Assembly (NCBI GenBank): GCA_026393905.1
Contig: JAPKZH010000500.1
Location: 1 to 41,015 of the forward strand
Length of the DNA stretch: 41,015 nucleotides
Direction: 5' to 3'
Source of the DNA: Candidatus Aminicenantes bacterium
GTDB lineage: Bacteria > Acidobacteriota > Aminicenantia > Aminicenantales > UBA4085
Below are positions 1-41,015 of the stretch, piece after piece. The notes under the pieces were generated by a model. The model worked only from the letters and a program-made list of their open reading frames with translations, had not been told where the DNA came from and did not search any database. The first letter of the stretch is position 1. Every line of letters starts with the position of its first letter. Both the position numbers and the translations under genes were made by a program.

Positions 1-486
1 TTTCATGACGGATTTCCACCAGGTCGACTGTATCTTTTTTCGTTTTGATCTCGGGCCGATTATTTGCTTAAATTGACGAGCTTCATCCGGATGACCCATA
101 AAGTATTGAAGCAGCTCCAGCCAGTCCACATAATCCTTCAACTCGCATTTCTTGTTTTCTCCGGTTCTCCCAGAAAACCTGCTTTTATATGAAGCGCTTC
201 TGATGATCGTGTCTACGATATACTTATCAACGAATTTAGCCAGATTCATAGCATGCTCAAATCCCGGCTGTTTGGTGTCGTCATCTTTAGCTATGAGTGT
301 GTGACATCCAAGGCGTTCGGAGTAGCGTTCGCCATTAGCAAAAGTTTTTGATGCATAGACCTTTCCCTCGCCAAGCATCTTTTGTAAAAGCCAGGAAACA
401 CATTTGGGGTCCCAATCATCGATCAATTGCCAATCGATCTTGATAAATTTCAGTTCAGCATCGCGCACCTTTTGAGGCATGTTCAT
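1..486 (-). CDS. hypothetical protein whose 3' end runs off the window (at least 162 codons); by position a candidate immunity or accessory gene for the HET-C-like effector
   Basis: Hand translation of the minus strand from ATG 486-484 (alternative ATG 480-478) gives MNMPQKVRDAELKFIKIDWQLIDDWDPKCVSWLLQKMLGEGKVYASKTF... with no stop down to position 1. It is absent from the ORF track because it has no stop inside the window. No clear SD, no signal peptide, no family recognised. Confidence 0.45.
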   Translation of the reverse strand, partial: MNMPQKVRDAELKFIKIDWQLIDDWDPKCVSWLLQKMLGEGKVYASKTFANGERYSERLGCHTLIAKDDDTKQPGFEHAMNLAKFVDKYIVDTIIRSASYKSRFSGRTGENKKCELKDYVDWLELLQYFMGHPDEARQFKQIIGPRSKRKKIQSTWWKSVMK

Positions 487-645
487 TCTGGTCTGTGTGG
501 CACTGAGAGCTAGTTCGTATTGCTCGCGCTCCTTCTTTGTTTTGGCTTCACGCCAATCCAAGAGAGCAAGGGGATCATCACATTTATCCTCTGGTTTGTT
601 GTGCTCTCCTGGACAGGGACGATCGACACGCCCGCATTTCCATGT

Positions 646-1845
646 TCATTGCGGACACGTGTGCTTTTTTCTGCTGTGGATGCCTTGACATCCTTTTGCC
701 CCGCAATTCCACTTATGGTTTTCTTTATCAGGGCAGGAATCTTCCGGCTTTTCATGGCCCGGACAGGGCGGGTCAACCCGGCGGCAATACCAGGTCCCCG
801 AGGGACAAACGTGGTCACGACGCATATGGCCGCCGCAATCTCGAGCCCCACACGTCCACTTATGTGGCTTTCTATTTGGATGACTCTCTAAGGATGTTAA
901 AAATCCTTTATAGAGTTGGGTAAGACTGAAGCGCGTATCCATTCCATCGAAGAACCCTCCCACTACGTGTGTCTCATCCTCTTTTTCTTTTCCCTCCCCC
1001 GACGGTTCCTCATCTTTTATACGCGGCTTGAGATCTCGCCACAGTCGTCTTTGATGTCTCCGGAGCAAGTCGGGATCTTTAGGGATGTCATTGATCGAAC
1101 GCATAGCAAAATCCACATAATTCGTATGAGCCCAGTAGTCCTCAGCTGTATGAAGTGCGTATCCAAACTCTGCAAGCAGGTCCGATCGACTTTTTTTGAT
1201 TGGATCTGGTTCTCCTTGCGCATTCATGAACTTTACGAGATCGCGCTCGACCAGAGTCAATATCTCCGCTATATTCAAAATGTGATCCTCTATAAATTTA
1301 TAAACTTTCTTTGAATCTGAAAATCCTTTTCGGTCTATGGGCCAGCGATCAAAATGCTCATGAGGAAAATATTGTGAAAAGCGGCTTATGCTCCCTCCGA
1401 CTTTTTTCCCATGGAAAATGCGGTCGTACTCGTCAAAGCTAATTGGTCCGGCGCCCAAGTGGACAAGGTTTTTTGAGGGGCCCTCCGGCGAACAGAATTC
1501 AACCCAACCGGCTACATAAGCGACGTTTTTAAACCATTGCGCCATAGCTGAATTGACCGGAGGCGGATTGCCCAGGAGCTCACGGATGAGTTTGTTCGCC
1601 CTCCAGTGTATGGCGATGTCCGGCACAAGATATCGAAAAATCCAGCTTTCTTTATTTTTGTCGTCGACACCCTTGTTTCTGGCATCCGTCATATTAGCGG
1701 CATAATCAACGGGGGCAACACCTTGCGACACGTCCGTAAGCCAGTTGCCGAGCAAAAGATAGCCGAGATTTTCATTAGGAAATGCCTCTCGTAACTTAGG
1801 GAGACACGCTTCTATGCCGATTATTTTGTGGTTTTTTGGGACCAT
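646..1845 (-). CDS. HET-C-like domain protein with a Cys/His-rich C-terminal tail; putative T6SS effector (predicted phospholipase C / nuclease-like fold)
   Basis: 399-aa ORF starting at ATG with a GAGGAGAG SD upstream, ending at TGA. GNWLTDVSQ (aa 33-41) and HTAEDYWAHTNY (aa 232-243) match the HET-C signatures as I remember them. No signal peptide. The last ~78 aa contain 9 Cys and two HKW[TN]CGA..C.G.H.R..H.CP repeats. It is co-directional and lies 29 nt after the preceding cargo gene. Confidence 0.65.
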   Translation of the reverse strand: MVPKNHKIIGIEACLPKLREAFPNENLGYLLLGNWLTDVSQGVAPVDYAANMTDARNKGVDDKNKESWIFRYLVPDIAIHWRANKLIRELLGNPPPVNSAMAQWFKNVAYVAGWVEFCSPEGPSKNLVHLGAGPISFDEYDRIFHGKKVGGSISRFSQYFPHEHFDRWPIDRKGFSDSKKVYKFIEDHILNIAEILTLVERDLVKFMNAQGEPDPIKKSRSDLLAEFGYALHTAEDYWAHTNYVDFAMRSINDIPKDPDLLRRHQRRLWRDLKPRIKDEEPSGEGKEKEDETHVVGGFFDGMDTRFSLTQLYKGFLTSLESHPNRKPHKWTCGARDCGGHMRRDHVCPSGTWYCRRVDPPCPGHEKPEDSCPDKENHKWNCGAKGCQGIHSRKKHTCPQ

Positions 1846-1874
1846 TTCTTAATCTCTCCTCGCCTTAAGAGTTC

Positions 1875-2738
1875 TTATGGCTCCTCTTCGAACTCTGGAA
1901 AATTTAGAACATATGATCCCGGAATGACCCCGTCAACTTTAGCATAGCCTTTATCATCGAGTGTTCCCTGTATTTCCGAACCGTCGGCAAGCTTGATGAC
2001 ATATTTGGCCCCGCTGATCGGCTCACGAGACTCGTGGAAGAGCTCAATCTCGATCCAATCCTTGAACTCCAGAAGCCCCGAATCGGCCGCCAACTCACCG
2101 AATTTTACACGGAAAAAGTACTCCGGTGGATTGTACTTATTGCCATACTTCTTCAACTCTTCTTCAGTCGGGATTTCATCCGTATCTTCAAAATATTCAT
2201 ATTCCCAATCCGCTTCGACCTTACTGTTCTTGACCAAAACCGGGAATTTAGTGATGAAATCATGAGCGTCATCAGAATCATGTTCCCAAATCTCGATTTC
2301 ACCTTCTGTGCCGTCTTGGACACCCTTCACGTCCGCCGTGAGCTTGAGGATGTCGCCCCGGCGGGCTTCTTTTTTGTCCCATTTGGCATTGGTAATTTCA
2401 ATCGGCGGCAGAACAATCAAGGGATTAGACTTCATTTGCAAGCCGTGCTTGGGCAACTTTACATCAGCATAAAGCGCCTGTTTGGCTTCTGCCGGCACCT
2501 TGATTTGTGTCCAGAACCGGTTTCCCGAGATTTTTTCTGCATACTTTCCAAACGTTTTGCCGTTTTGATCTGATAATTCGATTTCAATTTTCGAACCATT
2601 GCCAACGAACTGTGTATAAATTTCCAATCCAATCGATCCGCCCGGTGCGGCCCTTCTCACCGTCCACAGGACGCATTGGATAGCCGAGGGAAGCTGGACC
2701 TTCTTGATTTGGTCGGTCGGACTCTGATGCTTGGACAT
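1875..2738 (-). CDS. beta-sandwich repeat protein paralogous to the C-terminal extension of the PAAR protein; possible adaptor or co-secreted cargo
   Basis: 287-aa ORF, ATG start, TAA stop. By hand alignment aa 113-287 match aa 197-363 of the PAAR protein at roughly one-third identity. Shared strings include AKW.K....G...KLTA..G...GT.G, K.EA.WEY, PE..F, SGLL...DWIE, KY...L..G....G.LD..G.AKV...IPG. Confidence 0.7.
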   Translation of the reverse strand: MSKHQSPTDQIKKVQLPSAIQCVLWTVRRAAPGGSIGLEIYTQFVGNGSKIEIELSDQNGKTFGKYAEKISGNRFWTQIKVPAEAKQALYADVKLPKHGLQMKSNPLIVLPPIEITNAKWDKKEARRGDILKLTADVKGVQDGTEGEIEIWEHDSDDAHDFITKFPVLVKNSKVEADWEYEYFEDTDEIPTEEELKKYGNKYNPPEYFFRVKFGELAADSGLLEFKDWIEIELFHESREPISGAKYVIKLADGSEIQGTLDDKGYAKVDGVIPGSYVLNFPEFEEEP

Positions 2739-2753
2739 GGACTTAACAGTATT

Positions 2754-4028
2754 TTATTGAAGGCAAAATATTTTTCGAACTCCAGCCAAATAGACTCTGC
2801 CGTCTTCATCCATGACGGGACGACAGGTGACCGGGTCATCGAGTTGAACCTTGCAGAGTTCTTTGCCTTCTGCCGAAATATGATAAAAAAGCACTCCGCC
2901 TGCAACGAGCACCGAACCGTCCTTCAAGACGGAGATCAATGCTTTTCCCGGCTCGACAACGAGCCCCCGGTTCCAGAGCTCCTGCCCTTCCTTGAAGCAA
3001 AGAAGCCGGTTTTTCTCCATTATATAAACCCTTCCATCCGGGTGGCTTGCCGGTGGCTGGCCTGTGAGCGTTGCCCTTCCTAGAGGGGCCTCCCAGCCTG
3101 GGCTTCCATCCCGGAGAATCATTTTCAGAATAAAGCGTTCTTCTCTGTCCTCCCTGTATTCCTGATGTTCGATAAGGAGCACATTGCCTTGGTAGTCTAG
3201 GGCACAAGAAACGACTTCTTCAAAAGGCACAATTCTTACCCCCGCCTCAGAATTCGCCTTGGGATCAAGGAGATAGATCTCAGTTGTCCGGGGTATACAA
3301 ACGAAACTCAGACTTTTGTCTAACAGCGCGTCTAAGGCAAATCCTTGCCCAACAAACTCCCATTCGATATTTCTTGGTTCAACATTCAGCCTAATGAATG
3401 TCCAAAAGGGACCCTGCGCTTTCTGCCCCGGTTCGCTGACAGGAGAAGGCGAGGTTTGATAGGAATAGATCATGCTTCCGTCCAGTCTCTGGCTCATAAA
3501 AAGGAAGGTCTTGCTTCCCAAAAAAGGGAGCGAAAGTTTTTTTGAGGGATGCCCTTCCAGGTTGATGATCTCATAATAGCCAGCCTGATCCAAGGTCACA
3601 AGTCCTTCTTTCTTCAGGTCAAAGGCATAATTGGAGAAGACTTCACGGTGCCAGAGCGGCCGGCCTGACATGCGGTCACGAACATCGAAGACGGGGCCAT
3701 AACTTATGATGAGATGGGTCTTTGTGAGGGCGATGGTTCGCGGCGGCATCGGATTCTTGCCGAGAACCGTCTCCTGTTCCCAAGCCTTAGTCCCCTTGAG
3801 CTTCTTGGCCACATCGAGATAGGAAGTGTTTTGAGTATCCCCATATATCTTCGTGTTAAGAAAAATTGCCTCGGCCATTTTCCCCTCCTGACATCCTGTA
3901 TGAATGATTCCGGCGGCGGCCCCAAACAGAATGACCCCGGTCAGACACGCTGCCAGGATTTTGCCCGTTTGTTTCTCCATGGGCTGGAATCCATTCCAGT
4001 CCGCTGAACGCGACCTCCCACGATTCAT
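2754..4028 (-). CDS. N-terminally membrane-anchored (or lipoprotein) beta-propeller-like protein (PQQ/BamB-like repeats); candidate immunity protein
   Basis: 424-aa ORF, ATG 4028 (alternative ATG 3980), TAA stop. Hydrophobic segment ILAACLTGVILFGAAAGIIHTGC near the N-terminus. Repeated G.vy......l.c....G..lW-type strands (DGRVYIMEKNRLLCFKEGQELW, DGSVLVAGGVLFYHISAEGKEL, DGRVYLAGVRKIFCL). It starts 18 nt after the 1156-aa gene. Confidence 0.6.
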   Translation of the reverse strand: MNRGRSRSADWNGFQPMEKQTGKILAACLTGVILFGAAAGIIHTGCQEGKMAEAIFLNTKIYGDTQNTSYLDVAKKLKGTKAWEQETVLGKNPMPPRTIALTKTHLIISYGPVFDVRDRMSGRPLWHREVFSNYAFDLKKEGLVTLDQAGYYEIINLEGHPSKKLSLPFLGSKTFLFMSQRLDGSMIYSYQTSPSPVSEPGQKAQGPFWTFIRLNVEPRNIEWEFVGQGFALDALLDKSLSFVCIPRTTEIYLLDPKANSEAGVRIVPFEEVVSCALDYQGNVLLIEHQEYREDREERFILKMILRDGSPGWEAPLGRATLTGQPPASHPDGRVYIMEKNRLLCFKEGQELWNRGLVVEPGKALISVLKDGSVLVAGGVLFYHISAEGKELCKVQLDDPVTCRPVMDEDGRVYLAGVRKIFCLQ

Positions 4029-4046
4029 TGGATCGTCAACTTTTTC

Positions 4047-7000
4047 TCAGAACTCCTCCAGCGAAAAATTTTCGCCTAAGCTGCTCAATTTGTTATTCAC
4101 CCAATCTCTCAAGAAGGCGAAGGCGGCCTTCCACGTCGTCTGGGCGTTGAGGAAATAAGTGACCAATTGATCGGCGGTCGCATCATTATAGACCGTGACT
4201 GTCCCTGCCGCATTAGGAAAAAAATCCCCAGTACCGGGATAGTTGGTCTTCAGAAATTCAAGGATATAATGTTGGCCCGTTGAAGTGGCACTATCCGTGA
4301 AACCGGGCAAGAAATGAATATAGATATTCTTCATGTCATGAGCGCCGTCCTTGAGACGATAATGGCCGCCAAAAGCCAGCCATTTCTGATGAATATCATA
4401 AACCCTCATCCGTTTCTGCACATTCGTCCATGCGCCATGAGAGAAATCAACCCTGAGCAGGACCCGGACAACAAGAACACCTTGATATTGGATGGGCTCT
4501 TGATTCAGATGAAAATATTTGATCGACGACTCATCTTTGCCAACATCATAGAGCTCAAGGCTCAGCCTCCGCAAGGGCGTGGCCGTTAATCGATAAGCCT
4601 TTTCGCTCTCAATCGGATCCGTCATTTTATCCTTTATTGTAGGCTGCCCGGCGGCCCCGATTTTTCTTGTATAAGTAATATCCCAGGAGTCTCGGACCAG
4701 CCTGGCAACGAAGGTTTTCCCGCCCAGTTTTTGCGATAACAGAGAAGAAGCGGTCTGGATTTCTCGATTAATTTTGTGCAGCGCATACCACAGATGGTGC
4801 AAACGGGGAGCGGCATTCCGGTACATCATTGACGGAAAATTGGCTTCCATCGAATAGGGGATGTAATACTGCTCCAAGTCAGGAAAGCTCTGCTTGTTGG
4901 GTTCCGGGCGATAACTGTCTTTGACATATTCATCGGGCTTGCCTGTCGCATGGCCCAGCTCATGAGCAAATGTATGAGCGCCATATTGGTCGCCATGCTC
5001 TGTTACAGGCACTCCGGTAAAAATATCATTCCAGCATTTATAGCCAGACTTGTTGAGCTTGAACAGAGAATAATGCGTGGGTCCTTCATTCCGGATGCTC
5101 CACTGCCAGGCGTCTCCCCAATGGCCGTTTTCGTCACCGCTGACAAGGGCCAAAAACTTGGATCTTCCCCCTAAAGCCGTCTGTTGAGCTGTTTTAAGAT
5201 TCGCATGGTTGAACAGCATGACATGGTTGGAAGCAGGATTATCGGCCGGCCTTTTTTCAAAGTCGATTTTGAATCCTCCCGGAGGAACAGTGACCGAGAA
5301 CGTTTCGCGCTCATCATAAATATAGTAAATCCTGATGATTGTCGAGTCTGACGAGTTGGGTCTCTCCTCCAGAAAATACCGTTTTCTATTCCACTCCTCC
5401 ATGGCCAGATAGACACCTTCATCCACATATTTCTGAACATCGGCTTGAGCTGGAACGGCTGGAATGGCTGGAACGGCCGCCGGATCCCGGGTGTCGAGCA
5501 TAAAACTGATGGAAACATGATAAATGGCATAGGAGACAGGATGCGTGCCGTCGAAGTGAAGGTGATGGAAGTAATGAAGGTCATAATCTCCTGTCGAGCC
5601 ATATTGGTCATCGACGAAAAGCATCGTATAAAGCAGATGATAATCCCTATCGTTCCGGACAGCCGCTCTGGCTCCCACGACAAACCCCTTCTTTTCCCAA
5701 TCCGGCGCCAGCGGTGTTCTTCTGCCTCCGATGGTATAAAAACCATCTCGAAAAAAAATGATTTTGGCCCCCTTCCTCACTTCGGGATTCCCCACGACGA
5801 GATTCCTGGGAAATGAAATTCTGGAAGAGGCCAACGTGTTTGGATCCGGTTGGTAGAGCTTTAGGAATCCAGTTGCCTCGTCCATCAGGATGATTCTTAT
5901 CCGGGAGACCGAGGTCCTTCCGCTCTGGCTGAGGTCCATGGCCACAGCGGGAATTTCGTGATTGGCGTCCTTGATATCTTGGGTCCCGCTGATGCCGTCT
6001 AAGAGGACAATATCATCCAGACAAAAAATCAGAGGATTGCCGGTATCTGTCGTGCCCTGCCCTAGGGGTTTCAATTTCTTTTCCTGTTCAAATACCTTTT
6101 CAAATCGCTCGCTCTTGCCTGTCGCAAGATCTCCATCATAATAGGTCCAATAATTCCGGGAAGACCAAAGGGCGGGAAGATCATAATAATGCGTTCTCTG
6201 TTCCAGGCTAAGGTTCTTGATCTCGGCTGGAGTTTTGGTGACGATGACTGGCGTAGCGCCTTTTTTTTCCGTATAAACCCACTGGTTTTCAGTCTTGAAT
6301 TCGAAGTGGAGGCTCTTATGTTTGCCATCGTCAAGGGGCGATTTGAAATGGACTTTGAGACAATAAACCCCCTTCTTCCATGATCCCTTCGTCTGGAGTT
6401 CCTCAGTCTCATTTTCAAACGCCTGGATCTTCAATCCCTCCGGAACCGCGGTTACCGCGTTCTCGACGCTATTAAAAAATTGAAAGCTTAGGTGGTAGAC
6501 GACGGCGTAGAGGTCGAGAGCGTCGATGTAGTGAGGTTCAAAATGGAGTTTGTAATAGAGGGGACAGACTTCGGCCTTGTGGGTGGATTTGACGTCGGCC
6601 GGGCAATCCATATAGGGAGCTTCTTTGCCCTCAAAGAAAAGGATCTCCACCCGGCGGTTTCTTTGGGAGCGGTAATTCGGTTTCTCCTTCTGGTCGATGG
6701 GAAAGGATTCGCCGCAGCCGACGACCTTGCGCTGGACATCGACCCATTTGTTTGGATCCTCCCGAAGGATCCTCCGGCGATTCTCCACACCGTCCTTCGT
6801 CTCCATAAAGATGCGGGCCATTTCCGCGCTATAGAGCTCAAAGACCGCCTTCCAGAGATCTTTTGTCCATCGCTTTTGACCATCCTTCTCAACTGTTTCA
6901 TGAAGGAGAGAAGAAAGAGGAGGGAGCTTCGGGTCCTGCTTTTCCGCAAAGTCTGTATTATAAGATTCGACAAAATTCCTGATGGCTTCCTTGGTCTTCG

Positions 7001-7517
7001 CGTTCCAGCTGTCGTTGATATCGCCGGGATCGCAGGGCCATTTATACGGCGCATTGTCGGCGAAATACTTAAGAATTTGCTGGTAGTCCTCGATCTTCTG
7101 TTTTTCATAGCAGATGTCCGCCCAGCGGTCTCCCTCCCCCGTCACGAGGCAGAGGACATTTTGGGCCCGGAGCTTCGAAAGTGCAAAATTGTAGTCGGGC
7201 TGGCCGGAAGTATCCGTATGGCCGGCGATGATCATCTTTTTGTCCGGGTAGAATTCGAAGTGCTTAAAAACAAGGGCGAGGGCTTTGATCCCGGTGATGT
7301 TTTCCTGGCCGTCGGGCGCCTGGCTGCCGTCCTTGGAGGATTTCCCCTTGGGATTTTCGGGCATCATCACAGCGCTGTTGTGGTGGAAGAGGACATCTTC
7401 CATCTCGAGGATGTAGACCTGGACGCGCCGGAGCGTGAACTCGTAGGTCTGATGGCTGTAGGTAAAGACCTTGCCCAAGAGATCCCGGCAAATGACGTCT
7501 CTTTTAAGGGAGCCCAA
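4047..7517 (-). CDS. large signal-less protein with an N-terminal OmpA-like peptidoglycan-binding domain and a C-terminal HExxH zinc-metallopeptidase motif; putative T6SS effector
   Basis: 1156-aa ORF starting at TTG 7517, 17 nt after the PAAR stop, ending at TGA. OmpA_C-like signatures: FHHNSAVMM, IIAGHTDTSGQPDYNFALSKLRAQNV, NRRVEILFF. HTFAHELGHATGKPDEY sits at aa 848-864, with HELGH encoded at nt 4950-4964. No N-terminal hydrophobic segment. Confidence 0.75.
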   Translation of the reverse strand: MGSLKRDVICRDLLGKVFTYSHQTYEFTLRRVQVYILEMEDVLFHHNSAVMMPENPKGKSSKDGSQAPDGQENITGIKALALVFKHFEFYPDKKMIIAGHTDTSGQPDYNFALSKLRAQNVLCLVTGEGDRWADICYEKQKIEDYQQILKYFADNAPYKWPCDPGDINDSWNAKTKEAIRNFVESYNTDFAEKQDPKLPPLSSLLHETVEKDGQKRWTKDLWKAVFELYSAEMARIFMETKDGVENRRRILREDPNKWVDVQRKVVGCGESFPIDQKEKPNYRSQRNRRVEILFFEGKEAPYMDCPADVKSTHKAEVCPLYYKLHFEPHYIDALDLYAVVYHLSFQFFNSVENAVTAVPEGLKIQAFENETEELQTKGSWKKGVYCLKVHFKSPLDDGKHKSLHFEFKTENQWVYTEKKGATPVIVTKTPAEIKNLSLEQRTHYYDLPALWSSRNYWTYYDGDLATGKSERFEKVFEQEKKLKPLGQGTTDTGNPLIFCLDDIVLLDGISGTQDIKDANHEIPAVAMDLSQSGRTSVSRIRIILMDEATGFLKLYQPDPNTLASSRISFPRNLVVGNPEVRKGAKIIFFRDGFYTIGGRRTPLAPDWEKKGFVVGARAAVRNDRDYHLLYTMLFVDDQYGSTGDYDLHYFHHLHFDGTHPVSYAIYHVSISFMLDTRDPAAVPAIPAVPAQADVQKYVDEGVYLAMEEWNRKRYFLEERPNSSDSTIIRIYYIYDERETFSVTVPPGGFKIDFEKRPADNPASNHVMLFNHANLKTAQQTALGGRSKFLALVSGDENGHWGDAWQWSIRNEGPTHYSLFKLNKSGYKCWNDIFTGVPVTEHGDQYGAHTFAHELGHATGKPDEYVKDSYRPEPNKQSFPDLEQYYIPYSMEANFPSMMYRNAAPRLHHLWYALHKINREIQTASSLLSQKLGGKTFVARLVRDSWDITYTRKIGAAGQPTIKDKMTDPIESEKAYRLTATPLRRLSLELYDVGKDESSIKYFHLNQEPIQYQGVLVVRVLLRVDFSHGAWTNVQKRMRVYDIHQKWLAFGGHYRLKDGAHDMKNIYIHFLPGFTDSATSTGQHYILEFLKTNYPGTGDFFPNAAGTVTVYNDATADQLVTYFLNAQTTWKAAFAFLRDWVNNKLSSLGENFSLEEF

Positions 7518-7534
7518 GGGATTTTTTCCTGTGC

Positions 7535-8626
7535 TTATTTCCGAGGGTCGAGGAAGATCTTCACTTTGCCCGGCGGGATGTCCTTGACTTTGGCGTGTCC
7601 GCTTGAATCGAGTTTCCCTTCCCGGGTCTCGCCGCTGGCCAGATAAAGCTTGTATTTTTTATTGGCCAGGGGATTCCCCTGATCGTCTTTGAAGGTGAAT
7701 TCGATCCAGTCTCGATAGGTGAGCAGCCCCGAACGCGACTCGCAGTTCTCGACGCCGGCCACGAAATAGAATTCGGGGGCCGAATAGGGCTCGTCCTGCG
7801 TTTTCAGGTTCTTTTCCTCCAGAGATTCTTGACGAATAACGTATTCCCACTCGGCCTCGATCTTGTCGCCTTGAACTTGGGTCTCGATGGTCACGTGGAG
7901 AATATCGGGCTTATTAATGTCCCGCCTGAAAACCTGAAAGACGCCTTTTGTTCCGTTTTCGAACCCGATGGTTTCGGCCGTCAGCTTGACCTTCTCTCCG
8001 ACTTCGGGATTGTTTTTTGACCACTTGGCGCTGTGGACGCTGAATAGCTGAGCATTACACTGGCCGGCGTTCAATGCATCGCGGCAGATCCGGCCGTCCG
8101 GCTTCAAAACTCCCTTTGACTCTTTGCCACTAGGGTCGGTAAATTTGTAATGAACGCCGCTGACCGGTTTGCCGGCTTTATCGACGAACTCAAACTCGAC
8201 CCAGTGCTCTGCTTTCGTCGAAGCTTCCTTGTTATCAGAAAGCGCTGTAGCGGCGGCGATATGCGCTGCGGCTGCAGAACTAAGGCCGACTTTGATCGGT
8301 CCCGGCCCTGCGGCGGCTCCAGCCATTGTCTCACCGATCAGGACCGTAAAACAGCCTAGGGCAATCATATCCGGGGGCCCAACGCACATAGCCATGTCTC
8401 CCATTCGTGCGGCCGGCATCCCGCCAATCAAAACTCCAAAACTCCCCAGGATGACAGGTCCCCCGACATGAGGAATGGGGGGAACGCCTGGAGTGAGCAT
8501 CGGGCAGACATGCATATCTGATATCCGCGCGGCCGGCATCCCGCCGATGAGGACGGTCGGCCACCCCATGACGATCGCCCCGCCATGGGCCGTCATATCG
8601 CCGATTCGCGCCGCCGGTTTTCCCAT
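7535..8626 (-). CDS. PAAR-domain spike-tip protein with a ~260-aa C-terminal beta-sandwich (transthyretin/carboxypeptidase-regulatory-like) extension
   Basis: 363-aa ORF starting at ATG with an AGGAAGGAGAG SD, ending at TAA. Three PAAR motifs (KPAARIGD, MPAARISD, MPAARMGD) lie within aa 1-100 and are followed by an Ala/Gly linker. Two W[IV]EF.F.D..G.P......Y.......G....G.L...G modules follow. It lies immediately downstream of vgrG. Confidence 0.9.
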   Translation of the reverse strand: MGKPAARIGDMTAHGGAIVMGWPTVLIGGMPAARISDMHVCPMLTPGVPPIPHVGGPVILGSFGVLIGGMPAARMGDMAMCVGPPDMIALGCFTVLIGETMAGAAAGPGPIKVGLSSAAAAHIAAATALSDNKEASTKAEHWVEFEFVDKAGKPVSGVHYKFTDPSGKESKGVLKPDGRICRDALNAGQCNAQLFSVHSAKWSKNNPEVGEKVKLTAETIGFENGTKGVFQVFRRDINKPDILHVTIETQVQGDKIEAEWEYVIRQESLEEKNLKTQDEPYSAPEFYFVAGVENCESRSGLLTYRDWIEFTFKDDQGNPLANKKYKLYLASGETREGKLDSSGHAKVKDIPPGKVKIFLDPRK

Positions 8627-8654
8627 TCTCTCCTTCCTCGCTCTGAACGAGCCC

Positions 8655-10844
8655 CTAATTGATCATAACAACGCCGCCCTTAATCGTCGTCATCCCGCTT
8701 CCACTCACATTCGTCATCGGGCTTTCAAGATTGGCCATCAGCCCGCCTTTGGCCTCGAGCATCATGCCTCCCTCGATCTTCGCATTCATATCCGCTTTCA
8801 TTTCAGTATTCAGGCCTTTCAGCTTCAGGTCCATGTTGGCTTTCGCGGAAATGCCCATATCGGCCTTTAAATCGTAATTCGCGCACTTCTCCTTGATATC
8901 GGCGCTCGCTTCCATCTCGTAGTTTCCGCTAGCTTCGCATTTGATGTTGGCCGCCTTGAGCGACGTGTCCGCTGAGGTTTCGATGTTCAGCGTCGTGGCC
9001 TTGATTTCGATCGTCCCGTTCGGCGCGTGCATGTCGATGCTCCCATCCTTTGTCTTGATGACGAGCTTGTTGTTGGTGATATCGATGATGAAGATATTCG
9101 CGTCGGCTTTATCGGCCACGGTGATGCTTTCCCCTCCGCTCGAATCGTCGATGCACAGGCGGTGGCCGTTCTTGCTCTGGACGGTGATCTTGGTGTTTTT
9201 ATCATCCATGATCATCAGGTGGCCGTCGGTCGTCTGAACGGTGATATTCTTGTTTTTGTCATCGAACGTGAACTTGTGTTTCTTGGTGGTCACGATCTCA
9301 ATCTTATCGTCTTTATCATCCAGCAAGACTTTATGGCCATCCGTCGTGGTGATCCCGATTTGAGACTCATTTGTTTTGTCGTCCAGGACGATCTCGTTTC
9401 CCGCGGCCGTACGGATGATGCTTTGAGATTTATTATCTCTGGTCACAGGAGAGACTTGGGAGGGGTTGGGGACCGTGCCAAGGCCGATCGGCCGGTCCAG
9501 ATCTCCGTTGATGCAGGAAAAAATCATTTCTGTATCCGCATGGTTGGGAAAATGGACGCCGTATCCCGGACCAGAATAAGGCTGGATCAGGCGAATCGGC
9601 CGGGAGGCCTCTCCGTTTGTCTTATCACTCAAGTCGAACAAAAGTTTAGCTTTGTAGCGGCCGTGGTCATCGACGAAAGCATATTCATCTCCGGCTCCGG
9701 ATTCTACCCTGGCCGTCATAACGCCCGGGATGGTGGGGACGGGCGTAATCCGAGGTGGACGATACTTGATCTCCATCGGAATCGCCTCAAAAACGTTCTC
9801 GAAGGTGGGGAGGACTTGCTTGGCTTCAGGCAGGATGGCGAACAGACCCCGCTGTGTCCCGCGGGAAACGACTTTGGTGAGGATCAATTCCTTGTCATTC
9901 CAGTCGTCGCGATAGTGTTTTCCCATTTTGAACTTGAAACCCGCCAGGAAAAGCCGGCAATCGCCTCGCCCTTTGAAGATTTTGCTCCGGGACAGGATTT
10001 CCTCGTTCCTCACTTTGGCCAGGAACTCCCCCTCGCGGGTCTCTTTGTAATGATCGCCGTATTCATAATACAGGCCGGGCGCATCCGGGTCGATCTGGCT
10101 CTCCACCGTCAAATCTTTCGAAGGAAAGCGATAGTTGTAATTCTTGAGCCGGACCAGTCCGGTGACGACCTGGGCCTGGTAGGAAATCTCGTCAATCGTC
10201 TCCTTCTGGCTCAAGGGATCACTGTTGGGATTGTAGTAGATATCCTCGGCCTGCTCGATCGACGGCAAGGTATCGTTGGAGTCCGTAAAAACGATCACAT
10301 CGTTCTCGCTGCGATGATCAAAGTAATAGAAAATGCCGTAGTGCTCCAGGCGGCGGTTGATGAAATCAAAATTCGTCTCTCGGAATTGGACGGCGTACTC
10401 GAGATCGGGATAGGATTCTCGGAGGTCAAACTTGTAATCCTGCCCTGAGAAGCCGGAATTCTTGAGGACTTGAGTGACGATCTTCTCGACGTTCATTTTC
10501 TGGAAGACTTCGTTGGCAAACGTCAGCTCCAGGCGCCACATCTTTGGCACGAGCTCGGCATAATACGAGATATAGCGAGGGGTTCTGCCGCGCTGCTCGA
10601 AACGCGAGATGATGCCCTGGATTTTGACCGGATCCTCATCTCCTCTGTTCAGGATAAAGGTGGCCTTTTTATTAAGGATGGCGGCGGGATCAAGCTCCGG
10701 CTCATAAGAAAGGAGTTCGATGCGGTAGATGAAAAGCCGGGAGATCGATTCCTCTCCCTCGAAGGCGAGGACGTGGACAGTATCCTCCGGGAGTCCGCTG
10801 AAGTGGAGTTCAAAGTGAGGTTTATTGTGTTTTGGTTTCGCCAT
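8655..10844 (-). CDS. vgrG: T6SS spike protein VgrG (TssI)
   Basis: gp27/gp5-like sequence with no C-terminal effector domain. The C-terminal beta-helix repeats (ITTTDGHKVLLDDKDDKIEIVT, ITVQTTDGHLMIMDDKNTKITVQS) end in GGVVMIN. I moved the start to ATG 10844 (AGAGAGG SD) rather than ATG 10859. Stop is TAG. Confidence 0.93.
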   Translation of the reverse strand: MAKPKHNKPHFELHFSGLPEDTVHVLAFEGEESISRLFIYRIELLSYEPELDPAAILNKKATFILNRGDEDPVKIQGIISRFEQRGRTPRYISYYAELVPKMWRLELTFANEVFQKMNVEKIVTQVLKNSGFSGQDYKFDLRESYPDLEYAVQFRETNFDFINRRLEHYGIFYYFDHRSENDVIVFTDSNDTLPSIEQAEDIYYNPNSDPLSQKETIDEISYQAQVVTGLVRLKNYNYRFPSKDLTVESQIDPDAPGLYYEYGDHYKETREGEFLAKVRNEEILSRSKIFKGRGDCRLFLAGFKFKMGKHYRDDWNDKELILTKVVSRGTQRGLFAILPEAKQVLPTFENVFEAIPMEIKYRPPRITPVPTIPGVMTARVESGAGDEYAFVDDHGRYKAKLLFDLSDKTNGEASRPIRLIQPYSGPGYGVHFPNHADTEMIFSCINGDLDRPIGLGTVPNPSQVSPVTRDNKSQSIIRTAAGNEIVLDDKTNESQIGITTTDGHKVLLDDKDDKIEIVTTKKHKFTFDDKNKNITVQTTDGHLMIMDDKNTKITVQSKNGHRLCIDDSSGGESITVADKADANIFIIDITNNKLVIKTKDGSIDMHAPNGTIEIKATTLNIETSADTSLKAANIKCEASGNYEMEASADIKEKCANYDLKADMGISAKANMDLKLKGLNTEMKADMNAKIEGGMMLEAKGGLMANLESPMTNVSGSGMTTIKGGVVMIN

Positions 10845-13473
10845 GGCTGCCTCTCTCATTGAAGGTATATTTAAAATTGCCCTCTTTGTCCTTGCCGACT
10901 TTGAGATGCGTCGGCGTTTTTCCCTCGGCCATGAAGCCGAGCAGATAAGTCGCTATATCCGGAGTGATTTTGCGGTCAATGATCGCGTCGATGTTTCTGG
11001 CTCCCGTCTCTGCGCTGGTGCAGGATTCGACAATGTCTTTGATAACGGCTTTGGCAAATTCCACTTCAAGCTTCTGGTTCTCCTTGAGCTTGCGGCTGAT
11101 TCGGGAAAGCTTCAGCTCCACAATTTGCTTCAGGACGTCCTGGTTGAGAGGGAGGAGAAGAATGGGCTTGACGCGGCCGAGAAACTCGGGCCGGAAATGC
11201 TGGATGAGATAGGGACGCATCTCTTCCAGAAGCCCATCGGGAGAAGTCACTCCCTGCTCGATTTTTTTAAAGATGACCTCCGAAGCCAGGTTGGAAGTCA
11301 TGAAGATGATCGTGTTGTTGAAGCTGATCTGCCGTCGCTCCGAATCCTGGAGCATCCCCCGGTCGAAAACCTGCATGAAGAGGTCGATGACGGAGTGGTT
11401 GGCTTTCTCGATCTCATCTAGGAGGACCACGCAATAGGGACGGCGGCGGACCGGCTCGCTGAGCGCTCCTCCTTCTCCGTAGCCGATAAGTCCAGGATCG
11501 GCACCGATGAGGCGCGAGGTGTTGTATTCGTTCTGGTACTCCGTCATGTTCAGGGTCACGATGAACCTTTCGTCTCCGAACAGAGCCTCGGCGACCGCCC
11601 GGGCAAGCTCGGTCTTCCCAACTCCGCTCGGCCCGATGAGGAAGAAAACTCCGATCGGAGCTTCTTCCCTTTTCAGCCCGACTTTTGTCCCCCGGATTAC
11701 GTCCGCGATCTGCTTGATAGCATGGTCCTGACCGATGACTCGCTTCTTAAGCTCTTCCTCCATCTGGAGGATGGTGGCCATCTCGTCCCGAGTCATCTTG
11801 CCGACGGGGATGCCCGTCCAGGACTCGATGACTTCGGCCACAGTCATAGGGGTGACATCGGCAAAGACTTGAGGATGGTCTCCCTGGTACGTTTTGATCT
11901 CTTCGCTGAGAGCCGTGGTGTCTTTCTCGATCTGGACACGGTCAGGGGATTTTGGATCCGCCGCGAATTTTTTTATGCGGAGCTCTCTCAGCTTGTTGAT
12001 GAGTTCAACCTCTTTCTTCCAGCGCTCCTCCTTTTCCTGGATCTCCTTTTCCAGCTGGGATTTTTCTTCGTTCAAGCGCGACAGCTCCTGCGAGTTATCC
12101 ATGATCTTCAGGTCATGATCTTTTTCGAGCGCGGCAATTTTCAGCTTATAGGAATTCAGGTCGCTCAGGAGGAGCGCCAGGCTCGGAGGCCGGCTGGTCA
12201 GCGACATCTTCACCCGGGTGGCCGCTGTATCGAGAAGGTCAATCGCCTTGTCGGGAAGCTGGCGGCCGGCAATGTACTTACGAGAAAGCTTGACGGCGGT
12301 CTCGACGGCGGTGTCGGAGATATGGATTCCGTGATAGGCTTCGTATTTGGTCTTGATCCCCCGGAGCATGAGCATGGCTTTCTCATCATCCGGCTCGCCG
12401 ATATGGATCGGCTGGAAACGGCGTTCCAGGGCGGCATCCTTGGCGAAGTACTTGTTGTATTCGAGATAGGTCGTCGCCGCGACGGCCCGAAAGTCGCCGC
12501 GGGCCAGGGCGGGCTTGAGGAGGTTAGCCGCATCGCCGCCCCCCGCCGACGCACCCGCGCCGACGAGGGTATGAGCCTCATCGATAAACAGGATGGTTTT
12601 ATGGATGGACTTGGTGACCTCGTTGATGACGGCCTTGAACCGCTGCTCAAATTCGCCGCGCATCTTTGTCCCAGCCTGCAGAGCGCCCAGGTCAAGGGTG
12701 TGGATCTGGACATTCTTGAGGACATCGGGGACCTCATCGGCGGCAATTTTGAGCGCCAGGCCTTCGACCACGGCCGTCTTCCCCACTCCCGGCTCGCCCA
12801 GGAGAATGGGGTTTGATTTTTTCCTTCGGCTCAAAACTTCGGTGATCTGGATGATCTCGTCATCGCGGCCCAGGATCGGGTCAATCTTTCCTTCCTTGGC
12901 CTGAGCCGTAAGGTTGGTGGTGTAGATATCGAGCACGCTTCCGCCCGGGGGAATTTCCCTGGCCTGTTCGGCCGGCAGAGTCTCCATGGCAGCCGCCTCA
13001 TCCTCCACCGATCCGGTCACGAACTTGTGAAACTCTGTGGTCAGTTCCTCCTGGTTGATCCTGGAAAGGACATCCATCAACCCGGTGCTGATGATCTGTT
13101 CTGAAGCGATAAAGACCTCAAAGAGAGCGCCCGAACGGATCTTGGTCTCTTTGTGGTGGACGGAGCTTGTGATCCAGGCCTGTTCCAGGAGTTCGGTCAA
13201 CAGGGGAGAGAGCTTGGGCTTTCCCGGATTGCCCGTGGCCATCTCGTCCAGGTTTCGGGTGCAAATCTCCTGGACGCGGCCGGAATCGATGGCATAGTGT
13301 TTCAAGATGAGCGGGACATCTCCCTGTCCGTCCTCGATGAGGGAGTTCAAGAGGTGTTCCATCGTGATTTCGTAGTTTCCTCTCTTGATTCCTATTCCCG
13401 TTGCCGTGTCAAGGTTCCGGATGAGGTGGTTGTTGAGTTTGAGGAGGAGTGCCCTTAGGTCTTTGCTTTTCAT
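10822..13473 (-). CDS. clpV: T6SS AAA+ ATPase ClpV (TssH)
   Basis: 883 aa with a ClpB-like architecture. Two Walker A motifs (GEPGVGKTAVVEGLA, GPSGVGKTELARAVA), a coiled-coil middle region and a ClpV-type N domain. Its end overlaps the vgrG start by 23 nt. Confidence 0.95.
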   Translation of the reverse strand: MKSKDLRALLLKLNNHLIRNLDTATGIGIKRGNYEITMEHLLNSLIEDGQGDVPLILKHYAIDSGRVQEICTRNLDEMATGNPGKPKLSPLLTELLEQAWITSSVHHKETKIRSGALFEVFIASEQIISTGLMDVLSRINQEELTTEFHKFVTGSVEDEAAAMETLPAEQAREIPPGGSVLDIYTTNLTAQAKEGKIDPILGRDDEIIQITEVLSRRKKSNPILLGEPGVGKTAVVEGLALKIAADEVPDVLKNVQIHTLDLGALQAGTKMRGEFEQRFKAVINEVTKSIHKTILFIDEAHTLVGAGASAGGGDAANLLKPALARGDFRAVAATTYLEYNKYFAKDAALERRFQPIHIGEPDDEKAMLMLRGIKTKYEAYHGIHISDTAVETAVKLSRKYIAGRQLPDKAIDLLDTAATRVKMSLTSRPPSLALLLSDLNSYKLKIAALEKDHDLKIMDNSQELSRLNEEKSQLEKEIQEKEERWKKEVELINKLRELRIKKFAADPKSPDRVQIEKDTTALSEEIKTYQGDHPQVFADVTPMTVAEVIESWTGIPVGKMTRDEMATILQMEEELKKRVIGQDHAIKQIADVIRGTKVGLKREEAPIGVFFLIGPSGVGKTELARAVAEALFGDERFIVTLNMTEYQNEYNTSRLIGADPGLIGYGEGGALSEPVRRRPYCVVLLDEIEKANHSVIDLFMQVFDRGMLQDSERRQISFNNTIIFMTSNLASEVIFKKIEQGVTSPDGLLEEMRPYLIQHFRPEFLGRVKPILLLPLNQDVLKQIVELKLSRISRKLKENQKLEVEFAKAVIKDIVESCTSAETGARNIDAIIDRKITPDIATYLLGFMAEGKTPTHLKVGKDKEGNFKYTFNERGSHGETKTQ

Positions 13474-13517
13474 ATTAACCCCTTAATCGATGAGATGAAT
13501 GGCCTTCCCAATGAGTC

Positions 13518-14552
13518 TCAGGCTTGCGTCCTGGAAAAACGTTCGTAAGGATAGTCGACCTCGACAAACTCCTGGCGAGGCCGGCCGAGCCACAGGCTGA
13601 CTCCGAGTCCGAGCCGGCGATCATTCCAGGGGACTCTTCCGATACTGTCGGATCTGAGAATAAATTTAATGTCAAACTCCAGCCCGTCATGAAGATAAAG
13701 CTGAAGCAAGTCCTTGAGAAGCAAGGCGTTTACGGAACCCGGCGTGAAGTCCAGATATTCTTCGAAATCCAACGGGCCGATCTCAACGCAGATCCGTCCG
13801 CACCAATCGAGCACGGATCGCCCCAGGATACTAAATCGGGAGAGCTGGTAGGACCGATCGCCGTGGCGCGATCCCAGTTCCGGCAATTGCTCCAGTTGAA
13901 CCCGGCGGGGAACGAACTCTTGAATCCGGAACCCGAACCGGGGAAAATGCTCCTTCAGAATAATCAAGAGGCCCATCTTGTTCCGGACCCGATGGCTGAG
14001 AACGCTGGAAAGCCGGAACAGCTTGAACTGGGAAGGCCAGTCGGTCTTTTCATCGGCCGGACCAAGCTGTCCCGTGAAGGCAAAGATGCGCTGGAAGATT
14101 TTGTTATTCATATCTCCGCTGAGCTGGAGATAGTAGCGGTATTTCTTCCAGGCCTGATAATAGAGCCAATAAAGCCGGGTGTTGAAAATATCCAGGAAGT
14201 TTTGGAGAGGGACCTTTCCGGGGCCATGGATGTTTTGCTGCAGGGCGACTTGTTCGTGGTAGCAGCGGGGCAGCGGCGAATCGATCCCGTACAGGCCAAA
14301 AAAGTTGAGGACGAAGGTCATGGTGTTGTCTTCAAACTCGAAGGACCGAATGTCCCTGGCCGGAAAGACATACTGTTCATAGGGCCGAAACCGGAGGCCT
14401 TTCTGATCAAATTTGGCGTCGTCGCGGTCGGGATGGATGCTTTTGCTGATCTTCTCCGCCAGGAAAATGGCAAAAAAGACATTGTATTCCGGTGCCCTCC
14501 GGCGAAAGTCTTCGATCAGACGGGCAAGATCTGTCCGAGTTTCGGCGGCCAT
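13518..14552 (-). CDS. tssG: T6SS baseplate protein TssG
   Basis: 344 aa. The position after tssF and the N-terminal pattern (NVFFAIFLAEKI... FPARDI... FFGLYGIDSPLP) are typical of TssG. Its start overlaps the tssF end by 37 nt. Confidence 0.88.
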   Translation of the reverse strand: MAAETRTDLARLIEDFRRRAPEYNVFFAIFLAEKISKSIHPDRDDAKFDQKGLRFRPYEQYVFPARDIRSFEFEDNTMTFVLNFFGLYGIDSPLPRCYHEQVALQQNIHGPGKVPLQNFLDIFNTRLYWLYYQAWKKYRYYLQLSGDMNNKIFQRIFAFTGQLGPADEKTDWPSQFKLFRLSSVLSHRVRNKMGLLIILKEHFPRFGFRIQEFVPRRVQLEQLPELGSRHGDRSYQLSRFSILGRSVLDWCGRICVEIGPLDFEEYLDFTPGSVNALLLKDLLQLYLHDGLEFDIKFILRSDSIGRVPWNDRRLGLGVSLWLGRPRQEFVEVDYPYERFSRTQA

Positions 14553-16375
14553 GTATGAAGCTTTTTCGTCCCCGTCTCTACTAAAGTCAGGATGACGGAA
14601 GAATTGATGGTTACGTATTGGGAAAGAAAACGGCTGAGCACCGACCCAAAAAGCTCGATATCTCCCTCCCCGTTCTCAAAGAGGTTCTCGTCGATCTCCA
14701 TCTTGAACTCAATTCCTCGCATGAGGCCCTGATCGCGGAGGATATATTTTGTCGCCGGAGGATGGATTTTCGTGACGGCCTGGATCTTCTTCTTGTAGGG
14801 ATTGTTGATTTCTTGGTGCCAATTGTATAAGCTCAGCAAAGTCTTCAGCGTTTCGGCATTGGCCAGCGTCGTGTAGCTCAGCGTCAGATGGGAAAGAAGG
14901 GCCCAGAGGAAATTTTTTCGTTCCGGGCAGGACAGGACGTCTGAAGGGGTCGTCAGGCTGGCGACTTCGACCCCGGCCGGAAAGTTGACGGTCTGGTTGA
15001 TGGCGCCGACCTCAAGATACTTGGCCGGCAAGAACCCATTCGACAGCGTCGCTTCCTGAATGCTCAGAGTTTCCTTGGGAAATGTATCCTGCTCGAGGCT
15101 GGAACTGAAGATCCGGATATAGGTTTCAGCCACATCGCCTTTGACCGGACGGGTCATGACCGAATAAAAACGCTTGTATTCGTATTCCGGATCGCTCGTA
15201 TCAAGAATCTCATAGGAGGTCACGGGCACATACTTGTATTGCTGGAGCTTGTTCTCGCTGACACCGATGACTTTATTGACGGAGTAGATTTCCCGGCTTT
15301 TTCGTCTGTCACCGTCGGGAAGAATATAGTATTCAGGCAATCTCTGGTCCACGATGACTTCCTCCGTCGGCCGGTCGAAAAGATTGACAATCGGTGTGCA
15401 GTGGAGAAGGACGTTCTTGAGCGTCGGCCGGCACTCCGCCGACAGCCGCCGGTTCAAATGGATCATAATCTCAAAAGGATGGCCATCCGGAGACGCGGGA
15501 AAAGCGTCGAGTCCCTCGATGGCGACGGAGAAGAACCGCTCTTGGCAAGAAAAATATTCTTGAAGGAGTCGGTAGCCGGTGAAAATTTGCTGAGGGTAGG
15601 GGAGGATCGCGTACGATTCCGGCTCGTCATCGAAGACTTCGGAGAGGCCCGGAATCCCGATCTTGAAATGGGCGATCTCTTGAAAAGCCGAAGGTTGAGG
15701 AGAGAGCTCCCGGACAGAAATCCGGGAAACATGCTTTGTCAGAAAGAGGAGCAACGTATGGCGGAGATAATCCGATCCGTGAAGATAGAGCATGAGTCTT
15801 TTCAATTCGAGCAGGCTGTAGCTGACGTTGCGCTGAGGATGGACCTGAAGGACTAGGGCGGACCCACCGTCAGGAAGCTCTTCCACCCGGATCTCCTTCA
15901 AATGCATGGGACGAACCACCAGATCCTGAGTCGTGCGGAAGATGAATTCTGCCGGCTCGCTTTTCTCGATCGTCCTTTCCGTCTCTTGGGGTCCGGCCGC
16001 CACTTTGTATTTGACCTGATATCTGCCGGTTGACGTCTGGACTTCGCTGCCTTTCGGGACCAACACAGGCTTGGCCAGCACGTTCGGGACGGGACGGACT
16101 TCCAGCATGGCCCAGGAGGGGAAGGGGCGGATCAGATGGGGAAACAGCAACTCGAGCAGGCCTCCGGTAATCTCGGGGAAATCGTCGTCCAAACGCTCGT
16201 GAATCCGGCCGGCCAGAAAGGCAAAACCTTCCAACAGGCGCTCGACAAAGGGGTCTTTTCTCTGCCGTTGGGTCAGCCTCAGTTCGCCGGCAATCCCTTG
16301 ATGCTTCTCGGCGAACCGTTCCCCTTCCTGCTGCAGAAAATTGTATTCCCGTTCGAAATATTTTTTGATATCCAT
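14516..16375 (-). CDS. tssF: T6SS baseplate protein TssF
   Basis: 619 aa. The N-terminus YFEREYNFLQQEGERFAEKH...DPFVERLLEGFAFLAGRIHERLDDDFPE is the canonical TssF signature. The ATG lies 2 nt after the tssE TAG. Confidence 0.92.
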   Translation of the reverse strand: MDIKKYFEREYNFLQQEGERFAEKHQGIAGELRLTQRQRKDPFVERLLEGFAFLAGRIHERLDDDFPEITGGLLELLFPHLIRPFPSWAMLEVRPVPNVLAKPVLVPKGSEVQTSTGRYQVKYKVAAGPQETERTIEKSEPAEFIFRTTQDLVVRPMHLKEIRVEELPDGGSALVLQVHPQRNVSYSLLELKRLMLYLHGSDYLRHTLLLFLTKHVSRISVRELSPQPSAFQEIAHFKIGIPGLSEVFDDEPESYAILPYPQQIFTGYRLLQEYFSCQERFFSVAIEGLDAFPASPDGHPFEIMIHLNRRLSAECRPTLKNVLLHCTPIVNLFDRPTEEVIVDQRLPEYYILPDGDRRKSREIYSVNKVIGVSENKLQQYKYVPVTSYEILDTSDPEYEYKRFYSVMTRPVKGDVAETYIRIFSSSLEQDTFPKETLSIQEATLSNGFLPAKYLEVGAINQTVNFPAGVEVASLTTPSDVLSCPERKNFLWALLSHLTLSYTTLANAETLKTLLSLYNWHQEINNPYKKKIQAVTKIHPPATKYILRDQGLMRGIEFKMEIDENLFENGEGDIELFGSVLSRFLSQYVTINSSVILTLVETGTKKLHTWPPKLGQILPV

Positions 16376-16377
16376 TC

Positions 16378-16824
16378 CTAGTCCTTGACGGCAACAACTT
16401 TGGTCCAGCCCGTCGTCGAAAACTCCGTCAGGAGGATCTCCGTGTGAGCGAAATCCTTGATCGTGATCATGATTTTTAGGAAAAGACGCATATTTTGCTT
16501 GTCAAACTGGGGATTCTCGAGCTTAACCGTGGCGATTCTCGGTTCATACTTTAAGATGGTGTCGCGGATCTGCTTCTTGAGAGGGTCAAACGTGTATCCC
16601 GAATCGATATAGACCTGCATAATGTCCGGCAGCCCGAAATCAGAGAGGTGAGTCAGCGAGCCTTGCCTTGTCCGGAGGACCATGGTCAGGTTTTCGATAA
16701 TGCTTTTCCGGAGTTTCTCTTCCTCGGAGAGCCGTTTGAAAGAGGCGAGATCGGTATCGACGGGTTCAAGGCCCTCATGGGTAAAGTACCCGACTAAAAT
16801 GTCATACAGACTGATATTATCCAT
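16378..16824 (-). CDS. tssE: T6SS baseplate protein TssE (gp25-like)
   Basis: 148 aa with a GPW/gp25-like motif, ENLTMVLRTRQGSLTHLSDFGLPDI. Located between hcp and tssF. Confidence 0.9.
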   Translation of the reverse strand: MDNISLYDILVGYFTHEGLEPVDTDLASFKRLSEEEKLRKSIIENLTMVLRTRQGSLTHLSDFGLPDIMQVYIDSGYTFDPLKKQIRDTILKYEPRIATVKLENPQFDKQNMRLFLKIMITIKDFAHTEILLTEFSTTGWTKVVAVKD

Positions 16825-16931
16825 CTCAGCGTTGGCGAGACCAAAAAAACTAATCTACTCGATCAGACGCTCTTCAAAAAATTAAAAAGTCCAGATAGAG
16901 TTTGAGACGAGGAGGATTTCTAAGATTTTTA

Positions 16932-17414
16932 TTAGAAGGCCACCTCTTGATAAGTCGGGCTTCCCCCTTTTCGTCCGTCTTTATCAGTGGGTTCGTAATT
17001 CCAGGTGAACTTTTCGGCCATGAATTTCACTTCTTCAAGATGGCCGACATTCTCATTCTCCTTGATCTTGGTGGTGGGCATCACGTTCTTGACGGAAACG
17101 ATCGTCGCGTTCTCCAGGATATAATTGAAGTAGGGGGTCTCACTCGCTTCTTTGATTTTGTAAAGAATGATCGTCACTGATTTCATTTTGGTCCCTTCGC
17201 AGCAGTACTGGTAGAGGATGGGCGTGATCTTGTCAATATCCTTGGTCAGAGAAAACGCGGTCAGCCGGCGAGATCCTTGGACCCTGTTGGTTTCCGTTTC
17301 GTAGGGTAGGTAAACCTCGTGATTGAACTCGTAGATGAGACTCGTTCCGTTTTCCCGCGGTCCCTCGAGGGGGCCGTCTGGTCCTTCGACAAACAGTTCT
17401 CCTTTAAAAGCCAT
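16932..17414 (-). CDS. hcp: T6SS inner tube protein Hcp (TssD)
   Basis: 160 aa of Hcp1-family size and sequence character. Strong SD (AAGGAGG). Located directly after tssC. Confidence 0.9.
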   Translation of the reverse strand: MAFKGELFVEGPDGPLEGPRENGTSLIYEFNHEVYLPYETETNRVQGSRRLTAFSLTKDIDKITPILYQYCCEGTKMKSVTIILYKIKEASETPYFNYILENATIVSVKNVMPTTKIKENENVGHLEEVKFMAEKFTWNYEPTDKDGRKGGSPTYQEVAF

Positions 17415-17474
17415 GAAAAAACCTCCTTTAGATTGGATTTAGTTTCAAAAAAGCTCGTTTCAAGGCATTTCGAT

Positions 17475-18947
17475 TTAGGCCGCTTCTTCAGCCGAGTGAT
17501 AGGCCACCAGTTTTAGCGAGATGTCCATCCCGGTGATAGCGATATGAGGCCTGAACTCGGCATCGATCTGGAAGAATCCGGGTTTTTCCTCCAGGGGCTT
17601 GACTGTCAGCTGAAAAGACCGCAGAGGCCGTTCGGCAATGACGTTTTCTGGAGCGCTGGGCTGGTCGGAGGTAATGGTTTTCAGCCAATTCGACAAATCC
17701 TCCTGGATCTCCCCCGCATTCTTATTGGCCCCGACAAACCGAAGCTGGCGGTACTTCAGATAGTGAGCAATCCGGGTAACAAGGAACGTGTATTGGAGTC
17801 TGGCTCCAACAGCATAATTGGCTGTCGCCTGAGGATCATTCTTGATAAGCTTCGGCCTCTGGACGGAGGGAACCTCGAAGAAACAGGCATAATCCGTCCT
17901 CTCCCAGTGGGCCAGCGGAATGAAGCCGAGCTCGGCCAGCTCATAGTCTTTAGCCTGTCCGACAGATGATTCGACGGGGACTTTGAGCTTTGTCTGGCCG
18001 TGTTCTTCGTAGGTCGGAGTCGGCAGATTTTTGACAATGCCCCCGGAATCGACCCCGACCAGTTTGACGCTCCAGCCCCAATTTTCAAAGCTCCTGACCA
18101 TGTTGGAGGCCAGGGCAAATGAGGCACTGCACCAGAGGCTGTTGTCCCGGCCTTCTTTGTAGATTCCTTCGCTGTAATTGAAATTCTTGGTCGGTTCGTC
18201 TTTAGGGCTGTAAGGGAGCCTGCCCAGGAATCGAGGAAGGGCCAGGCCGACATATTTGGAACGATCATCGTCGCGGAAGGCCCGCCAGGCGGTGTATTCG
18301 GCGCTGTCATTAATCTGTTCCTTAAGGAAACGGTTGTTCATGACATCCACAAAATTTTTCTCTCCAAAAAACTGGGAGCTGGAATTCGCGATGAACGGCA
18401 ACTGAGCGCTTTCTCCGAGGATCGCCAGATGCTGCATTAATTTGATGTCTTGGGCCGTGTTGTCAAACTGGAAATCGGAAACGATGGAGGTGTAAGCATG
18501 CCCGCCGACTTTGTCATAAGCCCCCCAGTAGATATGGTGCCAGAGGCCTGAATCTTTCTCGTATCCTTCGCCCATGGCGGCCTCGTTGAGGTCCTCGTAC
18601 AGTTCCTCTTTCGAGCAGTCGAGAAGCTCGAACTTAATAGCCTTGCTGAATTCCGTGTTCTGAACGAGAAAATGCAGGCCGCGCCAGGTCGATTCCAGCT
18701 CCTGAAATTCTTTATGATGGAGAATCTCATCCATCTGGGCGCTCATGACCTTATCGATCTCGCCGATATAGGAATCGATCAGGGCACCGCCGACCCGGAA
18801 GACTTCGGCTTCCTTCCCGATCCGAGTGATGAGCTCCGCGACGGCGCTTTTTTTCTCTTCCGTATCCAGCATCGTGATCAGGCCTTCGACGGCGCCGACC
18901 TCGACTTCCTGGACGGTTCCTTTTTCTTTCTCTTTTTCTTTTTCCAT
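17475..18947 (-). CDS. tssC: T6SS contractile sheath large subunit TssC (VipB)
   Basis: 490 aa with VipB/EvpB-family sequence throughout. GAGGAGG SD. The N-terminus carries a low-complexity MEKEKEKEKG. Confidence 0.95.
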   Translation of the reverse strand: MEKEKEKEKGTVQEVEVGAVEGLITMLDTEEKKSAVAELITRIGKEAEVFRVGGALIDSYIGEIDKVMSAQMDEILHHKEFQELESTWRGLHFLVQNTEFSKAIKFELLDCSKEELYEDLNEAAMGEGYEKDSGLWHHIYWGAYDKVGGHAYTSIVSDFQFDNTAQDIKLMQHLAILGESAQLPFIANSSSQFFGEKNFVDVMNNRFLKEQINDSAEYTAWRAFRDDDRSKYVGLALPRFLGRLPYSPKDEPTKNFNYSEGIYKEGRDNSLWCSASFALASNMVRSFENWGWSVKLVGVDSGGIVKNLPTPTYEEHGQTKLKVPVESSVGQAKDYELAELGFIPLAHWERTDYACFFEVPSVQRPKLIKNDPQATANYAVGARLQYTFLVTRIAHYLKYRQLRFVGANKNAGEIQEDLSNWLKTITSDQPSAPENVIAERPLRSFQLTVKPLEEKPGFFQIDAEFRPHIAITGMDISLKLVAYHSAEEAA

Positions 18948-18985
18948 TTTAGACCTCCTCAGATCCCTTCATTGTCTCCGGACCT

Positions 18986-19510
18986 TCACGTCTTGGCCTT
19001 TTGCTTCTTGGCCTCAGCCTCACCGGGGGCCAGCTTTGAGATGAGTTCATCCACACTGCCGGCTCCCTCTTTGAGGACGGCTTCGATGGCTTTCCGGAAC
19101 TTCACGTCCTTAAGGACCTGGAGCTTGAGCTGTTTGAGTTTCTCCCGGGCCTCCAGAAGACCTTTTAAGGGCTCCACTTTGTGGACGATCTGATCCGGAT
19201 GAAAATCTTTCATCTCCTTGAAGTCCAGGTTGACTTCCATCTCCGCCGTCGGGTCCTCGGAAAGCTTGTTGGGGACCGACATCTTGATTTTGGGATTGAT
19301 ATCCTTTAGGACCTTTTCAAAATCTCCCTTCCGGGCGATCGTCCTGAGCCGCCGATCTTTGACCGCTCCTTGGCTCCCCGCCTCACTCCGGCTCAGGTTG
19401 CCGGGGATGAGAAGACGATAATCGAGCTCAACGCTTTCCTTGGCATCCGAACTGGGGAGGATGGAGACCTTAACCCGGGTGCCGATTTTAGGCGCGATTG
19501 GTCTTGACAT
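18986..19510 (-). CDS. tssB: T6SS contractile sheath small subunit TssB (VipA)
   Basis: 174 aa, VipA-like (SVELDYRLLIPGNLS...HPDQIVHKVEPLKGLLEAREKL). Located immediately upstream of tssC. Confidence 0.93.
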   Translation of the reverse strand: MSRPIAPKIGTRVKVSILPSSDAKESVELDYRLLIPGNLSRSEAGSQGAVKDRRLRTIARKGDFEKVLKDINPKIKMSVPNKLSEDPTAEMEVNLDFKEMKDFHPDQIVHKVEPLKGLLEAREKLKQLKLQVLKDVKFRKAIEAVLKEGAGSVDELISKLAPGEAEAKKQKAKT

Positions 19511-19513
19511 GAT

Positions 19514-21190
19514 TCATTCTCCTTTTTTTGGTGTCAGGCTCGCCAGCTTGAGAGCCAGCGATCCGTCATAATTTCCGATTTTTATAAAGAGAATCTTCTG
19601 CTGTTTCTCCAGCGAAGCCTGTTGCTCGGAGTCCGGTTTGGCCTGGAGGAGTTTTTGGTTGACCAGAAAGGTGGACTGCCAGGCTGCCAAACAGAGAGCC
19701 GGCTCCCATTCGGCGAGCTGGTAAGCTTCGATCTGTTCCGACAGGCGGTCGAGATGGATCTTGGCGAGAGCGTGTTGCTTGGCCGCAAGGCAAAAATTGG
19801 CAAGATTCAACAGACAGAGAAACCGCCCCTTCCGACGTGTTTCGCCCGATATACTCTGTTGAAACGCCCGAAGATTTTTCTCAAAGTTCTTGGGGAGTTC
19901 TGAGCAGGCCCTTTCGTATTCCTTATTGAGGGGCTCATAATCCTCTCCGAGAATCGGAGGAAGCAGGATCGCCTCTTGCGTTTTCTTTGAACGGGGCGTG
20001 ATCTCGACTTCGATCCATCGGGCCGCCTCCTCGTCGACAAAGGGCGTCTGATTGCTAAATTTCAACCGGCACAAATCGGGAAAACGTTCGAGGAGGTTGG
20101 ACAGCTGAGACCTGATTTCTTCCGCGGCCGCCGCGGCTCGTCCTCCCTTTTGATCCAAGGCGAAACACAGATGCTTTTGGCCCCTCAGCCAGAATTTGAA
20201 CCCTGTCTCTTCATCAAGAAAGTTGGACTCGATGACCGGGATCAGCTTGTCCCATTCCCTATTGGCCAGCCATTCCTGAAACTTGTTCTGGATGGCGGAA
20301 TCAGGCGAACCAACCTGAGTGACAGAATTTTCCTCAGGAGGGAGGGCCATTCTTCCCCAAACAAGGGCCCGGGACAGGGCGAAGAGATAGGGCTCACATC
20401 GTTTTACCTCATCTTTTTCTTCCTGGGAAAGGTATCTCAGCGCTTTCTTGATAGCAATCAGGGCTTCCTTTTCTGAAGCGAGAACCAGATCCCTTGCGCT
20501 TGTGCCTGTCGGAGCAAAAGGCTTTTTGGCCGCTTCTTCTCCGGCAGCCGTTTTTGCTAAGGGGGGCGGCTGTCTTTCCGGTCCTCGGGCGGGCACCGGC
20601 TTTTCCTGGGGAGAGCCCTTGGCCAGGACTTCTTGGGCAGTTTCCTTCAACGTCCCCAGCACCTTGAAAAAATCTTTGAATTCAGGGACATTCCCAGGAT
20701 ACTGATTTTTCGCTTCTGAAACGAAAGCCTCAAAATTCTGAACGATCTCCTGAACGAGAGGGGCATTTTCCCGGCTGATTTTTTCCGCCTCGATCAGCTT
20801 GATCATGCGGCTCGAATTCAGGTACTGGAGAGCCCTTTTCCGGTGAAGAGGGTTCACAGGGAACAGCCCCGGTCCGTACTTTTTCAATAAGCCCGTGAGC
20901 AGGAGGATCCCGTTCTGGAGGCCGGCCATTTTATCCATCCGGAACCAGGCAAAACAAAGCCATGAGGCGACTCGAAGATCTTTGCATTTTTCTTTGAGGA
21001 TTTGTGTCGCCAGATCGGCGCAAATTCCATAGCTGGGGTTGGCTTTCCCGATTTCCAGATCTAGCTTGAAATAGCTCTCTTCCGCGGCGGCGTCCCGGCC
21101 GGTCGGAGAATCTGAAGAAACTGGGTCGAGCAGTTCCGTCACGTTATCGGGAATCGAGGATTCAACCAATCTTGTCAGTTCCCCTGGCAT
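19514..21190 (-). CDS. tssA: T6SS protein TssA (ImpA N-terminal domain family)
   Basis: 558 aa. ImpA_N-type N-terminus (PVSSDSPTGRDAAAEESYFKLDLEI), a Pro/Ala-rich linker, and a C-terminal helical domain. Its stop lies 3 nt before the tssB ATG. Confidence 0.85.
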   Translation of the reverse strand: MPGELTRLVESSIPDNVTELLDPVSSDSPTGRDAAAEESYFKLDLEIGKANPSYGICADLATQILKEKCKDLRVASWLCFAWFRMDKMAGLQNGILLLTGLLKKYGPGLFPVNPLHRKRALQYLNSSRMIKLIEAEKISRENAPLVQEIVQNFEAFVSEAKNQYPGNVPEFKDFFKVLGTLKETAQEVLAKGSPQEKPVPARGPERQPPPLAKTAAGEEAAKKPFAPTGTSARDLVLASEKEALIAIKKALRYLSQEEKDEVKRCEPYLFALSRALVWGRMALPPEENSVTQVGSPDSAIQNKFQEWLANREWDKLIPVIESNFLDEETGFKFWLRGQKHLCFALDQKGGRAAAAAEEIRSQLSNLLERFPDLCRLKFSNQTPFVDEEAARWIEVEITPRSKKTQEAILLPPILGEDYEPLNKEYERACSELPKNFEKNLRAFQQSISGETRRKGRFLCLLNLANFCLAAKQHALAKIHLDRLSEQIEAYQLAEWEPALCLAAWQSTFLVNQKLLQAKPDSEQQASLEKQQKILFIKIGNYDGSLALKLASLTPKKGE

Positions 21191-21339
21191 GTCTCATCCG
21201 GACCTTTTCGATTTCCACTCTCGGATCTCTATCTTGTTCAGGAGCGCTCCCGGAATCACAATCCGGGCAACCCTGAACACTTCGCGTTTTGGAATTGTGA
21301 CCTGCTGACTTTTTACTATATCGGAATTCTCCCTCGATT

Positions 21340-22341
21340 TCAATCAAAATCTTCTCCCTTGCCCGGGGAATGGCCGATCTCCCTCAAGACATCCGCCAAA
21401 GTCGACTCCCGGCTCGCAAAAAGCTCGCTGTATCCGGCTGGAATTCTGAGGTCTCGCTGAGCCAGCTTCTCCTTCCCTTCCTCATCCAGCTTGCAGACGG
21501 AGTCATTCTCCGCATCAGGGTCGACCAGCTGAATAAAACTCCTGGCCTGGACCTTTCCCGGGAAAAGAAATAGGAAGTCTTTTCCATTTTTTCCGTGGGC
21601 TTTCCAGAATAGATGGGGATGAAAGAGGTTGTCGCCGAGAAGCCGCGAGCACAATTGAACCCAAAAACAGACTTCCTGGATGGAGGAATGCTCTTGCCCG
21701 CTCAAGGGGAATCGAATGCAGACCTTTGAGGACCGGGGCATGTAGGGCGAGTCGGGCTGAAAAATCTCAATGATATTATGGACGACGAGAAATTTCTTTG
21801 GATCGCTAAAGCTGCCGAAAAGGCCGGACCAAAAACTTTCTTGGGTAGTTTCGGCGAGATACTCTCGAAAACTCCGGTGACTGGCCTCTACGTTTTTCTC
21901 AACCGAAGTTCCCAAATCGTCGATTCGTTCCGCCAAATTCGAGAGGGAGAACCCTTCCATCCCCAATTGGATGATTTCTCGGGACTCCTCGAAAAAAAGC
22001 TCGAAAACCAAAGGAATCAGGGGCATCGCCTTCTCATCGAACGTCCTTTTTTCTTCTTTGAGCGCCACACAGAACGGATACTTCCTTTCGCTCCTGTCAC
22101 GGCTGGGTTGTAAGATGCCGACCAGAACGCCCCCTCCCGTATCCTCGGGTGAAAAAATAAAATGGTAGGCTGAAGTTCTTTCATAGGCCTCATTCCAGTT
22201 CCGGCCGAAATGATGAGCGGCCGCATAGAGACCTTCTTGGAGCCACCGGTCCAGAGCCCGGACCTCCGAACCGCTGGCGTTGTGGCGGACGAAATCGCTA
22301 AAGTTCGGAAGCTTCCCGTAAAAAAATGCTGGGCTCGACAT
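21340..22341 (-). CDS. tagF: T6SS-associated regulator TagF (DUF2094 family)
   Basis: The N-terminal FFYGKLPNFSDFVRHNA...LDRWLQEGL matches the TagF signature (GKLP..GDFV). I prefer ATG 22341 (MSSPAFFYGKLP) to the upstream TTG at 22365, which overlaps tssM. Confidence 0.85.
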   Translation of the reverse strand: MSSPAFFYGKLPNFSDFVRHNASGSEVRALDRWLQEGLYAAAHHFGRNWNEAYERTSAYHFIFSPEDTGGGVLVGILQPSRDRSERKYPFCVALKEEKRTFDEKAMPLIPLVFELFFEESREIIQLGMEGFSLSNLAERIDDLGTSVEKNVEASHRSFREYLAETTQESFWSGLFGSFSDPKKFLVVHNIIEIFQPDSPYMPRSSKVCIRFPLSGQEHSSIQEVCFWVQLCSRLLGDNLFHPHLFWKAHGKNGKDFLFLFPGKVQARSFIQLVDPDAENDSVCKLDEEGKEKLAQRDLRIPAGYSELFASRESTLADVLREIGHSPGKGEDFD

Positions 22342-22351
22342 GGTGTTCAGT

Positions 22352-25300
22352 CTAGTTCGTGACAATGTCAGAGATCAAGCTCTCCGGCAATTGCAGACGG
22401 AAGAAATCTTTGGTGCTCCGGAACGGATGAAAAGGACTTTTCGTCTTCAACCTGTACTGGATTCTGACCTGGTTTAGGCCCGGCTGCCCAAATAACCAGC
22501 GGATATTACATTCCGTCGGCGTAACCTCCGTGATATCCGCTTTATCAAGCAGCCGGAACCAGCCCCAGGCTCCGTCAGACTTTATGGGCTCATAGTTATA
22601 CTTTTTGGAATTTTTGGAATTTATCGTTAGGCTGGCGCCCAAGGGGCCTTCGGTGCCGGGCCATGAGAAATCGAAGGGGTCCGGGCGGCCCATCCTGTAA
22701 GGATAAAGCTTTCCGGCGATTTCAAGAGAGATTTGGTCGATTGAATTCTTTATTTCAATTTTCTTCTTTTCATCTTTCACCCCCACAGGCTCGGGAAAAT
22801 CTGCCATAAGATTGAAGCTGACTTTCAGACTGCCGGCCTCAAAAAGAGCCTGCCGGATAGCTTCCGCTTTCTCGAGAGCGTCCACCGCCGGGGGGAAAAG
22901 TGAAAGTCCCTGATCCATCCAGGTGATGGACTTCCATGTATCCAGCTTGACAAACAGTTTGAGTTCTTCATTGATGAATTTTCCGATAATCCCCTCCTTG
23001 GGATCGAAAAACCGGGCAACTTCAGTCATAGGAGCGTCGTCTTTGCCCTGGGGATCAAAGGGATAAAAAGAAGCCAAACTCTGCGTATAGAGCTGACAAA
23101 CATTGTTGCGCCAAACGTCATTCAAACCGTTTTGAACTTCTTTGAGAATGACTCCCCATACGTTCCTGAGGGGCTGTTCAAAGAGCGCCGTTCTAGCCTC
23201 GGCGTCGAAATCGCTCTCCGGCAGCGTCGTATGAATGACCTTAATGGCGTCTGGAAGCTCTCCTACTTGCTTCTCGAGTACGCCCGCAGCGACTTCTTTC
23301 GCTTTGAGGCCTGGGTCACTCTCGATATATTGGAGCTTCTCTTTCAAGGTGGCATACTGCGCAAGCAAAACAGCGAGCTCTTTTGGGCTTTCCTCTTTTC
23401 CCCCCGTCGCCGGGCTCAGACTGTGAAGCTTGGCAAATTTTTCGTTGATCCCCTGAATGAGTTCCTCCTTAGGAGAATCTGGGGACGCCTTGTCCAAGGC
23501 AAATTTTGCAGCCTTCTTTTGAACAGGTTTTTTTAGTATCTTGCTAGATATCTGGCTCGCGCCCTTAAACGCCTTGGCAAATCCCCCTCCCGAGGTTGGC
23601 TCTATCTCGAAGCGAGTCTGCCGAGCCACAGCATCCAGGATAAGTTTTAGGGGAGACTCCTTGGGATCGCTCAAGATCTTCAAAGCTTCTGAAGCCGAAC
23701 TTAAATCTTCAAAGCGAGCATAGCGAATGCTCTGAAGAAACTGCCACCAGTTGCGGGAATACTCCTGGAAATAGAGTTCTCTCAATCCTGCCGACCGCTT
23801 TTTCGGGTCGCGCAGATCAGGGCCCACGGGCTGGGCTTGACCGAGGATCCAGCTTTCCTTTTCCGGAATTTGACTCCAGTCTTCGATGGCCTGCTTGATA
23901 ACATCTTCCCAACCCGCTTTGGTGAAAGATCCCGGAACCTTAAACTCACAGGAAACAAAATCCTGGGGCTGTCCTTTTAAAATCTGGGATAAGGTGAATG
24001 TCTGGGGAAGCTTGGATTGGGCGTCTCTTATGAAGTTCTGGTAGTCATCCTCCAGTTCGATGGGCTTGTTGATCAAGGTCCGAATGGATTGGACAAGATT
24101 CTTATCGTTCTCAAACGGCGACATCCATTCTTTTCCAAAGCTTTGGACAAAATACTCTATCTGATGTTCGACCCGCGGGCTGATCTCTTCGGCGCTTTCG
24201 TTCGAAATTTTCTGGTTGGGAATTCCCATGAGCTCTTTCTTAAGGAAATCTGAATACGAACCATCAAGCCTGGGGCTTTCATCGCCCATAAGCAGGTACG
24301 CTTTGAAGAAGTCCCGGACGGCATAAGCGGGATAATCCTCTCCCCCCCGAAATTTTTTCAAACGGTTTTCTAGCTCATCGTAATAATATTGAATGAAGGG
24401 GCTGCCTTTTCGACAATAAAGTTCACGAGCGGCCTCGAGGACCATGCCGGTCCTGGACATTCCTGAGCGGATGAGGGGATGCCTCATCTCTTTTTGCTCT
24501 AAGCCGACCATCTTCTCCCGGAAGCCATCCAGATGCTTGAGATTTTCAACATAAGAATCCCGCTTCTCCCAGTTTACATCTTTTATCAAAGCGGCCATCC
24601 CCTTCGCGCTTTTCAGGCTGCTCTGACTGCGCACATACCCTTGAGAGACGCCAAAAATGAACGCCCCCAAACAGATGAGCGAACCGAAAATGACGCCGGC
24701 CCGGATTAAGTTTTTTTGTGTGGACGCCCGTGAAGTCCGAGCCACCAGGTTCCGGTCAGGGATAACGATATCGGTAAAAAGCCTTCTGATGAAGTAGCTT
24801 TTTTTCTGGACTTCTGGTTCGCTGATCATCTCCGAAGGCAGATCGAACTGCTTGGCCACGGCCTGGATGACCCGGTCGATCGGAACCCCTTCCTGGGTGC
24901 CGCTGGTGAGGTAAAAGCCGCGAAAAATAGGACCCTCTTGATAGGGGCTGGCCTGAAAGAGCTTCCCGATAAATTGACCGACACTGTCCTTGATCCCGGC
25001 AAATTCCAAGGGAAAAACATACACTCTCCCTCGGCTCTCCCGTTTCGGGGCGAGGCTGAGCCGCTTCAGACGAAAATCATCAAGGGCTTTTACCAGAAGA
25101 TCAAATTCTTGTTCAAAAACCTCGCGGGGGCTGGAGGAACTCACTTCCTCGGGGGATAACGTGCATCCCCATATTTGTTCCCTTTCTGTTCGACTGAGAT
25201 GTTCGAAGTTCTCGACAAACCCCTGGAGAAGGTCGAGTTTGGTGATGACGAGATAAACCGGAAAGCGAACGCCCAGTCGTTGGATGAGCTCGTCGATGCG

Positions 25301-26005
25301 GCGGCGGATGTTCTTGGCATGCCACTCGAGTTCATCGAAGGAGGCTTTGAGGAGATCGGCGATACTCATGCCGATAATGACCCCGTTAATCGGGCTTCGC
25401 CGGCGGTGCTTTTTGAGGATATCCAAGAAAGCCAACCATTCTTCCTTATCCTCGTCCTCCGTGATATACCGTCCGGCCGTATCCAGCAGGATCGCCGAGT
25501 TCGAGAAAAACCAATCGCAGTTGCGGGTTCCGCCCACGCCCCGGATGTCGGAGCCGAAGGAAAATTCCAAGCCTGAATTGATGATCGCCGTGGTCTTGCC
25601 GGCGGCCGGCGGCCCGATGAACATATACCAGGGGAGAGAGTAGAGAGCCGCCCGCCCGCTTCTTCCCCGGCCGAGCTTTGACTTTTTGAGCGATTCAATC
25701 GCGACGAGAAGGTCCCTTTCGAGCTCCTCGACCTCCGCCTTCTTCTCCGGTCTTATCGATCGCTTTTGATCCTCGGCCTGCATCTTGATGGATCGTTCCA
25801 GGGAGGCTGCATCCCGGTTGGCCCGCATCGACTTAAAGAGAAGCAACAGGATACCCCCAAAAAGGATGATCAGGACAGCGAGCAGACGGGTATTCAGCGG
25901 CCATCCGAACCACCGGCCTCCCATCCAGACCAGAATGATGAGCAGAAGAAAAGCAATCCCGGTCAGGATGGGTTTCCGCTTCTGAATTTTTATGATTCCT
26001 TTCAT
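22352..26005 (-). CDS. tssM: T6SS membrane complex protein TssM (IcmF-like)
   Basis: 1217 aa with N-terminal TM segments, Walker A GPPAAGKTTAI and the IcmF-family body. Stop is TAG. Confidence 0.95.
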   Translation of the reverse strand: MKGIIKIQKRKPILTGIAFLLLIILVWMGGRWFGWPLNTRLLAVLIILFGGILLLLFKSMRANRDAASLERSIKMQAEDQKRSIRPEKKAEVEELERDLLVAIESLKKSKLGRGRSGRAALYSLPWYMFIGPPAAGKTTAIINSGLEFSFGSDIRGVGGTRNCDWFFSNSAILLDTAGRYITEDEDKEEWLAFLDILKKHRRRSPINGVIIGMSIADLLKASFDELEWHAKNIRRRIDELIQRLGVRFPVYLVITKLDLLQGFVENFEHLSRTEREQIWGCTLSPEEVSSSSPREVFEQEFDLLVKALDDFRLKRLSLAPKRESRGRVYVFPLEFAGIKDSVGQFIGKLFQASPYQEGPIFRGFYLTSGTQEGVPIDRVIQAVAKQFDLPSEMISEPEVQKKSYFIRRLFTDIVIPDRNLVARTSRASTQKNLIRAGVIFGSLICLGAFIFGVSQGYVRSQSSLKSAKGMAALIKDVNWEKRDSYVENLKHLDGFREKMVGLEQKEMRHPLIRSGMSRTGMVLEAARELYCRKGSPFIQYYYDELENRLKKFRGGEDYPAYAVRDFFKAYLLMGDESPRLDGSYSDFLKKELMGIPNQKISNESAEEISPRVEHQIEYFVQSFGKEWMSPFENDKNLVQSIRTLINKPIELEDDYQNFIRDAQSKLPQTFTLSQILKGQPQDFVSCEFKVPGSFTKAGWEDVIKQAIEDWSQIPEKESWILGQAQPVGPDLRDPKKRSAGLRELYFQEYSRNWWQFLQSIRYARFEDLSSASEALKILSDPKESPLKLILDAVARQTRFEIEPTSGGGFAKAFKGASQISSKILKKPVQKKAAKFALDKASPDSPKEELIQGINEKFAKLHSLSPATGGKEESPKELAVLLAQYATLKEKLQYIESDPGLKAKEVAAGVLEKQVGELPDAIKVIHTTLPESDFDAEARTALFEQPLRNVWGVILKEVQNGLNDVWRNNVCQLYTQSLASFYPFDPQGKDDAPMTEVARFFDPKEGIIGKFINEELKLFVKLDTWKSITWMDQGLSLFPPAVDALEKAEAIRQALFEAGSLKVSFNLMADFPEPVGVKDEKKKIEIKNSIDQISLEIAGKLYPYRMGRPDPFDFSWPGTEGPLGASLTINSKNSKKYNYEPIKSDGAWGWFRLLDKADITEVTPTECNIRWLFGQPGLNQVRIQYRLKTKSPFHPFRSTKDFFRLQLPESLISDIVTN

Positions 26006-26055
26006 GGACGATCTTTCCTTAATTCAAGAATGATATCAGACAGATGGCTTTCTGG

Positions 26056-26790
26056 TCAGAGCGTGTTTTTGAGGATCTGGACGACCTCATCGGCCGACCT
26101 GGAAATCAGGAAGGACATGACGAGATAAAAGAAAAATCCCCCCGCCAGAGCAAAAACTCCAATGATCCAGGGAGGCACTTCCCGGACGACGACATCGACG
26201 ATCTCATCCCTTCTTTGCCCGTGGGGAGAGAGATCATGGACGGGCTTCCTTTGGAGATGCGCGATTTCGGCATAAATGTCTTCGATCAGCTGCCGGATTT
26301 TATCTCGCTCGAGAACTTGATATTTTCCCCGGAATCCAAGAGCGAGGCATAGATAATAAACCCTGAGCAAGCTCAGGTTGTCCATGGGGCGCTGACGCAA
26401 ACGGTCGAGTTTGGTGAAAAATTCTTCTCCGGCATCAAAGCGGTCAAACAACTCAAGCTGAAGAGGCCGGGTCAGCCATTCGTCCTTCTGGTTCCACTCC
26501 GAGGCAATGATGGTTTCATCCAGAAAGGCAACCAAGGCAAACTCGGCCGAGCGAATGTCCGCCTGAGCAAAACCGGTCTTTTGAGCCTCCCGTTCCGTTC
26601 GCTCGAGGAGCTCACGGACGCGCTGCCTAAGAATACCGGGATTCCCAAAGTCGCGGGCTTGTCGCAACTGCATGATCAGCGTCAAGACCGGTCCAAAAAC
26701 TTCAGACAGATCGATCGATATCGGCCTGTCCGGGGCTAGACTTTCGGCGTCTTGTTTTTTCATGGTTTTCCAGTTTTTTTTATTGAGCAT
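26056..26790 (-). CDS. tssL: T6SS membrane complex protein TssL (DotU-like), lacking a peptidoglycan-binding extension
   Basis: 244 aa. The DotU-type cytoplasmic domain includes FALVAFLDETI...LLRVYYLCLALGFRGKY. A single C-terminal TM (WIIGVFALAGGFFFYLVMSFLI) is followed by only ~16 residues. Confidence 0.9.
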   Translation of the reverse strand: MLNKKNWKTMKKQDAESLAPDRPISIDLSEVFGPVLTLIMQLRQARDFGNPGILRQRVRELLERTEREAQKTGFAQADIRSAEFALVAFLDETIIASEWNQKDEWLTRPLQLELFDRFDAGEEFFTKLDRLRQRPMDNLSLLRVYYLCLALGFRGKYQVLERDKIRQLIEDIYAEIAHLQRKPVHDLSPHGQRRDEIVDVVVREVPPWIIGVFALAGGFFFYLVMSFLISRSADEVVQILKNTL

Positions 26791-26795
26791 GCCCT

Positions 26796-28145
26796 CTAGA
26801 CGGCAATGGCTTCGAACCTTAAGCTTCTAAGCTCGGCGGGCACAAAGATGCTCAGGGCTTGGCTCCGGATAATGGCCTCCCAGAATGCCCCTTCGGGCTC
26901 AAGCTGAAAATACAGGACTCCTTCCTTCTTGGGCAATCCGGCCGGCGGCACGGGGGCATACTTGAGGGGAAGCGCTTTGCGAAAGCTGATGAGCACGGCG
27001 TTGATCATATCCGGGGAGGCGACGCGAATGTTTGTGGGAATCTGATCGATCATATCTCGCTCGGGCATCTCGCCACCGACAACCAGGTAAAACAACGCTT
27101 TCTGGAAGAGACCCGGATCGGGGATGCGGCCCGTATACATGGATTCCCCGATTTTTTCCAAAGGCAAGGAGACATACTTGGCCACGAGGACAAGGTTGTC
27201 CAGGAGGATTCGGATCTCGGTGTCCAGGGCATTAAAACACCGAGAAAGATTCTCATGCTCGTAGACGGGAAGATTTCGAGGCTGTGTCCCCGCGGCCGGG
27301 GCGAAGGTTGCCAACTGTCCAGCCAAAGCCAGCAAGCACACGTAGAGCTCTTCAGGATGGCGTTTGGGCAGATGATAGAAGTGACTGACCAAGGGGATCG
27401 CAGAGTTGATAGCCTGAAGCGCCAAAAGCAGGTTTAAATCACTTGGCGAAATCTCTCTGCGACCGGCCGCCGGTCCCACGGAAGCAATGGAGGAGCCCTT
27501 GGCGATCAGCAGCTCGAGGAGTCGACGGGTGATCGTCACGAGGCGGTCCGAGGCTCCGAGAGCCGCGCACGTGGGAATAAACGTATCACTCGGAACGAAG
27601 CTTCCATCGACGGAGCGGACGACTTCTGCGATTTTCAGGACGCTGAGTTCCTGGAGAGAGGCATTCCCGAAGCGGATCTGGAAATTCTTTTGGGCGGCCG
27701 TGATTGTCCTCTCATCGATTCCGGTGTTGTCATCGGTCACCGAAATTTGAACGCCGACAAAACGAACGTCCTTGGGCTCTGTTTCTCGCTCCAGCCTGCA
27801 GTTAATCCCTCGATTCCTCTCGGCCGGAATCGTCAGATAGACGCTCAGCTCTCGGTCGGTGGGAGCAAACTGATCTTTGAAGTTTTGGGCGAGAGGCGCC
27901 GGGTCGTCTTCCGGGATGTTGAAGGCTAAGCCGTCCTGTGTCACGCCCCTGCACTGGAGCAGCCGGAATTGCCCGTTCAGAAGCGCCTCTCTGTCGATGG
28001 CCAAGTCCAGGACCCCCCAAGCGTGGGGAGCCACGGACTGCAGCCGGAAATCGAGCAGATAGGAATGGTAGCGATCCCACTGTTGGAAATGATGGGGATC
28101 CAACCTCAACCCTTCGTGCCAGACAACCTTTTGATGGCTCGACAT
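26796..28145 (-). CDS. tssK: T6SS baseplate protein TssK
   Basis: The N-terminus MSSHQKVVWHEGLRLDPHHFQQWDRY is the canonical TssK signature. I prefer ATG 28145 (GGAG upstream) to GTG 28157. Stop is TAG. Confidence 0.9.
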   Translation of the reverse strand: MSSHQKVVWHEGLRLDPHHFQQWDRYHSYLLDFRLQSVAPHAWGVLDLAIDREALLNGQFRLLQCRGVTQDGLAFNIPEDDPAPLAQNFKDQFAPTDRELSVYLTIPAERNRGINCRLERETEPKDVRFVGVQISVTDDNTGIDERTITAAQKNFQIRFGNASLQELSVLKIAEVVRSVDGSFVPSDTFIPTCAALGASDRLVTITRRLLELLIAKGSSIASVGPAAGRREISPSDLNLLLALQAINSAIPLVSHFYHLPKRHPEELYVCLLALAGQLATFAPAAGTQPRNLPVYEHENLSRCFNALDTEIRILLDNLVLVAKYVSLPLEKIGESMYTGRIPDPGLFQKALFYLVVGGEMPERDMIDQIPTNIRVASPDMINAVLISFRKALPLKYAPVPPAGLPKKEGVLYFQLEPEGAFWEAIIRSQALSIFVPAELRSLRFEAIAV

Positions 28146-28183
28146 GGGATTTTTCACTCCTTCCCTTTTGGTCTCATCCGTTT

Positions 28184-28657
28184 TTACTTCTTTTTATCGA
28201 TCTCGACTCTGTTCCCGACCACCCTGAGATAGATTTCTTTGGGTTTTTTTTCGATCAGCGAATAGACCAGCCGCCACCCCTGAGCATCCGCTCTACGAAA
28301 ATCAACAGCGACTCCAATATAATTTGTTTCCTTGGAAACCTGGAGTGGAAACCATTCCGTTTTGAGCGGACTCAGCATGATTTCGGTCTTTCCCTTGACG
28401 AGATCGCTCCCGAACGCTTTCTCTCCCTCCTTCCAAAAGCTCGCCAAAGGAACTCCCATGAAATTCGTGGAACTTTTCAGTTCGTAAAGACAAACGAGGG
28501 CCGGACGTCCATCATTCATTTTCTCCGTCCCGAGGAGAGAGACCCAAACTGGTCCGGAGGCCAGACAGCCGGACATCAAGGAAAGCATGATGACAGAGAG
28601 GCCGAGAAAGACGCTCAAAAACATTGACCGGTTCGCCCATTTCGTCATATTCATCAT
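28184..28657 (-). CDS. tssJ: T6SS outer-membrane lipoprotein TssJ
   Basis: I truncated the start to ATG 28657 (MMNMTKWANRSMF...). The longer TTG-initiated ORF (to 28849) overlaps tagH by 146 nt. Lipoprotein-type signal ...VIMLSLMSGC. The ~157-aa size and the position between tagH and tssK mirror the P. aeruginosa H1-T6SS. Confidence 0.75.
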   Translation of the reverse strand: MMNMTKWANRSMFLSVFLGLSVIMLSLMSGCLASGPVWVSLLGTEKMNDGRPALVCLYELKSSTNFMGVPLASFWKEGEKAFGSDLVKGKTEIMLSPLKTEWFPLQVSKETNYIGVAVDFRRADAQGWRLVYSLIEKKPKEIYLRVVGNRVEIDKKK

Positions 28658-28703
28658 AAACCTCAGATTTGAAAACTCCAGAAACTTCAGCCGGGGCCGC
28701 CTT

Positions 28704-29903
28704 TTAATCAGAAGACGGATTTCTCCCCGGGATTTTATTGATACTTTTTTCGTAGCCCGATTTATAGGGTTTATGAAAATAGTCCCGTTCAATTTTCGCC
28801 GGATCCTCCTGGATGAGCTCCTGGTGAATGCGCGAAAATTCTTTGACAACCTGGAGAGTGGCCAAGAGCGGGATCAGGCTGTACCGGAGGCGGAAGGGAC
28901 CCAACTTCAGCGTCTTCTCCTCGAATTTTTGCCGGAATTTTTGCGGATTCATTTTTTGAAGGAGTCGCTGTGTGCCTTCGGTCACGCCTGCCTTATAACC
29001 GGCCAAGAGAGAGATCTGATGCATCATCAGCTTCTCGGCATTGGCCTGGACGCAATTAATTCTTTTCTGAGCTTCCGGCAAAGAAATCTCCGGATCAAAA
29101 AGATACTCCTTAAGCTCATTGGCCGTACACTTACCGAATGAGAACGATTTGGCTGGTTTTGACGACTTGGACTTGGGGGGGACGATAATGCTCGTCATCG
29201 TTTTATCCAGGAAAAATATCTCGAACTCATCGAGGGCTTGGATCATCTTGACAAAAAAATCCAGGAGAACAGCGATCGCCCTCTCGACGCGGTCATAGTT
29301 GGACGAGATATCCAACCCCCGGTCTTTTTGTGGAGGAGCGGGGAAAGAGGCCGGGGGTCCTGTTTTCGATTGGAGGACTTGGCTCAGGATCTCGGCCGCT
29401 TTGTTCAAGGTGGCTCTCTCGAGAGAATGGCTCAGCGCTCCCTGGAGAGCCTCCTCTTTTAGGGAAGATTCTTCTCGCTCGAATCTCTGACAGATCTGAT
29501 CGAGAGCCGCCATCAATTTCTGAGATTCCTCGGCGAAGGGAGGGGAATGTTCTGGTTCCGGAATGAAGTCCGCCTCAGGTTTGACCTCCAATTGTTCCGC
29601 GGAAAATTCGATGACGAACTCGCAAATATGGATCAGATCCCCGTTGTGGAGAGCGTGCTCGACCATGGGGTTGAGCTTTTTATCGTTGAGGAGAGTTCCA
29701 TTGCGGCTCTCGAGATCCATGATGACGTAGGAATCGCCGTGACGAACGAGCTTGGTATGCTGTCGGCTAACACCGCTGCTCGTGCCCTCCAACTGCAGCT
29801 CATTCTTAGGATCTCGACCGATCAGGATGATATCTTTATCCATCTCAAAGACGTGCTCCCAGCAGGGCGGGGTATCTTTCAGGACTTTTAACCGGACTCG
29901 CAT
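28704..29903 (-). CDS. tagH: FHA-domain T6SS scaffold/regulator (TagH/Fha)
   Basis: 399 aa with an N-terminal FHA domain (ILIGRDPKNELQLEGTSSGVSRQHTKLVRHGDSYVIMDLESRNGTLLNDKKL). It is the first gene of the co-directional T6SS string. Confidence 0.85.
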   Translation of the reverse strand: MRVRLKVLKDTPPCWEHVFEMDKDIILIGRDPKNELQLEGTSSGVSRQHTKLVRHGDSYVIMDLESRNGTLLNDKKLNPMVEHALHNGDLIHICEFVIEFSAEQLEVKPEADFIPEPEHSPPFAEESQKLMAALDQICQRFEREESSLKEEALQGALSHSLERATLNKAAEILSQVLQSKTGPPASFPAPPQKDRGLDISSNYDRVERAIAVLLDFFVKMIQALDEFEIFFLDKTMTSIIVPPKSKSSKPAKSFSFGKCTANELKEYLFDPEISLPEAQKRINCVQANAEKLMMHQISLLAGYKAGVTEGTQRLLQKMNPQKFRQKFEEKTLKLGPFRLRYSLIPLLATLQVVKEFSRIHQELIQEDPAKIERDYFHKPYKSGYEKSINKIPGRNPSSD

Positions 29904-30022
29904 GACAAAAAAAGTAGGCTACCGCCCTTCGCTTTATCAGGACGCAGAGATCGACACCTTCTTTCTGGCTAGCTATCCCTGCCCCGAAGTAATTTGAACT
30001 CCTCCACCTTTATCTATATAAA

Positions 30023-30051
30023 AATCTATTGAAAAGAAAGCAAAAAGTCAA
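30023..30051 (-). promoter_or_regulatory. candidate sigma70-type promoter upstream of tagH and the T6SS operon
   Basis: On the minus strand, TTGACT (30051-30046), a 17-nt spacer, then TAGATT (30028-30023). It sits in an AT-rich patch of the 322-bp intergenic region, about 120 nt upstream of the tagH ATG. Sequence match only. Confidence 0.3.
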
Positions 30052-30225
30052 TCGTTATTCGTCTTAGCTCAAATCTCGTGCAGAAAAACGGCCGACGTTC
30101 CCGGAAGTCTCTGGCCCTCGAAAAAATATCTCGGTCGAGGGGCCGGCCGCGCCGAATATCATGAGAAGCGATAAAACACCGCCTCCCCGAGATCCTCCAA
30201 ATCGGGCGAATGCCGAGTCTTTCCC

Positions 30226-32688
30226 TTATTTAAACCTTTGAACCCTGTTGCCTTCGAAGCTGGTGATGAGCAGGCGTCCAAAGCTGTCAAAACAGATGTC
30301 CGCGGGGACCTTAAATTGATCATAGCCGTCCCCATAGCTTCCCTTTCGGCACAACAATACGCCCTCTGGCGTGTATTTCAGGAAGCTGTGATTTTCGACA
30401 TCCGTGACATAGACAAAGCCCGACTTATCAACGGCGACGCCGATCGGACGCCCTGCCACACTGAAGCTTCGATAAAATGCCCCGTCCAAGCTGTAGACGA
30501 GAATTCGTTTATCGGCGTAATCAGCAACGTAGAGACTATTTCGGCCGCTATCGCAGGCGATTCCAAGGGGATCCGCTGAAACAGACCAGCTCTGGATCCA
30601 AGTTAAAGCCGGCGAGAATTTTTGAACGCGCTTATTGTTTCTATCTGTGACATAGATATTGCCATAAATATCAATGGCGATTCCATGCGGCGAATCGAAC
30701 TGTCCATCGCTGCTTCCGAGTCCTCCTATTGTCGCGATCAGATTCCCGTTCGTATCGAATTTCCTAATCCGGTGGTTTCCACTATCCACAACATAAACAA
30801 AACCGCCCATCGTGTCGGCCACGATGCCCCTGGGCTGATTAAGGCCACCCCCGTAGGGTGCTATTATCGGAGAAAATGGTCCTGAGGCCGGGATGAATTT
30901 TTGCACCCTGCTAAGGTCTCCTTCCACGACATGAGCATTGCCGGCATGATCAATTGTTATCCCGATCGGCGCCATAAGCCCGGTTATAACGGCATCGACA
31001 TCGTAGGTCAATTTGGTGATGATGAACGCCGGACTCTCTCCTTTCACGTTCGCGTCGGAAAGATGGGTGATCCTGATCCGGTAATCCGTTCTATCCTCAA
31101 GATCCGGGGAAATCGTCCAGGTGAACGATCCGCTATTCGCGGTATTGTCCACGATCGGAAAATAGGGAGTTGTCCCTTTTAGGAGATCAATCCTGACACT
31201 TCCGGAGACCGTGCTCGTCCATTTGATATCCTTCGTTTCTCCTTTCCCCCAAAAGGTGGTTGACGTCGGCTGGGTGACAACGAGATTGGCGGCCGTGATC
31301 GCGAAGTTGCCGCTTTCGCCATAAATTTTCAGATCCGAAGCGCAGGAAATTCTGATCTTATAATCGGTCCTGTCGGCCGTCGTCGTCGGGACTGTCCAAT
31401 TCTGACTTCCATCATTATCCGTGGAGGATTCGATCGTTTCGACGACATCGGCTCCCTTGTAGAGCTCGATCTTGACTTTCGAGATATCAAGAAGATTGGC
31501 TTTTTGAGCGACACCCGTTCTGCCGGAGCCTTGGCCTGTCTGGGTCGCTTCTGAAGCCGGAGATGACGGGGAACCTTTTCTCTCATAGAGGCTCTGAGCT
31601 CTGATATCTTGAGACCTTAAAGAAAGGTCTGGACGGCCGTTGTCCTTGCCGACTGAGGATGACACGGGATTTTCGCCCTCTCGTTCAGAGCTGATGAACC
31701 CTTTTTTTAAAGCGAGGGCGGAGCCGGATCCTGAGCCTTCAGAATCCATCCTGCTTTTTCCGCTTTCTCTCTGAAAAGCGGAGCGCGTTTGAAAGGCACT
31801 CATCCTTCTGAGGTAAGAAGATTCGTTGGCGAAGTCACTGAATTGGCTTGTCCTTTGGAGGAATCTCAGGCTGGAGCTTGTTCCTGTCTCCCATTTGATT
31901 TCGATGATTTGACCTTTGACCCAAGTGGAGCCGGCAGCAGGCTTCGTCACCCGAATCGGAATGGCGGGCAGAGTGATGTTGAGCGTCGCCGTATTTCCCC
32001 GTTTAACGGAAACCTTTTGTTCATAATCCGTGTATCCATCTTTGACGAGCTTGATCATATGATCGCCCGGAGAGATTTCGGCCAAGGTGCAATTGGTCTT
32101 CCAGCCGGTGTCTGCACCATCGAGGAAGACTTGAGCTGCGGTCGGGGTCGAGCTGACCTGGATATCTCCGGTATCCTCCCTAATAAATAGAAAATAAGCG
32201 GCGGCGCCAACGGCAACGACGACCGCTCCAACCAAAGCAATGCGGCCGATTTTGATGCCGCCCCCTGGTCTTGCTTCACGGGTCGCCACAGTGGGAACCT
32301 CGCCCTGGGCTTGTTTGAACAATGCAACATAATCCGGAGCATACTTGGTCCCATCGATCGTCTTCTTTGGCTCGACCTGGATTGTTTTATTGATAAACTG
32401 TTTTGTGTTCTCTGTATCACCCAACTGGAAATAGCACAGAGAAAGGTAGAAATAGGCCTCGGATAATAAGCGCTTGTTCGGCTTCAGCCCTTCCACCTGA
32501 TTCAGTGTCGTGATAGCTTTTTCGTATTGTCCGCTATTATAAAGATCAATGCCTTCCTTGATCAGCTCATCAGGCTTCTGCTGGGCGCCTGTGAGCGTTT
32601 CGGAAAATGAGGTGTTGGCGAGAAAAAGGAAAAACGCCAAAATGGCCAAATAGGCCGCTTTCTTCGACGCATGATTGGAAATAAACAT
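30226..32688 (-). CDS. multidomain envelope protein: signal-like N-terminus, TPR, TM helix, PEGA domain, two beta-sandwich domains, C-terminal NHL-repeat beta-propeller
   Basis: 820 aa starting at ATG with an AAGGAGGGAGG SD. TPR-like segments (SGQYEKAITTLNQV, AYFYLSLCYFQLGDTENTKQF). TM helix IALVGAVVVAVGAAAYFLFI. PEGA-like segment IQVSSTPTAAQVFLDGADTGWKTNCTLAEISPGDHMIKLVKDGYTDY. NHL repeats (PRGIVADTMGGFVYVVDSGNHRIRKFDTNGN, PHGIAIDIYGNIYVTDRNNKRVQKF and others). Confidence 0.85.
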   Translation of the reverse strand: MFISNHASKKAAYLAILAFFLFLANTSFSETLTGAQQKPDELIKEGIDLYNSGQYEKAITTLNQVEGLKPNKRLLSEAYFYLSLCYFQLGDTENTKQFINKTIQVEPKKTIDGTKYAPDYVALFKQAQGEVPTVATREARPGGGIKIGRIALVGAVVVAVGAAAYFLFIREDTGDIQVSSTPTAAQVFLDGADTGWKTNCTLAEISPGDHMIKLVKDGYTDYEQKVSVKRGNTATLNITLPAIPIRVTKPAAGSTWVKGQIIEIKWETGTSSSLRFLQRTSQFSDFANESSYLRRMSAFQTRSAFQRESGKSRMDSEGSGSGSALALKKGFISSEREGENPVSSSVGKDNGRPDLSLRSQDIRAQSLYERKGSPSSPASEATQTGQGSGRTGVAQKANLLDISKVKIELYKGADVVETIESSTDNDGSQNWTVPTTTADRTDYKIRISCASDLKIYGESGNFAITAANLVVTQPTSTTFWGKGETKDIKWTSTVSGSVRIDLLKGTTPYFPIVDNTANSGSFTWTISPDLEDRTDYRIRITHLSDANVKGESPAFIITKLTYDVDAVITGLMAPIGITIDHAGNAHVVEGDLSRVQKFIPASGPFSPIIAPYGGGLNQPRGIVADTMGGFVYVVDSGNHRIRKFDTNGNLIATIGGLGSSDGQFDSPHGIAIDIYGNIYVTDRNNKRVQKFSPALTWIQSWSVSADPLGIACDSGRNSLYVADYADKRILVYSLDGAFYRSFSVAGRPIGVAVDKSGFVYVTDVENHSFLKYTPEGVLLCRKGSYGDGYDQFKVPADICFDSFGRLLITSFEGNRVQRFK

Positions 32689-32728
32689 TGCGTTCCTCCC
32701 TCCTTAAAAGTCGTTCTTATTTGGAAAA

Positions 32729-32758
32729 ATTCTATTTCAACTCAAACCTCTTTGTCAA
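32729..32758 (-). promoter_or_regulatory. candidate sigma70 promoter of the 820-aa gene
   Basis: On the minus strand, TTGACA (32758-32753), an 18-nt spacer, then TAGAAT (32734-32729). This leaves a leader of about 35 nt before the strong SD and ATG 32688. Confidence 0.45.
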
Positions 32759-32934
32759 GCCCCCTGCGATAGAGAGCGATTTGGCTGCCGTTCCTCTTCT
32801 CCTCGACCTATCGGCGTTCGAGTTCCCGGATGAATCCCGCTTTCGCCTCTTCCTGGAGACGAGCTCGCCTCTGGGGATCGTCAATGAACTCTTCGTTCGA
32901 CCTAAGGCTCCCTGGTAAGAACGACTTTGGTGTA

Positions 32935-33387
32935 TTATTTCTTTACAACAAATTTTTGGACACCCGCAAGAGCATCGTTGATAAAGACACACACGGTCCA
33001 ATCCCCTTCTTCCTTCTCGAGCGAACTCGGCCTTAGAGGATCGGAAGCCGTCACAACATCTAAATATTTTTCGTCGGCGTTAATAACGATGTTTCCTGCA
33101 TCCCTGGCCAAGACTCGGTCGGGCGCGTACCATTTCCATCTCAGCTGAATCTTCCCTAGAACATTTCTCAGCCGGATCAAACAGACGACACGATCAATGG
33201 GGCTGAAGACAGTCGACGTTTCGACTGGACTGAGCAGATCGCCTCTGATTTCGATCTTTTTCGAGAGCTCTATCGATTCTAGATAGTTTTCAGGCAAAGA
33301 AAGCGGCGGAATCTTGAAAGAGAGGCAGGCTGAGACGAAGACAGAACAAGCGAAGAGAACGAGCCAGAAGCAGCATTTTTGTCTCAT
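32935..33387 (-). CDS. small putative lipoprotein, function unknown
   Basis: 150 aa with signal plus lipobox-like CFWLVLFACSVFVSAC. Its ATG overlaps the stop of the upstream barrel-like gene (ATGA). Confidence 0.6.
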   Translation of the reverse strand: MRQKCCFWLVLFACSVFVSACLSFKIPPLSLPENYLESIELSKKIEIRGDLLSPVETSTVFSPIDRVVCLIRLRNVLGKIQLRWKWYAPDRVLARDAGNIVINADEKYLDVVTASDPLRPSSLEKEEGDWTVCVFINDALAGVQKFVVKK

Positions 33388-35228
33388 CGGGGCACGAGCT
33401 CCACCAAGAATTGCCTGGACAGGCTTCTCCAGATAAACCGGAGCTGGAAGCGCCCCGCCTCCCGGATCAGATAGAGATCAATATTTTCCAGCTTCTTGAG
33501 CAGAAAATCATAATTCGCCAAGGAATGAAGCCTCCAGTTTTTGAACACGCCAAGGGATATGTCAGCCAAAGAATAACGCCACACGTTATTCTTCGGATCA
33601 AAAGAAAATGAAATCCATCCATTGAGGTTCTCGGCCAAAGATAATCTGAGCATAAGGCTGAGGTCCTGGCTGCTCGTTCCTTCGATCAGCCAGTTCATGG
33701 TCTTCCGCCTGGACTGAATGCTGTAGACGGCCTGAAGGGAAAGTCCCCTCCACAGATCTTGTGAGGCCCGAACGATCGCTCCGCCCGAGGTAAAATTTCG
33801 GCCCTCTTTCTCGAGAAACTGCTCTAGCGCCAAGTTGAAATTCAGATGGAAAGAATCCCAAACAGCCATGGGTTGCGTGTTGAGATAAAAGACGGTATTG
33901 TTGCTGTAGCTCTTTTGGGAAAGCTTGTCTCTTTTGAAATTATTATAAATAAAGATATTATAAAAATTTGCGAAAAGATGGCCGCCGTAAAAACTTATGG
34001 GATTCATTCCGACCTTGAGCTGAGGCTGGGACAGGAGTTGGCTTCCGAAAAGGTCATAATTCAGATAGTAATCCGTGGCCAGGTTGAAGAGATCCGTTCG
34101 ATAGGAGACGGACATATCCCCCGTCAGGATCCCTGTGTAAATATTTTCCCAGCTACTCTTAATCCTGGAGTAAGAGGCCGTGGTGAGGAACTCGAGATTT
34201 TTGAGGAACCGGGCTCCATAGGAGATCCTCGTCAAGATCTGGTTCTGAATTTCATAGCGGCCCTGAAAAGAGAGGTTTCCATATTTGCCGGCGTTAAAAA
34301 AAGATTGTAAGCCGAACCAAGCCTCCCCTTTAAGGTTGATCTGCTTGTTGTAAGAAAAGTCCAATTGCGTCTTGAAGTCCTGTTTCCAGCTCTGGCTCAA
34401 TAAGAACTGCGAATTCCAGAGCCCGCTTGAATTGTAATTGCCCGTCAGTCCCATGCGGAGTTTCTTGCTTGCGTCAAGGGTGGTCGAGGTCATGAAATCG
34501 AATTGCCGCTCCAAGCCCCGATAGTTCTTCAACAACGAACGTTCCTCATAGCTCAGCTGGTTGAGGCTGTGCATCTTATCCTTTTTCTCAAAGAAATAGC
34601 TTCCTTTGACCATGAGCCCCTGGGAGTTCGTGTACCAGATCTTGTCCAAAGAGAATCCGCCGGAGCGTTGTTTGATCCCTTCAGACATTTTGATCTTCTT
34701 AAACTTCAAGGATTCGACACCTTCCAGATAGAGGATCATCCCGTAGCCGAAAACCTCCGAGTTGGCCGTGATTTCAACCTGCCGACCTGCGAAATAAATC
34801 AGGGATTTCCTGATCTTTTCCAGCTCAATATCCTCCAAGACTCCACGGCCCGGGAGACCATCCTCCTTTTTTTCGTCTCCGATCCCGATCATTTCAATTT
34901 TTTTATCGTAGCGAACAAGGATTCCCCGACCTGTCTTAAGATCGAAATAGAATTCATCTCCAGAGTGCAGAGAGCCGTCTTTTTTTAAGGATAAATCCCC
35001 CCGGGCACAACAGGTGAGGGATTTGAGGTCGGCCTTGATGTGCAGGCTCTTGCCGGAAATGGAGGCGCAGACAAATTCGACGCCCTCGCCGACAAGCTGA
35101 TTGTGATCATAGCTGTAGGCGATGTATCGCCCCTTAAGCTGGAGAAGAATTTTTTCTGCGGATATGGAGAGGCAGGGATGAAAGACAAGGATCAGGAAAG
35201 CGCCATAGAGCCCTCTCCGGGATATCAC
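33384..35228 (-). CDS. putative outer-membrane beta-barrel protein with an OstA/LptD-like appearance (unverified)
   Basis: 614 aa starting at GTG, which overlaps the upstream stop (GTGA). Signal peptide LYGAFLILVFHPCLSISA. A long C-terminal region is rich in alternating aromatic, Asn, Ser and Gly strands (LDFSYNKQINLKGEAWFGLQSFFNAGKYGNLSFQGRYEI...). Confidence 0.5.
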   Translation of the reverse strand: MISRRGLYGAFLILVFHPCLSISAEKILLQLKGRYIAYSYDHNQLVGEGVEFVCASISGKSLHIKADLKSLTCCARGDLSLKKDGSLHSGDEFYFDLKTGRGILVRYDKKIEMIGIGDEKKEDGLPGRGVLEDIELEKIRKSLIYFAGRQVEITANSEVFGYGMILYLEGVESLKFKKIKMSEGIKQRSGGFSLDKIWYTNSQGLMVKGSYFFEKKDKMHSLNQLSYEERSLLKNYRGLERQFDFMTSTTLDASKKLRMGLTGNYNSSGLWNSQFLLSQSWKQDFKTQLDFSYNKQINLKGEAWFGLQSFFNAGKYGNLSFQGRYEIQNQILTRISYGARFLKNLEFLTTASYSRIKSSWENIYTGILTGDMSVSYRTDLFNLATDYYLNYDLFGSQLLSQPQLKVGMNPISFYGGHLFANFYNIFIYNNFKRDKLSQKSYSNNTVFYLNTQPMAVWDSFHLNFNLALEQFLEKEGRNFTSGGAIVRASQDLWRGLSLQAVYSIQSRRKTMNWLIEGTSSQDLSLMLRLSLAENLNGWISFSFDPKNNVWRYSLADISLGVFKNWRLHSLANYDFLLKKLENIDLYLIREAGRFQLRFIWRSLSRQFLVELVPR

Positions 35229-35962
35229 TTTATCACTCTGAGCTGATAGATTTTTTGATTTCCATCAACGTTCCAGAGATAATATCCATCAAAAGCCAAG
35301 CCCCTCGGCGACTGACCGGGCGAAAGAAATCTCCTTTTGACGATGCCCTCCGGCGTCAGCTCGTAAATCGTCAGAGACGTTGGGTCTGAAATCCAGAGGG
35401 ATCCCCCATTAAAGGTCATGCCGTCGACCCGGACTCCAGGATTGGAAAATGAAAATTGGATCTCACCCGTTTCCGGGTTGACTCTATGAATTGTGTTTGA
35501 CTGAAGGTCGGCAAGCCAGAGTGCCTGCTGTCCGTATCCGATCGCCGTGAATGATCCCCGTTGAAGATGGAGCCTCTTCTGAATCTCTCCGTTGAGCAGG
35601 TTGATCTTGTAAACTTCGACCGTCGTCTCGCTACAAATCCAGAGGTCATGGCCATCATAGGCGATTCCCGTTGTCGAGGGGAGGGGCGATGTCAGAGCTC
35701 TGATCTGAGCGCCATTGGTTCTGTTCAAACAATAGAGGGTATTGCTATTCCCGTCGACATTCCAAAGTGTGCTGCCGTCCCAGGTGAGACCGAGAGGGAT
35801 GGTCGAAGGGGTAAAGATGGTGTTGACCACTTCAAAGATCACTTCGCTAATCTCGGGGTCAAAAGGATTATCGAAGATTCGGTCCTGGCAGGCCATTGAG
35901 CAGAGCAGGCTAGAAATTATAGCCAAGCACCAAAACCGTCTTCGGCTCTTTGCAGGATTCAA
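35225..35962 (-). CDS. putative lipoprotein with a repeated DG..LW beta-propeller-like motif
   Basis: 245 aa starting at TTG. Signal plus lipobox-like WCLAIISSLLCSMAC. Five ~45-aa repeats (WDGSTLWNVD, YDGHDLWICS, GQQALWLADL, FNGGSLWISD, FDGYYLWNVD). Confidence 0.6.
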   Translation of the reverse strand: MNPAKSRRRFWCLAIISSLLCSMACQDRIFDNPFDPEISEVIFEVVNTIFTPSTIPLGLTWDGSTLWNVDGNSNTLYCLNRTNGAQIRALTSPLPSTTGIAYDGHDLWICSETTVEVYKINLLNGEIQKRLHLQRGSFTAIGYGQQALWLADLQSNTIHRVNPETGEIQFSFSNPGVRVDGMTFNGGSLWISDPTSLTIYELTPEGIVKRRFLSPGQSPRGLAFDGYYLWNVDGNQKIYQLRVIK

Positions 35963-36319
35963 GCCCCAACCTCAGGTTTTTTGCTTACTCTTTTTTTTGC
36001 AGTTAACGATAGCATAAAGGCCGGCCACATTGACAGTCCAGACGCCGAAAGCGGGCAGGATGTTGATAGGAATTTACTTTTTCCCGCCAGGCAACTTATC
36101 CCCTTTTTGGGCTCGGAATCCAGGCTGTTCATCAAGCCAAAATGGTATCGCCGGACAGTGATCGATGTCAAGGTCGCCATGTCGTGCCGCATCTCGGGCT
36201 TCCCTGAACTCATCTCTTACCCAACAAAAGAGACTTCGACAGGCTTCCCGGCTTCAGGTTCAAATCCTATCTTGAAAACGTCCCGTTTCAGGCAATGACC
36301 CACGGCGCTCTTTGCCCGT

Positions 36320-38551
36320 TCATTCCTCGGCTTTGATCTTGAGGGCGATGAAATCGCCGCTCCTGACCGTCATCCGGATCTGATAAAAGTCCTTGCCGAG
36401 CCTGACGTTCGTCTTACCCGACCGCAGGTCGGTCAGGACATAAGATTGGGCGGGCGCCAGGTTCAGCGGATAGATCACCAGGTCCGTGGGCTTCTGCCCA
36501 TAGTTAACCGCAGCCAGCCGGTATTCGCCGCCGGTGGAAGACAGGGCGAAATCCATATCTTCCTTTCCTCCCTCGATATCGAAAGGCCTCGTCCGGCCCA
36601 CCCGGGACAGGGCCAGGTCCAGGACATCGCGGATGAGGTCGGGCATGATCTCGACCGAATCAGGAAGGCCCACGGGAATGGTTATGACAAGGCCCTTGCC
36701 GAACTCGTTGATCAGCGCCGCCGTCGAACCGTCCTCGAAAACCGCCGCGCTTTGGGCCGTCGTCGGCGTCCATGACGGACAGGAGACAGCCGGAAAATCA
36801 AAGGCCTTCCCTTGTCGGGCGCGCGCAAACATCGGCTCCTTGACTTCGACCCGCCAGTGTTTCGCGGATTTCCCCTCTTCTCCGCCGACCAGGTCTTCTC
36901 GGTTGAACTGATCACCAAAGGGAATGCGCGGGCCGAACAAAACGGCCGCCCCTCCCCGCTCGACAAAAGCCTTGAGAAGGAGGCTGTCCGTATCCTGCAT
37001 GCCGGCGATGTCCGGCAGGACCAGCACCGATTTATGCGAGAGCAGGTATTCCAACTGCTCTTCGTTCAGGTGAAAAGGATAGTACGGCAGGATCTCCTCA
37101 CCCTTCGGCGGAATGAAAGGAACGATTTCGACCGCCGCGCCCAGCTTCCGGAATCCATCAAGGACCGGGATGATGCTCTCCGTCCAGCGATCCGCCCACC
37201 AATCGCTGTAGGGGATATAGATGCCGATGCCGCTGGGATCGTTAGCGGCCTCCCGGGCGATCCAGGGATAGGCTTTCAAAGCCTGCTCGACCGCGGCCGC
37301 GCATTTCTGGACATCAGGGATTTTTTTGCCCATCGTATAGATATTGTAATGATAGGTGAACAGAGTGATCCCGTCGGGCCCATAGCAGGACGCCGCGCTC
37401 ATGATCTGGCCGGAGATATCCTCGGGGCCGGCCAAATAGGCGCCGGCGTAACTTCTCTCCAGATAGCCGAAGAGCTCGACATGGGAGAGGGCGATCTTAT
37501 TCTTTTGGAGCGTTGCGCCCGCCGAAAGGGAAGCGAAATCCTTGGTCCGCCGGATGGCGAAACATTTCCGGTTATCCGGGCGGTAGGAAGCCATGACCGC
37601 CCCCTGATAAATCACGACATCCAGGTTCTCGATCGCGGCCAGGTATCCGGCCAGCAGCGGGTCATCGATATAAGGAGCGCAGCCGGAGAGGAGCCCCTTG
37701 TTGAGGGACTTGACGGCATCGGAAAACTCACGGACATGGGCGGCCAGGTAGGTCCCGCTTCCCTCTTGGTAGCTATAGAACCCGATCAGGGACGGATGGC
37801 GGCCGTAGAGGTCCCACAGCTCTTTCATGACGGCCTTAGTGCTCTGCATATACTCGGCATAGGGCATTTTTTTCGTCATGTCCCAGACCACGGTGATCAT
37901 CAAGGGGAGCCCAAATTTGTCGGCTAGCTTAAGCGTGGTCCCGACCCTGTCATCGGGGGTATTATCCTCGGCGGCCTGGGCGCAGATTTTGGAGGGATAC
38001 CAGGCCTTCTTGTTGATGATATCGTGGACGATGAGCATGTTCCCGCCGACGCCCATAAAATTCTTCATGTAGACGGCGGCGTCCTCTTCCACGCCGCCCT
38101 CGGGCAAAGCGCTCACGATCATGAAATCGCCGATAATCTTGCCGACGATGAAGCTGGCTTTGCCGACGGCCTTCAAGGAGCCAAGGACAGCTGTGACGGT
38201 GACCGCATAGAAGCCGGCCGGCGCTTTGGCGGGAAGGGAGATCTGGCCCTTGTAGAGCCCGAGTTCCTGGCTGGCAAGGCTCAATTCCAGGATGCCCGCC
38301 CCGAGCGTCGGCACCAGGAGAGTGGACTGGAGCTTCAGCTTATTAAGCGTCCCGGCTTTTTTCACCCAAACACTGACCTGGACCGTATCGCCGGGTTTCG
38401 GCCGCAGCTTGTCCACGGACACTTCAACGGATAGCGCCTGGCCCGGCTTTCCCCCCGCCTGCCGGCATGCAGTTGTCAGCCAGATGCCCATGAGAAGACT
38501 CAAAAAAACGGATAATAGCCCCAGCTTGAAGAAAAGCCCGGATTTTCTCAT
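36320..38551 (-). CDS. large putative lipoprotein; glycoside-hydrolase-like TIM barrel plus GATase1-like middle domain suspected (weak)
   Basis: I moved the start to ATG 38551 (AGGAGG SD 5 nt upstream), giving MRKSGLFFKLGLLSVFLSLLMGIWLTTAC (signal plus lipobox). The track ORF extends to 38644 without an SD. The domain guess is based only on overall sequence character. Confidence 0.6.
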   Translation of the reverse strand: MRKSGLFFKLGLLSVFLSLLMGIWLTTACRQAGGKPGQALSVEVSVDKLRPKPGDTVQVSVWVKKAGTLNKLKLQSTLLVPTLGAGILELSLASQELGLYKGQISLPAKAPAGFYAVTVTAVLGSLKAVGKASFIVGKIIGDFMIVSALPEGGVEEDAAVYMKNFMGVGGNMLIVHDIINKKAWYPSKICAQAAEDNTPDDRVGTTLKLADKFGLPLMITVVWDMTKKMPYAEYMQSTKAVMKELWDLYGRHPSLIGFYSYQEGSGTYLAAHVREFSDAVKSLNKGLLSGCAPYIDDPLLAGYLAAIENLDVVIYQGAVMASYRPDNRKCFAIRRTKDFASLSAGATLQKNKIALSHVELFGYLERSYAGAYLAGPEDISGQIMSAASCYGPDGITLFTYHYNIYTMGKKIPDVQKCAAAVEQALKAYPWIAREAANDPSGIGIYIPYSDWWADRWTESIIPVLDGFRKLGAAVEIVPFIPPKGEEILPYYPFHLNEEQLEYLLSHKSVLVLPDIAGMQDTDSLLLKAFVERGGAAVLFGPRIPFGDQFNREDLVGGEEGKSAKHWRVEVKEPMFARARQGKAFDFPAVSCPSWTPTTAQSAAVFEDGSTAALINEFGKGLVITIPVGLPDSVEIMPDLIRDVLDLALSRVGRTRPFDIEGGKEDMDFALSSTGGEYRLAAVNYGQKPTDLVIYPLNLAPAQSYVLTDLRSGKTNVRLGKDFYQIRMTVRSGDFIALKIKAEE

Positions 38552-38680
38552 AGGGCCTCCTGGATTTCGATCCTGAACCAATCTTTTTATATACCAGATT
38601 CGCCTCAAAGACAAATGCCCGGTTTGGGAATTCGCAGTTGCCAAAGGAATAGAGAAAGGTTATATTAACCTGACGGAAAA

Positions 38681-39085
38681 ATGAACAGGAAAATTGTCGT
38701 CGCCGATGATGACAGGGTTACGCTCCAGATGCTCGACCATGTTCTGGCCGACAATTCGTTCTATGTCTATTCCGCTCAAGACGGACAGGCAGCCCTAGAA
38801 TTGGTCAGGAAAGAAAAGCCCGATATTCTCATCAGCGACCTTGTCCTTCCCAAGCTCGACGGCCTCGCCCTGTGCAAGAAAGTCAAACAAGACCCGGATT
38901 TGAGCGGGACAATAGTCATCATGATGACGGCCGTCTACAAGGGTTCGGCATTCAGACCCCTCACCAGGGACTGCGGCGCGGACGATTATATTGAAAAGCC
39001 GATCAACTCGACGATCCTTCTGGAAAAGATCTATAAGCTATGCAGTCAGAGCGCTGAACCGGGAAAAAAAGAAAATCCTTCCTGA
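38681..39085 (+). CDS. stand-alone response-regulator receiver domain protein (CheY-like)
   Basis: 134 aa. It has the acidic pocket VVADDD, the phospho-acceptor context DILISDLVLPKLDG, the conserved T (MMTA) and the K-P pair (IEKPI). No output domain. Confidence 0.85.
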   Translation: MNRKIVVADDDRVTLQMLDHVLADNSFYVYSAQDGQAALELVRKEKPDILISDLVLPKLDGLALCKKVKQDPDLSGTIVIMMTAVYKGSAFRPLTRDCGADDYIEKPINSTILLEKIYKLCSQSAEPGKKENPS

Positions 39086-39198
39086 TTGCAGAGACCGTTT
39101 GACCCGCGACTTTTCTCCCGGATTCCAGTTTGAGAAATTGAACGGCATGGGATTCTAAGGAAAAGAGACTAAGCAGGACCGGCCTTTTCCCCTGACAC

Positions 39199-39420
39199 TC
39201 AGCGGAATGAGGAAAAGATCTTCTGGAAGGCCGACTTTTTGATCATCTTCTGCATGTCCTGGAACTGCTTGAGGAGCTGGTTGACCTCGTGGACGGGACG
39301 ACCGCTTCCCCGGGCGATCCGCTGGCGCCGGCTGCCGTTGATGATCCTGGGGTCGAGCCGTTCCCCCGGCGTCATGGCGTTGATGATCGCCTCGAAATGG
39401 AGGATCTGCCGGTCATCGAC
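39199..39420 (-). other. ffh: in-frame continuation of the ffh M domain after the TAG at 39421-39423 (73 codons plus TGA)
   Basis: Hand translation in the same frame gives [73 protein letters not shown]. This is the conserved SRP-RNA-binding part of Ffh. Confidence 0.85.
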
Positions 39421-40521
39421 CTAAACCTTGTCCAGGTTTTTAAACGGCCCCGTCCCCGGCAGGTGGCTGAGCACGCCGGATAGGGATCCCATCTTTTTGA
39501 GGTGACCCAGCTGTTTCTTGAAATCCTCGAGCGTAAACTCCTGCTTGCGGATCTTGCGGGCCAGTTCTTCGGCCTCTTCCTGGTCGGCCTCCTGCTCGGC
39601 CTTTTCGATCAGCGTCAGGATATCGCCAAGGCCCAGGATGCGGGAGGCCATGCGGTCCGGATAAAAAACGTCCAACTTGTCGAACTTCTCCCCTACGCCG
39701 ACGAATTTGATGGGCATCCCCGTAACGGAAACAATCGATAGAGCGGCGCCGCCCCGGGCATCCCCGTCCAGCTTAGTCAGGATGACCGAGGTCAGGCCGA
39801 TCTTTTCGGCGAAGGCTTGGGCGCTCTTGACGGCGTCCTGGCCGGTCATCGAATCGCCAACGTAGATCACCTCGACGGGATTGAGGATATTCTTGACCAG
39901 CCGTAACTCATCCATCAACTCCTCGTCCACATGCAGGCGTCCCGCCGTATCGACCAGCAGAAGGTCGTAGCCGCGGTTTCTGGTGAATTTCATGAGCTCG
40001 CTCAGGGCGTCTTCAGGGGCGGCCATCTGCGATGAGGTCATTTCGTAAAAAGGAAGCTTGAGGTTTCCGGCGATCATTCTCAGCTGGTCCTGAGCCGCCG
40101 CCCTTTTCATGTCGAAGGAGACGAGAAGCGGGTTTTTCCCCCGGCCGAGCGCCCACTTGGCCAGCTTTCCGCAAGTCGTCGTCTTCCCGCTTCCCTGCAG
40201 CCCGACCAGCATGAAAATGGAAGGCGGTGCGCTTGAAAAAGTCAACGGCTTGTCCGACCCGCCCAGGATCTCGGTCAGCTCGTCCCGGACGATTTTGATG
40301 ACCTGCTGCGCCGGCGTGAGGCTGTCGAGGACGTCCTGGTTGAGGGCTTTGACTTTGATTTTCTGCTCGAAATCCTTGACAACCTTGTAGTTGACGTCGG
40401 CCTCGAGCAGGGCTAAGCGGATCATCTTGAGGGCCTCAGCCATGTTTTTCTCGGTGACTTTTCCCTCGCCGCGGAGGAACTTCATCACCTTCTGGAGCCG
40501 GTCCGAAAGCTGGTCAAACAT
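39421..40521 (-). CDS. ffh: signal recognition particle protein Ffh (N and G domains and the start of the M domain); the ORF ends at an in-frame TAG
   Basis: 366 aa: MFDQLSDRLQ..., P-loop GLQGSGKTTTCGKLA, DTAGR, TKLDGDARGG, and the M-domain start LGHLKKMGSLSGVLSHLPG. Confidence 0.9.
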   Translation of the reverse strand: MFDQLSDRLQKVMKFLRGEGKVTEKNMAEALKMIRLALLEADVNYKVVKDFEQKIKVKALNQDVLDSLTPAQQVIKIVRDELTEILGGSDKPLTFSSAPPSIFMLVGLQGSGKTTTCGKLAKWALGRGKNPLLVSFDMKRAAAQDQLRMIAGNLKLPFYEMTSSQMAAPEDALSELMKFTRNRGYDLLLVDTAGRLHVDEELMDELRLVKNILNPVEVIYVGDSMTGQDAVKSAQAFAEKIGLTSVILTKLDGDARGGAALSIVSVTGMPIKFVGVGEKFDKLDVFYPDRMASRILGLGDILTLIEKAEQEADQEEAEELARKIRKQEFTLEDFKKQLGHLKKMGSLSGVLSHLPGTGPFKNLDKV

Positions 40522-40618
40522 TATTATTGATCTCGTATTTCAAAATGATTATTGAGAATCATAAAAATTATCATAGGGGAAAGCCTGATCCCAGTCAAAC
40601 CCGCGAAGCATCTAAATA

Positions 40619-40756
40619 TGTGATTTCAAAGAGGTGTCGGAGTCGCCCCCGAGGCCCCCTAGCGGAGGGGGGCCCCGACGGCCTTTCGGCGGGGGGAACC
40701 GACGGGACTGGTTCCCAAGGGGCTCGGGGGCGATTCCGGCACCGATAGAAATCACA
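40619..40756 (+). ncRNA. candidate structured RNA or DNA palindromic element of unknown class (strand call weak)
   Basis: A 9-bp outer stem (40619-40627 with 40748-40756) encloses a 21-bp stem (40633-40653 with 40723-40743). The latter contains two G-U pairs when read on the plus strand. Inside are three GC-rich hairpins (40654-40673, ~40674-40696, 40694-40716). The flanks are AT-rich. Confidence 0.3.
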
Positions 40757-40787
40757 CAAACGGATACTTACGTCAAACGCGCGGCAT

Positions 40788-40816
40788 TTGAACTTTGGCG
40801 GGTAAATTGCTAAACT
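40788..40816 (+). promoter_or_regulatory. candidate extended -10 promoter placed so that transcription would begin at or next to the ATG at 40824
   Basis: TTGAAC (40788-40793), a 17-nt spacer, then TGc-TAAACT (TG at 40808-40809, hexamer 40811-40816). The ATG A lies 8 nt after the hexamer and no SD is present. Confidence 0.3.
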
Positions 40817-40823
40817 ATCTTCG

Positions 40824-41015
40824 ATGTTGCGCAAAAGATTATTCATCATTGTTGTGCTTGTTTGTTTTTCCTCGGCCTGGGCCCTCGAACCTCCGACCAA
40901 AGAACAGCTCGAACAATATCAAAGAGACGGCACTCTCACCCTCAGGATGCTGAATGCCCTGGCCTTGGGCAACCACCTTGTCGCGCCCGATCTTGTCAAA
41001 AGTTTTGCCTACAGG
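40824..41015 (+). CDS. secreted protein of unknown function; only the 5' part is present (64 codons to the window end)
   Basis: Hand translation gives MLRKRLFIIVVLVCFSSAWALEPPTKEQLEQYQRDGTLTLRMLNALALGNHLVAPDLVKSFAYR. It has a classical signal peptide (AWA/LE) and stays open to the window edge. Confidence 0.55.
   Translation, partial: MLRKRLFIIVVLVCFSSAWALEPPTKEQLEQYQRDGTLTLRMLNALALGNHLVAPDLVKSFAYR

Follow-up and report, generated by a model that had tools for sequence, protein, structure and literature searches.

The reading frame at one end of a 41,015-bp contig of Candidatus Aminicenantes bacterium (hereafter the window, which is the entire contig) is probably an interrupted gene for a Het-C metallohydrolase that serves as T6SS cargo and carries an inserted, portable Cys/His module (positions 1-1845, minus strand). 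The window protein adds a new member to a class of predicted effectors. Het-C has been catalogued as a predicted toxin domain since 2012, and the initial annotation's remark that no T6SS Het-C effector has been experimentally characterised agrees with the literature searched, in which we found none that had been studied biochemically. Intact, clonable examples embedded in T6SS loci and flanked by defined partners, a TTR-like protein upstream and a DcrB-like protein downstream, are available on related contigs (L001-L006). The Cys/His module, in turn, is a compact domain that recurs on unrelated toxins encoded behind vgrG-DUF4123 or hcp, and is probably an undescribed accessory domain.

An in-frame stop within a longer gene

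The initial annotation described a 399-aa open reading frame at 646-1845 (minus strand) as the last complete gene of a cargo string. The frame is present as such in the ORF listing; its completeness did not hold up. Beyond its stop, a TGA at codon 400 (646-648, minus strand), the same frame stays open for 215 codons, to window position 1, and runs off the contig end there. What the window contains (1-1845, minus strand) is the first 615 codons of a Het-C-family gene of about 773 codons, with one in-frame TGA. No stop occurs in the 215 downstream codons, compared with 10 and 16 in the other two frames, and the chance probability of a stop-free stretch of this length is about 5e-5. Homologs of 766-779 aa (P0001-P0004) cover 100% of the read-through translation. 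Four contigs (L001-L004) with the same synteny as the window encode an intact 773-aa protein, and their gene is 99.7% identical to that of the window, with only 6 differences in 1845 nt. Relative to these near-identical contigs, the TGA is a single G-to-T change on the coding strand, from GGA, which specifies Gly in the relatives; this Gly is invariant in the alignment of the Cys/His module (G83 of alignment A2). A further cluster member of 773 aa (P0074) is likewise intact. All 13 homologs extend past the position of the module and 12 of the 13 possess the motif of the second Het-C block described below, whereas none of the homologs recovered ends at the window stop position. The NCBI annotation splits the gene into calls of 399 and 160 aa, which are pieces of one gene. 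The first in-frame start after the TGA comes 28 codons later and, as judged by eye, lacks an obvious Shine-Dalgarno sequence, and two separate genes in the same frame are ruled out because the repeat unit of the module crosses the stop and every homolog is fused.

Several explanations of the stop have to be weighed against each other. That the 399-aa ORF is a complete, native toxin with a dedicated C-terminal Cys/His tail, as originally proposed, is very unlikely: the ORF does begin with a start codon behind a plausible ribosome-binding site and does end in a stop, and all six Tox-HET-C motifs (PMC3482391) precede residue 300, but the stop cuts a tandem repeat in mid-unit and a conserved H-T-L-x-A-K-D-D block lies past it, in addition to the uniform continuation of the homologs. 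Recoding of the TGA, as selenocysteine or by programmed read-through yielding the full-length protein, might be suggested by its in-frame position and Cys-rich surroundings, and yet is scarcely credible. We rejected it because the codon aligns with the invariant Gly rather than with Cys, no SECIS-like hairpin was found 3' of the TGA, where the RNA is less stable than shuffled controls (MFE -10.5 kcal/mol; mean of the shuffles -14.05; z +1.45), and 10 other genes in the window end in an ordinary TGA stop; moreover, the sequence past the TGA is identical in the relatives that carry GGA. An alternative genetic code is ruled out by the T6SS genes, whose TGA or TAG stops come at the full length of the Pfam models.

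The annotated 399-aa ORF is, on the sequence evidence, either a truncated product without the second Het-C block or an artefact of a sequence error. The same contig carries another suspicious in-frame stop, a TAG at 39421-39423 in the essential gene ffh, beyond which the M-domain sequence goes on in frame, so the contig has at least two such stops. Given the ffh TAG, a sequence error and a true nonsense mutation are equally plausible in the Het-C gene. We put at about one in two the chance that the TGA arose in sequencing or assembly, with the organism possessing the intact 773-aa gene and the 399-aa ORF absent in vivo; the intact copies on the four near-identical contigs encoding P0001 and in P0074, and the fact that the substitution strikes an invariant Gly, point in the same direction. 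Assembly errors, however, are mostly indels and seldom clean substitutions, and the five other, ordinary substitutions relative to the relatives argue for a distinct strain in which a nonsense variant could be real. It is accordingly quite possible, at somewhat less than an even chance, that the TGA is a genuine nonsense mutation and the effector gene a recent pseudogene in the window strain. Effector genes are dispensable and frequently decay, the contig represents a separate strain (97.8% identity to the relatives over 8.2 kb), and NCBI annotates two fragments; against this stand the stop in ffh and the lack of frameshifts or additional stops in the 215 codons past the TGA. Under decay, there might remain, with the same reservation, at most a 399-aa fragment comprising the first Het-C block and 9 of the 12 module cysteines, without the second block or the C-terminal beta-sandwich.

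Het-C blocks and the question of fold

The assignment to the Het-C family was upheld. The 399-aa ORF matches Pfam PF07217 with 23.0 bits (E 3.5e-5; gathering cut-off 21) and residues 1-320 alone score 23.8 bits, the Pfam alignment in the window protein being limited to 27 residues (aa 225-251). All 13 homologs match Pfam Het-C as well (best E 2.4e-11), and hhalign comparison of the family alignment A1 with P0015, a strong Het-C protein (Pfam Het-C E 4.5e-34), yielded a probability of 97.2 and an E-value of 3.7e-11 over aa 218-314. The two motifs that the initial annotation had taken as signatures, GNWLTDVSQ at nt 1723-1749 and HTAEDYWAHTNY at nt 1117-1152, are both located where it placed them. 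It also described the protein as devoid of a signal peptide, and direct reading of the N-terminus indeed reveals no hydrophobic stretch.

Block 1 (aa 1-316; 898-1845, minus strand), delineated by the Pfam match, the invariant columns of A1 and the hhalign comparison with P0015, contains H6, GNWLTD38, PH162EH164FD166, H232TAED236YWAH240TN242YVD245 and VVGG297FFDGMDT. Within these motifs, H6, D38, H164-F-D166, H232-x3-D236-x3-H240 and N242-x2-D245 are invariant or nearly so in A1. The conserved motifs reported for Tox-HET-C are H, [DE], HxD, HxxxDxxxH, Nxx[DE] and [ST]G (PMC3482391); all are matched in the window protein, the last one as GG297, for which four homologs have TG. Block 2 starts at aa 428 and lies wholly downstream of the TGA. 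The part included in the window (aa 428-615; 1-564, minus strand) is defined by invariant or near-invariant columns, and in the relatives the block reaches approximately aa 665. It encompasses RLGCH515TLIAK520D521D (nt 280-315) and VDWLELLQYFMGHPDEA (nt 79-129). Distant homologs from many phyla retain the block-2 motif, which takes the form SHTQVAKDD in P0015. Both blocks are encoded in one product in L001-L004 and not in the window contig, where block 2 follows the TGA. Beyond the window, the intact protein ends in a C-terminal beta-sandwich.

The subfamily is very small, with 15 clusters among 5.8 billion sequences, and a scan of GTDB representatives recovered only homologs of about 25% identity, the level at which the window subfamily resembles other bacterial Het-C proteins. 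Tox-HET-C was introduced as a predicted polymorphic-toxin domain by Zhang et al. 2012 (PMC3482391), with the T6SS among the listed delivery routes. Compared with Tox-HET-C and PF07217 (fungal HET-C, P. syringae PhcA), the window protein scores above the cut-off and has the motifs in the same order, and an H-T-x-x-A-K-D-D block is common to its family and P0015; the differences include the Cys/His insert between the two blocks and the C-terminal beta-sandwich.

The relationship to phospholipase C and S1/P1 nucleases that was also claimed for this domain could not be confirmed. The structural comparison rested on two AF2 models with pLDDT of about 72 and poor loops at the HxD and [ST]G motifs; a Foldseek search of PDB with the helical part produced no match with E below 0.5, and the full model matched only jelly-rolls, via the C-terminal sandwich. 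The window protein has no match to Pfam Zn_dep_PLPC or S1-P1_nuclease, and the sole match to the PLC/P1 models came from the homolog P0005, at E 0.03 and 14.7 bits to Zn_dep_PLPC, under the cut-off of 26.8. A sequence search of PDB with the family profile returned only spurious matches to vimentin. The resemblance to Zn-dependent phospholipases C (B. cereus PLC, the N-domain of C. perfringens alpha-toxin) and S1/P1 nucleases consists of an all-alpha predicted domain and of the count and order of conserved His and Asp residues (Zhang et al. 2012 and general knowledge). In contrast, the ligand spacings differ, the Het-C domain has roughly double the length and is interrupted by a variable linker, and there is no significant sequence or Foldseek match.

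T6SS neighbourhood and proposed function

The Het-C gene closes, as first described, a vgrG-PAAR string of cargo genes, and this string belongs to a complete T6SS cluster. At its head are vgrG (8655-10859) and a PAAR gene (7535-8626) whose product bears a TTR-like extension; the two span 7535-10859 on the minus strand (Pfam Phage_GPD 5e-71, PAAR_motif 1.5e-21). The full T6SS core is located upstream of this pair, and, counting downstream from vgrG and past the PAAR gene, the Het-C gene comes fifth. Linkage of the Het-C gene to vgrG and PAAR is also seen in L001/L002 and L005/L006, the order in the latter two being TssF-TssG-ClpV-VgrG-...-284 aa-Het-C-DcrB-like-Fha-PP2C-kinase.

Directly upstream of the Het-C gene is encoded a 287-aa protein (1875-2738, minus strand) that ends in a prealbumin/TTR-like domain and is paralogous to the PAAR protein's C-terminal extension (BLASTP E 1e-27 to aa 143-353 of the PAAR protein). 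In L001, L002, L005 and L006, its orthologs are encoded upstream of Het-C, and TTR-like relatives adjoin Het-C genes in L094, L023 and L029, with the order VgrG, TTR-like domain, Het-C in L029. This protein is a candidate adaptor for the Het-C cargo. In relatives, a gene for a DcrB/DUF1795-like protein of about 183 aa follows just after Het-C; it lies beyond the window, and in L005/L006 it overlaps the Het-C stop. The encoded protein lacks a signal peptide, and its role could be that of an immunity protein or, alternatively, of an Eag-like chaperone; no clear immunity gene for the Het-C protein was identified.

Evolved VgrGs with LysM and Het-C domains have been reported in Acinetobacter bereziniae and Stenotrophomonas maltophilia (PMC6838775, PMC13055248). 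They have in common with the window system a Het-C domain tied to the T6SS spike. In the window, by contrast, Het-C is encoded by a separate cargo gene downstream of vgrG/PAAR, unfused and without LysM, and is accompanied by the TTR-like partner and the Cys/His insert.

In the intact protein, block 1 (aa 1-316), the module (aa 328-422), block 2 (approximately aa 430-665) and the beta-sandwich would follow one another, with block 1 supplying the H / D / HxD / HxxxDxxxH / NxxD motifs and block 2 the G-x-H-T-L-x-A-K-D-D motif. We infer that the full-length protein would be loaded on the VgrG/PAAR spike, possibly via the 287-aa paralog of the PAAR extension, and would function, once delivered to the target cell, as a metal-dependent phosphoesterase, for which an envelope or lipid substrate seems slightly favoured over nucleic acid. 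It is improbable that the protein is instead an envelope or housekeeping hydrolase that merely resides inside a T6SS island, its module being a redox or Fe-S sensor. Certain homologs (P0004, P0005, P0010) are indeed not in T6SS loci, two of them adjoining PG_binding_1 proteins; no clear immunity gene emerged; and Cys3His sites of the kind present in the module are also able to coordinate a 2Fe-2S cluster, CDGSH proteins being an example. On the other hand, the position of the Het-C gene between vgrG and fha/pppA/ppkA is conserved in the closest relatives, the protein lacks a signal peptide, Pfam zf-CDGSH does not match the module, and the module occurs in fusion with typical polymorphic-toxin domains and behind vgrG-DUF4123 or hcp. 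Against the T6SS-cargo interpretation, which we prefer, only 1-2 of 55 distant Het-C loci have T6SS linkage; together with the homologs outside T6SS loci, this implies that T6SS delivery is not a property of the entire family.

The Cys/His module within and outside the Het-C gene

The last 78 aa of the 399-aa ORF (nt 649-882) were originally noted for 9 Cys and many His, and indeed contain 9 Cys and 8 His. Their description as a C-terminal tail, however, does not apply: the stretch is an internal insert that occupies the variable linker between the two conserved Het-C blocks of the ~773-aa protein. The module extends over aa 328-422 (580-864, minus strand; about 95 aa, alignment A2) and consists of four units of the form W-x-C-x4-6-C-x2-3-H-x6-C, in which 12 Cys, 4 His and 4 Trp do not vary across the four homologs that have the insert. 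The repeat is interrupted by the TGA within unit 3/4 and continues beyond it, ...HTCPQ*TWKCGRVDRPCPGEHNKPEDKC mirroring ...HVCPSGTWYCRRVDPPCPGHEKPEDSC; the continuation across the stop implies that the full module has 12 Cys, not 9. The two repeat copies that had been recognised, HKWTCGARDCGGH...HVCP and HKWNCGAKGCQGIH...HTCP, are similar, although the first is one residue shorter than the pattern given for them. The GC content of the stretch (0.55) exceeds that of the rest of the gene (0.45-0.47), as claimed, but is only about the window mean of 0.52, and the shadow ORFs said to overlap it are present and trivial.

The four Cys3His units most likely bind four Zn ions, a prediction that, like the role of the module, we infer from the conserved Cys and His residues and the genomic context. 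The likeness of 'P-x-C-P-G-H' to CDGSH (2Fe-2S) was not borne out by Pfam zf-CDGSH. Neither the window protein nor 55 module proteins have a Pfam match to the module; it has no match in NCBIfam and no sequence match to PDB chains at E<=10, and AF2 pLDDT over the module is below 50.

A profile search of 1.84 billion representatives detected the module in 57 protein clusters (E<=1e-3), of which 39 reached E<=1e-10. The initial suggestion of a fused, separable module was right in spirit, the error being that it is not the tail of a complete protein. The module can be N-terminal, C-terminal or internal, and is fused to diverse toxin and cell-wall enzyme domains, including YkuD_2, DUF4329, Polysacc_deac_1, GH134, Ntox4, eCIS_core, Prok-JAB and a PLD nuclease. 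It may represent an autonomous, portable accessory domain common to many other T6SS-linked toxins, with a part most likely in loading, delivery or cargo stability rather than in catalysis. More specifically, we tentatively propose that the module is an accessory domain of T6SS cargo effectors that binds metal and has so far gone undescribed. Portable across at least a dozen toxin or enzyme families, it would help to load the cargo on the spike/Hcp, or hold it folded or inactive until delivery. If it is true that the module serves delivery or stability, it would provide a new sequence marker by which T6SS effectors could be recognised in environmental bacteria.

Like the known T6SS markers and adaptors (MIX, FIX, RIX, DUF4123/Tap, DUF1795/Eag, TTR-extended PAAR), the module is shared among toxins and independent of their identity, and its toxins are encoded behind vgrG-DUF4123 in one locus (L077) and behind hcp in others. 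It differs from all of these in having no sequence relation to any of them, in its variable position and in its Cys/His-rich, presumably metal-bound composition. Loci encoding the module were located with a hand-made degenerate DNA pattern. T6SS genes are absent from several of them (L080, L085); elsewhere, the module-encoding genes are found in the arrangements VgrG-DUF4123-...-module toxin (L077) and TssB-TssC-Hcp-module protein (L091), with PAAR in L088, ClpV and VgrG in L092, and Hcp in L072 and on the contig encoding P0029.

The interrupted Het-C gene

The open reading frame at 646..1845 (minus strand) encodes 399 amino acids (aa), and its two motifs, GNWLTDVSQ and HTAEDYWAHTNY, lie exactly at nt 1723-1749 and nt 1117-1152, respectively. 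The initial annotation described this frame as a complete HET-C toxin of a type VI secretion system (T6SS) that ends in a Cys/His-rich tail. The final 78 aa do contain 9 Cys and 8 His, arranged in two similar repeats, HKWTCGARDCGGH..HVCP and HKWNCGAKGCQGIH..HTCP, with an indel of one residue between them. The N-terminus is hydrophilic and, therefore, carries no signal peptide. The GC content of the Cys/His stretch (0.55) exceeds that of the rest of the gene (0.45-0.47), as had been noted, but only approximates the window mean (0.52), given that the cargo genes contain slightly more AT than the T6SS core does.

The frame does not end with the Cys/His element. Beyond the TGA codon (646-648), translation continues for 215 stop-free codons up to window position 1, whereas the other two frames contain 10 and 16 stops; a frame open for this long would arise by chance with a probability of about 5e-5. 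The Cys/His repeat itself resumes past the TGA, where ...HTCPQ*TWKCGRVDRPCPGEHNKPEDKC corresponds to ...HVCPSGTWYCRRVDPPCPGHEKPEDSC of the first copy. A homolog search with the read-through translation yielded 13 proteins. The closest, P0001 (773 aa, 99% identical), and three more distant homologs, P0002-P0004 (766-779 aa, 54-63% identical), align over the whole query (100%). In P0005-P0010 (652-695 aa), both flanks are present and the Cys/His stretch is absent. Thus, the supposed tail is internal, as the open frame and the 766-779-aa homologs continue past it, and the supposedly complete gene is interrupted and, in addition, cut by the contig end, so that about 158 of its codons are absent.

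Across the Het-C gene, the window shares 99.7% identity with four metagenome contigs (L001-L004); the two longer ones retain 97.8% identity over about 8.2 kb, and gene order is the same in those that are long enough. Only six positions differ in 1845 nt, one of which replaces the TGA with GGA (Gly400), and the corresponding Gly does not vary in either half of the Cys/His module among the four insert-bearing homologs (P0001-P0004). The window corresponds to a complete contig in NCBI (41,015 bp), where the gene is annotated as fragments of 399 and 160 aa, which share one 90% cluster with the intact 773-aa protein. The window locus is, then, a copy of a 773-aa effector gene that has been either truncated or mis-sequenced.

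Several explanations of the TGA were weighed. TGA terminates 10 other window genes and TAG four (one of these being an in-frame TAG in ffh), in each case at full Pfam-model length, so the standard genetic code applies. Selenocysteine insertion or programmed read-through was rejected because the 72 nt starting at the TGA form a less stable fold than their shuffled counterparts (z +1.45), the aligned residue is Gly rather than Cys, and the sequence 3' of this position is identical in the relatives carrying GGA. A scan of the window for single in-frame stops with long open frames on either side detected one further case that is not at a gene boundary, namely, the TAG at 39421-39423 within ffh (SRP54; 39196-40521, minus strand), past which the M domain continues in frame. 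The ffh gene is essential in bacteria, and a stop within it suggests base errors in this contig. The presence of both stops within the same 41 kb makes sequence error no less likely than a genuine pseudogene.

Domain architecture of the Het-C protein

The recognition of this gene as Het-C-like T6SS cargo was correct, given its match to Pfam Het-C (PF07217) and its linkage to vgrG and PAAR. Het-C is the sole family match (aa 225-251; 23 bits, cut-off 21) and is matched by all 13 homologs (best E 2.4e-11). Profile-profile comparison with P0015, which contains LysM and matches Het-C strongly (E 4.5e-34), gave a probability of 97.2% (E 3.7e-11, aa 218-314). The Tox-HET-C motifs defined by Zhang et al. 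2012 (H, [DE], HxD, HxxxDxxxH, Nxx[DE] and [ST]G; PMC3482391) correspond here to H6, D38, H164xD166, H232xxxD236xxxH240, N242xxD245 and G296G297, all invariant or nearly so.

Comparison (tblastn) with 55 distant bacterial Het-C loci from many phyla (~25% identity) delineated two conserved blocks, aa 1-316 and ~509-650, separated by a non-conserved linker that holds the Cys/His stretch. Block 2 contains the motif R-[IL]-G-[CS]-H-[ST]-L-x-[AC]-K-D (H515, K520, D521), which is kept from Bacillota to Actinomycetota to Planctomycetota and takes the form SHTQVAKDD in P0015. This block, conserved and probably catalytic, lies downstream of the TGA, so the 399-aa product would be devoid of it. In an AlphaFold2 model of a full-length relative (pLDDT 72.8, pTM 0.75), both blocks are all-helical, no confident structure is predicted at aa 321-428, and a C-terminal beta-sandwich (aa 669-771 of P0001, outside the window) weakly resembles the PirA insecticidal toxin and CBM jelly-rolls (Foldseek E ~2.5e-3, TM 0.55-0.64 on the target).

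A fold related to phospholipase C and S1/P1 nuclease had also been proposed. Foldseek comparison of P0005 aa 1-554, a natural insert-less homolog from which the sandwich was excluded, retrieved nothing from the PDB at E below 0.5, the model quality (pLDDT 72.2) limiting this test. A PDB profile search with the Het-C family gave nothing relevant, and at a lenient Pfam threshold the only match was a sub-threshold one of P0005 to Zn_dep_PLPC (E 0.03; 14.7 bits, cut-off 26.8). The proposal, thus unconfirmed, rests on the borderline profile result of Zhang et al. (PMC3482391) and on the similar order of His and Asp residues in Het-C and these enzymes. In the literature searched, no bacterial Het-C effector of a T6SS had been studied experimentally; the protein described here is a new member of a predicted, uncharacterized class.

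A portable Cys/His module

The Cys/His module (aa 328-422) consists of four units, W-x-C-x4-6-C-x2-3-H-x6-C, with 12 Cys, 4 His and 4 Trp invariant in all four insert-bearing homologs, a pattern that suggests four putative Cys3His metal sites. It matched nothing in Pfam, NCBIfam or PDB chains, and a non-exhaustive literature search found no description of it. This is the part of the locus that looks new and merits follow-up.

That the Cys/His part is a separable element was borne out by its recurrence on other proteins. A module profile run against 1.84 billion representative proteins retrieved 57 at E<=1e-3, of which 39 at E<=1e-10. About 25 carry the module at residues 1-100, starting with M-x-x-W-x-C-G and without a signal peptide; in about 12 it is C-terminal, and in others it is internal or present in two copies. 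The fusion partners include YkuD_2, DUF4329 (Tox-JAB-2), polysaccharide deacetylase, GH134, Ntox4, eCIS_core (DUF4157), Prok-JAB, PLD nuclease and PG_binding_1, and HExxH peptidase-like regions are visible in the sequences. As these partners are catalytically unrelated, the distribution points to a function in loading, delivery or stability and away from a catalytic one.

A degenerate DNA pattern spanning one and a half module units had one match in the window (0 expected) and detected 29 metagenome contigs, most of them short. The neighborhoods include TssF-TssG-ClpV-VgrG-DUF4123 adaptor-127 aa-module toxin (631 aa) in L077 and TssB-TssC-Hcp-module protein-...-TssF in L091; the module gene is flanked by PAAR in L088 and by Hcp in L072, and lies between the ClpV end and VgrG in L092. 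On the P0029 contig, a protein combining eCIS_core with the module is followed by Hcp; at L080 and L085, no T6SS genes were seen. The module behaves like an accessory domain that is portable among polymorphic toxins linked to T6SS.

On two metagenome contigs that are unrelated to each other, C-terminal-module proteins of 238 and 318 aa (L091 and L065, respectively) adjoin an MTS-type methyltransferase of ~520 aa (L091 1567-3126, minus strand; L065 841-2412, plus strand), the L091 pair being situated within the T6SS cluster. In many proteins (P0019, P0023, P0024, P0028, P0029, P0031-P0033, P0047, P0053), a short C-x-x-G-A-x-L-L follows the module directly, preceding either the toxin domain or the end of the protein, and could be a conserved linker or processing site.

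T6SS context and neighboring genes

The window encodes, all on the minus strand, tssJ, fha, tssK, tssL, tssM, tagF, tssA, tssB, tssC, hcp, tssF, tssG, clpV, vgrG and PAAR, with four cargo genes downstream of vgrG and PAAR. The loci of P0003 and P0002, which are among the closest homologs, read TssF-TssG-ClpV-VgrG-(PAAR-extension-like)-284 aa-Het-C, followed by DcrB/DUF1795-like-Fha/SLT-PP2C-PEGA-kinase. The DcrB/DUF1795-like gene (~183 aa), which falls beyond the window end, directly follows Het-C in all close relatives (L001 8814-9173; L005 12325-12876; L006 9462-10016), and in L005 and L006 the Het-C stop and the start of this gene overlap. Its product, in which no signal peptide was found, may serve as an immunity protein or as an Eag-like chaperone.

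Directly upstream of Het-C, a 287-aa protein (1875-2738, minus strand) with a prealbumin/TTR-like C-terminal end is paralogous (E 1e-27) to the C-terminal extension of the PAAR protein (7535-8626, minus strand), which ends in the same type of domain. TTR-like relatives adjoin Het-C genes in the otherwise unrelated loci L094 (4349-4597, minus strand), L023 and L029, the last also with VgrG, and this recurrent pairing suggests an adaptor role.

No T6SS genes surround the insert-bearing P0004, or P0005 and P0010, and only 1-2 of the 55 distant Het-C loci are T6SS-linked; T6SS delivery is, therefore, a trait of this clade and not of the Het-C family. PG_binding_1 neighbors occur at two of these three loci, P0015 contains LysM, and Het-C accompanies LysM in evolved VgrGs of Acinetobacter (PMC6838775). 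This recurrent association with peptidoglycan-binding domains mildly favors an envelope target.

Among the other cargo genes, a 1156-aa protein (4047-7517, minus strand) contains an OmpA-like peptidoglycan-binding region (aa 79-125) and a HELGH/M6-like metalloprotease region (aa ~800-866) and is likely a second effector. The 424-aa protein that follows (2754-4028, minus strand) has a hydrophobic segment at its N-terminus and weakly matches a PQQ/BamB-like beta-propeller; it is a possible immunity protein. The GC content is 0.47 for Het-C and 0.475 for the 287-aa gene, against 0.526 for the T6SS core (window 1-8626 versus 8655-29903), and the AT-richer cargo genes are consistent with an exchangeable effector island.

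Follow-up and report, generated by a model that had tools for sequence, protein, structure and literature searches.

A free-standing paralogue of a PAAR C-terminal extension is a putative cargo adaptor in a type VI secretion cluster of a Candidatus Aminicenantes bacterium

We analysed a 41,015-nucleotide stretch of DNA from Candidatus Aminicenantes bacterium (assembly GCA_026393905.1, contig JAPKZH010000500.1), which is referred to as the window throughout. Searches with Pfam and NCBIfam models identified a complete canonical T6SS-i cluster with every gene on the minus strand, in the order Fha, TssJ, TssK, TssL, TssM, TagF, TssA, TssB, TssC, Hcp, TssF, TssG and ClpV. ClpV is followed by the genes for VgrG, a PAAR protein, a 1156-aa protein, a 424-aa propeller, a 287-aa protein encoded at 1875-2738 (-), which we named p287, and a Het-C-like protein. 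The VgrG spike (8655..10859, minus strand; 734 aa; Pfam Phage_GPD 5e-71) is without a C-terminal extension, and the PAAR protein (7535..8626, minus strand; 363 aa; Pfam PAAR_motif 1.5e-21) carries one behind its PAAR domain (8333-8626) and an Ala/Gly linker. Directly 3' of the PAAR gene lies the gene for a putative effector of 1156 aa (4047..7517, minus strand; Pfam/NCBIfam matches to OmpA, Reprolysin_5 and M6), which combines an OmpA-like peptidoglycan-binding domain at its N-terminus with the metallopeptidase motif HELGH and is without a signal peptide. The adjacent gene encodes a PQQ/BamB-like beta-propeller of 424 aa (2754..4028, minus strand; Pfam PQQ_2 1.3e-5) with a hydrophobic segment at its N-terminus and a Cys; this protein may confer immunity to the 1156-aa effector. 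The open reading frame of p287 (1875..2738, minus strand), which stands on its own and belongs to a T6SS-associated family without a name, is separated by a gap of 29 nt from the gene of the Het-C-like putative effector (1..1845, minus strand; Pfam Het-C 3.5e-5), which runs off the window end.

The AlphaFold2 (AF2) model of p287 (pLDDT 87) comprises three beta-sandwich domains and a low-confidence linker. The N-terminal tail (residues 1-18; 2685..2738, minus strand) was modelled with a pLDDT of 49-74, and despite this low confidence T8, L16 and S18 are conserved in the family alignment. It precedes domain A (residues 19-109; 2412..2684, minus strand), a predicted beta-sandwich whose strands have a pLDDT of about 90, and domain B (residues 114-179; 2202..2399, minus strand), a second beta-sandwich, which is homologous to residues 191-261 of the PAAR protein and is the most conserved domain of the family with a pairwise identity of 0.66-0.97 between loci. 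The acidic linker (residues 180-205; 2124..2201, minus strand; pLDDT 64) reads ...YEYFEDTDEIPTEEELKK...PPEYFF, contains 8 D/E within 24 residues as well as one short helix at 192-197 in the model, and is almost invariant in the family (consensus WEYEYhEDTDdIPT..E.EK.gYNPPEYFFRV). Domain C (residues 206-279; 1902..2123, minus strand) is variable and was assigned as a TTR/prealbumin-like sandwich at the level of the predicted fold only, with weak Pfam matches (SpaA 0.0028, CarboxypepD_reg 0.14) that are both below the gathering score; some p287 homologues reach PF13620 or PF17802.

Domains A and B gave no match in Pfam, NCBIfam or the PDB, be it with the single protein or with the family profile, and PAAR and VgrG domains are absent from p287 according to Pfam and NCBIfam. 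Foldseek searches of PDB and BFVD returned generic tandem Ig/MG/Big-domain proteins only, with TMq below 0.3, and the predicted fold as such gives no functional clue. The sequence contains neither a signal peptide nor a hydrophobic segment, and its first 110 residues include 3 Arg only. Matches to NleH in sequence and profile searches with p287 were chance hits.

In the initial annotation residues 113-287 of p287 had been aligned by hand with residues 197-363 of the PAAR protein, and the coordinates given for the two segments are right, residue 113 starting at nt 2402 and residue 287 ending at 1878, with the PAAR segment corresponding to nt 8038-7538. A global alignment of these segments has 52 identical residues in 167 positions (31%), and both modules are significant separately in a shuffle test (sandwich, z=18.7; C-terminal module, z=25), in agreement with the one-third identity over two consecutive modules that had been described. 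The Smith-Waterman score for p287 and the PAAR protein is 259, shuffled sequences having a mean of 34.9 (sd 4.7), and BLASTP with the full proteins gave E=1e-27 with 29% identity over 225 aa (query 51-274, subject 143-353). When we compared the family profiles, built from 40 p287 and 37 PAAR sequences, with hhalign, the probability was 100% and E=2.2e-48 over 230 columns. Formal pairwise and profile alignment, the check that had been proposed for the hand alignment, thus yields strongly significant similarity, and at the sequence level we regard the homology of p287 and the PAAR extension as certain. The view that the locus encodes the same extension twice, once fused to PAAR and once on its own, is borne out by the BLASTP and hhalign results, and the module of B, linker and TTR domain is present in exactly two copies in the window, one in each protein.

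In its AF2 model the PAAR extension is divided into a TTR-like domain, TTR1 (modelled at residues 143-182 of the segment 142-190; 8057-8203, minus strand), a sandwich, B' (191-261; 7844-8056, minus strand), a linker with one short helix (262-284; 7775-7843, minus strand), and a second TTR-like domain, TTR2 (285-359; 7550-7774, minus strand). Its predicted layout, TTR1-B'-linker-TTR2, corresponds to A-B-linker-C of p287, and hhalign by domain paired B with B' (E=1e-23) and C with TTR2 (E=3e-40), domain C being homologous also to TTR1 (E=1e-13). B' and TTR2 had been recognised before; TTR1 had been missed. Domain A has no counterpart in the PAAR protein. It had been described as an extra N-terminal sandwich repeat, and the AF2 model agrees with a sandwich, but homology of domain A with domain B, and with it the repeat, is not established (hhalign probability 22%, z=2.5).

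Homologues of p287 are numerous: a clustered protein collection holds 677, the best 120 of which are 56-82% identical to p287, mostly 280-295 aa long and in no case named, and a profile search of 1.84 billion representatives gave 248 clusters at E<1e-30. Full-length relatives with 40-80% identity occur across several phyla, and the family alignment has 35 invariant columns, with conservation in A, B and above all the linker and variability in C. A scan of GTDB species representatives detected p287 relatives in at least 104 of them. We read 80 of these loci, all of them MAGs, and used the 64 with at least 6 kb of flank to determine the distance to PAAR; carriers include Ignavibacteria, Zixibacteria, Calditrichota, Krumholzibacteriota, Rhodothermales, Nitrospirae, Desulfosarcina and other deltaproteobacteria. 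Tblastn with the window proteins showed that one gene arrangement keeps returning, (VgrG) - extended PAAR - (OmpA-like effector) - (propeller) - p287 - variable gene. The extended PAAR gene lies upstream of p287 in 53 of the 64 loci, at a median distance of 4.5 kb, and gave partial matches in 5 more. A gene of the 1156-aa type occupies the same place after the extended PAAR in 33 loci, and the propeller gene stands between effector and p287 in 21. Usually there is one p287 copy near the extended PAAR; orphan p287-effector islands away from T6SS genes (L001/L012) and tandem p287-effector pairs (L030, L067) were also found. By sequence and gene context, p287 is a member of a conserved T6SS-linked family, for which our literature search on FCB-group T6SSs found no paper. 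Domains B and C alone form the C-terminus of an Hcp, an Rhs protein and a Dit-like phage tail protein and also occur in giant proteins of many repeats that resemble adhesins and contain numerous CarboxypepD_reg domains; their presence on phage tail and multi-repeat proteins fits a general binding or decoration module.

The gene after p287 is co-directional in almost every locus and follows at a gap of about 20 nt or with a 4-nt overlap. By BLAST, those of the 80 loci can be sorted into about 30 families that are unrelated to one another, most of them without a Pfam match. Those recognised by Pfam (OmpA + PG_binding + C39-like peptidase, calcineurin-like phosphoesterase (Metallophos), metallo-beta-lactamase fold, GH5, protein-arginine deiminase, SH3_3) are, as judged from their domains, enzymes typical of T6SS effectors. 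In many representatives the complete p287 module is instead the N-terminal part of a longer toxin-like protein, fused to a phage lysozyme (P0127), a PG_binding_1/M74-like part (P0137), OmpA-like parts (P0124, P0166), amidohydrolases (P0189, P0212) or a metallo-beta-lactamase (P0163). The C-terminal portions of such fusions are homologous over their full length to genes found unfused 3' of p287 in other genomes, as in P0124 and L025 (42% over 735 aa), P0166 and L043 (47%), P0146 and L082/L074, and P0163 and L030. The fused part of P0209 matches the L008 gene downstream of an extended PAAR, and effectors of the OmpA type follow both carriers, p287 and the extended PAAR. Fused forms of p287 retain domain C though a tether is then unneeded, an observation that counts against a role as adaptor.

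Domain C co-varies with the downstream gene. In pairwise statistics on phylogenetically non-independent locus pairs, domain C of pairs with at least 80% identity in A-B-linker averages 45% identity if the effectors differ versus 93% if they are the same, and over all listed pairs at or above 70% the values are mostly 0.3-0.6 versus 0.68-0.98. The tandem copies of L030 are nearly alike in A (.91), B (.91) and linker (.98) and reach.50 in C, a different gene following each. Two exceptions were noted: L024 and L025 have a downstream gene of a common BLAST family, the match being 36% over 41% of the protein, and a domain C identity of only 0.46, and L059 and L080 have different downstream genes with a domain C identity of.86.

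The most direct comparison is that with L088, a near-identical strain whose 1156-aa and 424-aa proteins are 97% and 99% identical to those of the window. The DNA of the two is about 100% identical down to position ~2520, i.e. p287 codon ~73; beyond it identity decreases to 83-92%, to 75-82% and then, from ~2158, the start of domain C, to <=60%, and in L088 p287 is followed by unrelated genes for 131 aa, 525 aa and a DcrB-like protein. This shows a recombination breakpoint inside p287 and, as the identity pattern coincides with unrelated downstream genes, that domain C and effector have been exchanged together as one cassette. The conserved 5' part of the p287 gene may act as the homology arm for such an exchange. 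The PAAR extension behaves in parallel, the PAAR domain being conserved and linker and TTR2 changing with the downstream gene: L013 and L018 are.98 identical in PAAR and.57 in TTR2, and the window and L005, with ClpV 99% and VgrG 98% identical, have values of.90 for PAAR,.89 for TTR1,.58 for B' and.63 for TTR2.

As a check of the prediction that domain C foretells its partner, we inspected the three homologues with the most window-like domain C and a readable contig, and in 2 of 3 a Het-C-like gene is next (L004 and L085, 62-63% identity to that of the window); in L086, whose domain C is 0.59 identical to the window's, no Het-C-like gene was detectable downstream. The Het-C-like gene of the window has an in-frame TGA at 646-648. 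Its homologues have 766-775 aa, and tblastn with those of L004 and L085 aligns through the TGA with 62-63% identity over about 617 aa; the extent given to the gene in the initial annotation was thus too short, homology continuing past the in-frame stop. Recoding of the TGA was rejected, TGA ending 8 other genes of the window. Owing to this stop the p287/Het-C-like pair of the window may be inactive. The Het-C-like protein as a universal partner of p287 was rejected as well, since a search of the 80 GTDB loci gave no such gene and it recurs only in L004 and L085.

Conservation, a polymorphic downstream slot, fusions, co-variation, the natural swap and the parallel behaviour of the PAAR extension make an adaptor that links the downstream effector to the spike, as proposed on first inspection of the sequence, the best-supported reading on purely comparative evidence. 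We consider it fairly probable that p287 acts, as a separate protein, as an adaptor or carrier of T6SS cargo whose TTR-like domain loads the downstream effector and which is probably co-secreted. Binding of domain C to the effector, secretion of p287 itself and its docking are the parts of this proposal that we infer. The conserved N-terminal part, i.e. tail, A, B and acidic linker, would be recognised by the secretion apparatus, A-B-linker acting as a stand-in for PAAR that brings the complex onto the ejected structure, and domain C would serve as the platform onto which the product of the next gene downstream, here the Het-C-like protein, is specifically loaded. TTR2, within the B-linker-TTR module of the PAAR protein, would serve the 1156-aa OmpA-like metallopeptidase in the same manner, so that one spike could carry two cargoes via paralogous platforms. 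This platform role of domain C and TTR2 is suggested by analogy with the TTR extensions of VgrG and PAAR and with the RIX-TTR adaptors. As a secreted adaptor p287 would exit the cell together with its cargo; that it does so is most likely in view of the toxins fused to the p287 C-terminus in relatives, and co-secretion is further suggested by the attachment of the module to secreted PAAR, Hcp and Rhs proteins.

A more elaborate arrangement, which we regard as doubtful, is a daisy-chained spike tip in which TTR2 holds the first effector, TTR1 holds p287 and the TTR-like domain of p287 holds the second effector. The TTR2 socket would grip the N-terminal peptide of the 1156-aa effector and the TTR1 socket the conserved disordered N-terminal tail of p287, the common plug being a short peptide of [KRQ][ST]G type at effector N-termini, and recombination that shuffles a socket plus its toxin would be anchored in the conserved 5' half of either gene, PAAR or p287. 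If this were true, a single PAAR would deliver two unrelated toxins by one reused socket-and-peptide principle.

Instead of travelling with its cargo, p287 might be a cytoplasmic, non-secreted chaperone or adaptor like Tap/Tec or Eag, which stabilises the effector, hands it over and is released. The genomic signature is that of the known adaptors: like Tap/Tec (DUF4123), Eag (DUF1795) and DUF2169 proteins, p287 is encoded by a conserved gene directly 5' of variable effectors and can mark them for effector finding. These adaptors are not normally fused to toxins and are not known to be secreted. In many relatives of p287, however, toxins are fused C-terminally to the complete protein, so that the module must travel along, and the B+C module is fused to secreted PAAR, Hcp and Rhs proteins. 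Moreover, models of DUF4123, DUF1795 and DUF2169 gave no Pfam match in p287 at E up to 1 and none in NCBIfam. We therefore consider a non-secreted chaperone unlikely. A DUF1795/DcrB-like gene separate from p287 is present in related loci.

The shared module might also bind or decorate the target envelope, via carbohydrate or peptidoglycan, and aid attachment to the prey rather than form a cargo socket. B+C on the Dit-like phage tail protein and the giant adhesin-like proteins, the Ig/MG and phage Big-domain proteins among the Foldseek matches, and the many associated effectors that target peptidoglycan are all compatible with such a role. However, domain C changes and swaps with the downstream gene as a unit, which would be unexpected for a binder of the prey surface, and the associated effectors include enzymes that do not act on the envelope (PAD, MBL, Metallophos), making envelope binding quite improbable.

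We give a similarly small chance to p287 as a structural accessory of this T6SS lineage, a partner of spike or PAAR that is needed for assembly independently of cargo. It is about as conserved as core components, the Desulfosarcina locus L029 being 47% identical to the window in p287, 46% in ClpV and 34% in VgrG, and it is usually present as a single copy beside the extended PAAR, but orphan islands and tandem pairs with effectors, the C-terminal toxin fusions and the co-variation of domain C with the effector argue against independence of cargo. Two further readings are highly improbable, namely that p287 is an immunity protein or, as had been offered as an alternative, what is left of a second PAAR cargo cassette in decay. 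In their favour are its paralogy to the PAAR extension and the lack of a PAAR domain. Conservation refutes them for practical purposes: full-length relatives with 40-80% identity occur in several phyla, 35 alignment columns are invariant, domain A is peculiar to the family and the linker does not vary. Moreover, p287 contains neither a signal peptide nor a hydrophobic segment, and it is conserved next to variable neighbours, the reverse of the pattern of immunity genes.

As a secreted cargo adaptor, p287 has its closest analogues among proteins with TTR domains. The TTR domains of VgrG and PAAR, and those of the secreted RIX adaptors, load the downstream effector (PMC10435454, PMC7376260). In Vibrionaceae, RIX proteins serve as secreted adaptors (Kanarek et al. 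2023), e.g. WP_157622110.1, which combines RIX and TTR and occurs with Rte1/Rti1, and in this case the N-terminal ~25 residues of the effector are predicted to complete the TTR barrel (PMC10435454). Like them, p287 is small and free-standing, its N-terminal part being the putative delivery element and its C-terminal TTR-like domain the putative loading platform; the gene directly downstream encodes the putative effector; and the module of platform and effector is elsewhere fused to PAAR or VgrG, the N-terminal part elsewhere to polymorphic toxins. Loading platform, downstream effector and PAAR-fused paralogue are present at the locus, and an immunity gene would lie beyond the window end. In contrast to RIX, which is ~70 aa long and arginine-rich, the N-terminal part of p287 has about 200 aa and consists of two predicted beta-sandwiches and the acidic linker; the 3 Arg in its first 110 residues and the modelled sandwich set it apart from the description of RIX. 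The platform differs as well, being a two-domain B-linker-TTR unit, and so do the hosts, the p287 family occurring in MAGs of the FCB group, Zixibacteria, Nitrospirota and Desulfobacterota. Finally, p287 usually lies within a T6SS cluster with a PAAR-fused paralogue in the same operon rather than as an orphan, and the p287 system is known here from sequence and predicted structure.

TTR 'internal adaptors' have been described for EAEC VgrG1-Tle1 and for P. aeruginosa VgrG2a/2b (PMC7376260). They are effector-specific prealbumin/TTR-like C-terminal sandwiches on a spike protein, a description that the PAAR protein of the window fits, and p287 resembles them in its C-terminal sandwich (AF2) and the co-varying effector gene 29 nt downstream. 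Unlike them, p287 is separate from the spike proteins, fusion being seen in its PAAR paralogue (7535-8626), and the extension in the window is longer (TTR1-B'-linker-TTR2), with a sandwich and a linker not described there. By analogy, p287 would work like RIX adaptors and the TTR internal adaptors of PAAR and VgrG while being a member of neither family. The putative delivery domain, the two-domain platform and the breadth of phyla are new; in principle, RIX proteins have already shown that a secreted adaptor can bear a TTR platform.

Nearly all that is known of T6SS cargo loading comes from work on Proteobacteria, and the known adaptor and marker families leave the T6SSs of Ignavibacteria, Zixibacteria, Calditrichota, Krumholzibacteriota and Desulfobacterota uncovered. 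The p287 family could be a marker for effector discovery in those phyla, the gene after p287 in the 80 loci providing about 30 candidate effector families, most of them without a Pfam match. With fused and free paralogous platforms in one operon, natural domain swaps between near-identical strains and natural fusion proteins, it also offers a natural system for studying the cargo specificity of TTR platforms.

Those members that are fused to toxins share with MIX, FIX, PIX and WHIX proteins the combination of a conserved N-terminal region with polymorphic C-terminal toxins, whereas sequence and predicted fold of p287 differ from all four. WHIX is a bipartite domain with the motif WHxxxH and a cavity that caps the VgrG tail (PMC12135965); the WHxxxH motif is absent from p287, which reads IWEHDSDDAHD instead and is predicted to fold into three sandwiches.

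Comparison of the window with L088, a related locus on a Logan contig, places a recombination breakpoint within the gene for p287, the 287-aa proposed T6SS cargo adaptor (1875-2738, minus strand). In the DNA identity profile of window positions ~2158-2520 versus L088:5001-5858 and their surroundings the two loci are ~100% identical across the genes for the 1156-aa and 424-aa proteins and into p287 as far as codon ~73. Beyond this point identity decays and, once the TTR-like domain C begins, does not exceed 60%; the genes downstream of p287 in L088 are unrelated to those in the window.

A second swap point lies at the PAAR gene and was identified from protein identities between window region 7535-10859 and the related loci L005 and L087. 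ClpV and VgrG of both loci are 99% and 97-98% identical to those of the window, respectively, but PAAR is only 72-75% identical. L087 lacks the genes for the 1156-aa protein and the propeller, with p287 directly following PAAR. In the window the 1156-aa protein (4047-7517), encoded after PAAR, carries an OmpA-like peptidoglycan-binding domain at its extreme N-terminus and a HELGH metallopeptidase motif; no signal peptide was found in this protein. The next gene (2754-4028) encodes the 424-aa β-propeller, whose N-terminus resembles a signal-anchor or a lipoprotein. The two proteins look like an effector-immunity pair, and they diverge rapidly between near-identical strains, with the L005 homologues of the 1156-aa protein and the propeller being 46% and 29% identical to their window counterparts, respectively.

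We scanned the first 40 residues encoded by the genes downstream of p287 in loci L005-L084, comprising 32 families, and found these effector N-termini to be enriched for a short peptide with Ser/Thr-Gly, which often takes the form K/R/Q-S/T-G with basic and alternating hydrophobic residues behind it. Of the 32 families, 27 contain [ST]G (12.3 expected) and 12 contain [KRQ][ST]G (1.7 expected), the motif having been picked post hoc. The Het-C-like protein, which occupies the effector slot directly downstream of p287 in the window, does not contain this motif.

The Het-C-like gene (1-1845, minus strand) is cut off by the contig end and contains an in-frame TGA at 646-648 (minus strand). Homologues from L004 and L085 (766-775 aa) align across this codon without a break, from window position 1845 down to 4, with 62-63% identity over ~617 aa. 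Recoding was ruled out as TGA terminates eight other genes of the window as their ordinary stop codon; the TGA is thus a nonsense mutation or a sequencing error.

In L003, L004, L087 and L088 the effector slot is followed by a DcrB/DUF1795 (Eag-like) gene and then by a gene for an Fha-SLT fusion, irrespective of the effector. The window stops short of this position, and the L085 contig stops after a DcrB-like gene that follows the effector slot. Two loci from deltaproteobacteria, L029 and L030, have a small ORF directly after PAAR that was called DUF1795-like from sequence alone.

Small free-standing ORFs of 117-159 aa directly follow the extended PAAR in L009 (7831-8310; = L003), L018, L050, L053 and L056. 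The L003/L009 ORF matches TTR2 of PAAR (BLAST, E=2e-4), and the other four are TTR-like by eye only, based on the N-terminal sequence. These ORFs may be further detached platforms.

The B+C module, common to p287 and the PAAR extension, was also found in representative proteins from outside the window (P0229, P0232, P0177 and P0121). An Hcp, a Dit-like phage tail protein and an Rhs protein each end in this module, which in the Rhs protein lies behind the RHS core, the usual site of the toxin. One protein of 2313 aa contains up to seven copies.

The T6SS clusters of the window (at 30226-32688) and of L001-L004 are flanked, beside Fha, by NHL/PEGA/TPR proteins, PP2C phosphatases and Ser/Thr kinases with PEGA domains, which suggests that T6SS firing is under threonine-phosphorylation control. 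Finally, L005, the MAG nearest to the window (ClpV 99% identical), bears the label 'uncultured Eubacteriales bacterium', whereas every other relative belongs to the FCB group, Zixibacteria, Nitrospirae or deltaproteobacteria. An error in binning or taxonomy probably accounts for this label.

What the first reader, a model, noticed from the sequence alone, without database searches (positions are those of the whole stretch)
4047..7517. 1156-aa signal-less OmpA-like plus HExxH metallopeptidase protein immediately after PAAR: candidate novel cell-wall-targeting T6SS effector
The N-terminal ~300 aa carry the OmpA_C-like peptidoglycan-binding signatures FHHNSAV, AGHTDTSGQPDYNFALSKLRAQNV and NRRVEILFF. 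An unusually long insertion of roughly 150 aa separates the RAQNV helix from the closing NRRVEI strand. The C-terminal third carries HTFAHELGHATGKPDEY (HELGH at nt 4950-4964). This HExxH-x6-DEY arrangement reminds me of the peptidase M64-type motif, but the family is unverified. The ~500 aa in between match nothing I recognise. The protein has no signal peptide or TM segment, and its gene starts 17 nt after the PAAR stop. I see no Rhs, MIX-type or other familiar T6SS cargo markers. A PG-binding domain fused to a metallopeptidase suggests an effector that docks on and cleaves the prey sacculus or envelope proteins. A PG-binding module on a T6SS cargo has a precedent in V. cholerae VgrG-3.
Basis: partly seen in the sequence, partly recalled or inferred. 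Interest (0 to 1): 0.75.

Follow-up and report, generated by a model that had tools for sequence, protein, structure and literature searches.

The report
PAAR-linked cell-wall-docking metallopeptidase T6SS toxin
This gene most likely encodes a large, uncharacterised toxin that a bacterial type VI "spear gun" injects into rival bacteria, where it is predicted to grip the cell wall and cut with a zinc protease, while the next gene probably encodes the antidote.

Summary
Window 4047-7517 (-) encodes a 1156-aa protein with no signal peptide or TM segment. It starts 17 nt after an extended PAAR gene in a complete T6SS-i cluster. It has an OmpA-like peptidoglycan-binding domain split by a ~125-aa helical insertion, a conserved beta-rich middle with no detectable relatives, and an invariant HExxHxxGxxDxY plus Met signature. 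The M64 guess fails: only sub-threshold hits to M12, M6, M64, M10 and M7.

The effector reading is well supported by comparative genomics.
- 57 of 65 related loci have the same extended PAAR directly upstream.
- An exported beta-propeller gene follows, diverges faster than the protein, and co-diverges with it (r=0.88). It also follows the peptidase module in other architectures.
- A sister locus with a 98-99% identical T6SS core carries a 46-49% identical allele and a 29% identical propeller.
- Paralogs with the same N-terminal module are fused to PAAR or VgrG, or carry other enzymes (C39-like, PAD, PhoD, Metallophos).

The TagL-like anchor alternative fails, because there is no membrane anchor and the locus behaves as a cassette. 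Secretion, toxicity, immunity and substrate are all untested.

Verdict: a new family of a known kind, periplasm-acting T6SS metallopeptidase effector plus immunity. The possible bonus is a new cargo-marker module.

The parts
4047..7517 (-). Whole gene: 1156-aa protein with no signal peptide, an OmpA-like module and a metzincin-like peptidase (candidate T6SS cargo effector). The stop codon is at 4047-4049.
7134..7517 (-). Residues 1-128: N-terminal beta-strands plus the first half of the OmpA-like PG-binding domain. Contains FHHNSAV and GHTDTSG...NFALSKLRAQNV. D102, N110 and R117 are invariant.
6753..7133 (-). Residues 129-255: helical insertion inside the OmpA-like domain. It is homologous to the insertion that scores as PG_binding_1 in paralogs.
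6618..6752 (-). Residues 256-300: second half of the OmpA-like domain (CGESFP, NRRVEILFF). R288, R289 and V290 are invariant.
6528..6617 (-). Residues 301-330: linker with invariant C305, H313 and C318 (plus C268 upstream). Possibly a structural metal site or disulfides. Not tested.
5448..6527 (-). Residues 331-690: conserved beta-rich middle region with no detectable relatives. From about residue 400 it travels with the peptidase module in other architectures.
4050..5447 (-). Residues 691-1156: metallopeptidase region. The secondary-structure order is that of a metzincin: backing helices 764-780, strands 788-845, active-site helix 849-857, helix 906-921. The C-terminal 220 aa is the most variable part.
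4926..4964 (-). Residues 852-864, HELGHATGKPDEY: the zinc-binding and catalytic signature HExxHxxGxxDxY. H852, E853, H856, D862 and Y864 are invariant.
4824..4826 (-). M898, an invariant Met in 'SMM' about 36 residues after the third ligand. Candidate Met-turn.
7535..8626 (-). 363-aa PAAR protein. Its C-terminal extension (residues 143-353) ends in a prealbumin/TTR-like domain. Proposed carrier of the effector.
2754..4028 (-). 424-aa PQQ/BamB-like beta-propeller with an N-terminal signal anchor or lipobox-like segment. Proposed periplasmic immunity protein.
1875..2738 (-). 287-aa free-standing paralog of the PAAR C-terminal extension (p287). Proposed adaptor for the next cargo.
646..1845 (-). 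399-aa Het-C-like protein with a Cys/His-rich tail. Probable second cargo effector of the same spike module.
8655..10859 (-). VgrG spike protein, directly upstream of the PAAR gene.

Best explanation
The gene encodes a T6SS cargo effector. The proposed mechanism has four steps.

1. Production. The protein is made in the attacker's cytoplasm without an export signal (shown).
2. Loading (inferred). It is carried on the spike tip by the upstream PAAR protein, whose TTR-like C-terminal extension serves as its docking adaptor.
3. Action in the prey periplasm (inferred). Its split OmpA-like/PGB-like N-terminal module binds the DAP-containing stem peptides of peptidoglycan. This positions a zinc endopeptidase of metzincin type, with H852, H856 and D862 as metal ligands, E853 as the general base and M898 as the Met-turn. 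The peptidase then cleaves either peptidoglycan-associated envelope proteins (OmpA/Pal/lipoprotein tethers) or the peptide part of the sacculus, and so damages the envelope.
4. Self-protection (inferred). The downstream exported beta-propeller protein is the cognate periplasmic immunity protein. It protects kin cells by binding the peptidase module.

The protein is one member of a large combinatorial family. The same N-terminal PG-binding module is joined to different enzymes, and the peptidase module keeps its propeller partner whatever its N-terminus.
For: Setting. A complete T6SS-i cluster ends in ClpV-VgrG-PAAR-target.

No export signal..

PG-binding domain. The fold and the binding residues D102 and R117 are conserved.

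Peptidase. The catalytic signature is invariant in 88 homologs and present in 116 of 120. All weak family hits are zincins or metzincins. The secondary-structure order matches a metzincin.

Linkage to PAAR. 57 of 65 loci have the extended PAAR directly upstream. The module sits beside both T6SS-i and T6SS-iii-like clusters.

Partner gene.
- Most beta-propeller partners have signal peptides, and many have a lipobox-like Cys.
- The partner is less conserved than the target in 99.7% of 372 locus pairs.
- Its divergence correlates with the target's at r=0.88, against 0.41 for p287.
- It also follows the peptidase module in TTR-CBM/TIG architectures and in orphan pairs away from T6SS genes.

Cassette behaviour.
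- Window vs L008: ClpV 99%, VgrG 98%, target 46-49%, propeller 29%. There is no blastn match over 2730-7074.
- Further such pairs: L038/L055, L024/L075, L064/L071.

Paralogs.
- Proteins with the same N-terminal module (39% identity, E 3e-66) are fused to PAAR (P0126) or VgrG (P0133, P0134).
- Others carry different enzymes: C39-like, PAD, PhoD, Metallophos.

Accessory genes. DUF1795/Eag-type and DUF4123 T6SS adaptor genes occur in some modules (PMC4524185).

Precedents.
- VgrG2b/Tpe1 are periplasm-acting metallopeptidase effectors with envelope-located immunity (PMC6899460).
- TTR folds on PAAR and VgrG load cargo (PMC6899460).
- OmpA-type tethers are a T6SS target in Bacteroides (PMC12541434).
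Against: - Nothing is experimentally shown. Secretion, toxicity, zinc binding, PG binding and immunity are all inferred.
- No solved metzincin matches the peptidase region convincingly. Foldseek gives probability 0.1-0.2 to TACE, and the isolated-core model was too poor to search.
- The module is unusually constant across phyla for an effector. That leaves room for a role in spike function itself.
- PAAR and VgrG fusions were found for paralogs that share the N-terminal module. None appeared in the Pfam columns of the 120 listed target-family hits, and the remaining hits were not examined.
- 16 of 65 loci gave no tblastn propeller hit with the window's copy as query. At least L031/L032 were missed by the script's distance filter, because a propeller ORF is present there. 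Others may be too divergent to detect.
- All target-family members come from MAGs. Some bins are mislabelled.
Confidence: 0.75

Rival explanations
1. Spike-tip penetration enzyme. The protein rides on PAAR and locally opens the prey (or the attacker's own) peptidoglycan so that the spike and other cargo can pass, like the T4 gp5 lysozyme. It would be a quasi-structural part of the machine, not primarily a toxin. The propeller would merely protect the producer.
For: - The module is almost always present beside T6SS clusters of two subtypes across several phyla.
- The position at the PAAR tip, the PG-binding module and the hydrolase are as expected for such an enzyme.
- A second apparent cargo (Het-C) follows in the same operon.
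Against: - Cassette replacement occurs inside 98-99% identical clusters, and the protein diverges fast together with an exported partner. That is the behaviour of toxin/immunity pairs under conflict, not of machine parts.
- Orphan pairs sit far from any T6SS genes.
- Some MAGs carry several copies.
- The same N-terminal module carries non-lytic enzymes such as PAD and phosphatases.
- This rival is not exclusive of the best explanation.
Confidence: 0.12
2. Processing peptidase plus another toxic part. The HExxH domain is an autoproteolytic or releasing peptidase, as in PVC-type polymorphic toxins. The real toxic activity would lie in the variable C-terminal ~220 aa, or in non-enzymatic PG binding by the OmpA-like domain (Tox-OmpA idea).
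For: - Releasing metallopeptidases and a proposed OmpA toxin domain exist in polymorphic toxin systems (PMC3482391).
- The last 220 aa are the least conserved part.
- A non-enzymatic effector that interferes with OmpA is known in Bacteroides (PMC12541434).
Against: - The C-terminal region is alignable across the family and is not swapped for unrelated domains.
- The full-length model is one compact, confident assembly with pTM 0.84.
- The propeller partner tracks the middle-plus-peptidase module even when the OmpA module is absent.
Confidence: 0.07
3. TagL-like structural anchor. Because TssL here is the short form without a PG-binding domain, this OmpA-like protein would anchor the producer's own T6SS membrane complex to the cell wall.
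For: - TssL is 244 aa and has the DotU domain only.
- No other OmpA-domain protein was found among the window ORFs scanned.
- Loci with 'ancestral' TssL often carry tagL (PMC13584744).
Against: - TagL has three TM helices and a periplasmic PG-binding domain (PMC13584744). This protein has no TM segment or signal peptide and so cannot reach its own periplasm.
- It carries an invariant protease site.
- It is replaced as a cassette within identical core clusters.
- It also occurs beside T6SS-iii-like clusters and as orphan pairs.
Confidence: 0.04
4. Protease aimed at non-bacterial targets or the environment, such as eukaryotic prey or nutrient release, delivered by T6SS.
For: - Relatives of the peptidase module carry CBM_5_12 and TIG domains, which are typical of secreted polysaccharide-binding enzymes.
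- Weak similarity to M6 InhA and M64 proteases, which act on host proteins.
Against: - The OmpA-like module has an intact DAP-binding Asp and Arg, which point to bacterial peptidoglycan.
- An exported partner that co-diverges with the protein makes sense only if kin cells are at risk.
Confidence: 0.02

Closest known systems
VgrG2b C-terminal domain / Tpe1-Tpi1 metallopeptidase effector-immunity family (P. aeruginosa, A. baylyi; PMC6899460)
   Same: - HExxH zinc metallopeptidase delivered by T6SS on the spike.
- Acts in the prey periplasm.
- Immunity protein is exported, either as a lipoprotein or membrane-anchored.
- A TTR-like domain is implicated in loading.
   Different: - No detectable sequence or fold relationship. 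It is absent from the PDB sequence hits and from the top 50 Foldseek hits.
- Here the effector is a separate 1156-aa cargo, not a VgrG fusion.
- It carries its own PG-binding module.
- The signature is metzincin-like (HExxHxxGxxD plus Met).
- The immunity candidate is a beta-propeller.
V. cholerae VgrG-3 (PG-binding plus lysozyme-like spike effector)
   Same: A PG-binding module is combined with an envelope-degrading enzyme on the T6SS spike. This rests on established knowledge and is cited in PMC11148199.
   Different: - VgrG-3 is fused to VgrG.
- VgrG-3 is reported to degrade peptidoglycan (PMC11148199); here the enzyme is a peptidase of unknown substrate.
- Its PG-binding module is, from my own knowledge and not checked here, not an OmpA-like domain.
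TagL / long TssL / TagN / TagP OmpA-like anchors of the T6SS (PMC13584744)
   Same: OmpA/Pal/MotB-type PG-binding domain encoded in a T6SS locus whose TssL lacks one.
   Different: - No TM segments or signal peptide.
- Has a protease domain.
- Sits after PAAR and evolves as a cassette.
- It works like an effector, not an anchor.
Metzincin-type zinc endopeptidases with an Asp third ligand or a DEY tail: snapalysin M7, InhA M6, IgA peptidase M64, reprolysin-like M12, serralysin/MMP M10
   Same: - HExxHxxGxxD motif, followed by (E/D)Y as in M6 and M64.
- Invariant downstream Met.
- Helix-strands-helix order.
- These are the only families hit, weakly.
   Different: - No family reaches its curated threshold. 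The best case is Reprolysin_5 at 19.9 bits against a gathering score of 27 for the window core. TIGR03296 scores 21.6 against 110.8.
- A large conserved ~400-aa beta-rich region and a 220-aa tail are specific to this family.
N-terminal marker domains of polymorphic T6SS cargo effectors (MIX, FIX, RIX; PMC10435454) and Tox-OmpA (PMC3482391)
   Same: A conserved N-terminal module is shared by effectors with different C-terminal toxins and is linked to spike genes. An OmpA domain has been noted before in contractile-injection toxins.
   Different: - Here the module is itself a PG-binding OmpA/PGB domain at the N-terminus. Tox-OmpA is at the C-terminus.
- It is paired with TTR-like PAAR, VgrG or p287 domains.
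- I found no paper describing it (6 full-text searches).

Membership tests
OmpA_C-like peptidoglycan-binding domain (PF00691) | Match to the family HMM at the curated threshold | tested here: inconclusive
   The window protein scores 24.2 bits against a gathering score of 27.2. All 40 family members scanned hit at E<=0.05, best 2e-8. A family profile hits Pal and OprF PDB chains at E 6e-5.
OmpA_C-like peptidoglycan-binding domain (PF00691) | OmpA-like alpha/beta fold | tested here: met
   Foldseek on the pLDDT 91.5 model gives probability 0.9-0.99 to 5u1h, 4rha, 5nhx, 4g4w, 4b5c and 3td3. The domain is interrupted by a ~125-aa helical insertion.
OmpA_C-like peptidoglycan-binding domain (PF00691) | Conserved Asp and Arg that hold the DAP carboxylate (GHTD...LS..RA). 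The role of these residues is from established knowledge of OmpA/Pal structures. | tested here: met
   D102, N110 and R117 are invariant in 88 homologs.
OmpA_C-like peptidoglycan-binding domain (PF00691) | Actual binding to peptidoglycan | not testable with these tools
   Needs a pull-down with purified sacculi.
Zincin / metzincin metallopeptidases | HExxH on a helix, extended to HExxHxxGxx(H/D) | tested here: met
   HELGHATGKPD lies at 852-862 on helix 849-857. H852, E853, H856 and D862 are invariant and G859 nearly so.
Zincin / metzincin metallopeptidases | Met-turn below the metal site | tested here: inconclusive
   M898 is invariant in 'SMM' before helix 906-921.
Zincin / metzincin metallopeptidases | Fold similarity to solved members | tested here: inconclusive
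   Foldseek gives only probability 0.1-0.2 to TACE/ADAM17. A profile search of PDB gives MMP-10 at E 0.003 and serralysin, snapalysin and InhA at E 0.03-0.5. The isolated-core model had pLDDT 59 and gave meaningless matches.
   There is no hit for the window protein. 1 of 40 full-length members and 4 of 23 core segments hit weakly.
Peptidase M6 / InhA (PF05547, TIGR03296) | Match to the family HMM at the curated threshold | tested here: not met
   TIGR03296 scores 21.6 bits against 110.8. PF05547 scores 13.2 against 22.
T6SS PAAR/VgrG-associated cargo effector with cognate immunity | Genetic linkage to the spike genes | tested here: met
   The gene starts 17 nt after PAAR, and VgrG lies upstream. 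57 of 65 related loci have the extended PAAR directly upstream.
T6SS PAAR/VgrG-associated cargo effector with cognate immunity | No Sec/Tat signal on the effector, and an adjacent partner located where the toxin acts | tested here: met
   The target has a maximum hydropathy of 1.08. The propeller has an N-terminal hydrophobic segment scoring 2.42, and 38 of 60 homologs pass the cut-off, many with a lipobox-like Cys.
T6SS PAAR/VgrG-associated cargo effector with cognate immunity | Effector and immunity vary together between otherwise related strains | tested here: met
   Window vs L008: core 98-99%, target 46-49%, propeller 29%. r=0.88 over 372 pairs.
T6SS PAAR/VgrG-associated cargo effector with cognate immunity | Homologs covalently fused to PAAR or VgrG | tested here: inconclusive
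   Met for paralogs that share the N-terminal module: P0126 PAAR fusion, P0133 and P0134 VgrG fusions. None appeared in the Pfam columns of the 120 listed target-family hits. The other hits were not checked.
T6SS PAAR/VgrG-associated cargo effector with cognate immunity | T6SS-dependent secretion, toxicity and neutralisation | not testable with these tools
   Needs experiments.
TagL-type T6SS cell-wall anchor | Inner-membrane anchoring by TM helices with the PG-binding domain in the producer's periplasm (PMC13584744) | tested here: not met
   There is no hydrophobic segment. The maximum KD19 is 1.08.
VgrG2b-Cter / Tpe1 metallopeptidase effector family | Sequence or fold homology to the solved VgrG2b C-terminal domain | tested here: not met
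   It is absent from the listed PDB sequence hits (64 and 56 hits at E<=10) and from the top 50 Foldseek hits.

The most novel reading that the evidence does not exclude
[quoted passage not shown] The class would span the FCB phyla, Desulfobacterota, Acidobacteriota and Planctomycetota.

The module would serve both as the loading handle for the spike and as a device that retargets very different enzymes onto the prey sacculus. The enzymes seen so far are this metzincin-like peptidase, C39-like peptidases, protein-arginine deiminases, PhoD phosphatases and calcineurin-like phosphatases.

The metzincin-like peptidase with its beta-propeller immunity would be a new protease family whose substrate is a PG-tethered envelope protein.
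Probability: 0.45. Interest if true: 0.72.

Novelty: new variant of a known kind. Interest (0 to 1): 0.58.

Why it matters
T6SS effectors outside Proteobacteria and Bacteroides are almost unknown. This locus gives a large, conserved and fully uncharacterised effector-immunity family in Ignavibacteria, Zixibacteria, Fibrobacterota and relatives. A profile search found 813 representative clusters at E<=1e-30. No Pfam model matches the protease, the middle region or the PAAR extension at its curated threshold.

If the N-terminal PG-binding module is a general cargo marker, it would allow systematic discovery of T6SS toxins in poorly studied phyla. Some would have unusual activities, such as arginine deiminase or phosphatases, directed at the cell envelope. 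The peptidase could also reveal a new vulnerable target in the link between outer membrane and peptidoglycan.

Tried and rejected
1. Domain-level structure test of the HExxH core. Residues 745-935 were folded with a 23-sequence sub-alignment (A3). The model was poor (pLDDT 59) and its Foldseek matches were meaningless (GTPases, ribosomal proteins). This is no evidence either way.
2. Foldseek of the full model against viral structures (BFVD). Nothing was significant. The only suggestive hit was an ascovirus 'matrix metalloproteinase' at probability 0.28.
3. Full-model Foldseek against PDB. The top hits, L,D-transpeptidases, had rmsd above 22 A and probability 0.1 or less. I rejected them as tandem Ig-like noise.
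4. M64 or M6 membership. Rejected on curated thresholds.
5. The idea that homologs covering only 60% of the query carry a different toxin domain. Rejected, because they keep HExxHxxGxxD.Y and so are divergent versions of the same peptidase.
6. PG_binding_1 in the insertion of the target family itself. Not detected at E<=0.05 in 40 members. It is supported only by homology to paralogs where it is detected.
7. The TagL-like anchor reading. Rejected for lack of any membrane anchor.
8. Literature. Six full-text searches found no description of this family or of an N-terminal OmpA-like T6SS cargo marker. Subscription journals are not covered.
The metal-site geometry and the distance between the PG-binding groove and the active site could not be measured.

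Full report
**1. What is in the sequence**

The finding's ORF is real. It runs 4047..7517 on the minus strand, has a TTG start and encodes 1156 aa. An AGGA lies 9 nt upstream of the TTG. Homologs align from residues 1-11, and L37, E38, E40 and D41 are (nearly) invariant. The start therefore lies upstream of the internal ATG at M39.

All quoted motifs are at the stated positions, and HELGH is residues 852-856 = nt 4950-4964. The most hydrophobic 19-residue window averages only 1.08 on the Kyte-Doolittle scale, so there is no signal peptide or TM helix.

**2. Setting**

All genes in this part of the window lie on the minus strand and form a complete T6SS-i cluster. The order is FHA, TssJ, TssK, a short TssL (244 aa, DotU domain only), TssM, TagF, TssA, TssB, TssC, Hcp, a 148-aa ORF in the TssE position (not scanned), TssF, TssG, ClpV and VgrG. 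Then comes a 363-aa PAAR protein with a C-terminal extension, and then the target.

Three more genes follow the target:
- a 424-aa PQQ/BamB-like beta-propeller with an N-terminal hydrophobic anchor;
- a 287-aa protein, here called p287;
- a 399-aa Het-C-like protein.

**3. Domain anatomy**

An AlphaFold2 model built on 88 homologs is confident, with mean pLDDT 91.5 and pTM 0.84.

- *Residues ~40-300, OmpA-like domain.* Pfam PF00691 scores 24.2 bits, just below the gathering score of 27.2. It hits 40 of 40 family members. A family profile hits Pal and OprF structures at E 6e-5. Foldseek gives probability 0.9-0.99 to OmpA-like domains. The Asp and Arg that hold the DAP carboxylate in OmpA/Pal structures (established knowledge) are D102 and R117, and both are invariant.
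- *Residues 129-253, helical insertion.* It splits the OmpA-like domain. In paralogs the equivalent segment scores as PG_binding_1. The window's N-terminal 13-321 aligns to such a paralog through the insertion at 39% identity, E 3e-66. PG_binding_1 is not detectable in the target family itself.
- *Residues 331-690, middle region.* It is beta-rich and well conserved. It matches nothing in Pfam, PDB sequences or Foldseek.
- *Residues 691-1156, peptidase region.* H852, E853, H856, D862, Y864 and M898 are invariant. 116 of 120 homologs keep HExxH followed by D.Y. The order of secondary-structure elements is that of a metzincin (my reading): backing helices 764-780, five strands 788-845, active-site helix 849-857, Gly turn, Asp ligand, invariant Met, helix 906-921.

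Every weak family hit is a zincin or metzincin: Reprolysin_5, M6, M64, M66, astacin, MMP-10, serralysin, snapalysin and InhA. None reaches a curated threshold. Foldseek similarity to TACE/ADAM17 is only probability 0.1-0.2. The domain is therefore best described as a divergent metzincin-like peptidase that belongs to no family model in the Pfam or NCBIfam copies searched.

**4. Family and distribution**

The word-indexed protein search found 348 relatives. Most are full length (1085-1280 aa) at 31-54% identity, named 'hypothetical' or 'OmpA family protein'. A profile search of 1.84 billion cluster representatives found 3196 proteins at E<=1e-3 and 813 at E<=1e-30.

In one genome per species, 128 loci encode a relative. 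All 80 loci returned are from uncultured-genome records. They come from Ignavibacteria, Zixibacteria, Fibrobacterota, Chitinivibrionia, Krumholzibacteriota, Gemmatimonadota and GN15, plus a few Desulfobacterales.

**5. Evidence that it is an effector with an immunity partner**

(a) *Linkage.* 57 of 65 loci with enough upstream sequence have the same extended PAAR directly upstream. Two more have a DUF1795/DcrB gene in between. DUF1795 is the Eag family of T6SS effector-associated accessory proteins (PMC4524185). The module sits beside T6SS-i clusters and beside T6SS-iii-like clusters, the latter recognised by PF17541 TssC and PF17642 TssD.

(b) *Partner.* The downstream propeller is exported. 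The window copy has a hydrophobic N-terminus scoring 2.42. 38 of 60 homologs pass the cut-off, and many carry a lipobox-like Cys.

(c) *Co-divergence.* Over 372 locus pairs the median identities are:

| Protein | Median identity |
|---|---|
| Extended PAAR | 49.6% |
| Target | 39.4% |
| Beta-propeller | 25.5% |
| p287 | 45.3% |

The propeller is less conserved than the target in 99.7% of pairs. Its divergence correlates with the target's at r=0.88, against 0.77 for the PAAR protein and 0.41 for p287.

(d) *Cassette replacement.* Locus L008 is 98-99% identical to the window in Hcp, TssF, TssG, ClpV and VgrG. Against that background the spike-module proteins differ sharply:

| Protein | Window vs L008 identity |
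|---|---|
| PAAR, N-terminal domain | 91% |
| PAAR, whole protein | 75% |
| Target | 46-49% |
| Beta-propeller | 29% |
| p287 | 76% |

At the DNA level, identity is 98-99% down to about 8800. It falls to 60-67% over 7075-7934 and is undetectable over 2730-7074. Similar pairs exist elsewhere, for example L038/L055 (ClpV 96%, target 51%), L024/L075 (VgrG 89%, target 32%) and L064/L071.

(e) *Minimal unit.* Target-plus-propeller pairs also occur as orphans next to housekeeping genes, in L020 and L068.

(f) *The partner tracks the peptidase.* Distant proteins have the middle-plus-peptidase module behind a TTR-like N-terminus, together with CBM_5_12 or TIG domains. They too are followed directly by a PQQ-like propeller. 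One of these loci also carries a DUF4123 T6SS adaptor gene.

(g) *Rosetta-stone fusions.* A paralog in L031 (783 aa) lies directly after p287. It has the same N-terminal module but a C39-like peptidase at the C-terminus. Its relatives (441 hits) include the following:
- P0126: PAAR ... OmpA module ... toxin;
- P0133: gp5-OB ... OmpA;
- P0134: VgrG, TTR-like domain, OmpA;
- other proteins in which the module is joined to protein-arginine deiminase, PhoD phosphatase or calcineurin-like phosphoesterase.

The N-terminal module is also the most conserved part of the target, and the C-terminus is the least conserved. That is the pattern of a polymorphic toxin.

**6. Mechanism proposed**

*Shown:*
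- the architecture;
- the absence of an export signal;
- the invariant PG-binding and catalytic residues;
- the genetic linkage and the co-variation.

*Inferred:*
- The PAAR extension ends in a prealbumin/TTR-like domain and is homologous to p287 (E 1e-27). It probably carries the effector, as TTR domains on VgrG and PAAR do for other cargo (PMC6899460).
- After firing, the OmpA/PGB module docks on the prey's peptidoglycan.
- The zinc peptidase then cuts a nearby substrate.
- The propeller blocks the peptidase in kin cells.

The substrate is unknown. I favour PG-associated envelope proteins or their tethers over the stem peptides, because metzincins are protein endopeptidases. This preference is weak. 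Two precedents bear on it. VgrG2b/Tpe1 are periplasmic metallopeptidase effectors with envelope-located immunity (PMC6899460). BteO is a Bacteroides effector that attacks OmpA-type tethers (PMC12541434).

**7. Rivals**

- *TagL-like anchor.* TagL has three TM helices (PMC13584744). This protein has none, and it behaves as a cassette. I consider this reading excluded.
- *Spike-tip penetration enzyme.* Not excluded and not exclusive of the best explanation. The cassette behaviour, the orphan pairs and the multiple copies argue that toxicity to kin is the selective force.
- *Processing peptidase with another toxic part.* Unlikely. The propeller tracks the peptidase module, and the C-terminal tail is family-specific rather than swapped.

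**8. Novelty**

The kind is known: a T6SS cargo metallopeptidase with a periplasmic immunity protein. The family is not. No Pfam or NCBIfam model reaches its curated threshold on the peptidase, the middle region or the PAAR extension. No solved relative was found. No paper was found in six full-text searches.

The more interesting lead is that the N-terminal OmpA/PGB module, together with TTR-like carrier domains, may be a general cargo marker in phyla where T6SS effectors are essentially unexplored.

**9. Limits**

- All evidence is computational.
- All target-family members come from metagenome-assembled genomes.
- Structural confirmation of the peptidase fold was not achieved.
- Model coordinates could not be inspected.

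Noticed in passing
window 7535-8626 (-) and 1875-2738 (-): The PAAR protein's C-terminal extension (residues 143-353) is homologous to the free-standing 287-aa protein p287 (residues 51-274; BLASTP E 1e-27, 29% identity). Both end in a prealbumin/TTR-like domain. p287-like genes recur after the propeller in most loci. In L004 three copies lie downstream of the propeller, the first two separated by a Lactamase_B-like gene. This suggests a family of cargo adaptors that exist either fused to PAAR or free.
   Followed up: partly
window 646-1845 (-): A 399-aa Het-C-like protein (PF07217, 23 bits against a gathering score of 21; motif HTAEDYWAHTNY). Its C-terminus has two Cys/His-rich repeats (HKWTCGARDCGGH... 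and HKWNCGAKGCQG...). Tox-HET-C is a predicted phospholipase C / S1-P1 nuclease-like toxin (PMC3482391). It is probably a second cargo effector. No immunity gene is evident before the contig end.
   Followed up: partly
L031 15390-17741; P0126, P0133, P0134, P0160, P0168, P0212, P0288: The same N-terminal OmpA/PGB module is joined to C39-like peptidase, PhoD phosphatase, protein-arginine deiminase or calcineurin-like phosphoesterase. In some proteins it is fused behind PAAR or VgrG-TTR. Arginine deiminase and the phosphatases joined to this module would, to my knowledge, be unusual T6SS toxin activities.
   Followed up: partly
L088 5745-11424; L089 8001-13666: The middle-plus-peptidase module also occurs without the OmpA module. 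In these proteins it sits behind a TTR-like N-terminus and is combined with CBM_5_12 or TIG domains. It is still followed by a PQQ-like beta-propeller. L088 also has a DUF4123 adaptor gene.
   Followed up: partly
window 6528-6716 (-), residues 268-330: C268, C305, H313 and C318 are invariant across the family, at the junction between the OmpA-like domain and the middle region. This may be a structural Cys3His metal site or disulfides formed in the prey periplasm.
   Followed up: no
L008 (CAZIDN010000001.1): This contig is labelled 'uncultured Eubacteriales bacterium', yet it carries a Gram-negative T6SS-i cluster 98-99% identical to the window's. The bin label is probably wrong.
   Followed up: no
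L003 20768-22255; L031 18957-20453: In related T6SS-i clusters the FHA-domain protein is fused to an SLT lytic transglycosylase domain (495-498 aa). This may be a built-in PG-remodelling function for assembly of the machine. The window's FHA protein (28704-29903) lacks it.
   Followed up: no
L005 16321-18884 and similar loci (L018, L021, L023, L040-L042 and others): In the T6SS-iii-like clusters that carry the module, ClpV appears as two adjacent ORFs (487 aa plus 367 aa), one for each AAA domain.
   Followed up: no
L086 (Desulfosarcina ovata AP021876.1, 2227718-2246195): A cultured organism encodes an 825-aa OmpA-module protein in a T6SS locus with the order TssBC, VgrG, PAAR, DUF6931, PG_binding_1 protein, OmpA-825. 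Several further PG_binding_1 proteins and an M23 peptidase lie nearby. This could be an experimental entry point.
   Followed up: partly
window 30226-35962 (-): Next to the T6SS cluster lie an 820-aa TPR/PEGA/Kre9-like/NHL-repeat protein, a 150-aa and a 614-aa protein with no Pfam hits, and a 245-aa beta-propeller-like protein. Whether they belong to the T6SS locus is unknown.
   Followed up: no
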